Origin: an uncultured Thermotogae bacterium | Lineage (GTDB): Bacteria > Bipolaricaulota > Bipolaricaulia > RBG-16-55-9 > DRXL01 | Length of the DNA stretch: 64,000 nt | Direction of reading: 5' to 3' | NCBI GenBank assembly: GCA_964473325.1 | Contig: CAYYOG010000003.1 | Coordinates: forward strand, 10,478-74,477 | Part shown: piece after piece, positions 1 through 64,000 of the stretch | Layout of the letters: each line of letters opens with the position of its first letter | Position numbering within the stretch: the stretch's first letter is position 1 | The notes under the pieces: generated by a model | Database searches by the model: none | Seen by the model: only the letters and a program-made list of their open reading frames with translations | Told to the model about the DNA's origin: nothing | Position numbers and translations under genes: made by a program

Positions 1-891
1 TTTTTCATAGACGCCGTCTTCAATAATTAATCTTGAGCACGCCGTACAGCGCTGGCCTGTCGTGCCGAAGGCACTCCATAGGATCCCATCTACAGCAAGA
101 TCGAGATCGGCGTCTTCAAGCACGATAATCGGGTTCTTCCCGCCCATCTCCAGATGGACCTTGGCGAGTTTTTCGGCTCCGTACTTATAGATTTCTCGGC
201 CGGTCTCAGTTGAACCCGTAAAGGAGATCCGCGCGACTTTCGGATGCTTGGCCAACGGGATGCCAACGTCGTTGCCGCCGCCAAAGACCAAATTGACGAC
301 TCCCTTAGGCAGTCCAGCGTCTTCTAGGATCTTGACGAACTCATACGCGCAGCGGGGGGTGTCAGTCGCAGGCTTCCAGACGACCGTATTGCCTGCAAGA
401 ATCGCTGGAAAGATCTTCCATGCCGGAATAGCGACGGGAAAGTTCCACGGCGTGATCACCCCCACGACCCCTACCGGGCGGCGAAAGCTAATGCAGTGCT
501 TGAGGGATAGCTCCGACGGGGTCGTATAGCCGAAGAGCCGTCGACCTTCAGCAGCGATATAGTAGGCCATATCTATAGCTTCTTGGACGTCGCCGCGAGC
601 CTCTTTTAAGACCTTGCCCATCTCGCGGGTCATAATCTGGGCTAAATCTTCTTTGTGGCGCTTGAAGCGCTCGCCAATTTCAAAGAGCAGTTCGCCGCGC
701 TTGGGCGCGGGGACCTTGCTCCACTCTCGAAAAGCTCGCTCTGCAGCTTGGACGGCACGCTCGACGTCTTGAGCATTCGACGCGGGGAACTCCCCAAGCT
801 CGTCGCTGGTGTCCGCAGGATTGATCGATTTAAACGTCTTGCCCGTTGCCGAGTCGATCCATTGGCCTTCAATATAGTTCTTATAGAACAT
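1..891 (-). CDS. NAD(P)+-dependent aldehyde dehydrogenase, N-terminal ~297 aa (gene continues past window start)
   Basis: Manual translation of the minus strand from ATG at 889-891: [11 protein letters not shown]...GVITPWNFP...[11 protein letters not shown]...EMGGKNP..., classic ALDH motifs. AAGGGGG SD lies upstream. Not in the ORF track because it runs off the window edge. Confidence 0.85.
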
Positions 892-982
892 AGTTAAGCC
901 CCCTTGTTTCTTTAGCGTTGGACCCATTATACCGAACTCTGTTGGTGACCGCTGCTGTCACTTTCTCAAGGGACACAGTCCT

Positions 983-1193
983 GTGGAAAACCTGTGGATA
1001 AAGCTGTGGAAAACCTGTGGATAACCTGTGGATAACTCCCCTCAGCTGACTTTTCCACAGGAGTTTTCCACAGGATTTCCACAGGTTTTCCACAGGGTTT
1101 TCCACAGCCCGACATTTGTATAGTATGTTCTCTTTTTGATGTTCTTAAAAATAAAAAGCGTCGACTGACCGGTCGGTCGAAAAGTTTTCCACA
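983..1193. promoter_or_regulatory. Array of 11 DnaA-box-like 9-mers (TTWTCCACA): 5 in one orientation at exactly 11-bp spacing (983, 994, 1005, 1016, 1027), 5 inverted (1051, 1064, 1075, 1086, 1098), plus one at 1185; candidate oriC DnaA-binding region
   Basis: Direct reading: tgtggaaaa / tgtggataa x5, then ttttccacag / atttccaca x5. All are within 1 mismatch of TTATCCACA/TTTTCCACA. The two blocks form a dyad around 1036-1050. Confidence 0.6.
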
Positions 1194-1260
1194 GGTTTTG
1201 GTCCCCTCTACTACTACTAGAGTATATATACTAAGTATTGTAGTAGTAGAGAACCGGCAG
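1107..1260. repeat. AT-rich tract containing a 46-bp near-perfect palindrome (ctctactactac-N22-gtagtagtagag at 1206-1251, with a perfect AGTATATATACT core) and a GTCGAC...GACCGGTC...GTCGAC palindrome (1159-1180); possible DNA-unwinding element
   Basis: Inverted repeats verified by reverse-complementing the arms. The region is markedly more AT-rich than its flanks. Confidence 0.5.
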
Positions 1261-1261
1261 C

Positions 1262-1300
1262 TACAAAAAACAAGCGAGGGCGTGAAGTCACCTTCACACC
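1262..1300 (-). terminator. Rho-independent terminator for the SBP gene (hairpin gcgagggcgtgaag/cttcacaccctcgc, then a T-run on the minus strand)
   Basis: 14-bp stem with one mismatch. The minus strand reads GCCCTCGCTTGTTTTTTGTAG right after the stem. Confidence 0.6.
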
Positions 1301-1329
1301 CTCGCACCGACGTGCTCTTTATTTAAACT

Positions 1330-3789
1330 TTACCCACCGCGGCAGCGGCCATCCTTGCAGAAGAGGAACAGCTGGTTGGCTAACGGAGCACGCGCGTGAT
1401 TGCGGATCGTGTCCGTGCGGAAGGCTGCGAGGCCGTGACCCACCGTCAGCGGGATGTACGGCAAGTGATTGGCGAAGACGAACTGGGCCTCATCAGCGAG
1501 CTGGCGGAGCTTCGCTTCGTCAGTCTCATCAGCGAGCTGGCGATAGAGCGCGTCCAGCTTCTTCTCGTCTTCGGTGGCGTTAGTGCAGCCTGCACCAGCA
1601 TTGACGTTCCAGAAGTGCAGGTTGCCATCGCACGTGTAGACGTTGATCCCGCTGGCAGGCGCCGAGCCACCCGTCAGACCGATCAAGATGCCCTCGTAGT
1701 CACCAACGGTCAGCTGGTCCACCAACGCTGCGAAGTCCTTCGGTACGGCTGTCACTTCGATGCCGATCTTCTTCAGGTCCGAGGCGATGAGCTTGATCAT
1801 CTCCTCGCGCAGGGTGTTGCCAACGTTGGTGTTAAGCTCGAACTTGAACGGTCCAGCGGGGTTGGTCTGCGGACCGAAGTCATTGGCGAAGTTCGCGGGG
1901 ATGTCGCGGATGCCATCACCGTTGACGTCCTTGATCCCTAGGCTATCTAAGATCTCAGCAGCTTTCTTCAGATCGAAGCGCTTCTTCGCCTGCTCCCAGC
2001 GCGCTAGGACGTCAGCCTTCTGCCCAGGCCGCTCGATGTGATACGGGCTGGGGACTGAGTACTGGGAGTAGATCTCCGTGCCTAGGCCTAGCCGGATGTT
2101 CTTCACGATCGAAGCCCTATCCGACGCGTGGGAGAATGCAAAGCGCACTTGCTTATTCGCGAATGCGGCGCGCAGCGTGGGGTTCTTGGTCGTCCAGCTG
2201 ACCACCCAGAACTCCGTACCCCAGCCAGGAACGCCGGAGTCGATGTCGTCATTGATTGGTAGCCGTCCAGCGGCCTTGTCCGACTGCAAGATCGCGATAT
2301 CTGCCGGGCGCGGGCCGAGGAAGTCCGTCTGGCCGTTGCGGAACTGTTGCAGTGCCAGCTCCAGGCCCTGGGTCGGTGCCAAGAGGATGCGGATCCCCGC
2401 GATGTACGGCATTTGGTTGCCCTTCTCGTCGACGCGGAAGGTGTAGATGTTGCGCACGAACTCTGCGACCGTGTTCGGATCGATCTTGGAGAGCTTGAAC
2501 GGCCCCGCACCGACGATATCTTCAGGCTTGGTGTTGACCCCGTAGACGTTGTTGAAGTCCTTGGGGCTCTTCTCGACGTTGGGAGCGAGCTTCAAGATGT
2601 TCTTCTTCGAGAGGATTTCCACGAACCCTGTATAGGGGAACGGCACATTACTCGCTGGCCTGTCGCAAGTGAAGCTGATCTTGCGCTCATCAATGACCCT
2701 GACCTTGGGGAGGTCCTTACCGCCAGCGCAGTAGAGGGTATCGCGGGTGCTGGTGGCAACCTCCGTTGGGTATACCAAGTTCTCAAACGTGAAGCGCACG
2801 TCTTCAGTTGTGATGGGCGTGCCGTCGGAGAACTTGACGCCCTTGCGCAAGGTGTAGGTGACGGTCTTACGATCTGGGGTCACCTCGAACGCCTCAGCGA
2901 TGGCCCCAGTCTCCGCGCCCACCGGCCCATCGAGCAACGTATCGTGCAGGCGATCCGTGATCAACGTGCTGGCGGTATCGGTCGCGGTGATGGGGTTAAG
3001 GGTGCGCGGCCGGGCAATGGAAGTCGTGGCGTAGATGCCCTTATAGAGCTCAGCTGCCTGTGGGATCTGCTCGTAGAAGATCTTGATATCTACTTTGGCA
3101 TCGCCCTTGGTGCTGATCTGCAGGACGCGATTGGGCCCAAGGCTCTCTTCGATGCCCACGACGGCCTTCTCGCCAGCCTTGACCGTGCCCTTGACGTCCT
3201 TGCCCGCGTTCTTCACAGTCCTGTTGAGCGCGTCCTTCACCTCATAATTCACTTCAGCTGGCCCCTGGTTGGAGATCTCGAGTTCTACCGCAACGCGCGG
3301 CAGGATAGTCTCATCAGCAGGAGCGCCCTGGAATACTAACGTTACAGAGGTCTTCTTCGAGCCAGCTGTGATCGCGATCTCGATGGATTCTTGCTTAGCG
3401 CGGTCGAACCCTGGGACATTGACTGTCACAGACTGCTTCGCTGGAACGGCTCCATCCGCGATCTTGGTGCGCTGGGCGCGCGCGCCTATGCCCACGACCT
3501 TAGTGAGTACGTACGTCAAATCGCCTTCTCCAGCGGTGATGGTGACGGTCTTTGTGCCCTGAGGCAGCCCGAAGGTCACCTCTTGGTTGGGGTCGAGATC
3601 GATGGGCTTGAGCCCGCCGGCTTGCACCGTGCCGCCCTTGAATTCGGCGGACGCCTCGATGGGCTCGCGGTCCATCACCTTCGGATTCTCCGAACAAGCG
3701 GGGATGCACTTGGGCTGAGCCAACCCGATAAACGCGACCGTGGGAACCAACACCGCAACGACAAGCAGCAACGCCAATACTTTCTTCAT
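1330..3789 (-). CDS. ABC transporter substrate-binding protein, family 5 (peptide/nickel type), with signal peptide and a ~270-aa beta-rich N-terminal extension
   Basis: SBP_bac_5-like C-terminal ~520 aa (…GAIAEAFEVTPDRKTVTYTLRKGVKFSDGTPITTEDV…). Start moved to the internal ATG at 3789 (MKKVLALLLVVAV…), which has a perfect AAGGAGG SD; the track ORF 1330..3882 begins further upstream. Confidence 0.8.
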   Translation of the reverse strand: MKKVLALLLVVAVLVPTVAFIGLAQPKCIPACSENPKVMDREPIEASAEFKGGTVQAGGLKPIDLDPNQEVTFGLPQGTKTVTITAGEGDLTYVLTKVVGIGARAQRTKIADGAVPAKQSVTVNVPGFDRAKQESIEIAITAGSKKTSVTLVFQGAPADETILPRVAVELEISNQGPAEVNYEVKDALNRTVKNAGKDVKGTVKAGEKAVVGIEESLGPNRVLQISTKGDAKVDIKIFYEQIPQAAELYKGIYATTSIARPRTLNPITATDTASTLITDRLHDTLLDGPVGAETGAIAEAFEVTPDRKTVTYTLRKGVKFSDGTPITTEDVRFTFENLVYPTEVATSTRDTLYCAGGKDLPKVRVIDERKISFTCDRPASNVPFPYTGFVEILSKKNILKLAPNVEKSPKDFNNVYGVNTKPEDIVGAGPFKLSKIDPNTVAEFVRNIYTFRVDEKGNQMPYIAGIRILLAPTQGLELALQQFRNGQTDFLGPRPADIAILQSDKAAGRLPINDDIDSGVPGWGTEFWVVSWTTKNPTLRAAFANKQVRFAFSHASDRASIVKNIRLGLGTEIYSQYSVPSPYHIERPGQKADVLARWEQAKKRFDLKKAAEILDSLGIKDVNGDGIRDIPANFANDFGPQTNPAGPFKFELNTNVGNTLREEMIKLIASDLKKIGIEVTAVPKDFAALVDQLTVGDYEGILIGLTGGSAPASGINVYTCDGNLHFWNVNAGAGCTNATEDEKKLDALYRQLADETDEAKLRQLADEAQFVFANHLPYIPLTVGHGLAAFRTDTIRNHARAPLANQLFLFCKDGRCRGG

Positions 3790-4081
3790 AAGCTCTCTGT
3801 ACCTCCTTATAGTATCAAGAGAATTTAGGTATTCCAGTTGGTTCGCGCGAGACCAGCTAGAATGAGCACATCGACATGACACTTGTTCCCTTGCCTTCCC
3901 CCAGCAGATTCCTCCTTTCTGTTATAAATTATACATGCCCTCCGTGATAGAATGACACTTTCAGCTGGTTTTCGTTGGAGTTTTCGTTTCACATGGGCTT
4001 TTCCCAGTCTTGCCTTGTGCCCTCTTGCCACAAATTGTATCACAACCAGCGACGCCCTTCAAGTGTCGGTATAATTCAACT

Positions 4082-5794
4082 GTGAACTTAGATGGACTGA
4101 CAATAGCCGCTCTAGTGACCGAATTGAGCGAGAGCCTTGTGGGCAGCCGCGTCCAGGGGATCTACCATCCTCAGCCGGGCTTGATTACCCTAGAGCTATG
4201 GGCTAGGCAAGAGCAAGTATTACTGATAGAGACAGAAAAAAAACCTCGTATTCATCTGACCCATGCTCGCTTCGTTAATCCGCCGCAGCCGTCAGCGTTC
4301 TGTATGCTGTTGCGCAAATATCTGCGCAATGGGATTATCGTCGGAGTGAGCCAGCCTAACCTCGAACGCATTATTGATCTTCGCATTCGGCACGGCGAAG
4401 AGCATCTTTTGCGGGTAGAGCTGTTGAGCAAGCAAGCGAACGTTATTCTGTTGCGCGAGGGGACAGTACTAGGGGCGCTCAAGACTGAGGCAGGGCAGCG
4501 CTCGTTTCGCCCTGGGGAGATCTATCAAGCTCCGCCGAGTCAGGGTAAGCTCGATCCCCGCGCGATGCCCCAAGAAGAGTTTTTCGAGCGTCTGGACCTC
4601 TCCACCGGTCCCCCCCCTAAAGGAGAAAGGGATCGAGGGGGTAGGTTAGGTCCAGAACTCGCTCAGGCGCTCTTTCAGATCTTAGACGGGATCGGGCCGC
4701 GCCTGGCCAAAGAGATCGCCCTGCGGGCTGGACTCGATCCAGCCCAGCCCGTCGCTGCGCTGACAGCAGAACAGCGCCTAGCGCTCTGGAGCGCGACGCA
4801 CCAGCTCTTTGAAAATGCTCTCCAGCACCCATGTCCGTGTCTATATTTTGACGGCGACAAGCCCGTCGATGTCACCCCGCTGCCCTTGAAACTCTACGAG
4901 CACTTGCGGTATGAGAGCCGTCCCACGATCTCTCAAGCGCTTGATGAGCTCTGCTCCCCCCAAGAGCGCGGCATCGCGCACGAGAAGCTCGAGCTCCAAC
5001 AGCTCGTGCGTCAGCATATTACAAAAAGACGCATTACCCTCGAGCACGTCGCCCAAGACCTAGAGAGAGCCAAAGACTGCGAACACCTGAGACACGAGGG
5101 CGAGTTGCTTTTAGCCCATCTCCCAGAGCTCCAGAAGGGGATGAGCGAGATCGAACTCGAAGACTTTCTCGATGGGACGAGAAAGAGAATAAGACTCGAC
5201 CCGGCCCTCGATCCCGTGGAGAACGCTCAGCAGAAGTTCGAGCGCTATAAGAAACTGAAGCGTGCCCAAGAGAAACTGACAGAACGTTTGGAAGAGCTGC
5301 GTCAAGAGTTAGAGTATCTAGAGGGCGCAGAGATCTCCATAGAGCACGCCGAAAGCGAGGCTGATCTTCTTGAAATTCGAGAGGACTTACGAGCTGGGGG
5401 GTATCTCCCCCAAGATTCCCAAAGAATTCAGCCCGCTCAAGCATCAAGCCCACGTGAGTTCGTCATCAAGGGCTATCGGGTTTTCGTAGGGCGTTCGAGC
5501 AGACAAAACGATGAGCTTGTGCGACGCGCATCTCGAGAAGACTACTGGCTCCATGCGCGGGAGCGCCCTGGTGCGCACGTCATCGTCAAGAACCCTAATC
5601 AGCGCGAGATCCCTCGCGAAGTCTTGGAGCAGGCGGCGCAGCTTGCTGCATATTATTCGAAGGGTCGGGATGCAAAGAAGGTCCCGGTCAGCTATACTCG
5701 TGTGAAGTACTTGCGCAAGGGCGGGCGTCCCGGGCTCGTGTTTGTGACTCAAGAAGAGGGCACGCTGCTCGTGACCCCCAAAGGAGATGTGTGA
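4082..5794 (+). CDS. rqcH: RqcH/FbpA (NFACT-family) ribosome quality-control protein
   Basis: NFACT-N-like N-terminus (DGLTIAALVTEL…) and C-terminal NFACT-R/DUF814 (FVIKGYRVFVGRSSRQNDELV…PGAHVIV). Track ORF is 4010..5794; a GTG at 4082 sits 6 nt after TATAAT (4070-4075), suggesting a leaderless start. Confidence 0.75.
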   Translation: MNLDGLTIAALVTELSESLVGSRVQGIYHPQPGLITLELWARQEQVLLIETEKKPRIHLTHARFVNPPQPSAFCMLLRKYLRNGIIVGVSQPNLERIIDLRIRHGEEHLLRVELLSKQANVILLREGTVLGALKTEAGQRSFRPGEIYQAPPSQGKLDPRAMPQEEFFERLDLSTGPPPKGERDRGGRLGPELAQALFQILDGIGPRLAKEIALRAGLDPAQPVAALTAEQRLALWSATHQLFENALQHPCPCLYFDGDKPVDVTPLPLKLYEHLRYESRPTISQALDELCSPQERGIAHEKLELQQLVRQHITKRRITLEHVAQDLERAKDCEHLRHEGELLLAHLPELQKGMSEIELEDFLDGTRKRIRLDPALDPVENAQQKFERYKKLKRAQEKLTERLEELRQELEYLEGAEISIEHAESEADLLEIREDLRAGGYLPQDSQRIQPAQASSPREFVIKGYRVFVGRSSRQNDELVRRASREDYWLHARERPGAHVIVKNPNQREIPREVLEQAAQLAAYYSKGRDAKKVPVSYTRVKYLRKGGRPGLVFVTQEEGTLLVTPKGDV

Positions 5795-6438
5795 TGTCGC
5801 TGGCTATGATTGGAGAGTTCATAGTGGCGTTAGCAGCGTTCTTCTTGGCCGTAGTCTTTCACGAGTACGCACATGGACGCGTTGCGTATGCCTTGGGCGA
5901 TCCCACGGCGCGCGATGCCCGACGCTTGACACTCAATCCCTTCGCGCACATAGACCCCTTCGGCACAGTGATCTTGCCGGTACTGTTAGCCATTGTACGC
6001 TTTATCGCTGGTATGAACGTCCCGATCTTAGGCTATGCCAAGCCCGTCCCTGTCAACCCCATCTACTTTCGTCACCCGTATCAGGGGATGATGCTTGTTG
6101 CTCTCGCTGGGCCGTTTATAAATGTGTTCTTAGCAGGGCTGGGTGTGGGGCTATGGCACGTGGTGAATCTACCGGAGTTGCTGTCGGCCTTTGTCTTTTA
6201 TTTTGTTGTGATTAATAGTATCTTAGCCGTGTTTAATCTGATCCCAGTGCCGCCGCTGGACGGCTCGCGGGTCTTATTGTATCTCTTGCCGGAGTGGGGC
6301 AAGCGCCTCTTAGTGATGCTCGAGCCCGTTGGGTTTGTTATTATATTTCTCTTGCTGTACGCGGGCGTGCTTGAGCATTTGCTGCTCCCCATCGTCTCTT
6401 GGGTAGAAAGGGTACTCTTGGGGGGGCGGTTCAGTTGA
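5791..6438 (+). CDS. Site-2 protease family (peptidase M50) membrane metalloprotease
   Basis: HEYAHG HExxH motif, NLIPVPPLDG motif, multiple TM segments. ATGA start/stop overlap with rqcH. Confidence 0.8.
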   Translation: MMSLAMIGEFIVALAAFFLAVVFHEYAHGRVAYALGDPTARDARRLTLNPFAHIDPFGTVILPVLLAIVRFIAGMNVPILGYAKPVPVNPIYFRHPYQGMMLVALAGPFINVFLAGLGVGLWHVVNLPELLSAFVFYFVVINSILAVFNLIPVPPLDGSRVLLYLLPEWGKRLLVMLEPVGFVIIFLLLYAGVLEHLLLPIVSWVERVLLGGRFS

Positions 6439-6503
6439 AGAATTCCTCAGATCATGGTACAATAAACTTCTGTCCACAAGGAGCGAGGTTGATTACGTAG
6501 CCT

Positions 6504-6752
6504 ATGGAGATACTCAGAGCGCTAGAAATCCCCCTAAAGATAGTGTTCGTGCTAGTCAGTGTGAGCTTGATCGGGATCGTTCTCTTGCAGATGAGCAAGC
6601 ATTCAGGGTTGGGCGGAGCCTTTGGCGCCGGGTCGACGTATACAGTCTTCGGCCGCGAAGAAGAAGCCGATCCCAAACGCACCGCGACCACGTGGTTAGC
6701 CGTAGCGTTCATCGCGCTTGCGTTCGTTCTGACGTATTTTGCCTCGCGCTAG
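6504..6752 (+). CDS. secG: Preprotein translocase subunit SecG
   Basis: 82 aa, two TM segments, central LLQMSKHSGLGGAFGAGS glycine-rich motif typical of SecG. Confidence 0.8.
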   Translation: MEILRALEIPLKIVFVLVSVSLIGIVLLQMSKHSGLGGAFGAGSTYTVFGREEEADPKRTATTWLAVAFIALAFVLTYFASR

Positions 6753-6761
6753 GGAGCCCCT

Positions 6762-7754
6762 ATGGCAAATAATAACAAATTAATTGAGCTTCGGGATCTC
6801 AAGACGTACTTCTATACTGAAGATGGAGTCGTTAAGGCTGTCGATGGTGTGAGCTTCTCTATTGAGCGCCAGAAGACGTTGGGGGTTGTAGGTGAGTCTG
6901 GCTGCGGAAAATCCGTCACGGCCCTCTCGATCATGGGCTTGATCCCCATGCCTCCGGGGAAGATCTTAGAGGGCTCGATCATCTATCATCGCAACGGCCA
7001 AGAGGTTGAGCTCACCAAGCTCGATCCTAAGGGCAAACAATATCGTGAGATCCGGGGCAACGAGATCGCTATGATCTTCCAAGAGCCGATGACCTCGCTC
7101 AATCCCGTCTATACGATTGGGAATCAGATCATGGAAGCGATCATACTCCATCAAAAAGTGGGCAAGCGCGAGGCACGCGAGCGCGCTATCGAGATGCTCA
7201 AAGCCGTGGGCATCCCCTCCCCAGAGCAGCGCATCGATGAGTATCCGCATCAATTGTCGGGAGGAATGCGCCAGAGAGCCATGATCGCTATGGCCCTCAG
7301 TTGCAATCCCCATCTCTTGATCGCTGACGAGCCCACAACGGCTCTCGACGTCACCATCCAAGCGCAGATCTTGGATCTCATGAGAAAGCTCCAAAGCGAG
7401 TTCCATATGGCGCTGATGATGATCACCCACAACTTAGGGGTGATCGCGGAGATGGCCGATGACGTCGTGATTATGTACATGGGCAAGGTGGTCGAAGAAG
7501 CCCCGGTCAAAGATATCTATCACAACCCGACGCACCCGTATACGATTGGGTTAATGGAATCGATCCCAGCGTTGACGCGCAAGAAAGAGAGACTCAAGCC
7601 CATTAAGGGGATGGTGCCTGATCCGTACAATCTGCCCAAGGGGTGCCCCTTTGAGCCGCGCTGTCCTGAAGCAATGGAGATCTGCCGGGAGCAGATGCCC
7701 GAGCTCAAAGAAGTACGCCCCAAGCACCGCGTCGCCTGCTGGGCTCGCTTTTGA
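6762..7754 (+). CDS. oppD: Oligopeptide/dipeptide ABC transporter ATP-binding protein (OppD/DppD type)
   Basis: Walker [17 protein letters not shown] signature, C-terminal oligopeptide-ABC extension with CPF/CP cysteines. Confidence 0.85.
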
Positions 7755-7762
7755 GGTGACCT

Positions 7763-8800
<1,038 letters not shown>

Positions 8801-9433
8801 ATGCGCCTGCTGCTCGGCACAAAAAACCCCAATAAAATTAGAGAGATCAAAGAGATCTGCGCTGAGTTTTTACACGTAGAATTGCTCACGTTTTCCGACT
8901 ACCCGTTCTCGGACGTCCTCGAGGACGGAGAGACTTTTGAAGAGAACGCGCGCAAGAAAGCCTATCAGATCTGCGCCCAGACGGGCCTGCCTGTGCTTGC
9001 CGAAGATTCGGGTCTCGAAGTCTACGCTCTCGGTGGAGCACCGGGGGTGCGGTCAGCGCGCTTTGCCGGGGAGCACAAAGACGACCAAGCGAATATAGAG
9101 AAGCTCTTAGCGTTACTTAAGGATAGCAGAGACAGAAAGGCGTGCTTTCGTTGCGTCGCGGTGCTCGTCTGGCCCAGTGGAGATGAGCTTCTCAGCGAAG
9201 GGGTTTTAACGGGACAGATCGCGCTTGCACCACGAGGCACAGCGGGCTTCGGCTACGATCCCGTCTTTATCCCCGACGGATACACGCAAACGCTCGCCGA
9301 GCTTGGCCTACAGATCAAGAATACAATGAGTCACCGTCGTCGCGCCCTAGAGGGGCTTATGCGCCAACTTCAGCAACGGCTTTCTGCTGCTGGGGAGCGC
9401 CTCCATCAGGGGAAGGAGGCGCAGGGCGCTTGA
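8801..9433 (+). CDS. rdgB: Non-canonical purine NTP pyrophosphatase (dITP/XTP pyrophosphatase, RdgB/Ham1 family)
   Basis: [11 protein letters not shown]…[23 protein letters not shown]…GFGYDPVF motifs. TAAATG junction with oppF. Confidence 0.85.
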
Positions 9434-12400
9434 AGCCCGTTCCCGCAGGGATGCGCTTGCTCACGATCACCGCGGGCTTGAGGCTCTCTAATCTGTCTAT
9501 AGCCCCTTTGAGCGCTGCTTCAGCGAGTACTGTCGTCGTGCGCATGAACGACGCAGCGGAGAGCCAGGACTTCGTCTCCAACGCGGCCTTGGAGATGCGC
9601 AACAGCACGCGCTCGCCGTTGGGCAAACGCTTCTCAGCAATGCGCTGGGTGACTTTCTCCTTGCCGCGCTCGAGGATAAGCTCAGCTACGCCGGCGCGCA
9701 GGGCACTTTCAATCAGCTCTCGCGTCACGGTGCTGCCCTTCTCTGCTATGACAGCCCCGGTCTTGTCCGCCACTGGCGCAGCTATCGTGAGCCCGATGAT
9801 CTCTTCACGCTGCTGCCGAATCTGACGGTTCTCCTCAAGCAGACGCGTGTTCTCCGCTTGGAACTCTTCTAATAACACAAGCTCATTGGGCAGGAACTGC
9901 GAATCCCCAGGGTCAACAATCCGCACGTTGTTGAGCATCTGTCGGATGACGAGCTCGATGTGCTTGTCGTTGATGTCGACCCCTTGGCTCTTGTAGACTT
10001 TTTGGATCTCCTCCAGGAGATAGATTCTCGTCTTATCCGGGCCAGCGATGGAAAGTAACCTATGGGGTGAGGTCACGCCCTTGGAGAGCAGCTCGCCCTT
10101 CTGAACTTTGTCGCCGGCCTTCACTGTGGGCGGGTTGGTCAGCTCAACCGTCGCCTCGTGATGGTACGCGATCTCCATGAGATCTGAATCGAACGATCTG
10201 ATCGCATCGACCTTGACAAGCTCATCGCTGAGGGCAAGACGAAAGAGGGGCTCCCCCTCTTCGACCCAGTCGCCGTCATTTTTGGAGAGCGTTATATCTT
10301 CAGTGAGCGTGAATGCCTTGTCTTCCTGGGGCTGATAGACAATGATCTGATCCTTGGTGACGATGGCGGTGCCGTCGCAGGGTGCGCGCAGCTCGATCGG
10401 TTTGGAAGCTGTAGAAAGCTGCTCCCCTGTGACGACCTTATCGCCGATATTGACCAAGCGCCGCGCGCCGTAGGGAAGCTTGTAGCGCACGCGATTGCCG
10501 GTCTCTTTCTCTTTGATGATGAGCGCTCGCTCGTCGTTCTCAATGATCTCCTCGACGGTGCCGTCTACTGTAGAGACCACCGGGGGTTCATGGAAGGGTT
10601 CGGCCAAGAGCTCGTCTTTGGTGACTTTCTGGCCGTCGCGCACGAGCGGCTTGACCCCCTCAGGGAGCGTATAGACAGCGTCGTTCTCATCGAGAATATA
10701 GAGCTTGCGAAGCTTGTCAGTCTCGATGATGTGCACGGTACCGCGGCGTGGGCTGCGCTCGTTCAGCAGAGCGCTCAGCAACACGAGGGTGTTCTTCTCT
10801 GGTGGGACAACGAGGGCTTTGGGGAGATGGAGGCGCTTCTCATCGCCGTACAGGACAACGCACTGGCGCCCGGTCTCTTGCGATTGCGTGATGTCTATGA
10901 CGATACCGCTGATGGGAGCGATCTCGCCTTGCGAGCTCCGCACGGCCTTGCGTGCCTCAAAGAGCTCTTCAGCACGGGGAAGACCCTGGGTGATATCGAT
11001 CCCAGCCACACCGCCCGTGTGGAACGTCTTCATAGTTAACTGTGTGCCGGGCTCGCCGATCGATTGCGCGGCGATCACACCAACAGCCGTACCCAGCTCC
11101 ACTAATGTATGCGTGCTCAAGTCGTAGCCATAGCAGAGGCGACAGACGCCACGACGCACGGTGCACCGCATCGGAGAGCGAATGACGATTCTCGGCCGGA
11201 CTCGCACTGTCTCGATATTAAGGGCGCGGAGCTTCTCCGCCAGCGCACGGGTGATGAGCTCATCTTGAGCGACGATCACGCGATTGGTCTTGGGATCGCG
11301 AATATCTTGTGCAGCTTTGGTGCCTACGACCTTGTCATAGAAGTCACGATTGCTGGGGGAGAGCTCAGCAGTGAGATTACCGAAGCGTTGAGTCTTCTCG
11401 CGGTCGAAGCTCTCGCCGCGCTTCATGAGCGTCTCGCCCAAAAACACCAGATCTTGGGCAAGAACCCGTCCGTAGATGCGCTCAGGGATCGTCTCCATAA
11501 CTTCGTCTGGTTTATTGAAGTAGAGGGGATCGATCTCAATACCCTCGGTGGTGCCGCAGTCTTCTTCTTTCACAATGAGCTCTTCGGTGGCGTCGACCAA
11601 GCGGCGCGTGAGATACCCAGAGTCAGCGGTCTTGAGGGCCGTATCGGCTGTGCCTTTGCGGCCCCCGTGCGTGCTAATAAAGTACTCAATGACGTTGAGC
11701 CCCTCTCTAAAGTTGGAGATGACCGGCATCTCGATGATTCTCCCTGAAGGGTCGCTCATGGGGCCGCGCATCCCCGAGAGCTGTTTCACTTGGGTAGCGC
11801 TGCCGCGCGCTCCAGAGTTGACGATCATATAGAGGGGATTGAAGGGGTGCTGAGCCAAGTTGGCCATAGTCGCTTTCGCGACTTCGTCGACAGTGCCCAT
11901 CCAGATGTCGATAACTTTGTCCTTGCGCTCTTCTTCAGTGAGCAGGCCGCGCTCGTAGCGCTCATTGAGTCTCGCGACGCGCTCGCGGGCCGCTTGGATA
12001 ATGCTATCTTTCTCTGGGGAGATGAGGCAATCCCGCACGGAGATCGTTAACCCTGATCTTGTAGCCCACGAGAACCCGATCTCCTTCAAGTCATCTAAAA
12101 GTTGGACAGTGCGCTCCAAGCCGTGCCGGAAGTAACACTCCATGATGAGATCGTTGATCGCATCGGAGTCGAAGACTTTATTGTAGTCGCGCAGATCTGG
12201 CGGGAAGATGTTGTTGAGCAAGGCACGCCCTAGGGTCGTCTCTATGATCTTCCCGTCGATACGGATCTTGATAGGCGTATGGAGAGAGATGATCTTGTCG
12301 TAATAAGCGCGCTCAGCCTCCGCGATGCTGGTGAAGGCTTTGCCCTTGCCTAGGCCGTTCTCGTCGACAGTTGAGAGATAATAATACGCGAAGATCGCGT

Positions 12401-14321
12401 CTTGGGTGGGGATGCTCAAGGGGCGGCCACTCGCTGGGGAGAGTATGTTTTTGGGGGCGAGCATGATCTCGCGCGTCTCTTGGATGGCTTCTTTGCTGAG
12501 GGGCAGATGGACTGCCATCATGTCGCCGTCAAAATCGGCGTTATACGGGCGACAGACGAACGGATGGATCTGGATTGCTTCGCCGTCGACCAAGACGGGC
12601 TCGAACCCTTGGATGCCCAACCGATGGAGCGTCGGGGCGCGGTTGAGCAAGACTGGGTGCTCTTTGACTAATTGCTCTAAGATATCCCAGACTTCGGGCA
12701 TCTCTCCTGAGAGGGCTTTGTTCTTGACGTCATCGTAGTTAGAGATGGCGCTGACACCGAGCCGAGCGAGCACGAAGGGCTTAAAGAGCTCCAGGGCGAT
12801 CTTCTTGGGCAAGCCGCACTGGTGCAGTTTGAGCGTGGGGTTGACAACGATGACCGCACGGCCGGAGTAATCGACACGCTTACCCAAGAGATTTCTTCGT
12901 AGTCGTCCATGCTTCCCCTGGATGCGCTCGCTGAGGGACTTTAGCGGGCGGTTATCGCGCCCAAGGATGGGGTTATCTTTCTTTTCGTTGTGGATGAGGG
13001 CGTCGACAGCTTCTTGGAGCATTCTGCGCTCATTGCGCAAGATAATCTCCGGCGCGCCCATCTCCATGAGCTTTTTGAGCCTGTTGTTTCTGTTAATAAT
13101 ACGTCTATACAGATCGTTGAGATCAGTGGTGGCGAACTTGCCGCCCTCAAGCTGCACAATAGGGCGCAGCTCCGGGGGCAAGATGGGGATGACGTCTAAG
13201 ACCATATGGTGGGGCTGGTTGCCGCTGCGCCGCACTTGTTGCACGATCTCCAAGCGCTTGAGGAGTCTCTTGCGGCGGCCCTCCGTGGGCTCTTGCGCGA
13301 TCTGCTGATGGAGCTCGGCTTCGAGGGCGGCTAAGTCGAGATTGGCCAAGACGCCCTTGATCCCTGCGGCGCCGGTCTCGGCCTCAAACTGCCCCGGATA
13401 GAGCTTCTCGTATGCTTTCTTCTCGAGCTCCCACAACCGGTCCCCGACTTTTAAGGGGACGTTGGGGTTCTTCACGCTTGTGACCAGATAGATTAAACTA
13501 TCAACGGCTTCAACGACCTTTTTGCCCTTCAGATCAGGGTAGACGCTCTTGAGAAAGTTAAACATCGTCTCGGTGAGATACTCTTCTTTGAGCAAGCGTG
13601 CGAGAGCCTGGCCGACTTCGACTTTGCTGCCCGATTGCACGAGCAGCTCCGCACTGAGAGGCACAGGAAACGCTTTCGTCGCATTAGAGAGCTTGATGAG
13701 CTTGATCTCTTCGCCGTTGTCGAGTTTGATCTTTTCAAAAGAGACCTTGCCGTCGCCCTCCGCGCTGATCTCAAAGTCGTTCTCTAAAGCGTAGAGGCGC
13801 TCGGCTGTGAATTTCTTCTTCTCACCTAAAATCCGAAGCTGCGTACCATAGATAATATCGCCCTTGGAGAAATCTGAAGCGCTTGACTGGGTGACGATGT
13901 ACATCTCTTCTTCGAGAGGGGTGGTCTCGTAGTACGCGATCTTCTTGAGGGTGGCGCGCTTGATCCCTAACAGTGTGCTCAGGGGCGAGGAGATGCCCTT
14001 CAGATACCAAAAATGGACGACGGGGCTGGCCAGCTCCACGTGGGCCATGTTGGAACGGCGCACCTCGGAGCTGGTGACCAGCACCCCGCATTTCTCGCAG
14101 GTGATCCCTTCGTACTTGCGCCCACGATATTTCTGGCAAGCGCACTCGTAGTCGTTCTCCGGCCCAAAGATTTCTTCGGCGAAGAGACCTCCGCGCTCGG
14201 GCTTGTGCGTTCTATAATTGATCGTCTCCGATTCGGTGACCTCGCCGCGGGACCAACTTCTGATCTCCTCGGGCGAAGCCAACCCAATGCGCAATTTGGC
14301 AATATCGTCGCCGCTATACAC
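9357..14321 (-). CDS. rpoC: DNA-directed RNA polymerase subunit beta' (1654 aa; ~200-aa lineage-specific insertion after the clamp/zinc-finger region)
   Basis: Zn finger [35 protein letters not shown] catalytic motif, [21 protein letters not shown] start at 14319-14321 with AAGGGGG SD. The 3' end overlaps rdgB by 77 nt, convergently. Confidence 0.95.
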
Positions 14322-14372
14322 GGTGACCCCCCTTAGGTGTTGCAGTGCAATGGTGCTGCTGTGCTGCAGTAT

Positions 14373-14621
14373 TCACGAATTGTTTGAGTTCGTAGACGTC
14401 TGCTGAGTTGTGCCGTTCGTTGACGGAGAGTGATTGCGTTTCCGCCCGTAATTGGTCGTGTAGAAGCCTTTCCCTTTGTATTGGATGCCGACGCGCGAGG
14501 GGAGGCGGCGTGCTTGTCTAGCTCCGCACTCCGCGCAATCCCGCTGATCTGAGCTATCGAACGAGTCGAGCACACTGAAACTATGACCACACGATTCACA
14601 AAGATAGCGATATAACGGCAT
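14373..14621 (-). CDS. FmdB-family zinc-ribbon regulatory protein
   Basis: MPLYRYLCESCGHSF…CAECGA CxxC…CxxC pattern. Start placed at ATG 14621 (GGAGGA SD) rather than the track start at 14648. Low-complexity C-terminal tail. Confidence 0.6.
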   Translation of the reverse strand: MPLYRYLCESCGHSFSVLDSFDSSDQRDCAECGARQARRLPSRVGIQYKGKGFYTTNYGRKRNHSPSTNGTTQQTSTNSNNS

Positions 14622-14748
14622 AGGAATCCTCCATGAGAGCAAACGCATAAAGTTCTAGGAAAGAAAGAGTTCTCACCGGGTCGAATCCACAGACCGCCAT
14701 CGGTCCGACAAGTATAGCAAAAACCCCCTCGTCGTGCAAATGGCGCTT

Positions 14749-15159
14749 CTATTCTATCTCGTTGGGGAAGAACAGAGCGAGTTCGCGCTGGGCCGACTGA
14801 GGGGAATCAGACCCGTGAATTAAGTTTTGTGTCAGATCGAGTCCAAAATCTCCGCGGATTGTGCCCGGAGCGGCATTGAAGGGATTCGTGGCGCCCATCA
14901 TCGTGCGCATGACGCTGATCGCGTTAGGGCCCTCAACGATCATCGCGACGGCAGGGCCGCTCGTGATAAAGTCTACTAAATCTTTAAAAAAGGGCTTTTC
15001 GCGGTGCTCGCCGTAGTGGGTCTCGGCGAGTCTTCTGTCAATGCGTATCATCTTCATCGCGACGATATTTAAGCTTTTTGCTTCGATTCTCCTGATAATT
15101 TCGCCGATGAGCCGTCGCTTGACAGCATCGGGCTTGAGCATGACGAACGTGCGTTCCAT
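14749..15159 (-). CDS. ndk: Nucleoside diphosphate kinase
   Basis: [13 protein letters not shown]…NLIHGSDS canonical NDK sequence with active-site His region. Confidence 0.9.
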
Positions 15160-15258
15160 TGGGTGCTCCTTTCAGGGGATTGAGAGTGTAGGCTTGATTG
15201 TACAAGAATTTGCGTGGAGAATCAAAATTGACTAGAATGCACGCGCAGAGGAAGTGCT

Positions 15259-15504
15259 ATGAAAGCTACTGCGAAAAAGATCTCTCCCTCCATGACTTAC
15301 ACAGCTAAGTACACGAAGATCGAATCCGGCTATATGGGGCAATTGGTGGAGTGGCCTGAAGTCATCACAGAGGGGCGCACTTTGGAAGAATGCCGCGCTT
15401 CGCTCCGCGATGCCCTCCACGAGATGATCCAAGCGTACATTCAGCTCGGTAAAGAGATCCCTCAGGGGGGAGGGTTGTTAGAGCAAATTCCCGTGGAGAT
15501 CTGA
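15259..15504 (+). CDS. hicB: HicB-family antitoxin (UPF0150)
   Basis: 81 aa; YTAKYTKIESGYMGQLVEWPEVITEGRTLEECRASLRDALHEMI matches the HicB N-terminal domain. Sits directly upstream of a HicA-like gene. Confidence 0.65.
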   Translation: MKATAKKISPSMTYTAKYTKIESGYMGQLVEWPEVITEGRTLEECRASLRDALHEMIQAYIQLGKEIPQGGGLLEQIPVEI

Positions 15505-15505
15505 A

Positions 15506-15694
15506 GTGTCAGTCAAGCGGCGAGATCTCATCAAATATCTTGAGGAGAACGGCTTCTACTTGCTGCGTGAGGGCTCAAAGCATTCGATCTACACGAACGA
15601 CATAAAAGTTGTGCCCGTCAAACGTAAAAGAGAGTTGGATCGGATCACAGCAAACGAAATCTGTAAACAAGCTGGCCTTAAACCCAAGTTTTGA
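15506..15694 (+). CDS. hicA: HicA-family mRNA interferase toxin
   Basis: 62 aa; RDLIKYLEENGFYLLREGSKHSIY…VVPVKRKRELDRITANEICKQAGL is typical HicA/YcfA. GTG start 1 nt after the hicB stop. Confidence 0.65.
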   Translation: MSVKRRDLIKYLEENGFYLLREGSKHSIYTNDIKVVPVKRKRELDRITANEICKQAGLKPKF

Positions 15695-15705
15695 TTGAGA
15701 GGGAT

Positions 15706-16812
15706 CTACGGCAGCTTCACATAGTGCTTGCCCTCAAGCTCTTGGACTACTCCTTGCAGTGAGAGCGTCAGCAGGCCCTCAGAGACCTCACTGACTGAAA
15801 GCCCCGTCTTGCTCACGATCTCGTCGAAGTGCATCGGCTCAAATTCTAAGACTGAAAAGATTTTCTCTTCGAGCGGGGAGAGCTTGGGCTTCTGTGCCGG
15901 AGCAGGTCGTTCGCGGCGCGCGGTGAAGAGCGCTCGCAGATCTTTGAATTCTTCTAGAATATCCGTGACAGTCTCGGCGAGTTTTGCTCCGTCTTTGATG
16001 AGTTTATGGCAGCCGCGATGGGATTCGCCAAGAATGGACCCAGGCACAGCGAAGACCTCTCTATTATGCTCTAACGCCCAGCGCGCTGTGATGAGCGCGC
16101 CGCTGTCAGATGGGGCTTCGACGACGAGCACACCACGGCTCAGCCCACTGATAATTCTGTTTCGCTGGGGAAACGTCCAGCGTTCGGGAGCGACCTCTGG
16201 GGAAAATTCCGTCATGGCGCAGCCACCCGAGACGATCTCTTCTAAGAGTTTTTGGTTGCTTTGGGGATAGAGCCGAGCAAAGCCGCTGCCGATGACGGCG
16301 ATCGTGCGAGCGTTGGCCTTGAGCGCGCCGCGATGCGCTGCTGTATCAATTCCTTCAGCAAGCCCGCTCACAATCGTAAATCCCAAGCGCCCAAGCTCCT
16401 GCGCAAACTGCTGGGCGACACGCCGTCCATACGAAGTCGCCCGACGCGTGCCCACAATCGCGACAGCTAATTTGTCCTTCTCGATATACTCCCCCCGCAG
16501 ATAGAGCACCGGTGGGGCGTCGGGGATCGCTCGCAGGGGCTCCGGGTACTGCGCGTCGTCCAGCGTGATCACGGTGAGGCCCAGCTGCGCGATTTGTTCT
16601 AGGGCTCTGTCTATCTCGGCTTTTTCGCGGTGGGCACAGAACTTTTCAGCAGACTCAGCGAAGCCGGGGATCTCTTTCAGTCTTGACAAGGGGGCTTCCC
16701 AAATCTCTTGGGTGCTCGAGAAATTTTCGAGCAGAATGTGAAATTTTCTGGGGCTTAAGTTCGGGATGAGCGTGAGCGCGATCCAGTAGCGTTTGGCTTC
16801 AGGAACGTCCAT
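15706..16812 (-). CDS. dprA: DNA processing protein DprA (Smf)
   Basis: Rossmann-like DprA core (LAVAIVGTRRATSYGRRVA…GLAEGIDTAAHRGAL…VVEAPSDSGALITA). Start placed at ATG 16812; the track ORF starts at GTG 16863, inside the upstream gene. Confidence 0.85.
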   Translation of the reverse strand: MDVPEAKRYWIALTLIPNLSPRKFHILLENFSSTQEIWEAPLSRLKEIPGFAESAEKFCAHREKAEIDRALEQIAQLGLTVITLDDAQYPEPLRAIPDAPPVLYLRGEYIEKDKLAVAIVGTRRATSYGRRVAQQFAQELGRLGFTIVSGLAEGIDTAAHRGALKANARTIAVIGSGFARLYPQSNQKLLEEIVSGGCAMTEFSPEVAPERWTFPQRNRIISGLSRGVLVVEAPSDSGALITARWALEHNREVFAVPGSILGESHRGCHKLIKDGAKLAETVTDILEEFKDLRALFTARRERPAPAQKPKLSPLEEKIFSVLEFEPMHFDEIVSKTGLSVSEVSEGLLTLSLQGVVQELEGKHYVKLP

Positions 16813-16817
16813 ATTCT

Positions 16818-18314
16818 TTAGGGGGTGACAGTCTTGCTGCGGCCCGGCTTCTCCTTCCCCCACGCTTTCAGTCTTAATTGATAGAGCTTCTTTGTGTCGT
16901 GGTCAGCTATTAGTAAGCGCCCGTAGCCTTGGCTGCCAGAATCCCATGCTAGCGCTATAGGGAACTGCCCTCCTTCAGGTGCGGCCATCGTCCCCAAGAC
17001 ACGCCCGTTCTCTGGGTCAACCCGTCGAATCCCGTAATGCATATCCGCGACCCACAGTGCGATACCGTCCCATGCCAATCCTACGGGCCTAGGGAAGATT
17101 TCCGAGTCGAGCTTGATCTCTTTCACCGTGCGGCCATTGCTGGGGTCGAGCGCGTAGAGCGTGGCATCTATCTCATCAATGGCCCAGAGCAACTTGCCGT
17201 CCCAGGCTAAATCTGCGGGGATAGTGCCGGGGTGCTCCCACTGCGAGAGAATTTCAAAATTCTCCAAAGAGAGTCTGTAGATCGTCATGGTGGCGCCGTC
17301 GGCGAGCCAGAAGCTCTGCCCGTCCCATTCGATCCCTGCGGGCCATTGAATCTCCTTGGGAAGATTATGCTGCGACCACGTTGCCCCCGACTCTGAAAGC
17401 CCCGTTTGGGAGTAGAGTGCTTTGCTCTTGGAGTCTACAAGCCATAATCGAGCACCGTCCCAGGTCATCCCAGCAATATCTTGCCCTGGGAGCGAGAGCA
17501 CGTGTTCCAAACCGGGCTCCCCTTGCACAGTGATAAAGAGACTATATGCGTTGCTCACTTCGCCGCGATCGTCGGTCACGCGGAGCATCACTTCGTACTG
17601 GCCGGGCTCGGAGTAGACATGGGTGACTGTAGCGCCGTGAGGGGCGGGGGCTTCGTGCCAGATGCCGTCGCCAAAGTCCCAATCGTAACTAACAATCTTG
17701 CCCTGGCGGGCTTGAGAGGCGCTCGCGTCGAAATCGATGGGCTCGCCGACTTTGGTCGTCTGTGATGAGACGACGAACTCAGCAATCGGGGGATTGATGC
17801 TGACAGGGCGCTGCGCCCAGCCGAGAGACCAAAGCCAAGCTCCAGCCGGCAGCGTGAGAGCTATAGTGCTCAAGGCGCTGTAACGAAAAGCTCTCCCGTT
17901 GAGCAGGGCGCGGATCTGCGGGCTTTGAGGCCATAGAAAGAGCGTGCCCACGGCGAGCCCCGCTGCCCCAAGCAGATAGATAGTCGCGACGGGATTGACG
18001 GGCAGAATATAAAAATACCCGAAGATCAGGCTGAGCACACCTGCGGCGCTGTAGAAGAGCGGCGCGAGCGCTTCCGTGAGGGTGACCGTGCGCTCGCGCA
18101 CCGCGCGGATGAGAAAGTAGCCCGATATCTCAAGAGCAAGCAGCGCCAGAACAAAAAAGACGCCCGTCAGTATCTTGTGCTTGAGCACCAGCTGCACGAA
18201 ATTCGTCCACGGGAAGAGTAAGCTTCCTAAGAGAGCCAGTCCAGCGAGCAGGGCCAAGCCGTGTAGGCGCAATCGCCCCAGATCGAGTGCGTGCTGAGCG
18301 CTCGTCGTGTGCAT
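16818..18314 (-). CDS. Membrane protein: N-terminal multi-TM domain, a PKD domain, and repeated WDG beta-propeller-like repeats
   Basis: ~6 hydrophobic helices in the first 170 aa; PKD signature (FDASAS…SYDWDFGDG…THVYSEPGQYEVMLRVTDDRG); repeated LAWDG/IEWDG/MTWDG motifs. Confidence 0.6.
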   Translation of the reverse strand: MHTTSAQHALDLGRLRLHGLALLAGLALLGSLLFPWTNFVQLVLKHKILTGVFFVLALLALEISGYFLIRAVRERTVTLTEALAPLFYSAAGVLSLIFGYFYILPVNPVATIYLLGAAGLAVGTLFLWPQSPQIRALLNGRAFRYSALSTIALTLPAGAWLWSLGWAQRPVSINPPIAEFVVSSQTTKVGEPIDFDASASQARQGKIVSYDWDFGDGIWHEAPAPHGATVTHVYSEPGQYEVMLRVTDDRGEVSNAYSLFITVQGEPGLEHVLSLPGQDIAGMTWDGARLWLVDSKSKALYSQTGLSESGATWSQHNLPKEIQWPAGIEWDGQSFWLADGATMTIYRLSLENFEILSQWEHPGTIPADLAWDGKLLWAIDEIDATLYALDPSNGRTVKEIKLDSEIFPRPVGLAWDGIALWVADMHYGIRRVDPENGRVLGTMAAPEGGQFPIALAWDSGSQGYGRLLIADHDTKKLYQLRLKAWGKEKPGRSKTVTP

Positions 18315-18404
18315 GTGGGCTCCCCCAGCATTTGCCCAATGACTCTGTGCTGTTCGCCTTGGCCGGCCTCTGGCTGGCCAAGATAAACGTCAAGGGAAAC
18401 TTGC

Positions 18405-18481
18405 TGGTGCGCCCGGTGCGATTTGAACGCACGACCTGCGGTTTAGGAAACCGCCGCTCTGTCCAACTGAGCTACGGGCGC
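18405..18481 (-). tRNA. tRNA-Arg (anticodon CCT), CCA encoded
   Basis: Manual cloverleaf: acceptor GCGCCCG/CGGGCGC, D-arm GCTC-AGTTGGACA-GAGC, anticodon stem GCGGT/ACCGC with loop TTCCTAA, T-arm GTGCG-TTCAAAT-CGCAC. Confidence 0.85.
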
Positions 18482-18534
18482 ACGCTGCGCGTGGGCTTCG
18501 CGAACTTCATTTAAAACAAAAATAGAGTGCCCCG

Positions 18535-19227
18535 TCAAGGACAGGGGTCATGCATGATCTGGGCATAGAGCCGGCGGGCAGCATCTTGCTCAGCGGCCTT
18601 CTTGCTGCGCCCCTTCCCTAGCGCCCACAGCTCGTTCACCTCCACCCGGACTGTAAATTCTTTACAATGATCTTCTCCTGCGCTGGTGATCAGAGTGTAG
18701 ATGGGCTTCTGGTGCTGCTCTTGCGCCCACTCTTGCAAGAGCGTCTTATAGTCTTGGCGATGGCGCCCTGCGGCGACACGCTCGATCTCCGGCTGCAAGA
18801 ATTTGCGCACCAACGCTGCCGCACGCTCGTAGCCGTAGTGAGCAAAGATCAGTCCCATTAGGGCTTCAAACGCATCGCCCAGGAGTTTGGAGTTCGAGCG
18901 TCCGCCGGACTCTTCTTCCCCGCGCCCTAAGAGCAAGCACTGATCTAAGCGTAATTCGCGCGCTTTTTCAGCGAGGACCGAGCCGCTGACAACGACAGAT
19001 TTTATCTTGGTCAGCTCGCCCTCGGTGCGATCTGGATAGTTCTTAAAGAGATACTCAGCGACGGCTAGCTCAATCACGGCGTCACCGAGAAATTCTAAAC
19101 GCTCGTTGGACTCGAGTCCTGGGAGTTGCTCATTGACGTAAGAGCTATGGCGGAAGGGGCGCTCCCACTCCTCCAGGGGGAGCTCGCTCAGACCTAGACG
19201 CTCACGCAAGCGTTCCAGCTCAGTCAC
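18535..19227 (-). CDS. rnc: Ribonuclease III
   Basis: ERLEFLGDAV RNase III signature, C-terminal dsRBD. GTG start. Confidence 0.9.
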   Translation of the reverse strand: MTELERLRERLGLSELPLEEWERPFRHSSYVNEQLPGLESNERLEFLGDAVIELAVAEYLFKNYPDRTEGELTKIKSVVVSGSVLAEKARELRLDQCLLLGRGEEESGGRSNSKLLGDAFEALMGLIFAHYGYERAAALVRKFLQPEIERVAAGRHRQDYKTLLQEWAQEQHQKPIYTLITSAGEDHCKEFTVRVEVNELWALGKGRSKKAAEQDAARRLYAQIMHDPCP

Positions 19228-19303
19228 GTGCGCGTGCAGCTATGCGGAAGTCCTGTAGATGCCCTACAGAGCTTGCGCCCAGCAGCACGACTTCACCTCG
19301 ATC

Positions 19304-19376
19304 TGCTGGGGCGGGAGGATTCGAACCTCCATTCACGGCTCCAAAGGCCGGCGTGCTACCGTTGCACCACACCCCA
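19304..19376 (-). tRNA. tRNA-Gln (anticodon TTG), no encoded CCA
   Basis: U1:A72 acceptor (TGGGGTG/CGCCCCA) typical of tRNA-Gln; D-arm GTGC-AACGGTA-GCAC; anticodon loop CTTTGGA; T-arm GGAGG-TTCGAAT-CCTCC. One C:T mismatch at the top of the anticodon stem lowers confidence. Confidence 0.6.
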
Positions 19377-19489
19377 AGACAGTCTAATCATATCGTTCAA
19401 AGCCCTCCGGTGCAAGTTCGCTCTATCGGGCGGAGAGCTTTGAACTCTCCTCCGCGGGCTGCTATAATCAGCTCCGTAGAGGTGATTGG

Positions 19490-20173
19490 ATGATCTACAT
19501 TGATCTGTACTTTGTGGTCTTGATCGTGCCAGCATTAGCGTTCTCACTCTACGCGCAGTATCGTGTCTGGTCGACTTATAATAAATATGCTCAGGAGCGG
19601 TCGGCGTCGGGCTTGACCGCAGCCCAGGCGGCGCGGCGGCTGCTCGATCGCGCCAGGCTGTATGACGTCAAGATCGAAGCCGTGCCTGGACAGCTCACAG
19701 ATCACTACGATCCGCGCACGAAGACGCTGCGGCTTTCGGCGCCGGAGAGCCGTTCTGTAGCAGCTATCGGCGTAGCAGCGCACGAGGCCGGTCACGCGCT
19801 ACAAGACGCCCAGGGTTATGCTCCCTTGGTGCTCCGCAACGCGGTGGTGCCGGTGGCTAGCTTCGGGAGCTGGTTGGCTATCCCTCTCTTCTTCCTAGGG
19901 TTGATAGCATCAATACAGCCTCTGATGTGGGCAGGGATCTTATTCTTTGCTGGGGTAGTCTTCTTCACGCTCATCACGCTTCCCGTCGAGTTTGACGCCA
20001 GTCGGCGGGCAGTGCAGATTCTTCAAGAGAGCGGGGCGATTGTCGAGCGATCCGAGCTTGGGGCAGTGCAAAAAGTCTTAAACGCTGCAGCGCTTACCTA
20101 CGTTGCTGCGGCAGCGATGGCCGTCTTGCAGCTCATCCGGTTGCTGCTGATCGCACGCGGCTCACAGAGATAG
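19490..20173 (+). CDS. Putative neutral zinc metallopeptidase (Zn_peptidase_2 / PF04298-like), membrane-associated
   Basis: LTDHYDPRTKTLRLS…AAIGVAAHEAGHALQ HExxH motif with flanking TM segments; matches the family pattern. Confidence 0.7.
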   Translation: MIYIDLYFVVLIVPALAFSLYAQYRVWSTYNKYAQERSASGLTAAQAARRLLDRARLYDVKIEAVPGQLTDHYDPRTKTLRLSAPESRSVAAIGVAAHEAGHALQDAQGYAPLVLRNAVVPVASFGSWLAIPLFFLGLIASIQPLMWAGILFFAGVVFFTLITLPVEFDASRRAVQILQESGAIVERSELGAVQKVLNAAALTYVAAAAMAVLQLIRLLLIARGSQR

Positions 20174-20824
20174 ATGAAGCTCGCGCCTTCGCTCCTAGCT
20201 GCGGATTTTGGGAGGCTGCTCGACGCTGCCCAAGCTGTTGCTGATCTCTCAGACTATCTTCATTGGGACGTGATGGACGGGCACTTCGTGCCCAACTTAA
20301 CGTTTGGCCCCGTCGTCGTCAACGCGCTGCGCGACAGGGTTTCTGTGCCCTTTGATATTCACTTGATGATCACCGATCCGCAGACGTACGCGCCGCAATT
20401 TAGAGTTCGTTCTGGTGATCTCATCTCGTTCCATCTGGAAGCTGTGTCTGATCCTATCGCCGTGATCGAGACGATTCGCGCGATGGGCGCGCGAGCAGGG
20501 ATCGCGCTGCGGCCCAAAATCCCCTTGAGTGTCGTCGAGAATCTTTTAGATCAGATAGATTTTTTGCTGGTCATGAGCGTGGAGCCGGGGTTTGCCGGGC
20601 AGGGCTTTATCGCTGAGACGCTTGAAAAAATTCGTCAGGCCAAAGAGCTCATTCAGAAAAAAAATCTGAGCGTCGAGATCGAAGTCGATGGAGGCGTCAA
20701 CGCACAAAATATCAAAGAGATCGCGCGGGCCGGAGCTGACATTATCGTCGCGGCCAGCGCGATCTTCGGGCAAAAGGACCCGCGACAAGCCCTCACTCAG
20801 CTTCGCGCCTTAGTCACTTCTTGA
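20174..20824 (+). CDS. rpe: Ribulose-phosphate 3-epimerase
   Basis: MKLAPSLLAADFGRL…HLDVMDGHFVPNLTFGP…MSVEPGFAGQ…VDGGV canonical Rpe motifs. Confidence 0.9.
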   Translation: MKLAPSLLAADFGRLLDAAQAVADLSDYLHWDVMDGHFVPNLTFGPVVVNALRDRVSVPFDIHLMITDPQTYAPQFRVRSGDLISFHLEAVSDPIAVIETIRAMGARAGIALRPKIPLSVVENLLDQIDFLLVMSVEPGFAGQGFIAETLEKIRQAKELIQKKNLSVEIEVDGGVNAQNIKEIARAGADIIVAASAIFGQKDPRQALTQLRALVTS

Positions 20825-21485
20825 AGGTTGGCGGCCAGCTGAAGCCGGGCGGGCACAGGTCTCCTCCAGCGTTGGCACTCATAGCGTTATTGCTTCCCAA
20901 AACCTGCGCGTCTACAGCCCACCCTTGGGCTTTGGAGATGGCCCACACTCCGCAGCCGCGATTGTTTGTGATAGTATTAGTGTTGATATCGGCCCTGTCG
21001 AGCACAGTGATCCCGACGCCGTTAGCAGAGATCGTGCTGTTTTGAATCGTAGCTTTTCCATCAGCGATGAGAACCCCGCCCCAGACATTCCCTGTGACCG
21101 TCACTTGATCCAGTACGACTTCAGCATTCTTGCCGATGGTGATGACGCCCCGGTCACCGCCGGTGATCGTCAAAGGCTTGCCTGGTTCACCGAGCAAGAG
21201 CACTTTCCCGTTGGTGACAGCGACAACGGAGAGGTGCGGGGTCGCTGAGGTGAGCGTCGCTCCCGGGCCGCGCAGCGTCAGGCTCTTCGTGATATAAAAG
21301 AAATTCTCTTTGCACGTCCCACTGACCGTGATGACTGTTCCAGCAGCAGCTTTGTCAATGGCTTTTTGTAAGCTCTCTTTGGCGCAATCTATGCTGATAG
21401 GTTGGGACTGCTGCGCCCCGGCAAGCTCCAATCCCCCAACGACCAACCACACTACTCCGACCGCCAACAGACTACACCGACGCAT
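20814..21485 (-). CDS. Secreted right-handed parallel beta-helix repeat protein
   Basis: Signal peptide; repetitive G/N/T/V-rich beta-helix-like repeats (ITGGDRGVITIGKNAEVVLDQVTVTGNVWGGVLIADG…). Confidence 0.5.
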   Translation of the reverse strand: MRRCSLLAVGVVWLVVGGLELAGAQQSQPISIDCAKESLQKAIDKAAAGTVITVSGTCKENFFYITKSLTLRGPGATLTSATPHLSVVAVTNGKVLLLGEPGKPLTITGGDRGVITIGKNAEVVLDQVTVTGNVWGGVLIADGKATIQNSTISANGVGITVLDRADINTNTITNNRGCGVWAISKAQGWAVDAQVLGSNNAMSANAGGDLCPPGFSWPPTFKK

Positions 21486-22093
21486 ACGAACCTCCTCCTT
21501 TCTCTAAGTGTGTGTGTTGTGCAGCAATCTCTTTGTGTGAAAAGCCTAACAGCCCCCAGATCATCAAGGGCACAAGCCAGTCCCCACTGAAGAGCTGGCC
21601 CCCTGTGCCAAATATGCCTTCTACGACGTTACACCCAACGTTGTCTGGATCATGATAGACGCATATCTCAGCGTGAGTGATAGTGATAGCTGAGAGCGCG
21701 TGTACTCCTAGCAATACCAGCATTCCCATATATCCCCCGGCCCAAGAATCTCTAAGCACGTGCGCTCCGGCTCAGATCCCCACTCACAGACGAGCTGCCC
21801 ACGGCAGATCGCAAAGAGTCCCCCTTATGGGGATTCAGAAACTCTTCGGGGTCGTTATAGAGCTCAGGTGGCGGAAGCTTGGTAGTATCCAGCCCCTCCA
21901 GGAGGCAGTCCTTGCTGCACACCGAAGCATGGGTCATGCCCAGTCCCTCCCCGCCTTGGCATTATTATACTCTTCATTGCTTATGTCCTGACAGTTTGTC
22001 AACAAAAGCGCGAAAAGATCGCGAATCTTAGGGCAGGGCAGGGCCTTGACACCCTCTTGCCCTCTTTTCGCGAAAGCCATACAATAGCGTTGC

Positions 22094-23449
22094 ATGAGCC
22101 AACTCTTCTCCAAGACAAGAACGAAGCCGCCCCTGGCCGAGCGGATGCGCCCACAAAGCTTAGAAGAATTTGTGGGCCAAGAAGAGCTCGTCGGCCCGGA
22201 CAAGCCCTTGAGAAAGATGATCGAGGGGAACGAGATTCGCTCTTTAGTTCTGTGGGGCCCGCCGGGGACGGGGAAAACCACTTTGGGCTGGATCATCGCT
22301 CGATCTTGTAGTGCAGAGTTTTTAGCGTTCAGCGCGACACGGTCTTCGATCAAAGAGATTCAGGGCGCGATGGAGCGCTCCAAGCGAAAATTTTTCAGTT
22401 ACGGCACGCGCGATCTCATCTTCGTTGACGAGCTCCATCGCTTCAACAAAGCCCAACAAGCTGCGTTTCTGCCCTACGTCGAGGAAGGCTCGATTCTCTT
22501 AATTGGGGCGACGACTGAAAACCCGTCGTTTGAGATTATTTCGCCGTTGCTGTCGCGCTCGCAGGTCTTCATGCTCCAGCCGCTCAGCCCAGAGCATATT
22601 AAAAAGATTCTCAGGCGCGCTCTGGCGGATCGCGAGTGCGGCCTGGGCGCACGAAACGTAAAACTCTCTCCCGACGCTGAAGAGTTTATCGCGCAGTATT
22701 GCGACGGCGATGCCCGAAGGGCTTTGAATCTCTTAGAGCTTGCCGCCGAGACAACAAAAGAGTGTATTGATCTCAAGGCAGTCCAAGACGTGGCGCAGCG
22801 CAAGCTGCCCCTCTATGACAAAGCCGGCGAAGAGCACTATAACGTAATCAGTGCGCTGCACAAGAGCGTGAGAAATTCTGATCCCGATGCGGCGCTGTAC
22901 TGGCTGGCGCGGATGCTCGCCGGCGGCGAGGACCCGCTCTACATCGCGCGCAGACTCATTCGCATGGCCGTCGAAGATATTGGGCTCGCTGACCCCCAGG
23001 CGCTTGCGGTCGCCGTCGCTGCGAAGGACGCCTATGATTTTCTCGGTTCACCGGAGGGCGAGTTGGCGCTTGCCGAGACGGTGATCTATCTGGCGACCGC
23101 GCCCAAGAGCAATTCGGTGTACAAAGCGTTTGATGAGGTCCGCGAAGCGGTCGAGGCGACGCGCAACGAGCCTGTCCCGTTGCACTTGAGAAACCCGGTC
23201 ACGAAGTTGATGAAAGCCGTGGGCTACGGGGAGGGCTATCAGTACGCGCACAGCCTCCCAGAGGGCATCGCGCCGATGGAGTGTCTGCCCGAGAGCCTGC
23301 GGGGTCGGACGTACTATCACCCCAAAGATTCCGGCTACGAGCGCGAGATTAAGCAGCGCTTGGAGCGCTGGAAGGCGCTGCGAGCAAAGGCGATTGAATC
23401 ACGGAAGGCACGGAGCAGCATGGAAAGCACTGAAGAAAGAAGATCTTAA
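22094..23449 (+). CDS. rarA: Replication-associated recombination protein A (AAA+ ATPase RarA/MgsA)
   Basis: Walker A GPPGTGKTTL, Walker B LIFVDELHRFNK, MgsA C-terminal helical domain. TACAAT at 22083-22088 sits 5 nt before the ATG, suggesting a leaderless start. Confidence 0.9.
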   Translation: MSQLFSKTRTKPPLAERMRPQSLEEFVGQEELVGPDKPLRKMIEGNEIRSLVLWGPPGTGKTTLGWIIARSCSAEFLAFSATRSSIKEIQGAMERSKRKFFSYGTRDLIFVDELHRFNKAQQAAFLPYVEEGSILLIGATTENPSFEIISPLLSRSQVFMLQPLSPEHIKKILRRALADRECGLGARNVKLSPDAEEFIAQYCDGDARRALNLLELAAETTKECIDLKAVQDVAQRKLPLYDKAGEEHYNVISALHKSVRNSDPDAALYWLARMLAGGEDPLYIARRLIRMAVEDIGLADPQALAVAVAAKDAYDFLGSPEGELALAETVIYLATAPKSNSVYKAFDEVREAVEATRNEPVPLHLRNPVTKLMKAVGYGEGYQYAHSLPEGIAPMECLPESLRGRTYYHPKDSGYEREIKQRLERWKALRAKAIESRKARSSMESTEERRS

Positions 23450-23460
23450 GAGGTGAAAAA

Positions 23461-24327
23461 ATGCTGGCGACGTTCTCGATTGTTGCGTGCGATCTCAAAG
23501 CACGAGAGTGGGGCGTGGCGGTGCAATCGAAGTTTTTAGCTGTAGGACCTATAGTGCCCTGGGCAGAAGCGAACGTCGGCGCGATTGCGACGCAAGCGTA
23601 CGCGAACACAAGCTATGGCCCGCGAGGCCTCGCGATGCTTAGGCTGGGTTTTTCTGCTGAGGAGACATTGAAAAAGCTCTTAGAGACTGACGCAGAGCGC
23701 GAGCACCGCCAAGTGGGCATCGTCGACGTTCAAGGGCGTGCTACTGCGTTCACGGGAAAGAAGTGCTACTCCTGGGCGGGGCACATTGTGGGCAAAAATT
23801 TTGCCGTGCAGGGTAATATTTTAGTCGGTGAGAAGACGGTCGAGGCGATGGCAGAAGCATTTGAGCGAACGCGTGGTTCGCTCTGGAAGAGACTGTTAGA
23901 GGCTTTGCGGGCAGGGCAGCGCGCCGGGGGCGACCGGCGCGGCCGACAATCAGCAGCGATCGTCGTGGTGAAAGAAAAAGGCGGCTACGGGGAGTTCAAT
24001 GACCGACTCATTGACTTGAGAGTAGATGATCATCCCAACCCCATCGAAGAGCTGGCACGGCTTTTGGATCTGCGCGAGCTGTACTTCGGCCAGACAAAGA
24101 AGCGCGTGAAGCTCGACGCTCCCACGACGAAGCGCGTCCAGACGATGCTGAAAGCGTTAGGGTATTACAAGGGCGCGACCCACGGCAAGCTCGACAAGGC
24201 CACGCGCCAAGCGCTCATAGACTTCCACAATACAGAGAATCTTGAGATGCGCTTGCAGGAAGATCTGCGGTTTCTGGACGCCCAGGTTTTAAAGTTTTTA
24301 GAAGAGAGATTTCAGCAGGGAGATTAA
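23461..24327 (+). CDS. DUF1028 (Ntn-hydrolase-like) protein with a C-terminal peptidoglycan-binding-like domain
   Basis: N-terminal MLATFSIVACD…GVAVQSKF matches the DUF1028 pattern. C-terminal TKRVQTMLKALGYYKG…KLDKATRQALIDF resembles PG_binding_1. Confidence 0.55.
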   Translation: MLATFSIVACDLKAREWGVAVQSKFLAVGPIVPWAEANVGAIATQAYANTSYGPRGLAMLRLGFSAEETLKKLLETDAEREHRQVGIVDVQGRATAFTGKKCYSWAGHIVGKNFAVQGNILVGEKTVEAMAEAFERTRGSLWKRLLEALRAGQRAGGDRRGRQSAAIVVVKEKGGYGEFNDRLIDLRVDDHPNPIEELARLLDLRELYFGQTKKRVKLDAPTTKRVQTMLKALGYYKGATHGKLDKATRQALIDFHNTENLEMRLQEDLRFLDAQVLKFLEERFQQGD

Positions 24328-24371
24328 CTGCGCTTACCCGGTAAAGAGTTTCCCTCTTCCAGTCTGAAAAC

Positions 24372-24400
24372 TTGACAAACTCGCCCCCTGGTGCTATAAT
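24372..24400 (+). promoter_or_regulatory. Consensus sigma70-type promoter (TTGACA-17-TATAAT) for hsp20
   Basis: TTGACA at 24372-24377, TATAAT at 24395-24400, exact 17-nt spacer. Confidence 0.7.
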
Positions 24401-24404
24401 CGGA

Positions 24405-24431
24405 TTAGCAGACTAGAGCTGAGTCTGCTAA
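24405..24431 (+). promoter_or_regulatory. CIRCE-like inverted repeat (TTAGCAGAC-N9-GTCTGCTAA) overlapping the transcription start of hsp20; putative HrcA operator variant
   Basis: Perfect 9-bp inverted arms with a 9-nt spacer. Matches CIRCE TTAGCACTC-N9-GAGTGCTAA except for a symmetric CT->GA change in both arms. Confidence 0.6.
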
Positions 24432-24474
24432 TTTCGAGAAATGACAGAACAGAATAGCAAAGGAGGTAGAGATC

Positions 24475-24933
24475 ATGACCAGACTGCCAGAACTCTGGAG
24501 GGAGCCCTTTGCGCTCTCGACGCGGCTGAGCCGCTTGATGGACGAGCTCTTTGCCGACTTCGACCGCAGCTTGTTCTTCGACTGGACGCCCTTCGAAACC
24601 TTCGGGAGAACAGATATCTATGAAAAAGACGGGAAGCTCGTCTACGAGACCGAGCTGCCCGGGGTGAAGAAGGGCGATATAGAGATCAAGGTCGAGGACG
24701 GCCGGCTCGTCATCAGCGGCGAGGTCAAGCGCGATGAGCGCATCGAGCGTGAGAACTACTTCCGTATCGGGCGTCACTACGGGAAGTTTCAAAGATGCTT
24801 CCCGCTCCCTGAGCAGGCCGATGATCCCAAGAAGATCAAGGCCAGCTTCGAGGACGGCATCTTAAGAGTGACGGTCCCGCTGCGGGAGTCGCTCAAAGAG
24901 AAAGAAAAGCCCATCGAGATCAAGGTCGAGTGA
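24475..24933 (+). CDS. Hsp20/alpha-crystallin family small heat-shock protein
   Basis: Alpha-crystallin domain (…DIYEKDGKLVYETELPGVKKGDIEIKVEDGRLVISGE…GKFQRCFPLP…). AAAGGAGG SD. Confidence 0.9.
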   Translation: MTRLPELWREPFALSTRLSRLMDELFADFDRSLFFDWTPFETFGRTDIYEKDGKLVYETELPGVKKGDIEIKVEDGRLVISGEVKRDERIERENYFRIGRHYGKFQRCFPLPEQADDPKKIKASFEDGILRVTVPLRESLKEKEKPIEIKVE

Positions 24934-24934
24934 C

Positions 24935-25008
24935 GCTTCGAGGCCCTCACCCCCGACCCCTCTCCCGTCTAGACGGGAGAGGGGTGCCCGCAGGGCCGGG
25001 GTGAGGGC
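24935..25008. terminator. Compound GC-rich hairpin; bidirectional terminator between convergent genes
   Basis: Nested inverted repeats gaggccctcacccc…ggggtgagggcct and cccctctcccgtctagacgggagagggg. Confidence 0.55.
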
Positions 25009-25009
25009 C

Positions 25010-26065
25010 TTAAAATCTCTCCCACTTGATCGGCTCAGTAAAATCAGGCAAGCCCTCTGCAGTCAACGGGACTTCTGCCCGCTCGATGGAGATGACGGGA
25101 TACCCAGACCCAAAGCGATAAATGTACGTATATGGCTTTTCGTTTTTGTAGTGCAAGAAGACCCGAGCTATCAGTTTGGCTTTTTCGAGCAAGATCGGCT
25201 TGCCCACGTTGTCACGACGCGCGATCCCCAGATCGAAAAGCTCCTTGGTGTTGAGAATATACGCCGAGAACGTCACGGCGAAGTCTTCGTATTCGTTCGT
25301 CATCGCATAGTTAGGCGGCCCGCCGAATGGCTCACGAACGTAATTAACCATATCAGAGCCGGACTGCTTATGAAGCGAGGTCCACTCGCGCTTGAGCGAC
25401 GCACCGACTTTAACAAGGTGCACAAAGTGTGCCAGCTCATGATAGAAGATCCCCGTGAAGCGTCGCCCTGGCATCATGCGATACATCTCAATAGTGCGCT
25501 CGGCGTAGAGAAAACGTCCTTCGAATTCATTCGATGGGGGCAAGAACTTGATCTTCCGGAGCCCTTCGCTCAGGCGGGTACCCAAGGAACGCAGCGCCCG
25601 CCACATTTGATCGCAATGATGATCTTCGAGCTCCCCAGCTTCTTCTTCGTAAGAGATACGAACGCTTAATTCAGCAGCGATCTCGACACAGAACGCCTTG
25701 GGGAACGTAATATCGAGTTCGACCGTGAGCGCCGTACTGTTGGTGTGGAAGAAAACAATGCGCCAAGGTCGATTGAGGCTTGCGGCGTCGGCCTCAGCGA
25801 GCAGATCAAACGAGCTGTGATCGAGCGTGAGCGCGACGGGCTGATTGAGATCGGGCTTATAAAGCTGCGCTGAGGCCCACAGCTCTAATGGCCTGACTTC
25901 AAAGTGCGCGCGGACAGGGCCGGGTGCTGTGGGCACGAACGTGACTTCATAGAGTTCCCCCGGCGCGACTGTCGCTTTATACGCACCCGTCACGGTTGCG
26001 TGCGCCGCGACGGCGAGCATTATGAGTAGAAGAGTAATCAGAGTAAAAAGCTTTGCGCGCATCAT
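25010..26065 (-). CDS. Secreted hypothetical protein with an HExxH motif (DUF4157-like putative metalloprotease)
   Basis: Signal peptide MMRAKLFTLITLLLIMLAVAAHA; FYHELAHFVHL motif. Start placed at ATG 26065 (AAGGA SD); the track start is GTG 26071. Confidence 0.5.
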   Translation of the reverse strand: MMRAKLFTLITLLLIMLAVAAHATVTGAYKATVAPGELYEVTFVPTAPGPVRAHFEVRPLELWASAQLYKPDLNQPVALTLDHSSFDLLAEADAASLNRPWRIVFFHTNSTALTVELDITFPKAFCVEIAAELSVRISYEEEAGELEDHHCDQMWRALRSLGTRLSEGLRKIKFLPPSNEFEGRFLYAERTIEMYRMMPGRRFTGIFYHELAHFVHLVKVGASLKREWTSLHKQSGSDMVNYVREPFGGPPNYAMTNEYEDFAVTFSAYILNTKELFDLGIARRDNVGKPILLEKAKLIARVFLHYKNEKPYTYIYRFGSGYPVISIERAEVPLTAEGLPDFTEPIKWERF

Positions 26066-26218
26066 GAACACCGTCCTTGAGAAAAGCTTTCGAGGGGATA
26101 TTATAGCACACAGAGTCAGGGAACTGACAGCTCACCAAGAGAGGGCGGGGGAAAGCTCCCTAGACGGTTGGGAGCCAGATTTCTAGGGGACCTTCCCCCT
26201 GACTACCGACCGGAGGGC

Positions 26219-26479
26219 TTAAAAAATCTCGAGAATCTGATAGCGCAGCTCGCCAATAGGCGCGTGGACAGTAATAGACTCACCGGGCCGACGCCCTAGC
26301 AAAGCCTGCCCCAACGGGGATTCCGTCGAGATGCGATCCTCTTCTGGGTCGGCTTCGCCAGGGCTGACAAGCGTGAGCGTGTGCGCGCGGCATGAGCGCG
26401 CTTCCATCACTGTGACGCGGCAACCTAGCTCCACTCTGTCTTTAGCGCGCGGGCGAGCACGCAAACCAGTCGCTGGCAT
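26219..26479 (-). CDS. GreA/GreB-family protein consisting only of the C-terminal FKBP-like domain
   Basis: VSPGEADPEEDRISTESPLGQALLGRRPGESITVHAPIGELRYQILEI aligns with the GreA C-terminal domain. Start placed at ATG 26479 (AGGAGG SD). Confidence 0.5.
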   Translation of the reverse strand: MPATGLRARPRAKDRVELGCRVTVMEARSCRAHTLTLVSPGEADPEEDRISTESPLGQALLGRRPGESITVHAPIGELRYQILEIF

Positions 26480-26688
26480 AATCTCTAGCCTCCTCATGCT
26501 TCATGATCGGGGAAATAAAAAAGAGAGATTGATGAGAGCTCGCTGCGAGATTCTGCAGAACCTGACGGCTTGAGCGTATTGGGTCACTCATAAAAGGTGC
26601 GCATCTGCGCACTTGCACAACTATAGTGTATATATTATAATACTAAACGCGGCCTTTGTCAAGAGATGGGGATCACAAGGAGCCACAG

Positions 26689-27000
26689 ATGATCTACACG
26701 CAGTATATTTATCTCTTTAAGTGCTTGTCGCACCGGTCGCGGTTGCGGCTGATGGAACTGCTAGCTGCGCATGGCGAAATGACCGTCTCGGAGATCGCTG
26801 CAGCATTTCAGGGCGAAGACATCGAAGATCGCGATCCCAGCACGATCTCGCGCAATCTCACTATTCTACGGCAACAGGGCTTTGTGACCCCGCGCCGCGT
26901 GGGCCAGATGAAATACTACTCGCTCAACATCGCCAAGATCGAAGAAGCGTTTGCGGACTTCCTCAAATTCTTGCGCACGGCTAAAACCCGCCTGAAGTAG
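26689..27000 (+). CDS. ArsR/SmtB-family transcriptional regulator
   Basis: HTH region LFKCLSHRSRLRLMELLAAHGEMTVSEIAAAF…STISRNLTILRQQGFV. AAGGAG SD before ATG 26689; a 7-bp-arm palindrome GTGCGCA-tc-TGCGCAC lies upstream at 26597-26612. Confidence 0.75.
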   Translation: MIYTQYIYLFKCLSHRSRLRLMELLAAHGEMTVSEIAAAFQGEDIEDRDPSTISRNLTILRQQGFVTPRRVGQMKYYSLNIAKIEEAFADFLKFLRTAKTRLK

Positions 27001-27084
27001 CCCCCTATTTGACTGCCGGGGAGCCTCTCCCGTATGATACGTCTACGAAAGCTCCAACGTTGGGAAAGGGGGAAACGGGAACGT

Positions 27085-27852
27085 ATGCGGTGCGTCGCGA
27101 TCACCAACCAGAAGGGTGGCTCCGGTAAGACCACAACAGCTGTCAACTTGGCTGCAGCGTTAGGCGAGAAGAAACGTCGCGTCTTGGTCATCGATCTTGA
27201 TCCGCAGTGCTCAGCTACATCATGGTTTGGTCTCAAAAATGCTGATAAGGGCATCTTTCGCGTCTTTGTCGAAAACGGGAGCGTTGTAGATATTGTCAGT
27301 AAGACAAACGTTCCCAATGTCGAGATCGTCCCGGCCAGCCCGTGGCTAATAGGGGCTGAGAAAGCCCTCGCTGGAGAGGTCGGCGCGGAGACGATCTTGC
27401 GACGCCAAGTCCATAATCTCCCCAAAGATCGCTGGGACTATCTCTTGATAGACTGCCCGCCGGCGCTGGGGATTTTGACCGTGAATGCGCTAGCAGCTGT
27501 CAGCGAAGTGCTCGTCCCGGTTGAAGCCCACGTGCTGGCACTGGAAGGCTTGGCTCAGCTTCTGCAGACCGTTGATGTCGTTAGAGAGCGGCTCAACCCA
27601 GATCTCGAGATCTGTGGGATCTTGGCGTGCCGCGTGGACGGGCGCACGCGCCATGCCCAAGAAGTCGTCGAACAGCTCCAGAGCCGTTTCGGGAACCTTG
27701 TCTATAAGACAGTTATTCGCGAGAACGTCCGTCTGGCGGAGTGCCCTTCTTTTGGGAAGCCCATTATGCACTACGATCCGCGCAGCTATGGCGCACAGGA
27801 CTATCGCGCGCTCGCGTTAGAGATCATCCGTCAAGAACGAGGGAGGGAGTAG
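27085..27852 (+). CDS. parA: ParA/Soj-family P-loop ATPase
   Basis: Deviant Walker A ITNQKGGSGKTTTAVNLAAAL; DLDPQ motif; typical ParA length. Confidence 0.85.
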   Translation: MRCVAITNQKGGSGKTTTAVNLAAALGEKKRRVLVIDLDPQCSATSWFGLKNADKGIFRVFVENGSVVDIVSKTNVPNVEIVPASPWLIGAEKALAGEVGAETILRRQVHNLPKDRWDYLLIDCPPALGILTVNALAAVSEVLVPVEAHVLALEGLAQLLQTVDVVRERLNPDLEICGILACRVDGRTRHAQEVVEQLQSRFGNLVYKTVIRENVRLAECPSFGKPIMHYDPRSYGAQDYRALALEIIRQERGRE

Positions 27853-27853
27853 A

Positions 27854-28144
27854 ATGGCCAAGCGACGCACCATCGGGACAAGCCCACTCGATGCAGTCAT
27901 TCCAAGTCGGCAACTCGTTGAAGGTGGGGCGACAAAAAAAATTATAAAAGAGCGACTGACAGTCCATCTGCCCGTCGATTTGATCGAGCGCGTCAAGAAC
28001 GCCGTCTACTGGACGCCAGGACTGACGCTCGCCGGGCTTGCTGAAGAAGCGTTCACTGCGGCTGTCGAGAGACTCGAACGCGAACGAGGCGAGCCCTTCC
28101 CACCGCGAAAATCTGAGCTGAAGGGCGGACGGCCTTTGAAGTAA
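27854..28144 (+). CDS. Small ribbon-helix-helix protein (ParG-like type Ib centromere-binding partner of ParA)
   Basis: 96 aa, starting 1 nt after the parA stop. Lysine-rich flexible N-terminus, then an RHH-like KERLTVHLPVDLIERVKNAV…LAGLAEEAFTAAVERLE. Confidence 0.5.
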   Translation: MAKRRTIGTSPLDAVIPSRQLVEGGATKKIIKERLTVHLPVDLIERVKNAVYWTPGLTLAGLAEEAFTAAVERLERERGEPFPPRKSELKGGRPLK

Positions 28145-28159
28145 AGACTTATTTCCCCC

Positions 28160-28190
28160 ATAGCCCCCTTCCCGAATCGGGAAGGGGGTT
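28160..28190. terminator. Hairpin terminator (cccccttccc-gaat-cgggaaggggg) between convergent genes
   Basis: 10-bp GC-rich stem with a 4-nt loop, read directly. Confidence 0.6.
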
Positions 28191-28205
28191 GAGGGATTTA
28201 GGTTC

Positions 28206-28529
28206 TTATGCCCTCTTGACAGAGAGTTTGCCGCCAGCCTCGATGACCTTCAGTCTCTTGCGCACCATCTCTTTCAGCTCGCGGCCAGCGCGGAAGGCCG
28301 GGACGACCTTGCTGGGCACCATCAGCCGCTGGCCAGTCTGCGGGTTGATGCGGCTGCTGCTGCGGCGCGCCCGGGCCACAAAGCTGCCAAACCCGGTAAT
28401 GCGTACGGTCTGGCCCTCTGCGACCGACTTGGAGATCGCGTTGAAGATGGTGTTGACGGCCTCGCGCGCGGTGCGCTTGGGCATGCCCGTCCTCTGGGCC
28501 ACGGTCTCGATGAGCTCTGCTTTGTTCAT
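28206..28529 (-). CDS. hup: HU-family DNA-binding protein with a basic C-terminal extension
   Basis: MNKAELIETVAQRTGMPKRTAREAVNTIFNAI…GFGSFVARARRS…NPQTGQ HU signature. Confidence 0.9.
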   Translation of the reverse strand: MNKAELIETVAQRTGMPKRTAREAVNTIFNAISKSVAEGQTVRITGFGSFVARARRSSSRINPQTGQRLMVPSKVVPAFRAGRELKEMVRKRLKVIEAGGKLSVKRA

Positions 28530-28711
28530 GGTGAACCCCCTTTAGTGGTTGCTAAGATAGCTGTATTGTAGATCAGAAGTGGCCCAAAAGTCAAGTCGGA
28601 AGCACACTACAGAGCCTTGTGAACGCAGGGGGTGTGCGGATTTCCCTGATTCTCACGCAAATATGGCGATTTGCCCATGCCCAAATCCCCGCCGTTCAGG
28701 CGTATCAGTGC

Positions 28712-29797
28712 TCAAAGGAGAAGCTGCTGCAGCGTCGCAAGCTTAGGGGCTAGAAGCTCGTCAGAGGGCTCGCAGAACGTCACGTGGCCCAGCTTTCTTC
28801 CGGGCCGGGGGGCTTTGCCGTATAGATGCAAATGAGCTCCAGGGATCCGTAAGATCGCTTGGCAATCTGGGATCTCCCCGATGATATTGAACATAGCGCA
28901 CTGGCCGCGCGCTTTGGTCGTGCCCAGGGGAAAGCCTAAAATCGCCCGTATATGATTTTCAAACTGGCTTGTGACAGCTCCTTCTATTGTCCAATGACCC
29001 GAATTGTGCACCCGAGGAGCTATCTCATTGGCCAGAATCTCCCCGCGATGAAAGAGCTCGAGGGCCAGAGTCCCCACGTAGTTCAACGCCTCAAGGATCT
29101 TTTTGCCATAGCTTTCGGCCAGGGCTTGCAGATCTTCATCCAGACGAGGGGCAGGCGCGAGCGAGCGCCGCAGGATCCCTTCTCGATGATAGTTCTCTAC
29201 AAGGGGATAGAAGGCGCATGTGCCATCGCGTCCGCGCACAGCTATGATGGAAAGCTCGCGCTCGAACGCGATATACTCTTCAAGGATGAGCGGGGCGCTG
29301 CCCAGAGCGGCCCAGGCGCGCTCTATATCGTTTCGATCACGGATGAGATACTGCCCCTTGCCATCGTAGCCGAAGCGCCGGGTCTTGAGCACTGCCGGCA
29401 GCCCAATCTGCTCCGCAGCGTTGCATAAGTCTTCGAAAGTGTCCACGCGCGCAAAGCGCGGCGTCGGGATCCCTAAGCTCTGAAAGAACGTCTTCTCGTT
29501 CAGGCGATCTTGGGAGACTAAGAGCGCACGCGGAGGAGGGTAGACCGAACGACGCTCTGCTAATGCTTGGGCGCTCTCCACAGGGACGTTCTCAAACTCA
29601 TACGTGATGACGTCGACGCTTTGAGCAAGCTGCTCCAAGGCGCTTGGGTCGCGGTAGTCGGCACAGATGTGTGTGGCGACTTCGCGCGCGGGCGCTTCCG
29701 GTGAGGGATCGAGCACCCAGCAGCGCACGCCCAGGGGCAGCCCCGCTAGAGCGAGCATCCTTCCTAATTGACCGCCGCCAAGAATGCCGACTCTCAT
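28712..29797 (-). CDS. purK: N5-carboxyaminoimidazole ribonucleotide synthase
   Basis: [15 protein letters not shown]…ATP-grasp motifs; overlaps purE by 4 nt. Confidence 0.9.
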
Positions 29798-30282
29798 AGC
29801 TGTCGCGGATCGGGATGATCCAGCACCTCCTGAGTCTGCGCGCTGCGATATCTCCTTAGGGCTTCACGATACTCTGGGTGTTTATTGGCTAAAATCGCGG
29901 TAGCTAAGAGCGCGGCGTTGATCGCTCCAGCCTTACCAATGGCTAACGTCCCCACGGGAACTCCTGCGGGCATCTGCACGATAGATAAGAGCGAGTCTAT
30001 CCCCGCAAGCTGCGACGGCACAGGCACACCCAGCACCGGCAAGAGTGTCTTAGCAGCCGTCATCCCCGGCAGGTGCGCTGCTCCCCCAGCCCCAGCGATG
30101 ATCACTTCTATCCCGCGCTGCTCCGCCGCTGCAGCGTACTCAAAGAGCAAATCTGGGGTGCGATGTGCCGAGACCACACGTACCTCGTAAGGAACACCCA
30201 GTTGCTCCAAAATCTGCGCGGCGTATTGGAGCGTCTCCCAATCGGACTTCGATCCCATGATCACGCCTACCACCGGCTGCAT
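29794..30282 (-). CDS. purE: N5-carboxyaminoimidazole ribonucleotide mutase
   Basis: [14 protein letters not shown]…SAHRTPD…GGAAHLPGM canonical PurE. Start placed at ATG 30282 (GGAGGAG SD). Confidence 0.9.
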
Positions 30283-30313
30283 TACCTGCCTCCTTCCGAT
30301 ATAATTACTGAGT

Positions 30314-30850
30314 ATGACGATTCTAGGGATTTCCGGAAGCCTGCGCAAGAGTTCATATAATACAGCCGCGCTGCGCGCTGCCCAAGAGCTGCTCCCTCAG
30401 AGTGTGACCCTGGAGATCTTCGATCTGGCTCCCATTCCCATGTACAATGAAGATATCAAGCCCTTCCCTGACTCGGTGCAGCTTTTGGGAGAGCGCATCG
30501 CGGACGCTGATGCCCTACTCATTGCGACTCCAGAGTACAATCACTCCATCCCAGGGGTGCTGAAGAACGCGCTCGATTGGGTCTCACGCTTGCCGAACCG
30601 GCCTTGCGAGGGCAAGCCTGTGGCGCTCTTTGGGGTGAGTGTGGGGCGCTTCGGCACCGTAAGAGCCCAGCTCCATCTGCGCGAAGTCTGCGCAGCGCTC
30701 GGTATGTTCGTGCTCCCCAAGCCTGAGCTCTATATCTCCCAAGCAGAGCAGAAGTTTGATGCCCAGGGAAGGCTGATTCATCCTGAGACGCGCCAGCACC
30801 TGCAAGCCTTGCTCGAAGCACTCCGTTCCTGGACACAGAGGGTCATTTAG
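30314..30850 (+). CDS. NADPH-dependent FMN reductase
   Basis: [21 protein letters not shown]…[18 protein letters not shown] family pattern. Confidence 0.85.
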
Positions 30851-31577
30851 ATTTCTTTGATTCTAGGGCGGCGAGCGCTCGTTGGAAGACCTGATTGATC
30901 GTCTGCACGTACACTTCTTTGGGGACGAGCTCGCGGCTCACGGCTGTCAGAGTCTGGGGTTTTATCGCGCCATCGCGCACAAGCTGACGCCCTGCCTCCC
31001 GCGCGGCTTCGTAGATTTCTTCTGCGGGGAGCCCCATCTTCTGCATATGAGGCAGCGCTGCTGCATACGGGCGCAGTAGCGCTCCTGCAAATTCGCTCCC
31101 TAGATTCTTACAGATAGCCTTCATGTGTGACAGCAAGGGGTCAAAATTGTCTAATTCGTGAAAGCCGCAGACAGAGACTAACACTATCTTAGGGCGTTTC
31201 ACAGCGTCGCGCAGGGGATGACGACAGTGCCCCTCTCTGATCTCGAAGAAGGGATGCACGAGAGGGATGCATCGTTCGATCAGGGTCTTCATGGTCCCCG
31301 TCATCCCATCCACGTAGACTGGGGTCGCAAAGACGATGACATCTGCAACCTTCAGTTTAGGATAGAGCATCTGCATATCGTCTTTTTGGATACACTGCCC
31401 TGGGGTCTCAAACCAGCATTTGAAGCACCCCAGACACGGCTTGATCTTGAGCTTGCGTAGATAGAATAATTCGATGTCAGCTCCCGCTTGCTCCATCCCT
31501 TGGAGGAAGGGCGTGAGGATCAAACTGGTGCCGCCTTTGTGCATAGTGGGGCTGCTATTGAACGCGAGGACTTTCAT
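30843..31577 (-). CDS. Flavodoxin-fold NAD(P)H-dependent oxidoreductase / iron-sulfur flavoprotein-like protein
   Basis: MKVLAFNSSP…CLGCFKCW…ADVIVFATPVY motifs. GAGGAGG SD before ATG 31577. Confidence 0.7.
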   Translation of the reverse strand: MKVLAFNSSPTMHKGGTSLILTPFLQGMEQAGADIELFYLRKLKIKPCLGCFKCWFETPGQCIQKDDMQMLYPKLKVADVIVFATPVYVDGMTGTMKTLIERCIPLVHPFFEIREGHCRHPLRDAVKRPKIVLVSVCGFHELDNFDPLLSHMKAICKNLGSEFAGALLRPYAAALPHMQKMGLPAEEIYEAAREAGRQLVRDGAIKPQTLTAVSRELVPKEVYVQTINQVFQRALAALESKKSK

Positions 31578-32000
31578 TGCTGTTCCTCCTCACTATTGAG
31601 AAGCAGATCTCGCCTTGGAATTGAGGGTGCTCGGACTCAAAATCCGGGTGCAGCTCTACTGATAATTTACGGAACTTATATGGGATAATCTGTTGGAGAG
31701 CCACTGCAGAGCCATAGAGTATGCCGGTGAGCGAAGGGTCAGAGGTCGCGATCTGGATCTTGGCTGTGCCGCGTTCGACGCGCAGCCGCTCAAAGAAGAG
31801 CCGTACCCCTACCCCAAGGGCACCGATGACTTCTCGCATGTCTCTCCATCGCGCTCGCTGATGAAGTCCAACCGGCTCCACAGAACGAGCTTTTCGTTAG
31901 TTCCCCAGCGAACTTCCAAGCGAAGGGGTTGCCGGAGCGCAAGCCACACCAACGCCCCTATCGGAAGCATTGCAATTACTATAGCTGTAAGAGCACTCAT
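31555..32000 (-). pseudogene. Possible frameshifted gene: a 63-aa N-terminal TM segment (ORF 31809..32000) whose continuation lies in a different frame (ORF 31555..31881); the frames meet in a GGGG run
   Basis: Manual translation shows that one extra G in the minus-strand GGGG run (plus-strand cccc at 31813-31816) would fuse both ORFs into a ~165-aa protein. The downstream ORF overlaps the flavodoxin gene RBS and start. Confidence 0.3.
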
Positions 32001-32470
32001 TATCTCTTCAGCAGATGCTCCGGCATCTGCACCGCGACGACTTCCCCACGCGCGCAGACTTCACCATTAGCAATGAGTCGTGATTCGACGATCACTTTGC
32101 GTCCGCTGATCTCTGTGACGCGCGCTCGCACTTCTAGGGGAACGCCCAGCGGCGTCGGACGGAGATAATCAACTTTGAGCGAGGCCGTGACGAACCGTAA
32201 CGGGGGCTCGGTGCCCATCTCGCGCCCTTGAGCGCGATACGCTGCTGCCGATGCTGTCCCCGTCGAGTGACAGTCGATGAGCGAGGCGATCAGCCCGCCG
32301 TAGACATAACCGGGAATCGCCGTGTGATAGGGCTTCGGCGTGAAGACACAGACTGTTTCGTCGCCGTCCCAGTAGCTCTTGATGTGCAAGCCATGCTCGT
32401 TGAGCCGGCCGCAGCCGTAACAATAGCTTAAGTTATCGGGATAGTAATCTTGAAATGACTTGGTTTGCAT
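32000..32470 (-). CDS. PaaI-family hotdog-fold thioesterase
   Basis: …YVYGGLIASLIDCHSTGTASAAA… hotdog thioesterase core. Confidence 0.75.
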   Translation of the reverse strand: MQTKSFQDYYPDNLSYCYGCGRLNEHGLHIKSYWDGDETVCVFTPKPYHTAIPGYVYGGLIASLIDCHSTGTASAAAYRAQGREMGTEPPLRFVTASLKVDYLRPTPLGVPLEVRARVTEISGRKVIVESRLIANGEVCARGEVVAVQMPEHLLKR

Positions 32471-32478
32471 ATATGCTC

Positions 32479-32940
32479 CTACGGCTCGCCCAGGATCGTG
32501 AAATCGGTCACAGTGTACTCGATTTCGTCATCTACAGCACCCTTGAGGTGGTCAATGCTGATGCGCCTGGGATACCCCAACACTGGGTCATACGTGACGT
32601 CCACATGGGCGGCCTTGCCGCTGAGAGCTGCCCCAATGAGATCAAAAAGCTCTTCGATTGTATCCACATGGTTGAAATGCTCCAAGTCTACGGGAGCTCC
32701 GCTCTCCGCAGCAGTGATAGAAACCGTCAGGCCGTTCCGGATCTCGATGACCACAGGTTGTCGTATCTCCGGCACACAGAAGCAGAGTGTCTGCAATCTG
32801 TAGCGGTAGTCCCTGATCTGATGGGCTTGCCATCGCTGTCGGTGTTGAGCGAGCTTGTCGAGGTCATGTTGGCTAAGAAGGGTGCACGAGACCAAAACCA
32901 GCGAGAGCCAAAGAAGAGAGGGTATCTTTTTCATAGACAC
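32479..32940 (-). CDS. Hypothetical lipoprotein
   Basis: Signal peptide with lipobox LVSC. No recognisable catalytic motif. Confidence 0.45.
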   Translation of the reverse strand: MSMKKIPSLLWLSLVLVSCTLLSQHDLDKLAQHRQRWQAHQIRDYRYRLQTLCFCVPEIRQPVVIEIRNGLTVSITAAESGAPVDLEHFNHVDTIEELFDLIGAALSGKAAHVDVTYDPVLGYPRRISIDHLKGAVDDEIEYTVTDFTILGEP

Positions 32941-32942
32941 CT

Positions 32943-33887
32943 CTAATTTGTGCTGAGCGTCCCAACGATTGTCGGGATGTTATTGATGAGTTTTGGTGTT
33001 GCTTGTAGGCACGCTAATTTCTGTCCGGCAGTCACAAAGAGCACGAACGGCAGTTCTAGAGTCACGGGGATCTGCTGGCTTCCCGGCCCAATGATGATCC
33101 CGATTCGACGATAGACGGCAGTCGTGTACGAGAACTGTAATGACTGGGCGAATGACTGCACAGTTAAGAACGCCGGTGGCGCGACGCCGATCTCAAAGAG
33201 TTTTGCAGTGTCAGAGACCGTTGCGATGACCGCAGGCGCATTCATTGGTGCGTTGACTTCGCTCTTGTTAGGCAGGTCTTGTGGGCAGGTCGGTGCGGGG
33301 CCTTGCGGAATTTGGGGAGCCGGCGGCGCCGGGGGCGTTGGTGTCGGCACGGTGATCAGCGAAAAGAGAATCTGAAAGATCCCTACGGGACCCAAAAAGG
33401 GCGCGACAGGGAAGATCGGAAAGAGCGGGGTCGTCCCGCTTACGGGGAGGATCACAAACGCTGCAATCGTGCCCGTCGGGATATCGAGAAGCGCTGCAAC
33501 GAACGGATTAGCAATGACGACGATCCCGTATTTCCCTGAAAAGTCCCGTCCGGAGAGCTTTGCGCCCTGTGGGATGTCAATCGTCCCGTAGACGATATAC
33601 GGGACTTGGCCAGCGACTAGAGCTACGAGCGCAAATGCTTCAGTGAACAGAGTCCCGGTGATGCCGGTACTGCTGCGCACTTGCCCGAACGGTTGGCGCT
33701 TCTGAAACTCGTCGGCCCACGCGGAGCCACTCACTTGAGTCTTCTCTTGGAAGGCACTTTGGAGTTCAGAAAATTTCGCGTCGTCTGGGAAGACGACTTG
33801 GGCTGGGGCTTGCTGCTGGGCAAGGAGCACAAGCGGGCCAAACACAATCACTATTAAAAGGCTGAGAATCGCGATGCGCGTGCGCAT
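32943..33887 (-). CDS. Secreted hypothetical protein (Pro/Ala-rich central linker)
   Basis: Signal peptide MRTRIAILSLLIVIVFGPLVLLAQQ; PTPTPPAPPAPQIPQGPAP linker. Start trimmed to the ATG at 33887. Confidence 0.4.
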   Translation of the reverse strand: MRTRIAILSLLIVIVFGPLVLLAQQQAPAQVVFPDDAKFSELQSAFQEKTQVSGSAWADEFQKRQPFGQVRSSTGITGTLFTEAFALVALVAGQVPYIVYGTIDIPQGAKLSGRDFSGKYGIVVIANPFVAALLDIPTGTIAAFVILPVSGTTPLFPIFPVAPFLGPVGIFQILFSLITVPTPTPPAPPAPQIPQGPAPTCPQDLPNKSEVNAPMNAPAVIATVSDTAKLFEIGVAPPAFLTVQSFAQSLQFSYTTAVYRRIGIIIGPGSQQIPVTLELPFVLFVTAGQKLACLQATPKLINNIPTIVGTLSTN

Positions 33888-34040
33888 GGTTTCAACCCCT
33901 TTCGTGTTACCCATTGTACCCCAGAGAGAGGAGGAAGGCTAGACTACCAGTCTTGGGTGCCCAAGTTCTCGAACCGAGCGCACGACAGAAGAAACGCTCT
34001 TTGATCTCGCGCTTGCCATAACGCTCCCACAGGGCCCGCG

Positions 34041-34844
34041 CTAAGACTTTGTCGCTCTGAGCGAGAACATTAACGGGATCTCGTGATCTTTGAGCCGCCA
34101 CAGGCCGTCGGCTCCCTGCTCCAACAACGGCAGCATCTGAAACGTACAGTAAGAAAACTCATGCAGAAATTCGATCCGTAAGCCGGCGGAGATCAGGGCG
34201 TTGATGATATCGCTCAAGCTGTGTACCCATTGATAAGAGACAGTCTGGGAGACGGTTGCGCTCGGGTCGGCGTAAGAACCTTTGATGGGGCATTGCAATG
34301 GCTCCGGAGCATGAAAATACGGGTAGGCCACGCGCAGCTCAGTGCACCCCTCCCGGTCATCGAAGACCAGCGCAAAAGGGTGAAACTCGCGAATGTAAAA
34401 GATTCCGCCTGGTTTCAAGAAGTGTGCGACAACACCGGCCCAGCGCTTCAGGTCCGGCAGCCAGCACAAGACTCCCCCGGACGTAAAAACAATATCAAAT
34501 TTTTGGTCTAAAAGCTTAGGCAACTCATAGATGTCTGCACAGATGAACGTCGCCGGGATTGCGAGTTCTTGGCTGAGCAACCGCGCAAGCGCGATAGCTT
34601 TTTCTGAAAAATCTACCCCCGTGACTTTCGCTCCTAATCGTGCCCATGAAAGCGTGTCGATGCCAAAGTGACATTGCAAATGTAAGAGCGATTTCCCCGA
34701 GACGTCTCCGAGCTCTTCGATCTCAATAGAGTGCAACGAAAGCTTTCCCGCCTTAAAACCCTCAAGATCGTAAAATTTTGATTGCGCGTGAATAGCAGTC
34801 CACTCGTCCCAGACGGCGCGATTGACTTGCGCATACTTATCCAT
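34041..34844 (-). CDS. Class I SAM-dependent methyltransferase (small-molecule type)
   Basis: SAM-binding motif I region LHLQCHFGIDTLSWARLGAKVTGVDFS and post-I/II motifs. Confidence 0.75.
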   Translation of the reverse strand: MDKYAQVNRAVWDEWTAIHAQSKFYDLEGFKAGKLSLHSIEIEELGDVSGKSLLHLQCHFGIDTLSWARLGAKVTGVDFSEKAIALARLLSQELAIPATFICADIYELPKLLDQKFDIVFTSGGVLCWLPDLKRWAGVVAHFLKPGGIFYIREFHPFALVFDDREGCTELRVAYPYFHAPEPLQCPIKGSYADPSATVSQTVSYQWVHSLSDIINALISAGLRIEFLHEFSYCTFQMLPLLEQGADGLWRLKDHEIPLMFSLRATKS

Positions 34845-34891
34845 AGTCTCTTGATGTGCAATCCTACTCGATCTTGTCTATAATGCAAATT

Positions 34892-35383
34892 ATGAAAGAG
34901 CAGATCGAAAACTGGCTTGTTGAAGAAGGGCAATTTAATCGCTACGTCGAGCACCCCAACGCCAATTGGGTTCTATTAGCGAATCATCCGAAGAACCAGC
35001 CGACGACCGTCAGCATCATCAATCCCAAAGCGAGCCCGGACAGAATCTTGGTTGAAGTGAGCGTCAACATCGCTGACGACGTGCAGGGGCTCTTTCAGAA
35101 GCTCGCCCAGCCCCAGCGCGAAAAGATCTTGCGCGAGCTGAGCATAGAGCTGAATCGCTTTCCCATCAGCTTTGGGATGATCCATCCCCAGGGGATTCTG
35201 CGACAGTTGATCTTGCAGCAAGAGATCTTCTCTGACGGTCTCACCAAGCACACGCTCTTTACAGCGATCCAGAACGTGTATAAAGCGTTCTTGCAGTCGC
35301 AGTGGCTTTTGCAAAGAGAGCTGGGAGGGCAGCACAAGTCGGGGAACGATTTTGGCATTGGGTTTCGGCCCTCGCATAGTTAA
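34892..35383 (+). CDS. Hypothetical protein, YbjN/DUF2299-like
   Basis: Weak resemblance to the YbjN-type fold pattern (…NWVLLANHP…TTVSIINP…ILVEVSV…). Start placed at ATG 34892. Confidence 0.35.
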   Translation: MKEQIENWLVEEGQFNRYVEHPNANWVLLANHPKNQPTTVSIINPKASPDRILVEVSVNIADDVQGLFQKLAQPQREKILRELSIELNRFPISFGMIHPQGILRQLILQQEIFSDGLTKHTLFTAIQNVYKAFLQSQWLLQRELGGQHKSGNDFGIGFRPSHS

Positions 35384-35433
35384 AAGAGCTGTCAAACTAA
35401 CACACTGAAAAAAACTGTCGTGAGGTGATGAGC

Positions 35434-36981
35434 ATGAAGACCGCGCGAGAAGCCCTCGTGCAGACACTCAAGAAGAACAAGATCGCGCTTGTGACGGGCA
35501 TCTACGGCGACCCTTGTACTGCGTTGTTAGACGAGTGCGCCAAGCAAGGGCTGCACGTCGAGATCAGCACGGAAGAGAAAGTCGCGTTTGCCCAAGCGTT
35601 GGGTACTTCTGTAGCAGGCTTGCCCAGCGTCGTCATCGTCAAGCAAGTCGGGATCAACGTCTTAGCTGATCCATTAGTGACAGCGGTAACGCACGGGATC
35701 GGCGCGGGGCTCTTACTGATAGCTGGGGACGATCCTGGCGCCGCTAAATCCCAAAACGAGCAAGACTCGCGCTGGTACGCCAAGCTTGCTCATATGCCCG
35801 TCTTGACACCACCTGGCCCGCAGTACGTCAGCGATGCTGCGATTGAGGGTCTTCAATTGTCGGGGACGTTAGGCATCCCGGTGATGATGCAGGTGACGGC
35901 GCGCTTGCTCGAGGGCGAGGGCCGCCCTAGCGAGATGCCCCTCACCGTCGAAGCCCGATTTGACCGAGATCGCGCGTGGAAGAACCTCATCTTGGATCGC
36001 TATAAGTATTACTATCAGAAGATCTACCCTCAGCTCTGCGAGCTCGTCGAAGACTCGCCCTTGACAGTTCTCAGTTCTGAGTTTGACAGTTCCCGGTTCA
36101 ATGTAAAACAGGGAACTCAGAACTTAGAACTCTCCCGCGGCGTCGTCTCTTGTGGGTTTGTCTCGACGCTCGTTACCGAGAAGAATCACTTCGCATTGGG
36201 GTATGCGCATCCATTGCCGGAGCGGGCCTTGGTGAGCTTTTTGAAAAACTTAGAGCGCGTGCTGGTCGTCGAAGAGATCGCGCCGATTGTCGAAGAGTCC
36301 GTGAATGCGCTGATAGCACGGCATGGGTTAAAAACAAAAGTCTTTGGGCGGCTGACAGGGCATCTGCCTAGAATCGGGAAGTTAGAAGCGCAGCACATAG
36401 CTGAAGCCTGGGGGCGCAGCGGCGGTGAGCTCCATCTTGATATCCCCACCCAGGTGAGCGGGGGGATCTTAGACCTGCCCTGCGGGGGCTTTGAGCTGCT
36501 CTATCAGGTCTTAGATGAGGTCTTGCCTGAGGGATATTTCGTCGCGGGCGACGTAGGCTGTTCTATTCTGCACGGGTATTTCCCGCCGCAAATAATTGAC
36601 ACGGCGTATGCGTTGGGGACGTCTATTTCAACGGCAGCGGGGATGAGTCTTGCTGGGCGCAAAGGCATAGCGATCATAGGGGACACGGGGTTTATCCATT
36701 CGGGGATCACGGGTCTGTTGAACGCCGTCGAGCACAAGCACAATGTCTTGGTGATCGTTCTCTATAATAAATTTTCAGCGATGACGCCGGGGGCCCAGCC
36801 CATACCAGGGCTGGAGCGGCTGCGGGTGTTAGTCGAGGCTTGCGGCGCAGACGCCGTAGATGAAATTCAGATGGAACAGGCTTCTGAAGACGAGCTGAAG
36901 CGCCTGTTGGAGAGGCGTTTAGAGGAGCGCGGGGTGCACGTGCTGATTGCCCACGCCAAGCCAAAAAAGTTGCACGAATGA
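35434..36981 (+). CDS. Indolepyruvate/2-oxoacid ferredoxin oxidoreductase alpha-subunit-like TPP enzyme, lacking the usual 4Fe-4S ferredoxin insert
   Basis: N-terminal POR-like domain, C-terminal TPP-binding region GDVGCSILHG…IIGDTGFIHSGITGLLNAVEHKHNVLVIVLYN; GAGGTGA SD. Contains an in-frame copy of the GTTTGACAGTTC repeat element at 36061-36135. Confidence 0.6.
   Translation: MKTAREALVQTLKKNKIALVTGIYGDPCTALLDECAKQGLHVEISTEEKVAFAQALGTSVAGLPSVVIVKQVGINVLADPLVTAVTHGIGAGLLLIAGDDPGAAKSQNEQDSRWYAKLAHMPVLTPPGPQYVSDAAIEGLQLSGTLGIPVMMQVTARLLEGEGRPSEMPLTVEARFDRDRAWKNLILDRYKYYYQKIYPQLCELVEDSPLTVLSSEFDSSRFNVKQGTQNLELSRGVVSCGFVSTLVTEKNHFALGYAHPLPERALVSFLKNLERVLVVEEIAPIVEESVNALIARHGLKTKVFGRLTGHLPRIGKLEAQHIAEAWGRSGGELHLDIPTQVSGGILDLPCGGFELLYQVLDEVLPEGYFVAGDVGCSILHGYFPPQIIDTAYALGTSISTAAGMSLAGRKGIAIIGDTGFIHSGITGLLNAVEHKHNVLVIVLYNKFSAMTPGAQPIPGLERLRVLVEACGADAVDEIQMEQASEDELKRLLERRLEERGVHVLIAHAKPKKLHE
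36061..36135. repeat. Copy of the short dispersed repeat (core GTTTGACAGTTCyCAGTT, with internal inverted repeat) lying in-frame inside a CDS
   Basis: ttgacagttctcagttctgagtttgacagttcccggttc…gggaactcagaact shares 25/27 nt with 40572-40600 and ~20 nt with 40643-40663. Confidence 0.6.
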
Positions 36982-37085
36982 GCAGCAAAAGAACGATTAT
37001 CACGGTTCCAACGTGAAATTTTGTCTTCTTGACTTGTGCATCGCGATTGTGCTACAGTTAAGACCCATAAAGAATCGAGGGTCCT

Positions 37086-39209
37086 ATGAGCCATCGAAGG
37101 ATCTTCGCAGCTCTTCTTATAGGGGTTATTGTCGGCTTCCTTGGTCAACAGTCAGTAACCCACGCGGCTTCTGTACGCGACGTCGTTATCAGCGAGGTCG
37201 CGTGGATGGGCACGCAAGCGAGTGCCAATGACGAGTGGATCGAGCTGTATAATAACACTGATTATGATATCGATCTGACGGGATGGAAGCTCCAAGCTGA
37301 AGACGGCACGCCTACTATCGTGCTCTCCGGGATTATCCCCGCCCACGGGTTCTTTCTGTTGGAGAGAACTGATGATAATACTGTCAGTGACATCGCTGCT
37401 GATCTTGTCTACGGCAATGATGGATCTAGTTGGGCGTTGAGCAATAGCGGCGAGAAGCTCTTGCTGAAAGACTCAAACAATATTGTCATAGACACAGCCA
37501 ATGGCAATGGCGGCCCCTGGCCCGCCGGAACTGCCTCACCAAGAGCAACAATGGAACGGATTGATCCCACAGCTCCCGACTCTGACGCAAACTGGGATAC
37601 CAACGACGGTGTCCATCGCAATGGGCTTGACGCGAATAATAATCCCATCAACGGCACACCGAAAGCCCCGCGCCAGCGCGCGTCTTACAATGCCCGTGAC
37701 GTCGTGATCAGCGAGATCGCGTGGATGGGGACAGAAGCTAGTGCCAACGATGAATGGATTGAGCTCTATAACAATACTGATCGCGCGATTAGTCTTGTGT
37801 GGTGGCGCTTAGAAGCAGCTGATGGGGTGCCCTCAATAGTGCTCTCTGGTACCATCCCTGCGCGCGGGTTTTTCTTGCTGGAGCGCACCGACGACAGCAC
37901 AGTCAGCGACATTCCTGCCGATCAGATCTACACCGGAGCTCTCTCTAATTCTGGGGAGAGCCTGATCTTGAAAGACCCGTCGGGGAACGTCATAGACACT
38001 GCCAACGGCGACGGTGGCCCTTGGCCCGCCGGAAACGATTTCCCACGAGCAACGATGGAGCGTTTGGACTTGCTCGCTCCAGACTCAGATACGAATTGGG
38101 CGACGAATAACGGGGTCTATCGCAATGGCTTGGATGCCCAAAGTAATCCCATCAACGGCACGCCCAAGGCTCATAAGCCTCCCTATGTCACGATCATCAG
38201 TCCTAGGGCAACCGCGCCCGTGTATCTCTACCCAGGAGAGAGCTTCTCTGTCAGCTTCACTAGCGACGAAGCAGGCACTGCGGAGATCAACGTCAACGGG
38301 ACAAGCTGCGGCGGTGGAGCTATCAGCATGGGGACGAACTCTCAGCTATGCACGCTCCCTAGCCCATTTGCCCATGGCATCTATGATCTCTCTGTGACAG
38401 TCACTGACGCCACGACGACTGCTGGTACTGCAACGGCAACAGATGCGGTGCACGTGATCGTAGCAACTCTTGGTGACGTCAACGGTGACGGAAAGGTCAA
38501 CGTGATTGACGCGCGCCTAGCACAGCAGCACGCCGACGGGTTCATCACGCTCGCGGGGATACAGCTCTTAGCTGCTGACGTCGACCAAGACAGTGACGTA
38601 GACTCCGCTGACGCGACGGCGATTGCCAGGAAGGGGATTGGGCTGCCCACGGGAATCCCTTGGTTTGTGCTCGCCGTGCCCGCGTTGGCGTTCTTGCTAG
38701 TATCTCGCTGCAGAGGGTTCGCGGCACTGCTCCTCATGATGGGATTGCTAGGAACTCTGACGAGTTGCTCGGAGTTTGCGGGCCCGCCTCCGCCGTCCGG
38801 CCCCTCGCTATTTATCACTTCGACTTCGATGCCCAACGGTGCGACGCGCACGCTCGATCTGGCCGTGCAAAACGTGACGGCTCAGGGCGGCGTGGCCTCG
38901 CTCCAGGGGCGGATCACCTATCCTCCTGGGAGAGTGACGGTGCAGTCGCTCACGGGCTTGAATGGCTTCGTTGTCAAGGCATTCGTGATACATGACCGCG
39001 AGCTGCGCTTCGCTCTCGTTAAGCCTAGCCCTGGAGGGATCAGCTCCGGAATCGTCGCGCGAGTAACTCTATCAGTTTGGGGAGCGCCAGGGGACATCGT
39101 CACGCTGAGATGGGCTGCCAGCGCCCAGACACCAATAGTCATCGGCGGAGAGACGAACACGGAGGTCACAGGGCTTAGTTTTGGCGACGGCCAAGTGAAG
39201 GTACGCTAG
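37086..39209 (+). CDS. Surface protein: signal peptide, two tandem lamin-tail domains (LTD), an Ig-like region, a dockerin type-I-like double Ca-binding repeat, an internal sorting-signal/lipobox-like hydrophobic segment, and a C-terminal cohesin-like domain
   Basis: LTD repeats at aa 28-195 and 205-370 are ~75% identical (nt 37170-37650 vs 37690-38170). Dockerin loops DVNGDGKVNVIDARL and DVDQDSDVDSADATAI. Segment GLPTGIPWFVLAVPALAFLLVSRCRG-FAALLLMMGLLGTLTSCSE at nt ~38660-38760. Confidence 0.6.
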   Translation: MSHRRIFAALLIGVIVGFLGQQSVTHAASVRDVVISEVAWMGTQASANDEWIELYNNTDYDIDLTGWKLQAEDGTPTIVLSGIIPAHGFFLLERTDDNTVSDIAADLVYGNDGSSWALSNSGEKLLLKDSNNIVIDTANGNGGPWPAGTASPRATMERIDPTAPDSDANWDTNDGVHRNGLDANNNPINGTPKAPRQRASYNARDVVISEIAWMGTEASANDEWIELYNNTDRAISLVWWRLEAADGVPSIVLSGTIPARGFFLLERTDDSTVSDIPADQIYTGALSNSGESLILKDPSGNVIDTANGDGGPWPAGNDFPRATMERLDLLAPDSDTNWATNNGVYRNGLDAQSNPINGTPKAHKPPYVTIISPRATAPVYLYPGESFSVSFTSDEAGTAEINVNGTSCGGGAISMGTNSQLCTLPSPFAHGIYDLSVTVTDATTTAGTATATDAVHVIVATLGDVNGDGKVNVIDARLAQQHADGFITLAGIQLLAADVDQDSDVDSADATAIARKGIGLPTGIPWFVLAVPALAFLLVSRCRGFAALLLMMGLLGTLTSCSEFAGPPPPSGPSLFITSTSMPNGATRTLDLAVQNVTAQGGVASLQGRITYPPGRVTVQSLTGLNGFVVKAFVIHDRELRFALVKPSPGGISSGIVARVTLSVWGAPGDIVTLRWAASAQTPIVIGGETNTEVTGLSFGDGQVKVR

Positions 39210-39229
39210 CGCTCGATTATAATGAGCGC

Positions 39230-40234
39230 GTGCGTACAGAGATTCTTTCTGCTAATGATGCTGGCATCGAGCGCGCGGCCCAGATCATTCGCTCTGGAGG
39301 ATTAGTTGCTTTCCCTACAGAGACCGTCTACGGCTTAGGGGCTGACGCCCTCAACGAAGACGCCGTCCGCAAGATCTTCATCGCGAAGGAGCGCCCCGTC
39401 GATGACCCGTTGATTGTTCATATTGCCCACGTACAGCAGCTGACGCTCTTGGCTCGGCATATTCCTGCAAGAGTCTGGGGTTTAGTAAAAAAGTTCTGGC
39501 CTGGCCCCTTAACGCTCGTCTTGCCCAAAACCGAAAAAGTCCCCAGCGTTACCACCGGCGAGCTGGATACAGTCGCTGTGCGCATACCCAGTCATCCTGT
39601 TGCGAGAAAGCTCATCGAACGGAGCGGCTGCCCCATCGCCGCGCCCTCAGCGAACAGATTTGGCCGTCCCAGCCCAACGACAGCTCAACACGTTCTCGAA
39701 GATTTAGACGGACGGATCGATCTTGTCTTAGATGGCGGTCCTACTCCCATCGGCGTCGAATCGACTGTCTTAGATCTGACGCAAGAGCCGCCGATGATCT
39801 TGCGTCCCGGCGGGGTGACCCTCGAAACGCTCCAAGAGATTTTGGGTGAAGTGCGCGTGCTCAGCTCTTCATCGATAGAAGCGGCGAAGCGCTCCCCGGG
39901 GACGCGCTGGCGCCACTACGCCCCGCGAGCGCCGCTTCTGCTTGCTGAGCCAACAGAGCTGGAGCAGATCGTGCGCGACTTACTCAAGGATGGGAAACGA
40001 GTTGGGGTGATGATCAGACAGAACCGTCTTCAGTGTTCTCCGGACCCTGCCGTGCTTTCCGTGATTCAAATGCCCACAGATTTTTCAGAATACGCGCGGC
40101 GGCTCTTTCGGGTGCTGCGCGAGCTTGATGCCCACGGGGTCGACGTAATCGTTGTGGAGACCGTTGAAGAACGTGGCCTAGGTCGGGCGATCATGGACAG
40201 GCTCCGCAAAGCCAGCTATAATTACTCTCCCTAA
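39230..40234 (+). CDS. tsaC: L-threonylcarbamoyladenylate synthase (Sua5/TsaC type, with Sua5 C-terminal domain)
   Basis: YrdC domain (GGLVAFPTETVYGLGADA…KERP…PLIVHI…PSAN) plus a Sua5 C-terminal domain. Confidence 0.85.
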   Translation: MRTEILSANDAGIERAAQIIRSGGLVAFPTETVYGLGADALNEDAVRKIFIAKERPVDDPLIVHIAHVQQLTLLARHIPARVWGLVKKFWPGPLTLVLPKTEKVPSVTTGELDTVAVRIPSHPVARKLIERSGCPIAAPSANRFGRPSPTTAQHVLEDLDGRIDLVLDGGPTPIGVESTVLDLTQEPPMILRPGGVTLETLQEILGEVRVLSSSSIEAAKRSPGTRWRHYAPRAPLLLAEPTELEQIVRDLLKDGKRVGVMIRQNRLQCSPDPAVLSVIQMPTDFSEYARRLFRVLRELDAHGVDVIVVETVEERGLGRAIMDRLRKASYNYSP

Positions 40235-40287
40235 CTGAAAAACTGTCAACTCGGAACTGGCTAACTCTCTTGTGGAGGTGATCGGTG

Positions 40288-40485
40288 ATGGGTAAACCGA
40301 CGCATCCCAAGGTGATTGCGCGGCGGCGCCATCGGCGCGAGAAGCTCTGGAAGCTGCGCCGCAAGTACGCGCAAGCGACCAGCGAAGCCGAGCGCCAACG
40401 GGTCTTGGAGGAGGCGTTCAAGGTCGCTCCCACGATCACACGAGAGCAGTTTCTAGAGCCGCTGCGCGTTCGGGGCTTGCTCTAA
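40288..40485 (+). CDS. Small basic hypothetical protein (66 aa)
   Basis: GGAGGTGA SD 6 nt before ATG 40288; Arg/Lys-rich. No family recognised. Confidence 0.35.
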   Translation: MGKPTHPKVIARRRHRREKLWKLRRKYAQATSEAERQRVLEEAFKVAPTITREQFLEPLRVRGLL

Positions 40486-40491
40486 AAAATT

Positions 40492-40567
<76 letters not shown>

Positions 40568-40571
40568 ACGG

Positions 40572-40690
40572 AACAGTTCTGAGTTTGACGGTTCCCAGTT
40601 AGGTGGTTTTTATCATAGCAGAGTCTCTTGAAGCTGTCAAGGACAGCTCAGGGTTTGACAGTTCTCAGTTTCTTTATATCATAGAACTGT
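40572..40690 (+). repeat. Tandem ~65-bp duplication carrying two copies of the GTTTGACRGTTC repeat; the distal copy reads as a promoter (TTGACA 40646-40651, 16 nt, TATCAT 40668-40673) for the downstream gene
   Basis: Units 40575-40639 and 40640-40705 align at ~70% identity; both contain TTTGACRGTTC…TTATCATAG. Confidence 0.5.
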
Positions 40691-40692
40691 CT

Positions 40693-41388
40693 ATGACTGC
40701 GGAGCTGGAGGTATTGCTGGGGCTGAACCGTCACGACGCGGCGATCCGCGAGCAGACTCGCAAGATTGAAGGACTACAGCGACGTCGTGCCGCATTGATA
40801 GAAGCGATGGCGCGCGAACAGAACGAGTTTCTCGCCAAGAAACGCGCGTTTGAGGAGCTCCAGCGCCAAAGCCGTGAAAAAAGCCGTGAGGTCGACGACT
40901 TAGATGCCCAGATCCGCGCAGACACAGAAAAATTGCGCACGGGCTTGCTCAGCTATAAAGAGATGGAAGCGCTGCGCACCCGCGTGGAGCACTCCCGTAT
41001 CCGCATCGATCAGCTAGAAGACGAAGCCATCGCGTTGATCACCCAAGTGGAGCAGCAGACTCCCCTCATCCGCAAGGCTGAGGAAGACCTCCTCAAATGG
41101 AAGGCGAAGATAGATCAGGACATTGCCCAAATCGATGCGGAGATCGCTGAGCACTCTCAGGCGCTAGAGCGGCTTGAGAGGGAGCGGGCACAGCGCGCGG
41201 CTGCGGTGGAAGGCAAGCTCTTGCAGCGCTATGAGGAGCTGCGAGCGCGCTATGAGGACCCAATCGTGCCCGTTCACAATGGGGTCTGCACCGGGTGCAA
41301 CTTGCGCGTCAGCGAGATCACTGTGGAGCGCGTGCGCTATGAGATTGTCACGTGCGAGAACTGCTCCCGATTGCTGTACGTAAGGTAA
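40693..41388 (+). CDS. Coiled-coil protein with C-terminal C4 zinc ribbon (COG1579-like)
   Basis: Long heptad-rich region, then CTGCNLRVS…CENCSRLLY zinc ribbon. Start placed at ATG 40693. Confidence 0.6.
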   Translation: MTAELEVLLGLNRHDAAIREQTRKIEGLQRRRAALIEAMAREQNEFLAKKRAFEELQRQSREKSREVDDLDAQIRADTEKLRTGLLSYKEMEALRTRVEHSRIRIDQLEDEAIALITQVEQQTPLIRKAEEDLLKWKAKIDQDIAQIDAEIAEHSQALERLERERAQRAAAVEGKLLQRYEELRARYEDPIVPVHNGVCTGCNLRVSEITVERVRYEIVTCENCSRLLYVR

Positions 41389-41480
41389 CCAGACTTCGTC
41401 TGGACTGTTCGCCTTCGTCCGGTCGGACGCAGATGAAGCTCACGCACAGCGTGCAGGCGCAGTCTGGTGGGAGGGTAGCT

Positions 41481-42191
41481 ATGCGTCTTGTAGGAGTCGC
41501 TGTCGCCTTGTTGACTATCTTAGTGGGAGCCTTATTACACGCCCAAGACGATGAAGAGATCGTGCTGCCCCGCCAGATGGGGGCGATCAACGATTACGCG
41601 GCTGCCTTGGGGGGCGCGCGCGCAGAGCTCGAGGAGCAGCTAGAGAGTATCAGAGAAAATTTCAACGTCCAGTTCGTCATCTTAGCGACGGTCTACGACC
41701 CATACGACAACGCTGCGATCTACGCTCAGCGGATCTGGGAGTCGTGGAAGCTCGGCAAGGGCACTGTGCTCTTAGTCTTCGTGAAGGAACAGACGGAGAA
41801 CCGCTGGGTGTTCGAGATCCGTCTCAGTGATGATATTCGTGGGCGCTTCCTTGCGGAACACCTTGAGCGTATGCGAGGGGGATTGAAGTATCATCTGGAG
41901 CGCCAGCGCATTAAGACAGCTATCGAAGAATCGGTGCGAGCCCTCCAGGCGATGCTCGAGGGCAGCTATGGGCAGCCGCCCCCTAGCGTCTCTGGGGGGC
42001 GGTCTTTATGGATCTGGATGGTGCTAGGGCTTATAGGGCTAGGAGGGGTAGCCTTTGGTGTGCGGGCTCTTTTTAGAAATCGCTGCCCGCGCTGTGGCGC
42101 TCGCATGCGCCTCTATCAGACGTATACGCGCCAGGGAGCGCGCGCGGCTTATCGGAGCTGCCCACGCTGCGGCTACTCCCGCCTACGCTAG
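41481..42191 (+). CDS. TPM-domain (TLP18.3/Psb32/MOLO-1-type phosphatase-like) membrane protein with C-terminal C4 zinc ribbon
   Basis: Signal peptide MRLVGVAVALLTILVGALLHA; TPM core INDYAAALGG…NFNVQFVILATV; TM helix then CPRCGAR…CPRCGY. GGGAGGG SD. Confidence 0.65.
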   Translation: MRLVGVAVALLTILVGALLHAQDDEEIVLPRQMGAINDYAAALGGARAELEEQLESIRENFNVQFVILATVYDPYDNAAIYAQRIWESWKLGKGTVLLVFVKEQTENRWVFEIRLSDDIRGRFLAEHLERMRGGLKYHLERQRIKTAIEESVRALQAMLEGSYGQPPPSVSGGRSLWIWMVLGLIGLGGVAFGVRALFRNRCPRCGARMRLYQTYTRQGARAAYRSCPRCGYSRLR

Positions 42192-42448
42192 TTCAAGCTC
42201 GCTTTGAGCTTCACCTCCGGCTTGCGCTCCCGCTCGTCCTCGGCGTCAAGTCTGATTATTAATGATAGGCTCAGTCTATTACCCGCAGCCTGGAGTCGAG
42301 TCCGCAGTTCTTTGTTATGGGCTAATAACTGGATGAGATCGTTCGCAAGCAATTCCGCTGCGGCGTGAATGTACGAGAGCTCGTGGCCGTTTCCCAAATC
42401 TTGCCATTCTTCGATGGTGCCCACCAAGCGGGCTTCTGCTTCTGCCAT
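42188..42448 (-). CDS. Hypothetical small helical protein (86 aa)
   Basis: Strong AAGGAGG SD 11 nt upstream of ATG 42448. No family recognised. Confidence 0.4.
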   Translation of the reverse strand: MAEAEARLVGTIEEWQDLGNGHELSYIHAAAELLANDLIQLLAHNKELRTRLQAAGNRLSLSLIIRLDAEDERERKPEVKLKASLN

Positions 42449-42537
42449 GGATGCCAGCCTCCTTGTGTACTGGCTTATCTTACGGTCGGGGGAGAGAGGA
42501 GACTATGACGGGCATTACATTCATGGTATAATTATGA

Positions 42538-42970
42538 GCGAAGAGGAGCAGAGGGCCGCCCCAGGCTCCGCCTGGACTGTACGCCTTCGCCAGCCAGAGG
42601 CTGGCGAAGATGAAGGTCAAGCGAAGCTTGTCCAGACGAAGCCTGGGGAGGAAAGTCCGGACTCCACGGGGCAGGCCGCTCGCCGCAAGGCGAGAAGGAG
42701 CGATCCTTGGAAAGTGCCACAGAGAAGAGACCGCCAGCGGCCGGCGGCACGCGCCGCCGGTGCGGGCAAGGGTGAAACGGTGGAGTAAGAGCCCACCGCC
42801 CCGCTCGCGAGAGTCGGGGGCACGGCAAACCCCGGCCGGAGCAAGACCAAGTAAGGGCGCGTCTGAGAGTGGCCCGCTCGAATCGTGCCCGGGTAGGTCG
42901 CAGAGAGAGATGGCCCTCACCGACTCTTGGACAGAGTCGGCACAGAATCCGGCTTATGCTCCTCTTCTTT
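42538..42970 (+). ncRNA. rnpB: RNase P RNA, bacterial type A, with an extended (~95-nt) P3 helix
   Basis: Conserved regions read directly: GGAAAGTCCGGACTCC, AGGGTGAAACGGTGGAGTAAGAGCCCACC, ACAGAATCCGGCTTAT; P1 gaagaggagca/tgctcctcttc; P2 gagggcc/ggccctc. TATAAT at 42526-42531 lies 6 nt upstream of the 5' end. Confidence 0.9.
42561..42646. repeat. ~86-nt palindromic element forming the rnpB P3 extension; a second copy lies in hypF at 53880-53952
   Basis: Shares caggctccgcctgg…cttcgccagccagaggctggcgaag…gtccagacgaagYctgg with 53880-53952. Terminal inverted repeats and a central hairpin cttcgccagc-cagag-gctggcgaag. Confidence 0.7.
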
Positions 42971-43081
42971 TTTGTTCTTTGACGAACCGGGCGCTATCGG
43001 ATAGAATATTCTTTGGCGATGGAGTCCGCCGTCAACCGTCCGGGCACGTCGGACTGATGACTCCTACCTAAGACTCTTCAT

Positions 43082-44281
43082 GTGGATAAGGGGTCGGTTG
43101 ATGTGCAAGACCTATATGTCGGGACGGTGCTGGCGGGCTTGATCTTTCTCTCTAGTATTCTCTCTGTCGAGTTAGGGCTTTCGGCCGCGATCATCGAGAT
43201 CGCGTTCGGCGTGCTCGCTGGGAACTTCTTGGGCGTCACGGCTCTCCCCTGGGTCGCTTATATGGCGAGCCTGGGCGGGATTCTCTTGACGTTTCTGGCA
43301 GGAGCTGAAGTCGATCTCGACGTGATGCGGGCCAAGTTCAAAGAGAGTCTTCTTATTGGGGGCATCTCGTTCTTGGCACCCTTCCTCGGCACGATGCTCA
43401 TCTGTCACTATCTGTTGGGCTGGGAGTGGAAGGCCGCGCAGATCGCCGGCGTCGCTCTCTCGACCACATCGCTTGCTGTCGTCTACGCCGTGCTCGTCGA
43501 GACCGGACTGACCCACACCTCTGTAGGAAAACTGATCATGGCCGCGACCTTTGTGACCGACTTTGGCACCGCAGCAGCCTTAGCACTCGTGCTCTTAGAG
43601 TTCAATCTTAATACGCTCTGGTTCGTGCTGATCTCTCTTATAACTATTCTGCTTGCGCCCCGGATCGCGCCACGGCTCTTTGCTCGCTATGGGGATCGGG
43701 TCATCGAGCCGGAGATAAAATTTCTCTTTTTGCTCTTAGTGATTTTGATGTACTTTGCCAAGCTGGGGCTGAGCCACGCGATCCTGCCCGCGTTCATGCT
43801 GGGGCTGGTGATGTCGCGGCTCTTCCAAAAGAACATCCGGCTCCAGCGCAAGCTGCGCGTCGTGGGCTTTGCGTTCATCACGCCGATCTTCTTCCTAAGC
43901 GGGGGCACGAAGATCTCGCTGTCGCTCTTATGGTCCAGCGCGGCGCTCTTTCTCATTCTGTTCGCGGTGAAGCAGATCGCTAAGATCGTCGGGGTGTACC
44001 CTCTGGCGCGGCACTATCTGCCCAAAGAAGCGATGTACACGACGCTGCTGATGAGCACCGGGCTGACGATGGGGACGCTCTCGTCCGTGGCGGGGCTGGA
44101 GGCAAGTTTGATTGATCAATTGCAATTCTCGGTTCTCGTTGCGGTCGTAGTGGCCAGCGCCATCGTGCCGACGTTCATCGCCCAGAGATTCTTCCATCCC
44201 CATCACGCGTTAGTAGAACTTCATCATAAAGAAGAAGAGTCTTCCCAGCCGGCGCTGGTCGAAGAGACGGCTCAACAGTAA
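43082..44281 (+). CDS. Cation:proton antiporter (Na+/H+ exchanger family)
   Basis: ~11 TM helices with CPA-family pattern (…LGGILLTFLAGAEVDL…). GTG start. Confidence 0.8.
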   Translation: MDKGSVDVQDLYVGTVLAGLIFLSSILSVELGLSAAIIEIAFGVLAGNFLGVTALPWVAYMASLGGILLTFLAGAEVDLDVMRAKFKESLLIGGISFLAPFLGTMLICHYLLGWEWKAAQIAGVALSTTSLAVVYAVLVETGLTHTSVGKLIMAATFVTDFGTAAALALVLLEFNLNTLWFVLISLITILLAPRIAPRLFARYGDRVIEPEIKFLFLLLVILMYFAKLGLSHAILPAFMLGLVMSRLFQKNIRLQRKLRVVGFAFITPIFFLSGGTKISLSLLWSSAALFLILFAVKQIAKIVGVYPLARHYLPKEAMYTTLLMSTGLTMGTLSSVAGLEASLIDQLQFSVLVAVVVASAIVPTFIAQRFFHPHHALVELHHKEEESSQPALVEETAQQ

Positions 44282-44290
44282 GGAGGGTCT

Positions 44291-44713
44291 GTGTTTCACA
44301 AGATTTTGGTCGCCAATGACGGCTCGGAGAACGCCTTTCGGGCGCTCGAAGTTGCGGTTGATCTCACCCGACGTTACGGTGCAGAGCTGCATCAACTCTC
44401 GGTGGAAGAGCATCTGCCCCATTATGCAGCCTCGCTGGGCGAAGTGATCGAAGCCGAACGAGAAGAGCTGGATTATTTCGACGAAGTTGCCGAGAAAGCT
44501 CAGGAGATCGCGGCGCGAGCGGGGATACGGCTCGAATGTCATATTGTTGCCGGTCACGAAGTCGAGACGATTGTGCGGTTTGCCGAAGAGAATCACTTTG
44601 ATCTCTTGGTGATTGGGCACAAGGGGCATTCGAAGATCTGGCCGCTCCACATGGGGTCGACGGCAGCGAAGATCGCTGACCACGTACGCACAAATATCCT
44701 CATTGTGCAGTAG
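44291..44713 (+). CDS. Universal stress protein (UspA family)
   Basis: FHKILVANDGSENAFRALEVAVDL…LLVIGHKGHSKI…GSTAAKIADH USP ATP-binding pattern. GTG start. Confidence 0.85.
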   Translation: MFHKILVANDGSENAFRALEVAVDLTRRYGAELHQLSVEEHLPHYAASLGEVIEAEREELDYFDEVAEKAQEIAARAGIRLECHIVAGHEVETIVRFAEENHFDLLVIGHKGHSKIWPLHMGSTAAKIADHVRTNILIVQ

Positions 44714-44718
44714 CATTA

Positions 44719-45125
44719 TGGTGAGCCGTGATGAAGACTATGTAGAGGGGTTGATTCGCGCGCTCTCGCACTGGCGGGCGCTCAAGCGCCGCGAGGTAGC
44801 TTATCTGTTAGGGGAGAAGCGTGACCCGCGAGCTGTGCCCGCGCTGGTGGCTGTCTTAGAGAGCGCCGAAGACCCTTTTGTCAAAATGGAGGCAGCCACA
44901 GCGTTGGGCAAGATCGGCGGTTCTCAAGCTGTTGCTGCGTTGCTCCGGTGCTTAGAAGCCAAGCAACCGTTACCGGCGCGCGTGGCTGCTGTCAAGGCTT
45001 TGGCTCATCAGTCCGTCTCGGAAGATATCATCGCTGGCTTACGCCGAGCTGCTGCGCATGATCCCAACGAGATTGTGCGTCGGCTCGCCCAGCGTGTTCT
45101 TGAAGGGCTAGGTGTGTGCGTCTAG
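44719..45125 (+). CDS. HEAT-repeat (PBS-lyase-like) protein
   Basis: Repeated …AAxALGKIGGSQAVAALLRCL… / …AAVKALAH… HEAT-like units. Start placed at ATG 44719, just after the usp stop. Confidence 0.6.
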
Positions 45126-45128
45126 AGT

Positions 45129-46031
45129 ATGGTGCTCTTAGAAGCAGACACCCGACAATGGCGTCGTTGGATCGGCACGCGCGGTGTGGTGTTCAACACT
45201 TTGCGCTTGTGCGCCCGCCGTGCGTACACCGTCTACGAACTCTCTGAGATCAAACTGCGTGATGCGCCGGGGCTGTCGCGTTCGGTCTTCGATGTGCTCA
45301 GCGACATCAACGTCTCAGTTGTTGTTGGCGAGGGCGAGCGCCGTGAGCTGATCACTGTAGTAGGCACAGTTCCAGACCCAACGACAAGCGGTGGGGTCAC
45401 GTATCTCTTGCGCACGACGCTTTTAGCTTTTTTATTGAGCCCAGCGCTGGCTCTCGCAGAGCCCGATGCGTATGGGAAATATCTGCGCGCTTGGGCAGCG
45501 CACGCTCAGACACGCCAGCACTTTCTCCAACACGCCTGCGCTCGATTTCCCGACTTAGCTCAGAGTGCGCTGCACGCTCTCTGCGAATTTGTGTGGCGAA
45601 CTTCGCTAGTCTTCCCACGGTATCTGAGCACTCACTGGCTGGTTGCTCAAGGATCTCCCTCTTTGGAAGGCTCTCAACTTGATCTGACGCCTTCAGAGCG
45701 CTCGCGCGTCTTTGGGGAGTTCCTCTTGGCTGACGTGAGAACCCTTGAAGAGTGTAGCTCTTCTCATGTGTTGAGGCTCCTTGGGAAAGGTATCCCACAG
45801 TATGCCGAAGATCTTCTCACATGGCTGGGCACACCAGATCGGTCTCTGATGGAGAGAGCGTTACGGGCTGAGCGGACGTGGGCGGCGCGGCGGGTGCTCT
45901 GGGAGCTGAGATATATCGAGCGACGTGCGAAAAGAGTTGCTCATGAGCCGCCGTTGAACGCTGCATGGAGCGCTGACGATCCACCGATAGAAGCTGTGCA
46001 ACCGGGGCGCTTTGGCTTCTGTCTCTTGTGA
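45129..46031 (+). CDS. Hypothetical protein (300 aa)
   Basis: Long ORF in the same direction as its neighbours; no recognisable motifs. Confidence 0.4.
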   Translation: MVLLEADTRQWRRWIGTRGVVFNTLRLCARRAYTVYELSEIKLRDAPGLSRSVFDVLSDINVSVVVGEGERRELITVVGTVPDPTTSGGVTYLLRTTLLAFLLSPALALAEPDAYGKYLRAWAAHAQTRQHFLQHACARFPDLAQSALHALCEFVWRTSLVFPRYLSTHWLVAQGSPSLEGSQLDLTPSERSRVFGEFLLADVRTLEECSSSHVLRLLGKGIPQYAEDLLTWLGTPDRSLMERALRAERTWAARRVLWELRYIERRAKRVAHEPPLNAAWSADDPPIEAVQPGRFGFCLL

Positions 46032-46035
46032 GCTT

Positions 46036-47079
46036 TCAGCAAATTCTCGGCAGTTGCTCCCCGCTCAGCATGTCTAAGATTCTTGAAGCACCGATGCGAC
46101 TTCGCAGGGTTACCATCCCTGCGGGCTGCTCCAAGACACGCCCGATGAGCGCAGCATCGGGTGAAAAACTTCTGAGAATCTTCAGAGCGCGCTCAGCATC
46201 TCTCTCAGAGACAAACGCGACAAAACGTCCCTCGTTGGCGACATAGAGGGGATCAAGCCCCAGAATCTCGCACGCGCCTTGCACATCTTCTCGCACGGGG
46301 ACGGCGCTCTCGTCTATTGAAATATTGACGTTTGCAGTGTGCGCGATCTCGTTGAGCGCACTGGCCAAGCCCCCGCGTGTTAAGTCTCTCAAGCAATGAA
46401 TCTCGATCTGTTCTTCAATGAGCTTCAGCACTAGGGAAGCGAGCGGCGCGCAGTCGCTCTCGATCTCGCTCTCAAACGAGAGCCCTTCGCGCACAGCCAT
46501 GATCGCGATGCCGTGACGCCCCACGTCACCGTTGAGCAGAATACAATCTCCAGGGTGGACACTCTTGGGGAAGATCGTCAAGCTATGCTCAATCACGCCG
46601 ATCCCTGCAGTGTTAATGAAGATGCCATCGCCCTTGCCCTTGTCGACGACTTTGGTATCGCCGGTGACGATCTGAACGTGCGCTTTTTGGGCGGCTTCCT
46701 TCATCGACTGCACGATCTTCCAGAGGGTCTCCATCGGCAGCCCTTCTTCTAAGATGAACCCGGCACTCAAGAAGAGCGGGCGCGCGCCGCACATGGCTAA
46801 GTCATTCACGGTGCCGTAGACCGCGAGCTTGCCGATATCGCCGCCGGGGAAGAAGAGCGGGCGCACGACATAAGAATCTGTGGTGAACGCGAGCTTAGCT
46901 CCGTTGAGGGTGAATCGTGCGCCATCGTGGCGTTCATTGAGATATTCATTGGCGAACGCCGCGCCGAAGATCTTTTCGATCAAGTGGTGCATGAGCTTGC
47001 CGCCGCCCCCATGCGCGAGCAGGATCTGGGGGTACTCCGCGATAGGAATAGGGCAGCTCAGTGCGAAGTCGTCAGCCAT
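46036..47079 (-). CDS. hypE: [NiFe]-hydrogenase maturation protein HypE
   Basis: AIR-synthase-like HypE motifs ([12 protein letters not shown]…[20 protein letters not shown]…). Start placed at ATG 47079 (GGAGGGA SD). Confidence 0.9.
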
Positions 47080-48169
47080 CTTTGTGCTCCCTCCGATAGC
47101 GATAATACGCGGCACACGCGCCCTCAGACGAGACCATCGGTGCTCCTAAGGGATGCTCTGGCGTGCAACGCGTCCCAAATGCCGGACATTCATGGGGTTT
47201 TTTCACCCCTTGCAAGACCAGCCCCGCTATGCACTCCGACGATTCTGCGACGGAGCGATCTGTCAAGCCGAACTTTCTCTCGGCGTCGAACTCTCTATAT
47301 TTTTCTGTCAAGCCCAATCCGCTCTGCGGGATCTCTCCGATGCCGCGCCACTTTCTCGGGACAACACGAAAGACTTCACGAATAAGCTCTTGCGCTTTGG
47401 TATTACCATCGCGGCGCACCGAGCGCGTGTATTGGTTCTCAACTTGATAGCGCCCCTCTTCTAATTGCTTGACACACATATAGACGCCCTGGAGGATATC
47501 TAATGGCTCAAAGCCCGTCACGACGATCGGGACTTTATATTTTTTTGCTATAGGCTCGTACTCTGTGTAGCCCATCACGGTGCAGACATGTCCAGCGGCT
47601 AAAAAGCCCTGAACGCGATTGCTGGGCGAAGAGAGAATTGCTTCCATTGCTGGGGGGACTAAGACGTGCGCGACAAGCATCGAAAAATTTTTCACGTTTT
47701 GTACGTACGCGTGGTGTACCGCCATCGCATTAGCGGGAGCGGTGGTCTCAAACCCTACGGCGAAGAAGACGACTTCTTTGGTAGGGTTCTCTTTGGCGAG
47801 TTTCACAGCGTCCAAGGGCGAGTAGACAATGCGCACATCGCCGCCTTGGGCCTTGACTGAGAGCAAGTCTGTCTTGCTGCCGGGAACGCGCAGCATATCG
47901 CCAAACGAGCAGAAGATCACAGTGGGGCGAGCAGCGATCTCAATCGCTTTGTCTATGATCTCGACCGGGGTGACGCAGACGGGACAGCCAGGACCATGAA
48001 CGAGCGTGATCTCTCTGGGCAAAAGCTCATCTATCCCAAATTTGATAATGGCGTGCGTTTGGCCGCCGCAGACCTCCATGATCGTCCAGGGATGTTTCGT
48101 GATCTGGGCGATCAGGCGTGCGTAGTGTTGAGCAAGCTTCGCGTCGCGATACTCGTCGATGAATTTCAT
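47072..48169 (-). CDS. hypD: [NiFe]-hydrogenase maturation protein HypD
   Basis: MKFIDEYRD…[10 protein letters not shown]…HGPGCPVC…C-terminal CPVC/CxxH motifs, near-identical in pattern to E. coli HypD. Track start 48244 is a TTG; ATG 48169 matches the family N-terminus. Confidence 0.9.
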
Positions 48170-48276
48170 ACTATAAAATTGTAGAGAGAGACTCTCTCTC
48201 TGTCCAGAGACGTTATCGGTCAAGCCTTGAAGCAAGAGGGGCAAATGGATTAAGATATATGCGTAAGGGGTGAGCG

Positions 48277-49458
48277 ATGCGTCTAGTTATTAGTCTTGCA
48301 CTTGGGCTGTTGCTCGGTGTGAGTGCGACGGCGGCGCAGACGGGAGAGACTCCCGTAGTGCGGGCCGTCTTCTTCTGGATGAGGACGTGCCCTCACTGCC
48401 ATGAGGTCATCACGAATGTCTTGCCGCCCTTGCAGGAGAAATATGGCGCTCAGCTGGATATTCTGTTCATCGAAATTGAAACTAGACAAGACTTTGAGCG
48501 CCTCTACGCTATAGGACGAGAGTTCGGGATTCCTCGCGGGGATATCGGGGTACCGTTCCTGGTCATTGGCGACCAGGTACTCATTGGATCACTACAGATC
48601 CCTGCGGAGCTGCCCCACCTAATAGAAAAATATCTTGCAGCTGGTGGGGTGGACTTCCCGCGAGTCCCAGCTCTTGCGGATATCTTACCAGCTCCGAAGC
48701 CTCCTGAACCCCAGGAGAGTTCTCCCGAACCGCAACAGAACGAAGAGATGGCTACAGCTGAACTAGTAGAGCCATCGGCGCCGGAGCGAGAACCTCCAGC
48801 TCAGGAAGAGCAGCCTTCGCTCACCCCTCCCGATGTGCAAGTTCCGGAGCTTTCAGAGACGCTGTCTCCTAAAGAGGGGTTCTCCCGCGGGTTTGAGCTA
48901 GCTATCGCCGTCTTGATTGGCATGATACTTGCCGTGATATACGTTTTCATACAGATAATACGCGTCATGCAAGGAGCCCCTGTAAGGTCGTCCTCACGAT
49001 GGCGCGATGGTGCTTTGATAGTGTTATCTGTGCTGGGCATGGCCATAGCAGCGTACTTAGCCTATGTGGAGACTCAAGCCGTAGCGGCCTTCTGCGGCCC
49101 TGTGGGGGACTGCAATACCGTGCAGAGCAGCCCGTACGCGAAATTATTCGGTGTGCTCCCTGTGGGCGTCCTCGGTGTTATTGGGTATATTGCTATTCTT
49201 GTGGTCTGGTTTTGGGGACGGTGGGGTTCAGGGAAGTTCTCGGCCTATGCGCCGCTGTTCGTCTTAGCCATGACGCTCTTTGGTGTGCTCTTCTCGATCT
49301 ATCTCACGTATTTGGAGCCGTTTGTTATCGGGGCTGTCTGTATCTGGTGCGTGAGTTCAGCGATCATCATGACTTTGCTAATGCTCCTCAGTCTTCGTCC
49401 GGCATTGCGCGTCATCCGAGAGCACAGCGATGCTGCTCAAGGAATTTCTCGCAATTGA
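48277..49458 (+). CDS. Thioredoxin-like domain fused N-terminal to a vitamin K epoxide reductase (VKOR) domain
   Basis: Signal peptide; Trx-like CPHC motif (aa 38-41); Pro/Glu-rich linker; 4-5 TM helices carrying VKOR CGPVGDC and C-terminal CIWC motifs. Confidence 0.7.
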
Positions 49459-49477
49459 AAGGAGGGAGTGAGGGAAT

Positions 49478-49675
49478 ATGTGCTGTCAAGAACGCAGAGA
49501 GCGTCACAGACATGGGCGTGGGTGCGGCTGTGGTGATCACGGTACTAGGGGCTTTCGGCGACGCTTTTTTACGAAATCAGAACGAATCGCAGAGCTCAAA
49601 GAATATCTAGAAGCTCTCAAGGCTGAGGCCAAGGGCGTTGAGGAGCAGATCGCCGAACTAGAAAGAGAGCAATAG
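49478..49675 (+). CDS. DUF5320-family small Cys/Gly/Arg-rich protein with C-terminal coiled coil
   Basis: MCCQERRERHRHGRGCGCGDHGTRGFRRRFF…IAELKEYLEALKAEAKGVEEQIAELEREQ. Strong GGAGGGAG SD. Confidence 0.6.
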   Translation: MCCQERRERHRHGRGCGCGDHGTRGFRRRFFTKSERIAELKEYLEALKAEAKGVEEQIAELEREQ

Positions 49676-49751
49676 ATGGGCAGCGTTGTCCATCGCGATA
49701 ATATAATATCTTACCCTGGCATGGGATAAAATAGCGAAAGAGGAGAACACC

Positions 49752-51221
49752 ATGCACGGGGCATTTCGTATTACTCTGTTTGGGCTCTTAGGCATCTTAG
49801 TGGCAGCGTGGACTGCCTCTACACCACTCACCCCTGCTTCGGCTTTGGTGCGCGATCATGCCCGAATTGCTACCTTCGATTGGATTGATGCCAACGAGGA
49901 ACATCTCATTGATTCGCAAGGGCGCCTCGTCATTCTTCGTGGTTTCGTCACAACTCCTCATGGCCGTGGTGTGAGATACGATTATACAATAGACGATTAT
50001 CGTCGGATGCGCGCCATGGGTGCTAACTATCAGTGCATTCGTCTCACAATGGGCGCGCTCGGAGCATGGATAGGACGGCAACCTAACCCAGGGTATATGG
50101 CGCAGATCGATTCAATGGTCGCGTTTGCCAAGCAAGTGGGAATGTATTCTTCATTCAAGCTGACTACATACGATCTGCCGGATTTTGAGGAGACAGGCTG
50201 GAGTGCGCTGTGGGAGAACAAAAGAGGCGAACAAGAAGCAATCATCAACGGATGGAAAGTGCTGTGGGAGCGGTACAAGGATGAGCCTGCTGTCGTCGGG
50301 TACGATCTGCTGAACGAACCACATGCGGGAATACTCCCCCTGAGCGATGAAGAGCTAGCTACGCGCTTTCTGATCCCGTTCTATCAAAAAATGATCGACG
50401 CCATGCAGAAAATAGATGGCCGACACCTGGCGTTCTTTCAGCCGATTGCGCCACCGCCACGGACAGGCTCACTCTCGTTCGAGGGAGCGCGCATTCATCG
50501 CGCCCGCATCGTCTATGCACCGCACTTTTACCCTCCTGTTCGGATGACTCCAGCCAGTGCCAACAGCTCGCTGGAGGAGTATGAGACGATGATCCAGGGT
50601 TTTCTCGCTGAAGCGCGTTTCCAACGCGCTCCGCTGTTGATTGGCGAGTACGGGATGCCCTGGCCAACATCACGTGACGGGGATGCATTCTGGGAAGCCC
50701 TAGCCCAGCGGTTTGAACAAGCCGCAAATGATGTTCTTGATCGGTATGGCTTGTCTGCTAGTCGCCCTCATTATGCCGATGACCGAGCTGGTGGCATCAC
50801 CGTTGACGGCAGCTTTCTGACGTGGGCTCTCATTCGCGGGACAAGCGGCCTAAGTGGTCCAGAGCGCGCCTTTCTCACCGACGTGATCGCGCGACCATAC
50901 CCGGCGCGCCTGGCAGGAAATCTGGAGACGTTTGGGTTCAATCGAGTGTATCATCAGTTCACATTGAAATACGTTCCTATCGCCAGACAAGGGGCTACGG
51001 AAGTGATTATTCCGCGGGCCCGCGTCTTTCCGAATGGATTCACAATCACTCACAGTGCGGGCATTACTCTTGCTCTCGATACGACGCAACCGTCAGGCTT
51101 GCGTGTCGTGAGCAACACCGGGCGTATCAACGCCAACGCATTCTCTTGGAACGAATCCTCTCAAACACTGACTGTGCAAGAATGGTTAACCGGGGCGAGC
51201 GTCACGCTACAGATTCGTTGA
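49752..51221 (+). CDS. Secreted glycoside hydrolase family 5 (cellulase-type)
   Basis: Signal peptide; GH5 catalytic motifs LLNEPH (acid/base in NEP) and LIGEYGMPW (nucleophile Glu). Confidence 0.75.
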   Translation: MHGAFRITLFGLLGILVAAWTASTPLTPASALVRDHARIATFDWIDANEEHLIDSQGRLVILRGFVTTPHGRGVRYDYTIDDYRRMRAMGANYQCIRLTMGALGAWIGRQPNPGYMAQIDSMVAFAKQVGMYSSFKLTTYDLPDFEETGWSALWENKRGEQEAIINGWKVLWERYKDEPAVVGYDLLNEPHAGILPLSDEELATRFLIPFYQKMIDAMQKIDGRHLAFFQPIAPPPRTGSLSFEGARIHRARIVYAPHFYPPVRMTPASANSSLEEYETMIQGFLAEARFQRAPLLIGEYGMPWPTSRDGDAFWEALAQRFEQAANDVLDRYGLSASRPHYADDRAGGITVDGSFLTWALIRGTSGLSGPERAFLTDVIARPYPARLAGNLETFGFNRVYHQFTLKYVPIARQGATEVIIPRARVFPNGFTITHSAGITLALDTTQPSGLRVVSNTGRINANAFSWNESSQTLTVQEWLTGASVTLQIR

Positions 51222-51304
51222 TCTGCGGGAGCCTTATCAGTCAGATTAGTGAGCCCACTAGTGACGAGGAGCAGTTGATACCCCCTTGACTCTGCCCTAA
51301 GGGT

Positions 51305-52144
51305 ATGGCTTATACTGCTGGCATGACCATGAGTCGGCATGGCTTGCTCTCGATTGGTGAATTCGCTCAGGCCTCGCTCCTCTCTTTGAAAGCTCTTAGG
51401 CTGTATGATCAGCTTCAGCTTCTAGCTCCAGCTTATGTCGACCCGGCGTCGAACTACCGTTACTATCGCGCGGATCAACTACCTACGGCGCGGCTCATCC
51501 GTTTGATGCGTCAGATGGAGATGCCCCTGGCTGTCATTCGCCGGGTGCTCTCGAGCGACCCAACGGAGGCTGCAAGACTCGTTCATAGCCACGTCGAGGT
51601 GTTCCAAGCCAAGGCAAAGCAGGTGTGCCAGACCGCAGATACTCTACTGCTCTATCTCAAAAAGGAGGCCATAATGGCATTTGCAGTGGAAATCCAGAAG
51701 ACCCCCAAACAGCTCGTGCTCAGCATCACCAAGCGTGTATACCTACACGAACTCAGCAGTTTCATCAGCAGGAGTGTAAAGATGCTGGAGGCGCATGCGG
51801 CAAAGCATGGGTGCGCCATAAGTGGGCCGCCCTTTGGAATCTATCACGGAGCGGTCAACCAGAGTGAGAACGGCCCTGTAGAAGTCTGTCTGCCGATCAC
51901 TGGCTCATCTCTTCTAGGAACGGCAGGGATCGCCGTGAAGGAGTTGTCTAGTGCCAAGCTCGCGTGTGTGACTGTTCGCGGACAGGAGTGCGCGTTTCCA
52001 GCTATCTTGAAGGCGTATGATGCCGCATGCGACTGGATTGTGCGCAACGGCTATGAGCCTGATGGCCCACCCTGGGAGATATGGGTTGGCCCTGACGAAC
52101 AGGGCCCGATGGTAATTGCCTGGCCATTTCGCGAAAAGAAGTAA
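51305..52144 (+). CDS. MerR-family transcriptional regulator with a C-terminal GyrI-like effector-binding domain
   Basis: N-terminal MerR HTH (LLSIGEFAQASLLSLKALRLYDQLQLL) plus GyrI-like C-terminus. Confidence 0.7.
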   Translation: MAYTAGMTMSRHGLLSIGEFAQASLLSLKALRLYDQLQLLAPAYVDPASNYRYYRADQLPTARLIRLMRQMEMPLAVIRRVLSSDPTEAARLVHSHVEVFQAKAKQVCQTADTLLLYLKKEAIMAFAVEIQKTPKQLVLSITKRVYLHELSSFISRSVKMLEAHAAKHGCAISGPPFGIYHGAVNQSENGPVEVCLPITGSSLLGTAGIAVKELSSAKLACVTVRGQECAFPAILKAYDAACDWIVRNGYEPDGPPWEIWVGPDEQGPMVIAWPFREKK

Positions 52145-52229
52145 GGCATAATGTCACCGGGGGATCGAGGAGCTCAGGGCATCTATTGGGGCACGTAAAC
52201 TCGCACCCATCTGTGCTGCTATATGTTCC

Positions 52230-52490
52230 TCATCGATCGTTTGGTATCCTAAGTTGCTCCAGCTCGCCTATCTCTCTAAGATACTCGAAGGTCTTCTGGG
52301 CTTCGGCTTCGTCAAGCTTACTGATAGCAAAGCCGACGTGCACAATCACGTAGTCACCGACTTGGGCTTCGGGTACGTACGCCAGATTGACTTCCTTGAT
52401 GATGCCCCCGAAGCTCACCTTGCCTGTGCGCAGGATTGGGTCATCGTTCTCGCTGATGCTAATGATCTTGCCAGGAACAGCAAGACACAT
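52230..52490 (-). CDS. hypC: [NiFe]-hydrogenase maturation protein HypC
   Basis: Starts MCLAVPGKII (the HypC MCL[AG]IP signature). AAGGGGG SD before ATG 52490. Confidence 0.85.
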   Translation of the reverse strand: MCLAVPGKIISISENDDPILRTGKVSFGGIIKEVNLAYVPEAQVGDYVIVHVGFAISKLDEAEAQKTFEYLREIGELEQLRIPNDR

Positions 52491-52495
52491 TGTTC

Positions 52496-54823
52496 TCACC
52501 CCTTACAGTGTGACGCGGCCACGATCTGTCCCAGTGCGATCCCGCCGTCGTTAGGCGGAACCCGTTGATGCCAGTAGACGCGAAAGCCCTCTGCGCGCAG
52601 CCGCGCGGCCGCTCGCTCAGTCAGATATTTATTCTGAAAGCATCCCCCGGTCAGCACAACTCGTCCTTCTCCGACACGCCGCGCCACAGCGATGATCATC
52701 TCTACCAAAGTATTGTGAAACTTCGCGGCTATCTTACCAACTGAAACGCCGTCGCGCACATCTCTGATAATGCTGAGGAGCATCGGTTCCCAGTCGAGCA
52801 CCTCGTGAGAGAGAGCGAACTCATAACTCTCGTCTGTCTCCATCCCGTGTAGGGCAAACTCGAGCTCCATCGCGGCTTGGCCCTCAAAGCGACTGATTTG
52901 TCGAAGCCCGACTAAAGAAGCAGCAGCGTCGAAGAACCGCCCAGCGCTCGATGTTGTGGGGCTATTTAGATTCTTTTGCAGCATTGTGAGCAAGGGCTTC
53001 AGCTCGTGCTCTGGGAAGCTCTGAACTGGGGCGAGATCGGCGCACTCGCGGGCCAGCGCGTCGCCGAAAAGCTCGTAGAGCACGCCGAGCGCTGCGCGTC
53101 GTGGCTCCTTGATCGCGTGCTCGCCCCCGGGGAGACGAAATGTCCGTAGATGGGCAACTCGTCTGAACGACTCTCGCGTAGCTAAGAGAAATTCTCCACC
53201 CCAGATTGTGCCGTCGAGCCCGTAGCCCGTCCCGTCCCACGAGACCCCCAAGACCGAGCCGTCCAGCTCGTTCTCCGCCATGCACGCCAACACATGGGCA
53301 TAATGATGCTGGACTCCAACTTTGGGAAGATCGCGTTGCTGCGCGTACTTTGTCGAAAGATACTCCGGGTGCAGATCATGGGCGATCACCGACGGACGGG
53401 CTTCGTAGAGGAGTTCAAAATCGCGAATGACTCTCCCAAACGCGCTGAACGCTTCGGCGGTCTCTAAGTCTCCGATGTGCTGGCTGATGAAGACGTTGGA
53501 GCTGACCGAGAGCGCCATGGTGTTCTTGAGATGTGCGCCGACGGCGAGGACGGTTCTGGGTTCAGAGCTCGTAGTTTCCAGTGTGATAGGCAGCGGCGCG
53601 TACCCGCGGGCGCGGCGCAACACCAGCTCCCGTCCCGCGACTATACGTACGATTGAGTCGTCGACATGGCGCGCGATAGGGCGATTGTGCACCAGAAAGA
53701 GATCAGCGATTTTATTAAGCTTTTGTAGTGCCTCGCGCTCGTCGGTGCAGATGGGCTCGTCGGAGAGATTGCCGCTGGTAGCAACGATGGGGAAGCCGAG
53801 CTCAGCCATCAACAAGTGATGGAGCGGCGTGTAGGGCAACATGATACCGAGATAGGGATTGCGCGGGGCAACGGAGGGACCAGGCTCCGCCTGGTCCATA
53901 CATCTTCGCCAGCCAGAGGCTGGCGAAGGCGTACGGTCCAGACGAAGTCTGGGCAGCAGCACAATCGGCGCCTCTGGGGACGTTAACAAGCGTTCTTCTA
54001 GTTCGGAGACTTCGCAATGGGCTGTGATAAGTTCTAGCGACGGATACATGAGCGCAAACGGCTTCTCTTCGCGGTGCTTGCGCTTGCGTAACTCTTGCAC
54101 GGCGTCGTCGTTGCGGGCATCGCAGATCAAGTGAAACCCGCCCAAGCCCTTGACGGCAACGATCTGTCCATTGCGAATCGCTTCGGCAGCTTTATACAAT
54201 GCGTCGTCATGTTGGGCGAGCACCCTGCCCTGGCGATCCCATAGTTCCAAGTGTGGCCCGCACACAGGGCACGCATTGGGCTGCGCATGAAAGCGCCGAT
54301 TCGAAGGGTCTTCGTATTCGGCTTGGCAGTCGGGGCACATTCTGAAGATCTTCATGGTCGTGTTCGGGCGATCATAGGGCAGGGCTTCAATAATAGAGAA
54401 GCGCGGGCCGCAGTTTGTACAGTTTGTAAACGGATAGCGATAGCGTCGGTCGTTGGGGTCAAAGATCTCGCGCAGGCAGTCGGGGCAGGTCGCAATATCT
54501 GGGAGAATAAACGCTGTCTTCTGGCCTGACTCATCGCTATGGCGAATTTCAAATGCTGTGTAGCCGACAGGGTCGAGCCACACGGACTCCAAGCTCTGAA
54601 TAAACGCGCGCGGGGGCTTGTCGCGCTCGAGTCTGCGCAAGAATTCTTCGAGTTGCTCTTTGGGCCCTTCAGTTTCGATGAAGACGCCCTGAGCAGAATT
54701 GAGCACCCAGCCCGTCAGTTTTAGCTCTGTGGCAAGACGATAGACGAACGGGCGGAAGCCCACCCCCTGCACTGCCCCGTGGATCGTGACCTTAAGGCGT
54801 ACCGCGTGCTCTCTCATGGCCAC
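52496..54823 (-). CDS. hypF: Carbamoyltransferase HypF (contains a ~25-aa in-frame insert encoded by the palindromic element at 53880-53952)
   Basis: Acylphosphatase domain (VQGVGFRPFV), two CxxC…CxxC zinc fingers, YrdC-like and Kae1-like domains (…GGCFQN…). The insert LRLDRTPSPASGWRRCMDQAEPG falls between the YrdC-like and Kae1-like domains. Confidence 0.9.
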   Translation of the reverse strand: MAMREHAVRLKVTIHGAVQGVGFRPFVYRLATELKLTGWVLNSAQGVFIETEGPKEQLEEFLRRLERDKPPRAFIQSLESVWLDPVGYTAFEIRHSDESGQKTAFILPDIATCPDCLREIFDPNDRRYRYPFTNCTNCGPRFSIIEALPYDRPNTTMKIFRMCPDCQAEYEDPSNRRFHAQPNACPVCGPHLELWDRQGRVLAQHDDALYKAAEAIRNGQIVAVKGLGGFHLICDARNDDAVQELRKRKHREEKPFALMYPSLELITAHCEVSELEERLLTSPEAPIVLLPRLRLDRTPSPASGWRRCMDQAEPGPSVAPRNPYLGIMLPYTPLHHLLMAELGFPIVATSGNLSDEPICTDEREALQKLNKIADLFLVHNRPIARHVDDSIVRIVAGRELVLRRARGYAPLPITLETTSSEPRTVLAVGAHLKNTMALSVSSNVFISQHIGDLETAEAFSAFGRVIRDFELLYEARPSVIAHDLHPEYLSTKYAQQRDLPKVGVQHHYAHVLACMAENELDGSVLGVSWDGTGYGLDGTIWGGEFLLATRESFRRVAHLRTFRLPGGEHAIKEPRRAALGVLYELFGDALARECADLAPVQSFPEHELKPLLTMLQKNLNSPTTSSAGRFFDAAASLVGLRQISRFEGQAAMELEFALHGMETDESYEFALSHEVLDWEPMLLSIIRDVRDGVSVGKIAAKFHNTLVEMIIAVARRVGEGRVVLTGGCFQNKYLTERAAARLRAEGFRVYWHQRVPPNDGGIALGQIVAASHCKG
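53880..53952. repeat. Second copy of the palindromic element, in-frame within hypF
   Basis: ccaggctccgcctggtccatacatcttcgccagccagaggctggcgaaggcgtacggtccagacgaagtctgg; matches rnpB 42561-42646 apart from internal indels. Confidence 0.7.
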
Positions 54824-55003
54824 CCTAGTATATGCTCTGCGTATATGCTCTGCACGTGTGGACTAGTACCCCTTCATGCCAGACTTTTCTACATATCGAT
54901 TCATAAAGTTAGTTTCCCTTGGGAGAATTTTGATTTTCGTTGGCTCTTGAGCTGATTTTAATCATAGTCGGGGCTTGGGAGATTCGCCTAAAATACAACA
55001 GCT

Positions 55004-55750
55004 ATGAAAATTGCGATCTCCGGCAAGGGCGGTGTGGGCAAGACGACCCTCTGTGCCCTTATAGCTCGAGAAGCTGTCTCGCGAGGGAAGCGTGTTTTCG
55101 CTGTAGACGCCGACCCAAACCCAACATTAGCTCTAGTCCTCGGCTTCCCTGAGGACATCACTCCCTTGGTAGAGCTGCGAGAGCTCATGGAAGAGCGCAT
55201 GGGATCGCTCGAGGGCTTTTTGCGGCTCAACCCCAAAGTCGACGACATCCCGGAGCGCTTCGCTATTGAGAAAGATGGGATCAAGCTTGTAGTCATGGGA
55301 CCAATTCGTCAAGGCGGGGGCGGCTGTGCCTGCCCGCAAAATACGTTTCTCAAGAGTCTTTTGCAGCATCTTGTGCTCGAACGCGATGAGCTCATTCTCT
55401 TAGACTTTGAAGCGGGGCTAGAGCCCCTGGGGCGCGCTACAGCGCAGGGAGTCGACGCGTTGCTCATTGTCGTTGAGCCTGACGGTGCAAGCGTCGTCAC
55501 GGCGCGGCGCATTCATAGTCTTGCTCAACAGATTGGGGTCAGAAGAATCTTTGCTGTAGCGAATAAGATCCGCGAGCCTGGGGAACTGCGCGCTATCCAA
55601 GAGAACGTAGGGATAGCAGTGATCGGTGCTCTGCCCTATAGCGAGAGCCTGCGCATCGCTGGCCCCACTTCTGTGAGCGATGCTGCAATCCGTCGTCAAG
55701 TTCAGGCAATCTTAGAAAGCGTTCAGCTGCCTTCTTCCGTGGGAAGCTGA
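55004..55750 (+). CDS. cooC: CooC/AcsF-type P-loop ATPase (nickel-insertion accessory protein for CODH/ACS)
   Basis: ISGKGGVGKTT Walker A; GGGCACP CxC metal-binding motif typical of CooC. Confidence 0.8.
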   Translation: MKIAISGKGGVGKTTLCALIAREAVSRGKRVFAVDADPNPTLALVLGFPEDITPLVELRELMEERMGSLEGFLRLNPKVDDIPERFAIEKDGIKLVVMGPIRQGGGGCACPQNTFLKSLLQHLVLERDELILLDFEAGLEPLGRATAQGVDALLIVVEPDGASVVTARRIHSLAQQIGVRRIFAVANKIREPGELRAIQENVGIAVIGALPYSESLRIAGPTSVSDAAIRRQVQAILESVQLPSSVGS

Positions 55751-55771
55751 AGAGACAAAAAGGAGGCGCCA

Positions 55772-56293
55772 ATGGAGCGGCTCTTCTGTGATCCGCGCCG
55801 CTGTGTCGGCTGTCGGGCGTGCGAGATCGCGTGTGCGGTCGAGCACACGCCCTCAAAGGACCTGTTCGTCTCGGTGCTCCATGGGGAGCTAGGGCCTCCG
55901 CGACGCCGTGTCCAGGCCGTCGGTGCGGAGCCTTATCGTGTGGCGATTGGGGGTGTAGCGCTTTCGCTGGGGTGTCATCATTGCGATCCGGCCCCTTGTG
56001 TTGACGCGTGCATTACTGGGGCGATGCGTAAAGAGAATGACCAGACCGTCTGCGATCTTGAGAAGTGCGTCGGCTGCTGGATGTGCGTGATGAGCTGCCC
56101 CTACGGCGCAATCACGCCGAGAGTGAAAGCCCTCAAGTGCGATCTCTGCCCCGATCGCCAAGAGAGGGCGGGGCGCGCTCGCTATGCGTGCGTCGAATCG
56201 TGCCCCACCGATGCGCTCTTCGCCGGGACGTTTGAAGAATTCGAAAAAGTGCTCGCACAGCCCATAGAACGGCCTTGGGAGGTGGTGCGATGA
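55772..56293 (+). CDS. 4Fe-4S poly-ferredoxin (CooF/HycB-like)
   Basis: Four CxxCxxC…CP-type cluster motifs (CVGCRACEIAC, CHHCDPAPCVDAC, CVGCWMCVMSCP, CDLCPDR…CVESCP). Confidence 0.8.
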   Translation: MERLFCDPRRCVGCRACEIACAVEHTPSKDLFVSVLHGELGPPRRRVQAVGAEPYRVAIGGVALSLGCHHCDPAPCVDACITGAMRKENDQTVCDLEKCVGCWMCVMSCPYGAITPRVKALKCDLCPDRQERAGRARYACVESCPTDALFAGTFEEFEKVLAQPIERPWEVVR

Positions 56294-57633
56294 GTCCGAA
56301 AGCGAAGCAGTCGAGATACGTCATCATTGGAGCATCCGCGGCGGGGGTCACGGCCGCGGAGACCCTGCGTCGCTATGACGCCAGTGCAGAGATCGTAATG
56401 GTCTCTGATGAAAAACTTATCTATTCTCGTCCGTTGCTCTCGTACTATCTGGCGGGCAAGCTGGACGAAGATCAGTTGCTCTATCGCCCGCGTGATTTCT
56501 TTGAGAGATACAAAATCAAAGCGCTCTTCACGCGGGCTGTGGGACTCGATACTGAAAAGAGCCAAGTCCATCTGCAAGATGGCACAACAGTCGCTTATGA
56601 TAAGTTGCTCTTGGCGACGGGGGCGTCGCCGCGCTTTCCTGCCCTTGAGGGCCTTAAAGAGCGATCCGGGGTCTTCGGATTGCGCAAGCTCGAGGAGGAC
56701 GCCAAAGCGATCTTAAGCTGGCTGCCCAAGGCCAAGCGAGCTGTAGTGCTCGGCGGGGGCTTGGTCGGCTTGAAAGCTGCTGAGGCCCTTCAGGGACGCG
56801 GGCTCGCCGTCACGGTGCTCATAGACTCACCCCATGCGCTCTCGCAGATGCTCGATGAGAGCTCAGCGCGAATTTTTGAGAGAATCTTTGAGCAGAACGG
56901 CGTCACGATTCGGACAAAGGCGAAGCCCGTCGCGGTGCTGGGCAAACAACAAGTAGAAGGCGTTCAGCTCGCTTCGGGCGAGGTCTTCGCGTGCGATCTC
57001 GTCGTCGTGGGCAAGGGCGTAGATCCTAACCTCGAGCTTCTTAAAGACACGAAGCTTCGTAAAGATTACGGGGTATTCGTAGACGACTATCTGGGCACGA
57101 GCATAGAGAATATTTACGCAGCTGGGGACGTCGCCCAAGCCCGCGATGTCGTTCGCGGCGAGCCGTGGATTAATGCGCTCTGGCCCTGCGCCGTGGAGCA
57201 AGGGCGCATCGCGGCGCTCAATATGCTGGGCCAAGAGACGGTCTATCGTGGCTCGATGCGCATGAACTCGGTGCAGTTCTTTGGGGTTCCGGTGATCTCG
57301 GCTGGACTGGCTGTGCTCACACCGGGCCCCCTGGGCGGTCGTTCTGGCGAGCACGACGAGACGCTAGAGTTTCAGCCTGCCCCGGGAATCTACCGAAAGA
57401 TCTTTCTCAAGGACGACACGATCGTGGGGTTTGTGCTCGTGGGGGATGTGCCCATCGAAGCCGCAGGGGTATTGCGTATCTTGATGGAGCGGCGCGTCAA
57501 CATCGCTCCCATAAAAGAAGAACTTCTGGAGCTGGGGCCAGATCTGGGGCGAGTGCTGCCCTTGATTGTCGAAAACAAAGAGCGCTTTGCCGAGCGCGAA
57601 TTCCAAGAATTAGTACACACGGTGGGGGTGTAA
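56290..57633 (+). CDS. FAD-dependent pyridine nucleotide-disulfide oxidoreductase (CODH-associated FNOR-like)
   Basis: GxGxxG dinucleotide motifs (VIIGASAAG; VVLGGGLVG). ATGA overlap with the ferredoxin gene; GGAGGTGG SD. Confidence 0.8.
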   Translation: MSPKAKQSRYVIIGASAAGVTAAETLRRYDASAEIVMVSDEKLIYSRPLLSYYLAGKLDEDQLLYRPRDFFERYKIKALFTRAVGLDTEKSQVHLQDGTTVAYDKLLLATGASPRFPALEGLKERSGVFGLRKLEEDAKAILSWLPKAKRAVVLGGGLVGLKAAEALQGRGLAVTVLIDSPHALSQMLDESSARIFERIFEQNGVTIRTKAKPVAVLGKQQVEGVQLASGEVFACDLVVVGKGVDPNLELLKDTKLRKDYGVFVDDYLGTSIENIYAAGDVAQARDVVRGEPWINALWPCAVEQGRIAALNMLGQETVYRGSMRMNSVQFFGVPVISAGLAVLTPGPLGGRSGEHDETLEFQPAPGIYRKIFLKDDTIVGFVLVGDVPIEAAGVLRILMERRVNIAPIKEELLELGPDLGRVLPLIVENKERFAEREFQELVHTVGV

Positions 57634-57637
57634 AGCT

Positions 57638-59860
57638 ATGTCTAAGATTATCGCGTCCGCCGCGATCCGTGGCGCGCACAAATACGTCGCCGAGGCTGAG
57701 CAGAAGCTCAAGGAAGCTCTAGAGACCTATAAGCCCGAAAAGAGAGTGGGCTTTCCCAACACGGCCTATCATCTACCGTTAATCTTAGCTCTGCTGGGTT
57801 TGAAAGTCGAGACGCTCAAAGATTGTCACGAAGCCTTACAGCACGCCAAGGGGCTTCTTCCCCCGATCCCGCAAGATCAGCTCTGGCTGCCCTATTTGGG
57901 CGATGCTCTCGATGCTGGGATCGCGACACTGATCGCCGAAGAGATCATCGAGGCGCTGAGATACTTAGACCCAAGTTATAAGCCGGAGCCGCCCTGGCTG
58001 GGCTTCACCGACGACGCGATCTTGCGCACCCAAGGGATCAAGCTCGTAGATGGTCGTATGCCGGGGTTCGCTGCGTGCGTCGGGGCGCTGCCGACCAACA
58101 AAGACGCCGTCGAATTAGCTCGTGCCCTGCAAGAGAGAAATATTCTCATCTTTATCGCTGGCGACTCCAACGGGCGCTCCATGGCCGAGCAACTCCAAGA
58201 AGAAGATATCGAGATGGGCTGGGACACGTATATTGTGCCGTATGGGAAGCACGTGGGGGCAGCGGTCTATGCGCTCAATTTCGCCACCCGCGCCGCAATG
58301 ACCTTTGGTGGGATCAAGCCCGGCAGCTTCGATGCGGCGCGAAAGATTCTGCTCTATAACAAAGAGCGCGTCTTCGCGTTTGTTCTAGCTCTGGGAGCTG
58401 ATCCCGGCGTCAACGGCACGGGACAGCTCTTAACTGACGAAAAGTACGCGACGGCCGCGGGAGCGATCAACTTCGGCTTCCCCGTGATCGCGGACGTCCC
58501 GATCCCGCAGATTCTGCCCAGGGGCATCTGTACCTATGAGCACGTCGTCTCCGGGATCTCGTTGGATAAAATCATTCACAAAGCGATTGAGGTGCGCGGG
58601 CTCAAGATTAAGCTCTCGAAGATCCCCATCCCCGTGCCCTATGGGGCGAGCTTCGAGGGCGAGCGCGTGCGCAAAGAGAATCTCTACGTCGAGTTCGGCG
58701 GCAAATATTCAACGGCGTTTGAGCTGCTGCGCGCCAAGCCGATGGACGAAGTCGAAGACGGCAAGATCGAGCTGATCGGCCCAGATATAGACCAAGCCAA
58801 AGAGGGCAAGGCCATGCCCCTGGGCGTGATCGTCGATGTCGCTGGACGCAACTTAAAGACGGACTTCGAGCCCGTCTTGGAGAGAAGAATCCATCACTTT
58901 ATTAGCTGCATCAACGGCGTGATGCACATCGGGCAGCGCGACATCCCCTGGGTGCGCATCAGTAAAGAGGCTTACGACAAGGGCTTTCGCTTGAAGCACT
59001 ACGGAGAAGTTTTAATCGCCAAATTCAAAGAAGATTTTGGAGCATTAGTCGACAAAGTCCAAGTGAAGATCATCACGGATCAAGCGCAAGTCGACGCATT
59101 GATCAAAGAAGCCAGGGAGATCTATCGCCAGCGTGACGAGCGCGTCATGGGCATGAAGGACGAAGATGTAGACAAGTTCTATAGCTGCATTCTCTGCCAG
59201 AGCTATGCGCCCAACCACGTCTGCATCGTGACGCCACAGCGCTTGGGCCTCTGCGGCGCGTATACCTGGCTTGACTGCGGGGCGTCGTACGAGATGGACC
59301 CGCACGGCCCTAATAAACCTGTGCCCAAGGGTGCCTGTCTTGACCCCGTCTTAGGCGAATGGCAAGGGGTCAACGAGTATGTCCGCGTCGCCTCCAACGG
59401 CAACTTAGAGAGGGTCTCGATGTACTCAATCATGCAGAACCCCCAGACGAGCTGCGGGTGCTTCGAGTGCCTCGTGGCGGTGCTGCCGGAGTGCAACGGG
59501 GTGATGGTCGCCAGCCGCGAATATCAAGGGGAGACGCCCATCGGCATGACGTTCTCCACGATGGCCGGCGAAGTCGGCGGCGGGGTGCAGACGCCGGGCT
59601 TCTTGGGCGTGGGCAAGCTCTACCTCACCAGCGAAAAGTTTATCAGTGCTGAGGGCGGCATCAAGAGACTCGTCTGGATGCCGAGCGAGCTCAAAGAAGA
59701 GATCAAGGAGAGACTGCAGAAGCGCTTGGAAGAGATCGGGATGCCGGAGCTTTTTGACAAGATCGCAACTGAAAAAGACGCCACGACCAGCGAAGAGCTT
59801 ATGGAGTTCTTGCAGCGCGTGGGGCACCCAGTTTTGGAGATGGAGCCGATTGTGCAATAG
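57638..59860 (+). CDS. acsB: Acetyl-CoA synthase catalytic subunit (ACS, AcsB/CdhC; A-cluster subunit)
   Basis: A-cluster ligand motif SCGCFEC plus CIVTPQRLGLCGAYTWLDC [4Fe-4S] motif; length and overall pattern typical of AcsB. Confidence 0.9.
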   Translation: MSKIIASAAIRGAHKYVAEAEQKLKEALETYKPEKRVGFPNTAYHLPLILALLGLKVETLKDCHEALQHAKGLLPPIPQDQLWLPYLGDALDAGIATLIAEEIIEALRYLDPSYKPEPPWLGFTDDAILRTQGIKLVDGRMPGFAACVGALPTNKDAVELARALQERNILIFIAGDSNGRSMAEQLQEEDIEMGWDTYIVPYGKHVGAAVYALNFATRAAMTFGGIKPGSFDAARKILLYNKERVFAFVLALGADPGVNGTGQLLTDEKYATAAGAINFGFPVIADVPIPQILPRGICTYEHVVSGISLDKIIHKAIEVRGLKIKLSKIPIPVPYGASFEGERVRKENLYVEFGGKYSTAFELLRAKPMDEVEDGKIELIGPDIDQAKEGKAMPLGVIVDVAGRNLKTDFEPVLERRIHHFISCINGVMHIGQRDIPWVRISKEAYDKGFRLKHYGEVLIAKFKEDFGALVDKVQVKIITDQAQVDALIKEAREIYRQRDERVMGMKDEDVDKFYSCILCQSYAPNHVCIVTPQRLGLCGAYTWLDCGASYEMDPHGPNKPVPKGACLDPVLGEWQGVNEYVRVASNGNLERVSMYSIMQNPQTSCGCFECLVAVLPECNGVMVASREYQGETPIGMTFSTMAGEVGGGVQTPGFLGVGKLYLTSEKFISAEGGIKRLVWMPSELKEEIKERLQKRLEEIGMPELFDKIATEKDATTSEELMEFLQRVGHPVLEMEPIVQ

Positions 59861-59873
59861 GAGCTGATTCGCT

Positions 59874-61217
59874 ATGGCCAAGCTCACGGGAATCGAGATC
59901 TATAAGCACTTGCCCAAGACCAACTGCGGGGACTGTAACTTCCCAACGTGTATGGCGTTCGCGATGCAGGTCGCGGCGAAAAAAGTCGGGCTGGAGCAGT
60001 GCCCGCACGTCTCGCCAGAGGCGAAGGCTGCTCTATCAGAAGCCCAAGCCCCGCCGATGCGCACCGTGACTGTGGGCGCAGGAGATCGCGTGCTCAAGCT
60101 CGGCGGCGAAACGGTGCTCTTCCGTCATGAAGAGAAGTTCCATCACCCCACGGTGATCGCTATTCGTGTGCGGGACGATCTTTCAGAGGGTGAGCTGGCC
60201 CAGCGCATCGAGAAGATCAATCAATTACAGTTTGTGCGTGTGGGGCAGCTCATCGGCGTCAACGCCATCGCTGTGGAGCAGACTACTCCCGATACGAATA
60301 AATTCGCGCAAGCCGTTCGGCTTGCTGCGGAGAAGACATCACTGGCGCTCATCTTAGCGAGTGCAGACCCTCAGGCGCTTCGAGCGGCTCTAGAAATCTG
60401 TGCCGAGCGCCGCCCGCTGCTCTGCGCCGCGACGAGAGAGAACTTCAAAGAGTTTGCAGGGCTCGCGAAGGAATCCAAGTGCTCCCTTGCCGTGAAGGCG
60501 GCGACGCTCGAGGAGCTTGCCGAGCTTACCCAACAGATCAAAGCTCTCGGTGTTGAAGATCTCGTGCTCCAGCCGGAGATCTCCGGGTTGGCTGACGGCT
60601 TGGCGAAGCTGACGCAGCTGCGTCGGCTCGCGCTGGAGAAGAATTTCCGAGCCGTGGGCTACCCCGTGATGGTTGCCCTGCGCGGAAGTGACCCGCAGAT
60701 CGAGACGGCATACGCAGCGATGTTTATATGTAAGTACGCGAGCATGATCGTGATAGACGGCGCGGAACGTGCGCAGCTGCTGCCCATTCTCACAGTGCGG
60801 CAAAATATCTTTACTGACCCGCAAGTCCCCAACGCTGTCGAAGCGAAGCTCTACAAAGTCGGCGAGCCCACGCCGCAATCGCCAGTGCTCGTCACGACGA
60901 ACTTCGCGCTCACGTACTTTACTGTTGAGGGTGAGGTCGAGAACAGTCGCGTGCCAGCATATATCTCAGTAGTGGACACAGGAGGATTGGGCGTGCTGAA
61001 CGCCTACGCTGACGACAAGCTCACAGCAGAAGCGATCGTCAAAGCGGTGAAGAGTTACGGCGTTATGGACCAAGTCGCGCATAAGAAGTTGATCATTCCG
61101 GGTTTGGTAGCGGTGCTCAAGGGCGAGATCGAAGATTTAGGTGGTTGGGAGGTCTTAGTCGGCCCGGAGGAAGCCGCGGGGATTCCCGCGTATCTGAAGA
61201 ACGAATGGAAAGCATAA
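59874..61217 (+). CDS. acsC: Corrinoid iron-sulfur protein large subunit (AcsC/CdhE)
   Basis: N-terminal CGDCNFPTC…C [4Fe-4S] motif followed by TIM-barrel and corrinoid-binding domains. Confidence 0.85.
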   Translation: MAKLTGIEIYKHLPKTNCGDCNFPTCMAFAMQVAAKKVGLEQCPHVSPEAKAALSEAQAPPMRTVTVGAGDRVLKLGGETVLFRHEEKFHHPTVIAIRVRDDLSEGELAQRIEKINQLQFVRVGQLIGVNAIAVEQTTPDTNKFAQAVRLAAEKTSLALILASADPQALRAALEICAERRPLLCAATRENFKEFAGLAKESKCSLAVKAATLEELAELTQQIKALGVEDLVLQPEISGLADGLAKLTQLRRLALEKNFRAVGYPVMVALRGSDPQIETAYAAMFICKYASMIVIDGAERAQLLPILTVRQNIFTDPQVPNAVEAKLYKVGEPTPQSPVLVTTNFALTYFTVEGEVENSRVPAYISVVDTGGLGVLNAYADDKLTAEAIVKAVKSYGVMDQVAHKKLIIPGLVAVLKGEIEDLGGWEVLVGPEEAAGIPAYLKNEWKA

Positions 61218-61220
61218 GCG

Positions 61221-63152
61221 ATGCCCACAGTGCGATTTCATCCTGATGAAGTGAGCGTCGAAGTCGAGCGCGGCGTCACCCTCCAAGCCGCCGCGAAGGC
61301 CGTCGGCGTCGAGCTGGCGAGTATCTGTGGGGGCGACGGCATCTGCGGCCGCTGTCGCGTCATCGTCAAGAACGGTAACATCGAATCTGCGCCGACGACG
61401 CTCCTCAATCGCGATGAGATCCAGAAGGGCTACGTGCTTGCCTGCCAAACCAAAGTCTTAGGAGACGTCGAAGTTGAAGTGCCCCTGGAGACCCGTGCCG
61501 AAGAGGGCCAAATCTTAATAGACATAGACGCGCAGCGCTTCCGCGCGCTCTACCAAGAAGAGAGGGTCTCTTTCCGCCATGAGCCCCTGGTGCAAAAACT
61601 CTATCTGGAGCTGCCTCCCCCGTCGCTGCACGACAACTTGGCCGACCAGCAACGACTCTACCGGGAGATCCGACGACATCGGGATTACCCAATCATGCAG
61701 ACGGGGCTGAAGATCTTGCAAATGCACCCCAGGATCTTGCGCCAGAGCCATTGGAAGGTGACGGCCGCGCTGGGGCTGCGTGGCGGCACTGTTGAAGTCC
61801 TGCAGCTTGAAGGCGGAGACACGTCTGCTCGCAATTACGGGTTCGCCGTAGATGTTGGGACGTCAACGGTCGTGGCCCATCTGGTGGACTTGAACACGGG
61901 TCGCACGATAGACGCCGAGGCCATGTACAATTCTCAGCGGGCCTACGGCGAGGAAGTCACCCGAAGAATTCTGTACGCTGAGCGCGGCGGCCTGGAACAG
62001 CTTCAGAAGACCATCGTTAACGATATTAATAATTTGATCACGGCGCTGGTGGAGCGCAACAAGATCGCGCTGCACGACTGCTTAGCTCTGGTGTGTGCGG
62101 GCAACACGACGATGATGCACTTGTTGCTTGGGCTTGATCCAAGCTCGATCCGGCGCGATCCGTATGTCTCGTGCTCGACCGCGCCCCCGCCGGTGCGCGC
62201 TGCTGAAGTTGGGATTCAGATCAATCCCCGGGGGTTGCTCTACTGTGTCCCAGCTATCGGCGGCTGGGTCGGCGGCGACGTCACCGCGGGCATTTTAGCC
62301 ACAGGGCTCTATGAGTCCGACAAGACGGTGATGCTCATAGACGTAGGCACCAACGGGGAGATCGTCATCGGCCGACGTGAGGATGGCTTCTGCTGGATGG
62401 TGACGTGCTCGGCCTCGGCCGGGCCGGCATTTGAGGGCTCTGGCGTCAAGTGCGGCATGAAAGCGAGCCGCGGCGCTATCGAGAGAGTGCAGATCTCCTC
62501 CGACGGCAACGTCTTGTATAAGACCGTAGGGAATGTCAAGCCCAAGGGGATCTGCGGGTCTGGGCTGATAGACTTAGTCGCGGGGCTCTTAGAAGCTGGG
62601 TTTATAGATCGCTCTGGAAGACTTATCCCCGAAGCGAGCCCGCGCATCCGCGAGCGCGACGGGATATTAGAGTTTGTCGTCGTCCCTGCGCAGCGCTCCG
62701 CGACAGAGAAAGATATAGTCATCACCCAAGCTGATATCGAGAATCTGTTGCGGGCCAAGGCGGCGATCTACGCCGGGACGTTGATTCTACTCAAATCGCT
62801 CAATCTCGACATCACCAATATAGACAGGGTCTTTCTCGCCGGGGGTTTTGGGAACTATCTTGATCGAGAGAAAGCGATTATGATTGGACTGATCCCAGAT
62901 TTGCCGTTAGAGAAGATTCGTTTTGTGGGCAACACGTCTATTATTGGGGCGAAGATGGTGCTGCTGTCGCGAGAAGCCTGGGAGAAGTGCGAAGAGATCG
63001 TGCAGAGCGCGACGTATTACGATTTGATAAGCTTCCCGCATTACTATGAAGAGTTTCTCGCGGCGAAGTTCTTGCCCCACACGGAGCTGGAGCGGTTCCC
63101 GTCGGTGCAAGAGCGCTTGCGGGTGAAGGAAGCGATATGGCATTCACGATAG
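61221..63152 (+). CDS. Reductive activator of corrinoid Fe-S protein (RACo/AcsV-like: 2Fe-2S ferredoxin domain + ASKHA ATPase domain)
   Basis: N-terminal plant-type ferredoxin motif CGGDGICGRCRV…C; C-terminal ASKHA/DUF4445-like domain; ~640 aa as expected for RACo. Confidence 0.75.
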   Translation: MPTVRFHPDEVSVEVERGVTLQAAAKAVGVELASICGGDGICGRCRVIVKNGNIESAPTTLLNRDEIQKGYVLACQTKVLGDVEVEVPLETRAEEGQILIDIDAQRFRALYQEERVSFRHEPLVQKLYLELPPPSLHDNLADQQRLYREIRRHRDYPIMQTGLKILQMHPRILRQSHWKVTAALGLRGGTVEVLQLEGGDTSARNYGFAVDVGTSTVVAHLVDLNTGRTIDAEAMYNSQRAYGEEVTRRILYAERGGLEQLQKTIVNDINNLITALVERNKIALHDCLALVCAGNTTMMHLLLGLDPSSIRRDPYVSCSTAPPPVRAAEVGIQINPRGLLYCVPAIGGWVGGDVTAGILATGLYESDKTVMLIDVGTNGEIVIGRREDGFCWMVTCSASAGPAFEGSGVKCGMKASRGAIERVQISSDGNVLYKTVGNVKPKGICGSGLIDLVAGLLEAGFIDRSGRLIPEASPRIRERDGILEFVVVPAQRSATEKDIVITQADIENLLRAKAAIYAGTLILLKSLNLDITNIDRVFLAGGFGNYLDREKAIMIGLIPDLPLEKIRFVGNTSIIGAKMVLLSREAWEKCEEIVQSATYYDLISFPHYYEEFLAAKFLPHTELERFPSVQERLRVKEAIWHSR

Positions 63153-63922
63153 CCGTTGCTGGCAAGGGCGGCGTAGGCAAGACAACCGTTGCAGGGCTGA
63201 TCGTGCGCGCGCTCGTCGAGCGCCGCGAAGGGCCGGTGCTCGCTATTGATGCCGACCCGAATACGAATTTTCACCAAGTCTTGGGCCTAAAACTCGAGCA
63301 GACCATCGGCGAGCTGCGCGAAGAGACGCTCAAGAAGATTAAAGACTTGCCGCCGGGGATTGCCAAAGATCAGTATCTCGAATATGGGTTGCAGCAATGT
63401 CTTGTGGAGGGCAACGGTCTTGATCTTTTAGCGATGGGCCGTGGTGAAGGCCCCTTCTGCTATTGCGCTGTCAATCACGTCTTGCGACGCTATATAGATC
63501 TGCTTAGCAAAAACTATAAGTATGTCGTTTTGGACAACGAAGCGGGCTTGGAGCACCTATCGCGGCGCACGACCCAAGACGTTGACGTGCTCTTGGTCAT
63601 CAGCGATGCCAATCCCATTGCACTGCAAGCTGCAGCTCGAATTAACAGATTGGCTGATGAGCTGCAATTGCGCATCCGCACGAGATTTTTAGCTCTGAAC
63701 AATGTGAGCGATAGTAGGCGAGCTCGGCTAGGGGATAAGTCTTTTCAGGAGAGGCTCGCGCAGACGGGGCTTGCGCTCATCGGGGAGATCCCAACAGACG
63801 AAGCGCTTTGGGATCTCAGTCTCGAAGGTAAGCCGCTCACTGAGCTGACTCCAGCTTCCCCAGCCAAGCGCGCCGTACAGGAGGTCTTAGAGAAGATTTT
63901 GTGCCACGGAGGAGGATCGTAA
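63137..63922 (+). CDS. acsF: Second CooC/AcsF-type nickel-insertion ATPase
   Basis: VAGKGGVGKTT Walker A; GEGPFCYCA CxC motif. Confidence 0.8.
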   Translation: MAFTIAVAGKGGVGKTTVAGLIVRALVERREGPVLAIDADPNTNFHQVLGLKLEQTIGELREETLKKIKDLPPGIAKDQYLEYGLQQCLVEGNGLDLLAMGRGEGPFCYCAVNHVLRRYIDLLSKNYKYVVLDNEAGLEHLSRRTTQDVDVLLVISDANPIALQAAARINRLADELQLRIRTRFLALNNVSDSRRARLGDKSFQERLAQTGLALIGEIPTDEALWDLSLEGKPLTELTPASPAKRAVQEVLEKILCHGGGS

Positions 63923-63925
63923 AGA

Positions 63926-64000
63926 TGCCCGTCGCTATTCCCGATGTCAAGAAGACCTGGCCGAATGCGATCAATGTTGTGACGCTCGGCGCAACGAAGG
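63926..64000 (+). CDS. acsD: Corrinoid iron-sulfur protein small subunit (AcsD/CdhD), N-terminal fragment (continues beyond the window)
   Basis: MPVAIPDVKKTWPNAINVVTLGATK resembles the AcsD N-terminus; operon position after acsF. Confidence 0.5.

Follow-up and report, generated by a model that had tools for sequence, protein, structure and literature searches.

The hypF gene of this uncultured member of the Bipolaricaulota carries, within its reading frame, a 73-nt palindromic segment, and the locus therefore raises the question of what this segment is and how the protein accommodates it. We analyzed the whole stretch of 64,000 nucleotides that includes the gene (hereafter, the window), together with orthologous loci and related repeats in other genomes. 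Our main conclusion, to which we assign a probability of roughly 85%, is that the segment is a dispersed, modular hairpin repeat of the Bipolaricaulota, fixed, without breaking the reading frame, in a tolerant loop of the HypF YrdC-like domain. The relevant features are listed in Table 1.

Table 1. Position of hypF, the palindromic element, and other family copies and RNA genes in the window
Feature	Position	Strand	Remarks
hypF (carbamoyltransferase HypF)	52496-54823	minus	775 aa, intact, all five Pfam domains
hypC-like ORF	52230-52499	minus	directly 3' of hypF
Palindromic element, class hpA-core-hpA'	53880-53952	minus	oriented forward with respect to the hypF sense strand; HypF residues 291-315
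Terminal hairpin of hypF element	53880-53894		plus-strand coordinates
Core hairpin of hypF element	53905-53927		plus-strand coordinates
Linker GGACCGTACGCC of hypF element	53928-53939		plus-strand coordinates
Second terminal hairpin of hypF element	53938-53952		plus-strand coordinates
86-nt family copy, hpA-core-hpC-hpA'	42561-42646	plus	forms the extended P3 helix of RNase P RNA
RNase P RNA (class A)	42540-42967	plus	ends inferred from P1 and P2 pairing
Diverged intergenic copy	41389-41467	plus	hpA, linker, degenerate core, hpD-like hairpin, degenerate hpA'
Degenerate copy	18334-18400	plus	core CTTGGCCGGCC-TCT-GGCTGGCCAAG and hpC-like hairpin
tRNA-Arg(CCT)	18405-18481	minus	its 3' end lies 4 nt from copy 18334-18400
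hpD hairpin module CACGCTGCGCGTG	18481-18493	plus	overlaps the 5'-terminal base of tRNA-Arg (18481) and runs outward

HypF presents the domain order acylphosphatase, two zf-HYPF fingers, YrdC-like and Kae1-like, with five Pfam families exceeding their cut-offs, and its residues 11-771 align with 3vth_A (E = 5e-211). With the insert excluded, the protein retains the invariant columns of 65 aligned HypF sequences (query counted). The dN/dS values obtained with four orthologues (0.08-0.22; one of these is the other insert-bearing copy, dS 0.17) indicate, at the level of sequence comparison, that hypF is under purifying selection. The presence of the domains, the conservation of the invariant columns and the low dN/dS support the idea that this gene is functional. 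The order hypF-hypC-like is also kept at orthologous loci, where Pfam HupF_HypC was recorded. A previous sequence-only reading of this DNA had stated that the hypF frame stays open across the element, and the continuous ORF bears this out.

The same reading had placed the insert between the YrdC-like and Kae1-like domains; however, it is located inside Sua5_yciO_yrdC (residues 214-404), and HypF_C starts at residue 422. In an AlphaFold2 model of moderate quality (mean pLDDT 76.9, pTM 0.56), the insert sits between the β-strands formed by residues 288-292 and 324-328, inside the YrdC-like domain, and pLDDT values below 50 were obtained for residues 297-309, as would be equally expected when the alignment offers no homologous residues. 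The open frame reads ...IVLLPRLRLDRTPSPASGWRRCMDQAEPGPSVAPRNPYLG, and the peptide encoded by the element is PRLRLDRTPSPASGWRRCMDQAEPG; from the sequence, TPSPASGWR and CMDQAEPGPSVAPR would be expected as tryptic peptides. An intein or intervening sequence was rejected, given that the insert has just 25 aa, lacks splicing motifs and gives no hint of excision.

The insert is absent from canonical HypF, as had been claimed, but these proteins do not run straight through this point, where HypF without the insert carries a loop of ~10 aa, for example, KKKGEKLAKGIADDLDT in 3vth; in the alignment with the latter, this loop, IVLLKKKGEKLAKG...IADDLDTLGVMLPY, is opened by a gap of 13 columns. The empty-site orthologues P0004, P0009 and P0010 (82-85% identity), as well as the outgroups, read IVLLRRR-xxAPIAP-SVAP. 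The variable segment measures 78 nt in the window versus 30 nt in the empty orthologues, and hence the earlier estimate of ~25 additional amino acids is correct for the residues encoded by the element but not for the net gain, which is 16 aa; the 25 residues replace part of the ancestral loop.

The element is an imperfect palindrome (35+3+35 nt, arms 80% complementary) composed of three hairpins, CCAGGCTCCGCCTGG, CTTCGCCAGCC-AGA-GGCTGGCGAAG and CCAGACGAAGTCTGG, and its RNA, in the sense strand of hypF, folds into a single hairpin of -55.8 kcal/mol (z = -8.5). The window contains two exact copies of the 25-nt core, versus 0.00 expected from shuffles, and five matches with up to three mismatches (strands counted separately). 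A second copy had been noticed before; we found it to be a full one, with a 23-nt core identical to that of the hypF element and near-identical terminal hairpins, and two diverged copies are also present. The peptide FASLWLAK...PGGAW, previously described as antisense in both copies, is indeed read from the minus strand in both of them, which for hypF is a shifted sense frame. Moreover, near-identical DNA copies give the same peptide anyway, so that a shared peptide family is uninformative as evidence.

The length of the HypF loop varies across proteins from many phyla, which could favor an ordinary lineage-specific expansion by slippage or indels, palindromic by chance; an assembly chimera was also considered. 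Both explanations are extremely improbable. Dozens of dispersed copies have this exact 23-nt core together with the same linkers and terminal hairpins, and the folding z-score argues against a chance palindrome. In addition, the independent assembly L081 (run SRR8369165; hypF gene 93% identical) carries this insert with no difference in DNA sequence, which rules out an assembly artefact. The repeat matches and this second assembly effectively refute both possibilities. An exact scan of JGI metagenome contigs gave no match to the query-type hypF junction, and L081 is the sole other known carrier.

A typical element of the family is bounded by palindromic terminal inverted repeats of 15 nt, CCAGRCTTCGYCTGG on one side and CCAGRCGAAGYCTGG on the opposite side, which enclose at least one hairpin among the core TTCGCCAGCC-NNN-GGCTGGCGAA, CAAGCGAAGCTTG, CACGCGCAGCGTG and GTGCCGCCGCAGGCGGCAC, with conserved linkers between hairpins. 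Complete elements fall into discrete sizes of 69, 73, 86, 101 and 119 nt. Scanning a genome collection with the core yielded at least 80 loci; among the matches listed, ~55 come from at least 10 Candidatus Bipolaricaulota/Acetothermia MAGs and share the same flanking modules and linkers, and an independent metagenome scan provided 46 further loci. At the fifth position of the terminal hairpin stem, ~120 copies have an A-T pair, ~100 a G-C pair and just ~10 a mismatch, an alternation indicating that the pairing is maintained. This repeat-family DNA, along with the empty orthologues and outgroups, upholds the proposal that a dispersed palindromic element lies in frame in hypF. Rfam contained no family for the element at gathering thresholds, and an E-value threshold gave only chance matches to miRNA hairpins. 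Many copies are located at MAG contig ends. These repeats break MAG assemblies and inflate the apparent variation in protein length, which is a concern for annotation.

Approximately 10% of the family copies are in frame in genes, housekeeping genes among them. The element is spanned by, or splits, a Pfam domain in aconitase, BacA/UppP, LipB, GcvT, a type I phosphodiesterase, RecO and CtaA, and it is in frame, outside any single matched domain, in ORFs encoding DXR, ArgRS, RluD, an ECF ABC ATPase fusion, an IorA-like protein and an S8 peptidase. Thus, besides HypF, at least 12 other mutually unrelated protein families act as hosts. These proteins were found through the DNA loci and not by peptide search, since a 56-aa concatenated query against the protein database produced a single match with a word index that is ill-suited to short repeat peptides. 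All six frames are open in the hypF copy, and a reading of the family consensus showed four of six open. With GATGAAC, the common linker variant, the hypF-type frame is interrupted by a TGA, which is the case in the RNase P copy; therefore, hypF stays open through the element only via the GATGTAYGG variant, which is also present in intergenic copies. An adaptation of the element for coding was rejected as unproven, given that GC-rich composition may give as many open frames.

Stable RNA genes are the other frequent location of these repeats. About 30% of the copies adjoin tRNA genes, and inter-tRNA spacers are filled by them to the nucleotide. In the RNase P RNA of the window, P1 is formed by GAAGAGGAGCA (42540-42550) and TGCTCCTCTTC (42957-42967), P2 by 42551-42557 and 42912-42918, and P3 corresponds to 42559-42648. 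The Rfam RNase P alignment, which is misled by family copies, begins inside the element, at position 42605. A family copy extends helix P3 in three species, P3 being occupied by the family in all species that we examined, and in one of the orthologous genes (L039) the interior is the reverse complement of that in the window, with the same terminal hairpins around it; this comparison indicates that the interior of the element can flip in situ. The association with tRNA ends and with P3 suggests a possible role at the RNA level, beyond that of a selfish passenger.

The loop of HypF is occupied by different sequences in different lineages. In L083 it contains hpA-hpC-reversed core-hpA' (96 nt between flanks), in L084 and L085 it contains hpA-hpE-hpA' in another reading frame, and L088 shows a short remnant of the family. 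A second, unrelated dispersed palindromic repeat is present in L086, and a third unrelated palindrome in the distant HypF of L135. The occurrence of empty, rearranged-copy and unrelated-repeat alleles at one site indicates, as judged from these alignments, that this loop acts as a hot spot permissive to insertion. An equivalent segment in orthologues of unrelated lineages had been regarded as evidence against an insertion; such segments do exist, but their sequences are unrelated and come from other palindromic repeats, which supports the permissive-loop reading and does not refute the insertion. With at least three unrelated palindromic repeats across lineages, this loop represents a natural experiment on insertion tolerance.

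We considered whether the hypF alleles of this family derive from one ancient insertion remodeled in place by inversion across the terminal inverted repeats, gene conversion templated by other copies, and partial or complete deletion. We regard this as a possible origin, with odds below even. It agrees with the outer hairpins being common to all these alleles at about the same codons, with the interiors that flip and change modules at the fixed P3 site, and with the L088 allele, which resembles a deletion remnant. However, the left junction of the window allele is displaced by 4 nt and its reading frame is unlike that of L083, L084 and L085, and the empty alleles resemble the outgroup sequence (xxAPIAP) and not deletion scars. 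Furthermore, the two unrelated repeat families in the loop indicate that independent insertions do occur, and empty and filled states are interleaved in an NJ tree (without support values). Filled alleles look like replacements of ~20-25 nt and not like simple insertions; the most similar empty orthologues already diverge by ~15% at the protein level, and the original target cannot be recovered exactly.

Co-option of the element, either as an mRNA hairpin acting as a translational pause, stability element or RNase III site in the hyp operon, or as a new interaction surface of HypF, seems unlikely to us. The sense strand of hypF forms a very stable hairpin (-56 kcal/mol), the insert is identical in two strains despite a hypF dS of 0.17, and family copies lie precisely at RNA-processing landmarks (tRNA ends and RNase P P3). 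Nevertheless, the divergence between the window and L081 in hypF is mosaic, and ~500 nt around the insert are equally near-identical, so its conservation is uninformative and was rejected as a sign of selection. Close relatives also manage without the insert or with inserts encoding unrelated peptides, and the host proteins are unrelated to each other.

Under the preferred reading of a hairpin repeat fixed in a tolerant loop, the element would be transcribed and translated into a 25-residue protrusion at the protein surface, probably disordered and with a net addition of 16 aa, that leaves the fold undisturbed. It may best be understood as a selfish or neutral passenger, with genic copies seen only where the frame is kept and the loop is permissive; selection would act as a filter, and a special coding adaptation of the element would not be required. 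Within a resident copy, the sequence enclosed by the terminal inverted repeats could be flipped or replaced, giving a new peptide without breaking the gene. Orthologues at hypF and at RNase P P3 show resident interiors inverted or exchanged in place, which would offer a route to diversify protein loops and RNA helices.

Mobility of the family is suggested by its dispersed distribution. In 42 complete copies, the 12 nt on either side contained no direct repeat indicative of target-site duplication, and the comparison of filled and empty alleles gave no clean junction at hypF. The viral contigs and plasmids scanned had no family matches, and hence gave no hint that phages or plasmids act as vectors. 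A phmmer search with approximate IS608 TnpA and E. coli RAYT queries found no match with E below 0.29 in 4035 ORFs of partly sampled genomes; the search set for Y1/RAYT proteins consisted of 89 loci (L001-L088) plus the window, of which ~0.55 Mb correspond to Bipolaricaulota loci. A broader and rather doubtful interpretation is that these repeats form a structured module common to the phylum, that their spread is directed at the edges and helices of stable RNA genes, and that in proteins they behave as a flip-flop cassette. In such a cassette, inversion between the 15-nt palindromic termini would yield a different ~25-aa loop peptide with the frame unbroken. If true, this would be a previously unrecognized route to loop diversity and, since no target-site duplication, GTAG tag or transposase was seen, maybe a new mobilization mechanism.

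Among known systems, small bacterial MITEs (Correia, ERIC, Nezha) occasionally form in-frame fusions with host ORFs, and the Bipolaricaulota family resembles them in being small, non-autonomous-looking, distributed in discrete size classes and able to form such fusions (PMC10969869). The 42 complete copies also carry the inverted repeats at both ends; in contrast to MITEs, these copies show no target-site duplication, the filled and empty hypF alleles do not correspond to a simple insertion, and the terminal repeats are themselves palindromic hairpins. The BIMEs of E. coli are mosaics of several REP-like hairpin types and conserved linker motifs, as is the family described here; however, they are extragenic, and their sequence, host and tRNA association are unlike those of the Bipolaricaulota repeats.

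A survey of GTAG/CGTC REPs (Di Nocera et al. 2013, PMC3733652) describes intragenic dimers or grouped repeats encoding 20-30 aa in Opitutus terrae, and intragenic REPs in Thauera, Xanthomonas, Thioalkalivibrio and others; accordingly, the earlier statement that such elements are rare outside Rickettsia was too strong. In the recB gene of two Xanthomonas species, different REPs occupy about the same site, a situation that resembles the HypF hot spot. According to the same text, REPs are small, GC-rich stem-loops that usually come as inverted pairs, each member folding on its own or both together into a large hairpin, and they are mostly intergenic and transcribed, with an intragenic minority, features that recall our family. 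Nonetheless, the 73-nt element has no GTAG/CTAC, its linkers being GTAC or GTTC. CGTC REPs are described there as having a terminal CGTC, a stem of 8-9 bp starting with A/T pairs, a loop of 4-5 nt and a CCA tail (PMC3733652), whereas in the Bipolaricaulota family hpC is the only module with CGTC ahead of it and GTCCA behind it, its stem has 5 bp and its loop 3 nt, and the hypF copy lacks hpC altogether. Bipolaricaulota are not named among the phyla in the accessible part of that survey.

The closest parallel in coding sequences is provided by RPEs, dispersed palindromes inserted in frame in unrelated housekeeping genes, where they encode a short fold-compatible peptide (Ogata et al. 2000, Science 290:347; 'Protein coding palindromes' 2002; both as presented in PMC10969869). 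In R. conorii nearly half of the reported RPEs are in genes according to that source (PMC10969869), whereas the genic fraction of the Bipolaricaulota family is ~10%. The latter is likewise dispersed, palindromic and in frame in multiple unrelated ORFs, but its elements of 69-119 nt are made of interchangeable mini-hairpins, and RPEs measure ~100-150 bp. RPEs occur in non-coding RNA genes too; to our knowledge, adjacency to tRNA genes has not been described for them. The hosts also set both groups apart by description, being obligate intracellular alpha-proteobacteria (Rickettsiales) for RPEs and free-living, mostly thermophilic Bipolaricaulota for the family studied here. In-frame insertion of the REP/RPE type is therefore already documented, and what is previously undescribed is this hairpin repeat family of the Bipolaricaulota. 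It extends the phenomenon of translated palindromes to a deep-branching, uncultivated and largely thermophilic phylum, in which it is recurrent, with at least 13 host protein families.

We observed that a 73-nt imperfect palindrome, with two 35-nt arms of 80% complementarity and a 3-nt spacer, is enclosed in the minus-strand ORF of hypF, which encodes the hydrogenase-maturation carbamoyltransferase. The same segment can alternatively be read as three separate hairpins. Its 25-nt core occurs in the window as two exact copies and a diverged third, and none are expected in shuffled sequence. The ORF of 775 aa aligned with the solved HypF 3vth_A (E = 5e-211). The element corresponds to gene positions 872-944 (codons 291-315), and the frame reads IVLLPRLRLDRTPSPASGWRRCMDQAEPGPSVAPRNPYLG. 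The open frame through this repeat and the presence of 5/5 HypF Pfam domains bear out the proposal of the sequence-only reading that a palindromic element resides in frame in hypF. The sense-strand RNA folds as a single continuous hairpin (−55.8 kcal/mol, z = −8.5), while the three-hairpin fold was obtained for the opposite strand and for single-stranded DNA.

The HypF insertion is a genuine in-frame palindromic-repeat insertion that had been misplaced relative to the domains: it does not lie between the YrdC-like and Kae1-like domains but inside the YrdC-like domain (Sua5_yciO_yrdC 214-404, HypF_C from 422). In an AlphaFold2 model of the window HypF, built from 65 homologues (mean pLDDT 76.9), the insert is flanked by strands 288-292 and 324-328, and pLDDT falls below 50 at residues 297-309. 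The alignment with 3vth has a 13-column gap that falls inside the loop IVLLKKKGEKLAKG--IADDLDTLGVMLPY, so a short loop is already present at this point in canonical HypF. The gain, previously put at about 25 aa, is a net 16 residues relative to empty alleles (HypF loops without an element), in which the variable segment between conserved flanks measures 30 nt as against 78 nt in the window, and the matching loop segment 14 aa as against 30 aa. The peptide FASLWLAK...PGGAW is not antisense, as had been claimed; it is the minus-strand reading in both copies, which for hypF is a shifted sense frame, and finding the same peptide in two near-identical DNA copies is uninformative.

The dN/dS values of hypF against four orthologues were 0.08-0.22, and invariant columns persist throughout HypF outside the insert in the 65-sequence alignment (query included). 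What occupies the variable HypF loop, in frame, is one copy of a dispersed palindromic repeat family, and the host gene is under purifying selection. The insert would be translated as a disordered surface excursion, tolerated rather than useful. The gene order, CODH/ACS accessory genes, hypF and hypC, is the same in orthologous loci. hypF adjoins a conserved block that includes a CooC-like ATPase, a ferredoxin, a pyridine-nucleotide-disulfide oxidoreductase and CODH/ACS genes, a neighborhood in keeping with the acetogenic Wood-Ljungdahl lifestyle that has been proposed for Bipolaricaulota. That the window and the L081 locus have an identical insert was considered as a sign of constraint and rejected, given the mosaic divergence between the two genes: the stretches extending ~150 nt from each end of the element contain only three differences. 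Along the compared genes, differences range from 0 to 28 per 100 nt and concentrate at gene positions 1700-2100, a mosaic which, from sequence comparison, suggests recombination between related strains.

A scan for TTCGCCAGCCNNNGGCTGGCGAA, with one genome per species, retrieved at least 80 loci. About 55 of these, spread over at least 10 MAGs whose labels are Candidatus Bipolaricaulota, Acetothermia or Bipolaricaulia, have flanking sequence in common; among the matches listed, those in Bacteroidales, Akkermansia and other taxa share the core hairpin alone. Bipolaricaulota MAGs likewise supply the closest HypF proteins that bear a name. On both counts, the window very probably derives from this phylum. 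Full Bipolaricaulota-type elements with the same linkers were present in MAGs labelled Bryobacteraceae (L062) and Candidatus Fraserbacteria (L064, whose tRNA cluster is that of L048), and these contigs represent either mis-binning or between-phyla transfer. Many copies are located at contig ends, which we read as repeats probably breaking assemblies.

Complete copies of this family (family 1) have discrete lengths of 69, 73, 86, 101 and 119 nt. The 15-nt hpA hairpin is palindromic and serves as their terminal inverted repeat. At 42 complete copies, no target-site duplication was visible. In all fetched loci, the fifth base pair of hpA was A-T in ~120 instances, G-C in ~100 and mismatched in ~10, a strong covariation indicating that hairpin pairing is maintained. 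The loop of the core hairpin is hypervariable, with complementary triplets similarly frequent (ATT 12 and AAT 12, GGA 12 and TCC 12), a pattern consistent with repeated flipping of the hairpin loop. Together, both observations are consistent with hairpin-maintaining conversion and loop flipping.

Features and family 1 modules; L-numbers are fetched genome loci and P-numbers HypF homologue proteins
Feature	Location	Composition or remark
hypF	window 52496-54823, minus strand	compared with L081:3001-5316
hypF palindrome	window 53880-53952	family 1
Core, exact copies	window 42585, 53904	CTTCGCCAGCCAGAGGCTGGCGAAG
Core, diverged copy	window 18358
Conserved block next to hypF	window 55004-57633; L081-L087
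tRNA-abutting copies, examples	window 18334-18493; L024:5756-5828; L038:829-898; L054:1361-1430
tRNA-Arg(CCT)	window 18405-18481
RNase P RNA	window 42540-42967
RNase P P1	window 42540-42550	paired with 42957-42967
RNase P P2	window 42551-42557	paired with 42912-42918
RNase P P3	window 42559-42648	continues directly into conserved AGGAAAGUCCGG
Family 1 copy in P3	window 42561-42646	86 nt
Fluoride riboswitch	window 43006-43073; L075:2896-2963; L039:5382-5449
Second repeat family	L086:1367-1450; also L047, L056, L058, L075, L015	GACCTCTCCCCCGGCCCCTCCCCGACACGGGGAGGGGAG...CCCCCTTCCCGTTTCGGGAAGGGGG...GGTTAGGTC
Second repeat family, partial copy	window, about 28164-28210
Distant hypF (P0052)	L135:10001-12382	unrelated lineage
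DnaA-box cluster	window 970-1205	TGTGGATAA / TTATCCACA
Module 1, hpA		CCAGRCTTCGYCTGG (modules as in a typical forward copy)
Module 2, linker		ACTGTWCGCC
Module 3, core		TTCGCCAGCC-NNN-GGCTGGCGAA
Module 4, linker		GATGAACGT
Module 5, hpC		CAAGCGAAGCTTG, then single T
Last module, hpA'		CCAGGCGAAGCCTGG
Alternative module, hpD		CACGCGCAGCGTG
Alternative module, hpE		GTGCCGCCGCAGGCGGCAC

In-frame residence of family 1 is repeated in other genes. Candidates with a stop-free frame across the element and at least 60 codons on each side were checked with Pfam, and about 10% of the 138 elements examined, the HypF copy counted, were in frame; with HypF, the hosts represent at least 13 protein families. 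One Pfam domain either extends across the element or is divided by it in aconitase (one site common to two MAGs), BacA/UppP, LipB, GcvT, type I phosphodiesterase (four contigs), RecO and CtaA; in DXR, ArgRS, RluD (two sources) and a tandem ECF ABC ATPase it lies between or beside matched domains, and an IorA-like protein and an S8 peptidase have further in-frame copies in their ORFs. The copies are read in several frames and in either orientation, and the peptide encoded most often is QASLDVHLRQPxAGEGxQSRRSL. In copies with the common GATGAAC linker, the RNase P copy among them, the frame used in hypF meets a TGA; it is open in hypF because the copy there has a GATGTAYGG linker variant, which is also present in intergenic copies. 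We saw no evidence of a special coding adaptation, and selection against disruptive insertions suffices to explain the in-gene copies; a gene would show an element only at sites that both its frame and its fold allow.

Family 1 also resides at RNA genes. Among multi-module elements in genome loci, 23 of 75 abut a tRNA, in almost every case separated from it, or overlapping it, by no more than 3 nt, and 29 of the 63 tRNAs in the fetched loci are abutted. Several elements exactly fill inter-tRNA spacers (e.g., Arg-Leu, Arg-Gly, Asp-Phe), and the window tRNA-Arg(CCT) has modules on both sides. Such placement suggests that the elements either take part in RNA processing or are targeted to the ends of tRNA genes. 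Another window copy constitutes the extended P3 helix of RNase P RNA; the Rfam alignment begins at 42605, inside the element, and for this reason mis-assigns P1. Two further species have an element at the same P3 position: that of L075 has extra modules relative to the window copy, and that of L039 retains the terminal hairpins around an interior that is the reverse complement of the window interior. The latter is direct evidence of interiors flipped or replaced in place; resident copies have been rearranged where they lie. A fluoride riboswitch directly 3' of RNase P RNA is kept in this order in the three Bipolaricaulota genomes.

The HypF loop itself has a varied history. It is empty (IVLLRRRxxAPIAPSVAP) in P0004, P0009, P0010, P0015, P0017 and P0022, and outgroup HypFs have a short loop that closely resembles it (such as RRRTSEIAPAV or RRRASLSEIAPAI), which makes the empty state ancestral. 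The insert is identical in P0001, a protein 94% identical to the window HypF from an independent sample. L083 has a 96-nt variable segment with an 86-nt element (hpA-hpC-reversed core-hpA'), L084 and L085 have hpA-hpE-hpA' in another reading frame and a left junction displaced by 4 nt, and L088 has a short remnant, hpA plus an hpD-like module. The RNase P P3 comparison shows that in-place remodelling does happen, and it is possible, if somewhat doubtful, that a single insertion remodelled in place gave rise to all these alleles; the differing junction and reading frame among them favor more than one event. In P0003-type orthologues (L086 and relatives), a different repeat (...CCCCTCCCCGACACGGGGAGGGGAG...CCCCCTTCCCGTTTCGGGAAGGGGG...) is found at the loop; it belongs to a second palindromic repeat family, which is dispersed in the same MAGs as family 1 and has a partial copy in the window. 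In L135, which has a distant HypF, this loop is occupied by a palindrome built of GTCGTTGG octamers in tandem together with their complements. It encodes GSLGRWVIG..., and there are more copies elsewhere on the contig. Because at least three unrelated palindromic repeats have been accepted there, the loop is a permissive hot spot. Repeat-like peptides such as PNPQSAIRNPQS were also seen at this loop in other distant HypFs.

Elsewhere in the window, perfect and near-perfect DnaA boxes form a dense cluster in both orientations. Judged by these motifs, the chromosomal origin of replication probably lies here; the first 3.2 kb yielded no dnaA gene.

Regarding mobility, phmmer searches of 4035 ORFs from 89 fetched loci and the window, with about 0.55 Mb of Bipolaricaulota loci among them, for a Y1 transposase or RAYT (REP-associated Y1 transposase), using approximate IS608 TnpA and E. 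coli RAYT queries, gave nothing below E = 0.29. An Rfam search matched no family to family 1, and searches of plasmid and viral sequences found no copies. The mini-hairpins contain GCGAAGC, a classic, very stable DNA triloop hairpin; this fits recognition or action at the level of single-stranded DNA, which is only a lead.

The significance of these results lies in the breadth of in-gene residence and the HypF hot-spot loop, and in the RNase P P3 and tRNA-abutting copies with the evidence for in-place flipping. The papers searched contain no account of comparable repeats in Acetothermia or Bipolaricaulota. Membership in the Rickettsia palindromic element (RPE) or GTAG/CGTC REP families is not supported: family 1 lacks the GTAG tag of GTAG REPs, and, compared with CGTC REPs as described by Di Nocera et al. 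(PMC3733652), its CGTC-preceded hpC does not match in the length of either stem or loop, and the hypF copy has no hpC. Family 1 differs from MITEs in having no target-site duplication (42 copies) and no known parent insertion sequence, but resembles them in its terminal inverted repeats and discrete sizes. In its behavior, the hypF element is like the Rickettsia palindromic elements (summarised in PMC10969869) and the intragenic GTAG/CGTC REPs catalogued by Di Nocera et al.

Follow-up and report, generated by a model that had tools for sequence, protein, structure and literature searches.

The carbonyl branch of the Wood-Ljungdahl pathway starts from carbon monoxide dehydrogenase (CODH; CooS or AcsA), which interconverts CO2 and CO at a Ni-Fe-S C-cluster, and the CO then moves to the A-cluster, Ni-Ni-[4Fe4S], of the acetyl-CoA synthase (ACS) AcsB. 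AcsE passes the methyl group of methyl-tetrahydrofolate to the corrinoid protein AcsC/AcsD, at its Co(I), and this protein in turn methylates the A-cluster; AcsB joins methyl, CO and CoA to acetyl-CoA, or performs the reverse reaction. RACo re-reduces the inactive Co(II) in an ATP-driven manner. In Moorella thermoacetica and Carboxydothermus hydrogenoformans, the order of the acs genes is cooC-acsA-acsB-acsC-RACo-acsF-acsD-acsE, and Dehalococcoides mccartyi possesses an ACS without CODH. For Ca. Acetothermum autotrophicum (OP1), Takami et al. 2012 (PMC3267732) describe an operon-like cluster with acsA-D and acsF, and report a complete folate-type Wood-Ljungdahl pathway. In C. autoethanogenum, the locus tags are 07965 for AcsB, 07970 for AcsE, 07980 for AcsD and 08025 for AcsA (PMC10230548). 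CODH-CooF-FNOR is also a recognised gene unit (PMC6344411, PMC13056359), and up to 2019 the FNOR of this type was without a reported biochemical study (PMC6344411).

The window, i.e. the whole 64-kb stretch of DNA analysed here, encodes at positions 55004-64000 of the + strand CooC, a CooF-like four-cluster ferredoxin, a FAD-dependent pyridine-nucleotide oxidoreductase (FNOR), AcsB, AcsC, RACo/AcsV and AcsF, followed by the first 25 codons of acsD (Table 1). The original prediction had named these genes as well as the divergent hypF, and each of them was recovered where it had been placed. Together with the public metagenome contig L001, described below, the window gives the eleven-gene order cooC, cooF-like, FNOR, acsB, acsC, RACo (acsV), acsF, acsD, acsE, cooS (acsA) and DUF3786, with ten intergenic distances of −16 to +21 nt. 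The region in the window is the 5′ three-quarters of this single eleven-gene operon. Because a scan for promoter and terminator consensus sequences gave no signal above chance, it is from the gene packing only that we infer a single transcription unit. The locus is very probably a complete and ordinary CODH/ACS operon of the Wood-Ljungdahl carbonyl branch from Candidatus Bipolaricaulota (Acetothermia/OP1), with cooS at its far end, after acsE and outside the window.

Table 1. Features of the operon and of its upstream flank, in window coordinates (positions beyond 64000 are extrapolated)
Feature	Position	Strand	Description
hypC	52230-52499	-	HupF_HypC 97.5 bits
hypF	52496-54823	-	TIGR00143 857 bits; divergent, upstream of cooC
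hypF/cooC intergenic region	54824-55003	.	~60-nt conserved block
cooC	55004-55750	+	CooC-type P-loop nickel-insertion ATPase, 248 aa; Pfam CbiA
CooF-like polyferredoxin	55772-56293	+	173 aa; Pfam Fer4_11/Fer4; four [4Fe-4S]-type Cys motifs
FNOR	56290 (ATG) or 56275 (TTG) to 57633	+	FAD-dependent pyridine-nucleotide oxidoreductase, 447 or 452 aa
acsB	57638-59860	+	acetyl-CoA synthase (A-cluster subunit), 740 aa; NF040764 1041.6 bits (cut-off 800)
acsC	59874-61217	+	corrinoid iron-sulfur protein large subunit, 447 aa; NF003195 592.7 bits (cut-off 306); Pfam FeS, CdhD
RACo/acsV	61221-63152	+	ATP-dependent reductive activator of corrinoid protein, 643 aa
acsF	63137-63922	+	second CooC-family ATPase, 261 aa
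acsD (5′ part)	63925-64000	+	corrinoid iron-sulfur protein small subunit; 76 nt, first 25 codons, cut by window end
acsD (full)	to 64905	+	NF003376 431 bits (cut-off 280)
acsE	64902-65705	+	Pterin_bind; NF005719 257.9 bits (cut-off 259); NF040758 169 bits (cut-off 370)
cooS/acsA	65721-67628 (L001 12585-14492)	+	635 aa; TIGR01702 710.4 bits (cut-off 478)
DUF3786 gene	67621-68253	+	DUF3786 167 bits

The closest AcsB relatives, 89-94% identical, belong to Bipolaricaulota/Acetothermia MAGs, some of them labelled Fraserbacteria, i.e. to the same phylum as Ca. Acetothermum autotrophicum. The AcsB of the window is full length, including the N-terminal domain, since residues 11-738 align to the M. thermoacetica ACS (1oao_C) with 718 bits, and its A-cluster ligands lie in the motifs SCILC, NHVC, GLCG and SCGCFE, equivalent to C506, C509, C518, C528 and C595-G-C597 of the M. 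thermoacetica enzyme. Both subunits of the corrinoid iron-sulfur protein, AcsC and AcsD, score above their NCBIfam cut-offs. RACo reaches 612 bits on the NCBIfam AcsV 'exception' model NF040756, under its cut-off of 800, with a complete domain architecture in which Fer2, RACo_linker, Raco_middle and RACo_C_ter are all found in this order. The locus resembles those of Moorella and Carboxydothermus in its protein set, in the identical A-cluster motifs, in having cooC at the head and in the order acsB-acsC-RACo-acsF-acsD-acsE; it differs in the position of cooS after acsE, in the CooF-like and FNOR genes before acsB and in the DUF3786 gene that comes last.

According to the original prediction, cooS/acsA is missing from its Moorella-type place, and this holds: the gaps from cooC to acsB are of 21, −4 and 4 nt, leaving no room for cooS between them. 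The window has 67 ORFs of at least 150 aa, and Pfam searches, which took in every ORF from about 500 aa upwards and many of the shorter ones, detected no CODH. The proposals made from this were that CODH is encoded elsewhere, or that the organism runs a CODH-less ACS of the Dehalococcoides mccartyi type, in which AcsB, the corrinoid protein and the maturases would serve to cleave acetyl-CoA or to supply one-carbon units, CO arising as a by-product. Considering that the window ends inside acsD, however, its lack of cooS is uninformative on the whole operon. Contig L001 (15.2 kb) encodes the exact AcsF protein, agrees with the window in every one of the 10,864 bases that they share and extends 4.3 kb further, where it continues with acsD-acsE-cooS-DUF3786 (domains CdhD, Pterin_bind, Prismane and DUF3786, respectively). 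The cooS gene starts about 1.7 kb past the window edge, two genes after acsD, at 15 nt from acsE, and overlaps the DUF3786 gene. The absent cooS is therefore a window-edge artefact, because the window stops inside acsD and L001 carries the gene further on; the evidence for it consists of this identical contig and of conserved synteny, the gene being outside the window's own assembly. The gene after acsD is probably acsE: its product scores narrowly under the curated NF005719 cut-off, with a complete domain architecture and with a position and a Pterin_bind domain that fit AcsE.

CooS reaches 710 bits on TIGR01702, the model for the anaerobic CODH catalytic subunit, well above the cut-off, and the Cys/His motifs of its D-, B- and C-clusters are kept (positions 36-67, 255-257, 292-293, 331, 444, 473 and 515), i.e. 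CGFG...CCRIC...GPC, GVCG, HGHEP, ICCT, VQC, GCNN, SGC, GACVD and SEKA. The acsE-cooS(-DUF3786) tail is common to ten further loci, covering at least ten Bipolaricaulota genomes, and the cooC-cooF-FNOR-acsB head of these loci is the same wherever it is covered. The likeness to Dehalococcoides is only superficial and confined to the window, with acsB, acsC, acsD and maturases but without cooS, whereas cooS and acsE are both in the operon here; a CODH-less ACS has next to no probability left. The proposal that CODH lies elsewhere was the right one, in the sense that it is found in the same operon, and acsE followed by cooS downstream of acsD gives the merely permuted gene order that the original prediction had itself named as refuting it. 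Its premise of an acsA gene ahead of acsB in characterised operons is valid for Moorella and Carboxydothermus and is not general, since C. autoethanogenum differs (PMC10230548). As in that organism, acsA is not upstream of acsB in the present operon; unlike it, the C. autoethanogenum cluster also has methyl-branch genes and a different overall order.

CooS can be aligned over its full length with solved CODHs, with 744 bits for 6t7j_B, 685 bits for 6ytt_B from the C. autoethanogenum CODH/ACS and 549 bits for 1mjg_A from M. thermoacetica. The top relative, 6t7j_B, is deposited simply as 'Carbon monoxide dehydrogenase', with no ACS named in the entry, and outscores the chains of CODH/ACS complexes, so that sequence alone is no proof of CooS docking onto AcsB. 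Considering also that stand-alone CODHs classically have CooF and FNOR as their partners (PMC6344411), the 3′ CooS could be monofunctional and form with them a free-standing CO:NAD+ oxidoreductase, merely co-transcribed with an AcsB devoid of a dedicated CODH partner and tunnel. This is very unlikely. The AcsA of C. autoethanogenum, which does work together with an ACS, follows closely in score, the AcsB N-terminal domain is complete, and cooS is tightly packed between acsE and the DUF3786 gene. Moreover, orthologous cooS genes of other phyla (52-74% identical) are always within acs clusters: in four loci they immediately precede acsB, which is the Moorella arrangement, in five they lie upstream of cooF-FNOR-acsB, and in L010 and L012 they come after acsE. 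A physical CODH-ACS complex with a CO tunnel would fit the reading as a CODH/ACS operon, its support being this conserved synteny and the intact AcsB N-terminal domain.

The only mildly unusual trait is the CooF-like/FNOR pair inside the operon. The CooF-like protein carries the motifs CxxCxxCxxxC, CxxCx4CxxxC, CxxCxxCxxxCP and CxxC...CxxxCP, and its best solved relatives are HycB4 (7qv7_B, 72 bits) and AorA (8c0z_C, 38 bits). FNOR comprises Pyr_redox_2 (196 bits) and Rubredoxin_C domains; the redox-active Cys of the CoADR/Nox type was not found in its sequence, and an acidic residue that follows the second Rossmann strand points to a preference for NAD(H). Its best solved relative is AorC (8c0z_E), with 191 bits over residues 9-414, and its best NCBIfam match is PadH (NF045765). 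An identity with PadH/PadI, subunits of the NADH-dependent phenylglyoxylate dehydrogenase, was rejected, as FNOR scores 297 bits against a cut-off of 475 and the CooF-like protein matches NF045766 with an E value of 5e-9, the cut-off being 700; both are homologous to these subunits, yet not members of their families.

As in the CODH-CooF-FNOR units of C. hydrogenoformans CODH-IV, Geobacter sulfurreducens and C. ljungdahlii (PMC6344411), a four-cluster CooF-type ferredoxin (COG0437-type) and a FAD/NAD(P) oxidoreductase (COG1251-type FNOR) share a directon with a Ni-CODH gene, but here the pair is inside a full CODH/ACS operon, seven genes from cooS. A second parallel is AorABC of Aromatoleum aromaticum (8c0z), a tungsten aldehyde oxidoreductase that is NAD-reducing (PMC10413684, PMC12318220): FNOR matches the FAD-containing, NAD-reducing AorC over its whole length, and the CooF-like protein matches the four-cluster polyferredoxin AorA, so that the pair is homologous to the NAD-coupling subunits of AorABC. 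The two systems would share the logic of a low-potential metalloenzyme wired to NAD, putatively so in the present case, where the similarity is modest and taken from sequence, and where a Ni-Fe-S CODH takes the place of the tungstopterin enzyme as catalytic partner.

The pair could, on the other hand, have no relation to CODH/ACS chemistry and represent a mobile cassette for redox or oxidative-stress functions that came to lie between cooC and acsB. In the close relative L020 (AcsB 92% identical), acsB directly follows cooC, and the pair is absent also from the more distant Bipolaricaulota-type clusters L010 and L013; CODH/ACS as such can therefore do without it. NADH oxidases are among the members of the FNOR family, and the CODH-CooF-FNOR cluster of C. 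ljungdahlii responds to oxygen (PMC6344411). Nevertheless, the same pair is found immediately upstream of acsB, and preceded by cooS, in five loci of Omnitrophota and Planctomycetota, a repeated association across phyla that argues against an accidental neighbour. The stop/start overlap with the neighbouring gene suggests co-translation, and FNOR, devoid of the Nox/CoADR redox Cys, is closest to AorC, a NAD reductase coupled to ferredoxin domains. An unrelated cassette is an unlikely explanation.

Both ATPases of the operon, CooC and AcsF, have a deviant Walker A P-loop (GKGGVGKT) and a CXC metal-binding motif, CACP in CooC and CYC in AcsF. The best solved relative of CooC is C. hydrogenoformans CooC1 (3kje; 144.5 bits, E 4e-41), which AcsF matches with 79.3 bits, and the two paralogues are 34% identical. 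In Moorella, acsF lies between RACo and acsD, and this is the basis of the assignment made here, by which CooC is presumed to be the maturase of the CODH C-cluster and AcsF, by gene position, presumably the nickel maturase of the ACS A-cluster. The hypF gene upstream of cooC recurs in nine related loci, and hypD-hypE is 4-8 kb away from the operon-adjacent hypF-hypC. HypF, HypC, HypD and HypE assemble the Fe(CN)2CO moiety of [NiFe]-hydrogenase. The view of the region as a nickel-enzyme maturation locus is thus justified for the two CooC paralogues, next to which hypF-hypC does lie, but not for the hyp genes, which serve Fe(CN)2CO; the nickel-inserting hypA/hypB were not seen among the window ORFs scanned. 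Between hypF and cooC, the block that is conserved in an alignment of 8 Bipolaricaulota loci contains the imperfect palindrome TGATTTTAATCA at 54953-54964, a pattern unique in the window, and is a candidate promoter or operator.

Taken as a CODH/ACS operon, the locus would provide the carbonyl-branch chemistry through its CooS, AcsB, AcsC/AcsD, AcsE and RACo, as established for their families, with nickel probably inserted by CooC into the C-cluster and by AcsF into the A-cluster. The CooF-like protein and the AorC/PadH-like flavoprotein may constitute an accessory electron wire from the CODH B/D clusters to NAD(H), and a physical complex may be formed. The potential of NADH is about −320 mV and that of CO2 reduction to CO about −520 mV, so that NADH alone cannot drive the latter. 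The wire would therefore be thermodynamically sensible only if CO is being oxidised or if additional coupling exists, and its most plausible direction would be the transfer of electrons from CO or carbonyl oxidation to NAD+.

The forward strand holds seven complete ORFs at 55004-63922 and an eighth, from 63925, that is truncated. Profile, motif and structure-relative scores agree with the first reading for all ORFs at 55004-64000. The first CooC carries both the GKGGVGKT and CACP motifs, and AcsB has an intact N-terminal domain and intact A-cluster ligands. The gaps between cooC, the CooF-like ferredoxin gene, the adjacent FAD/NAD oxidoreductase gene (FNOR) and acsB are 21, −4 and 4 nt, which leaves no space for a CODH catalytic subunit gene (cooS) in between.

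Features of the acs operon and its upstream region, in the window and on the overlapping contig L001
Feature	Position	Strand	Description
hypD-hypE	48244-46036	minus	
VKOR-domain protein	48277-49458	+	
GH5 cellulase	49752-51221	+	
MerR/GyrI-like regulator	51305-52144	+	
hypF-hypC	54823-52230	minus	
hypF	52496-54823	minus	divergent from cooC; 857 bits; then hypC
cooC	55004-55750	+	248 aa, CooC-family P-loop ATPase; 144.5 bits vs C. hydrogenoformans CooC1 (3kje)
CooF-like ferredoxin	55772-56293	+	173 aa; four [4Fe-4S]-type Cys motifs
FNOR	56290-57633	+	FAD/NAD oxidoreductase; Pyr_redox_2 196 bits
acsB	57638-59860	+	NF040764 1041.6 bits vs cut-off 800
acsC	59874-61217	+	593 bits vs cut-off 306
RACo	61221-63152	+	complete RACo domain series
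acsF	63137-63922	+	second CooC paralogue; 34% identity to first CooC
acsD	from 63925	+	76 nt only inside window
AcsD (L001)			326 aa; NF003376 431 bits vs cut-off 280
AcsE position (L001)			267-aa pterin-binding methyltransferase; NF005719 257.9 bits vs 259
CooS (L001)			635 aa; TIGR01702, anaerobic CODH catalytic subunit, 710.4 bits vs cut-off 478
DUF3786 protein (L001)			fourth gene after acsF

As originally predicted, no cooS precedes acsB; nor does one occur among the window ORFs scanned, which holds only as far as the window reaches. Pfam was run on every window ORF of at least about 500 aa and on many shorter ones, and none of these was a CODH; the large ORFs considered as cooS candidates were instead rpoC, an SBP_bac_5 protein, an NFACT protein, a TPP enzyme, an LTD/dockerin protein and others. 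The methyl-branch families fhs, folD and metF likewise had no match among the window ORFs scanned.

From this arrangement, the original prediction had drawn two possibilities, a CODH encoded elsewhere or a CODH-less ACS as in Dehalococcoides. L001, a 15.2-kb contig from the Logan assembly of SRR7473445 that was retrieved by the exact AcsF protein sequence, shares with the window an overlap of 10,864 nt that reaches the last window base and is identical at all 10,864 positions, and it runs 4.3 kb past the window end, with four genes 3′ of acsF. After acsD and acsE it encodes a CooS that can be aligned over its full length to solved Ni-CODHs: 6t7j_B (744 bits) and the CODH chains of two CODH/ACS complexes, from C. 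autoethanogenum (6ytt_B, 685 bits) and M. thermoacetica (1mjg_A, 549 bits). Of the motifs known to hold the metal-cluster ligands in Ni-CODHs, the protein keeps CGFG...CCRIC...GPC and GVCG (D- and B-cluster cysteines), HGHEP, ICCT, VQC, GCNN, SGC and GACVD (C-cluster ligands), and the SEKA lysine.

The operon itself carries cooS, towards its 3′ end. This refutes the CODH-less reading, an appearance that arose because the window stops inside acsD, by the kind of finding that the original prediction had named as refuting it, and makes the CODH "encoded elsewhere" true in a trivial sense only. What the organism carries is an ordinary CODH/ACS operon, complete but with its genes in permuted order. 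Nor does acsA precede acsB in every characterised system: the order differs in C. autoethanogenum, as seen from its locus tags (AcsB 07965, AcsE 07970, AcsD 07980, AcsA 08025; PMC10230548).

From cooC to DUF3786, the eleven genes follow one another at distances of −16 to +21 nt, the packing expected for what would be a single operon. Consensus scans of L001 were not above chance for promoters (3 promoter-like sites vs 5.8 expected) or terminators (12 terminator-like sites vs 13 expected), so that we infer the transcription unit from gene packing alone. The gene 3′ of DUF3786, considered as a further Wood-Ljungdahl gene, is none in the related locus L007, where it encodes a Beta_elim_lyase protein.

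Relatives were collected by an AcsB scan with one genome per species, and the eleven proteins together with HypF were mapped onto 60 loci (L numbers). The closest AcsB relatives, at 89-94% identity, are Candidatus Bipolaricaulota/Acetothermia MAGs, a few of them labelled Fraserbacteria. The order hypF (minus strand), then cooC-cooF-FNOR-acsB-acsC-RACo-acsF-acsD-acsE-cooS-DUF3786, is shared by L002-L004, L006-L009, L015, L032 and L059, judged in each locus only as far as its contig extends. In L010, L012 and L013 (AcsB 73-77%) the stretch from acsB to acsE-cooS is retained and cooF/FNOR are absent; in the Bipolaricaulota-type clusters of L010 and L013, DUF3786 is placed before cooC. L020 (1-2439; AcsB 92% identical) has cooC followed directly by acsB, again without cooF/FNOR. 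As in Moorella, an orthologous cooS (52-60% identical) lies directly upstream of acsB in L022 (a MAG labelled Sulfomarinibacteraceae), L023 (a Chloroflexia MAG), L031 (Ca. Aquicultor) and L033 (a Planctomycetaceae MAG), and the Omnitrophota and Planctomycetia loci (L025, L027, L028, L030, L041) have cooS-cooF-FNOR-acsB. Overall, cooS has no fixed place in acs operons and stands ahead of acsB, ahead of cooF-FNOR-acsB or behind acsE; across the mapped loci its lineage always stays within the acs cluster and the position alone shifts.

Several of these relatives carry AcsB inteins exactly at the A-cluster cysteines, and the window genes carry none. In acsB of L015 (11819-13189), L018 and L032 (5812-7182), an intein of 457 codons (Pfam LAGLIDADG_3 and Intein_splicing) is inserted in frame, with the junctions ...DPQTS/CVVG... 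and ...LIKN/CGCFE, directly before the first Cys of the A-cluster Cys-Gly-Cys nickel site (M. thermoacetica C595); the equivalent site in the window, AcsB codon 606 (about 59453), is uninterrupted. L046 has a different in-frame acsB insertion of ~545 codons (about 150-1784), a candidate intein whose junctions, ...FYSCIL/CVPAGEE... and ...VVVKN/CQSYAPNHVC, look intein-like in their Cys start and ...KN/C end. It precedes the Cys that corresponds to C509 of M. thermoacetica, the residue bridging the [4Fe-4S] cluster and nickel, and its site in the window, AcsB codon 520 (about 59195), is also uninterrupted. In one text search of the literature on this point, the word intein occurred in none of the ten papers ranked highest. 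Additionally, L003 has a PIN-domain toxin and AF2212-like antitoxin pair between acsE and cooS on the opposite strand (16916-17827, minus strand); similar acsE-cooS gaps, of 640-960 nt, occur in L004, L006, L015 and L032. The gap in the window's strain is 15 nt, with no toxin-antitoxin pair.

In the proposed scheme, the core CODH/ACS chemistry is that established for the family, and the supporting motifs were checked in the sequence. CooS would interconvert CO2 and CO at the C-cluster, AcsE would pass the methyl group to the AcsC/AcsD corrinoid protein, and AcsB would condense CO, the methyl group and CoA. RACo would repair oxidised cobalt with ATP, and the two CooC paralogues would insert nickel, the cluster that each may serve being assigned only from analogous gene positions.

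In the hypF/cooC intergenic region, a block at 54928-54967 is conserved in eight related loci and contains an imperfect palindrome, TGATTTTAATCA (54953-54964), ~40 nt 5′ of the cooC start codon; the block is a candidate operator or promoter. The hyp genes (46036-54823) are split, with three plus-strand genes between hypF-hypC and hypD-hypE, and neither hypA nor hypB was seen among the window ORFs scanned. Elsewhere in the window, the 153-aa ORF at 42610-43071 is spurious, since an RNase P RNA occupies 42605-42972 (193 bits); directly after this RNA, a fluoride riboswitch (43006-43073, 56 bits) precedes a Na_H_Exchanger-family gene (43082-44281). The rpoC gene (1654 aa, minus strand; region 9357-16863) has no preceding rpoB, and upstream of it lie a Zn-ribbon protein, ndk, a HicB-like/HicA toxin-antitoxin pair (15259-15694, plus strand) and dprA. 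A 707-aa protein at 37086-39209 has two lamin-tail domains and a type I dockerin domain; together with the GH5 gene it represents cellulosome-like parts, which are unexpected in a Bipolaricaulota genome.

The complete operon agrees with the published view of Wood-Ljungdahl-positive Bipolaricaulota. The OP1 bacterium Ca. Acetothermum autotrophicum was described in 2012 with the Wood-Ljungdahl pathway and an operon-like acsA-D/acsF cluster (PMC3267732), and the pathway is regarded as a hallmark of one Bipolaricaulota group (PMC9992828); text searches of the literature gave pathway-level descriptions only, and no explicit Bipolaricaulota acs gene order was found in it. With a known complex, a phylum already published and a known accessory pair, there is no departure from known systems; the main value of the analysis is the correction of the CODH-less reading, the remaining interest being modest and comparative.

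This comparative interest concerns the CooF-like/FNOR pair. The redox cysteine typical of NADH oxidases and CoA-disulfide reductases is absent from the FNOR, which has an acidic residue after the second strand of its NAD domain. The NCBIfam names DmsB, AegA, HydN and PadH were rejected for the two proteins; all matches score far under the cut-offs, so neither receives an equivalog name. The best NCBIfam relatives of the pair, both under cut-off, are PadH (297 vs 475) and PadI, the subunits that couple another ferredoxin-type oxidoreductase to NAD. The best solved relative of the FNOR, over its full length, is AorC (8c0z_E, 191 bits), and for the CooF-like protein the matches are AorA (8c0z_C) and HycB, the wire of HDCR (7qv7). 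In AorABC, a tungsten aldehyde oxidoreductase, NAD is reduced through AorC, the FAD subunit (PMC10413684, PMC12318220). The association of CODH, CooF and FNOR as a unit in genomes is already recognised (PMC6344411, PMC13056359), with no biochemistry reported as of 2019 (PMC6344411).

The pair would most likely be an electron wire linking the CODH B/D clusters and NAD(H), which on thermodynamic grounds would be sensible mainly for CO or carbonyl oxidation. The mapped loci identify it as an accessory element that recurs beside acsB in several phyla; its absence from L020, L010 and L013 indicates that it is variably present within the lineage and not required for CODH/ACS itself. A bolder proposal, which we consider rather unlikely, is that in the Bipolaricaulota lineage, Omnitrophota and Planctomycetota the two proteins are stoichiometric CODH/ACS subunits of an NAD(H)-linked enzyme, on a plan like that of AorABC: a catalytic metalloenzyme, a four-cluster wire and an FAD subunit. 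The predicted CooF-like wire might also form filaments, like its HycB and AorA homologues. If true, an NAD-linked CODH/ACS would give the carbonyl branch a direct connection to the NAD pool and bear on the redox balance of deep-branching acetogens or acetate oxidisers beyond ferredoxin alone. Should the pair really couple CODH/ACS to NAD(H), this would concern the energy metabolism of several uncultured phyla.
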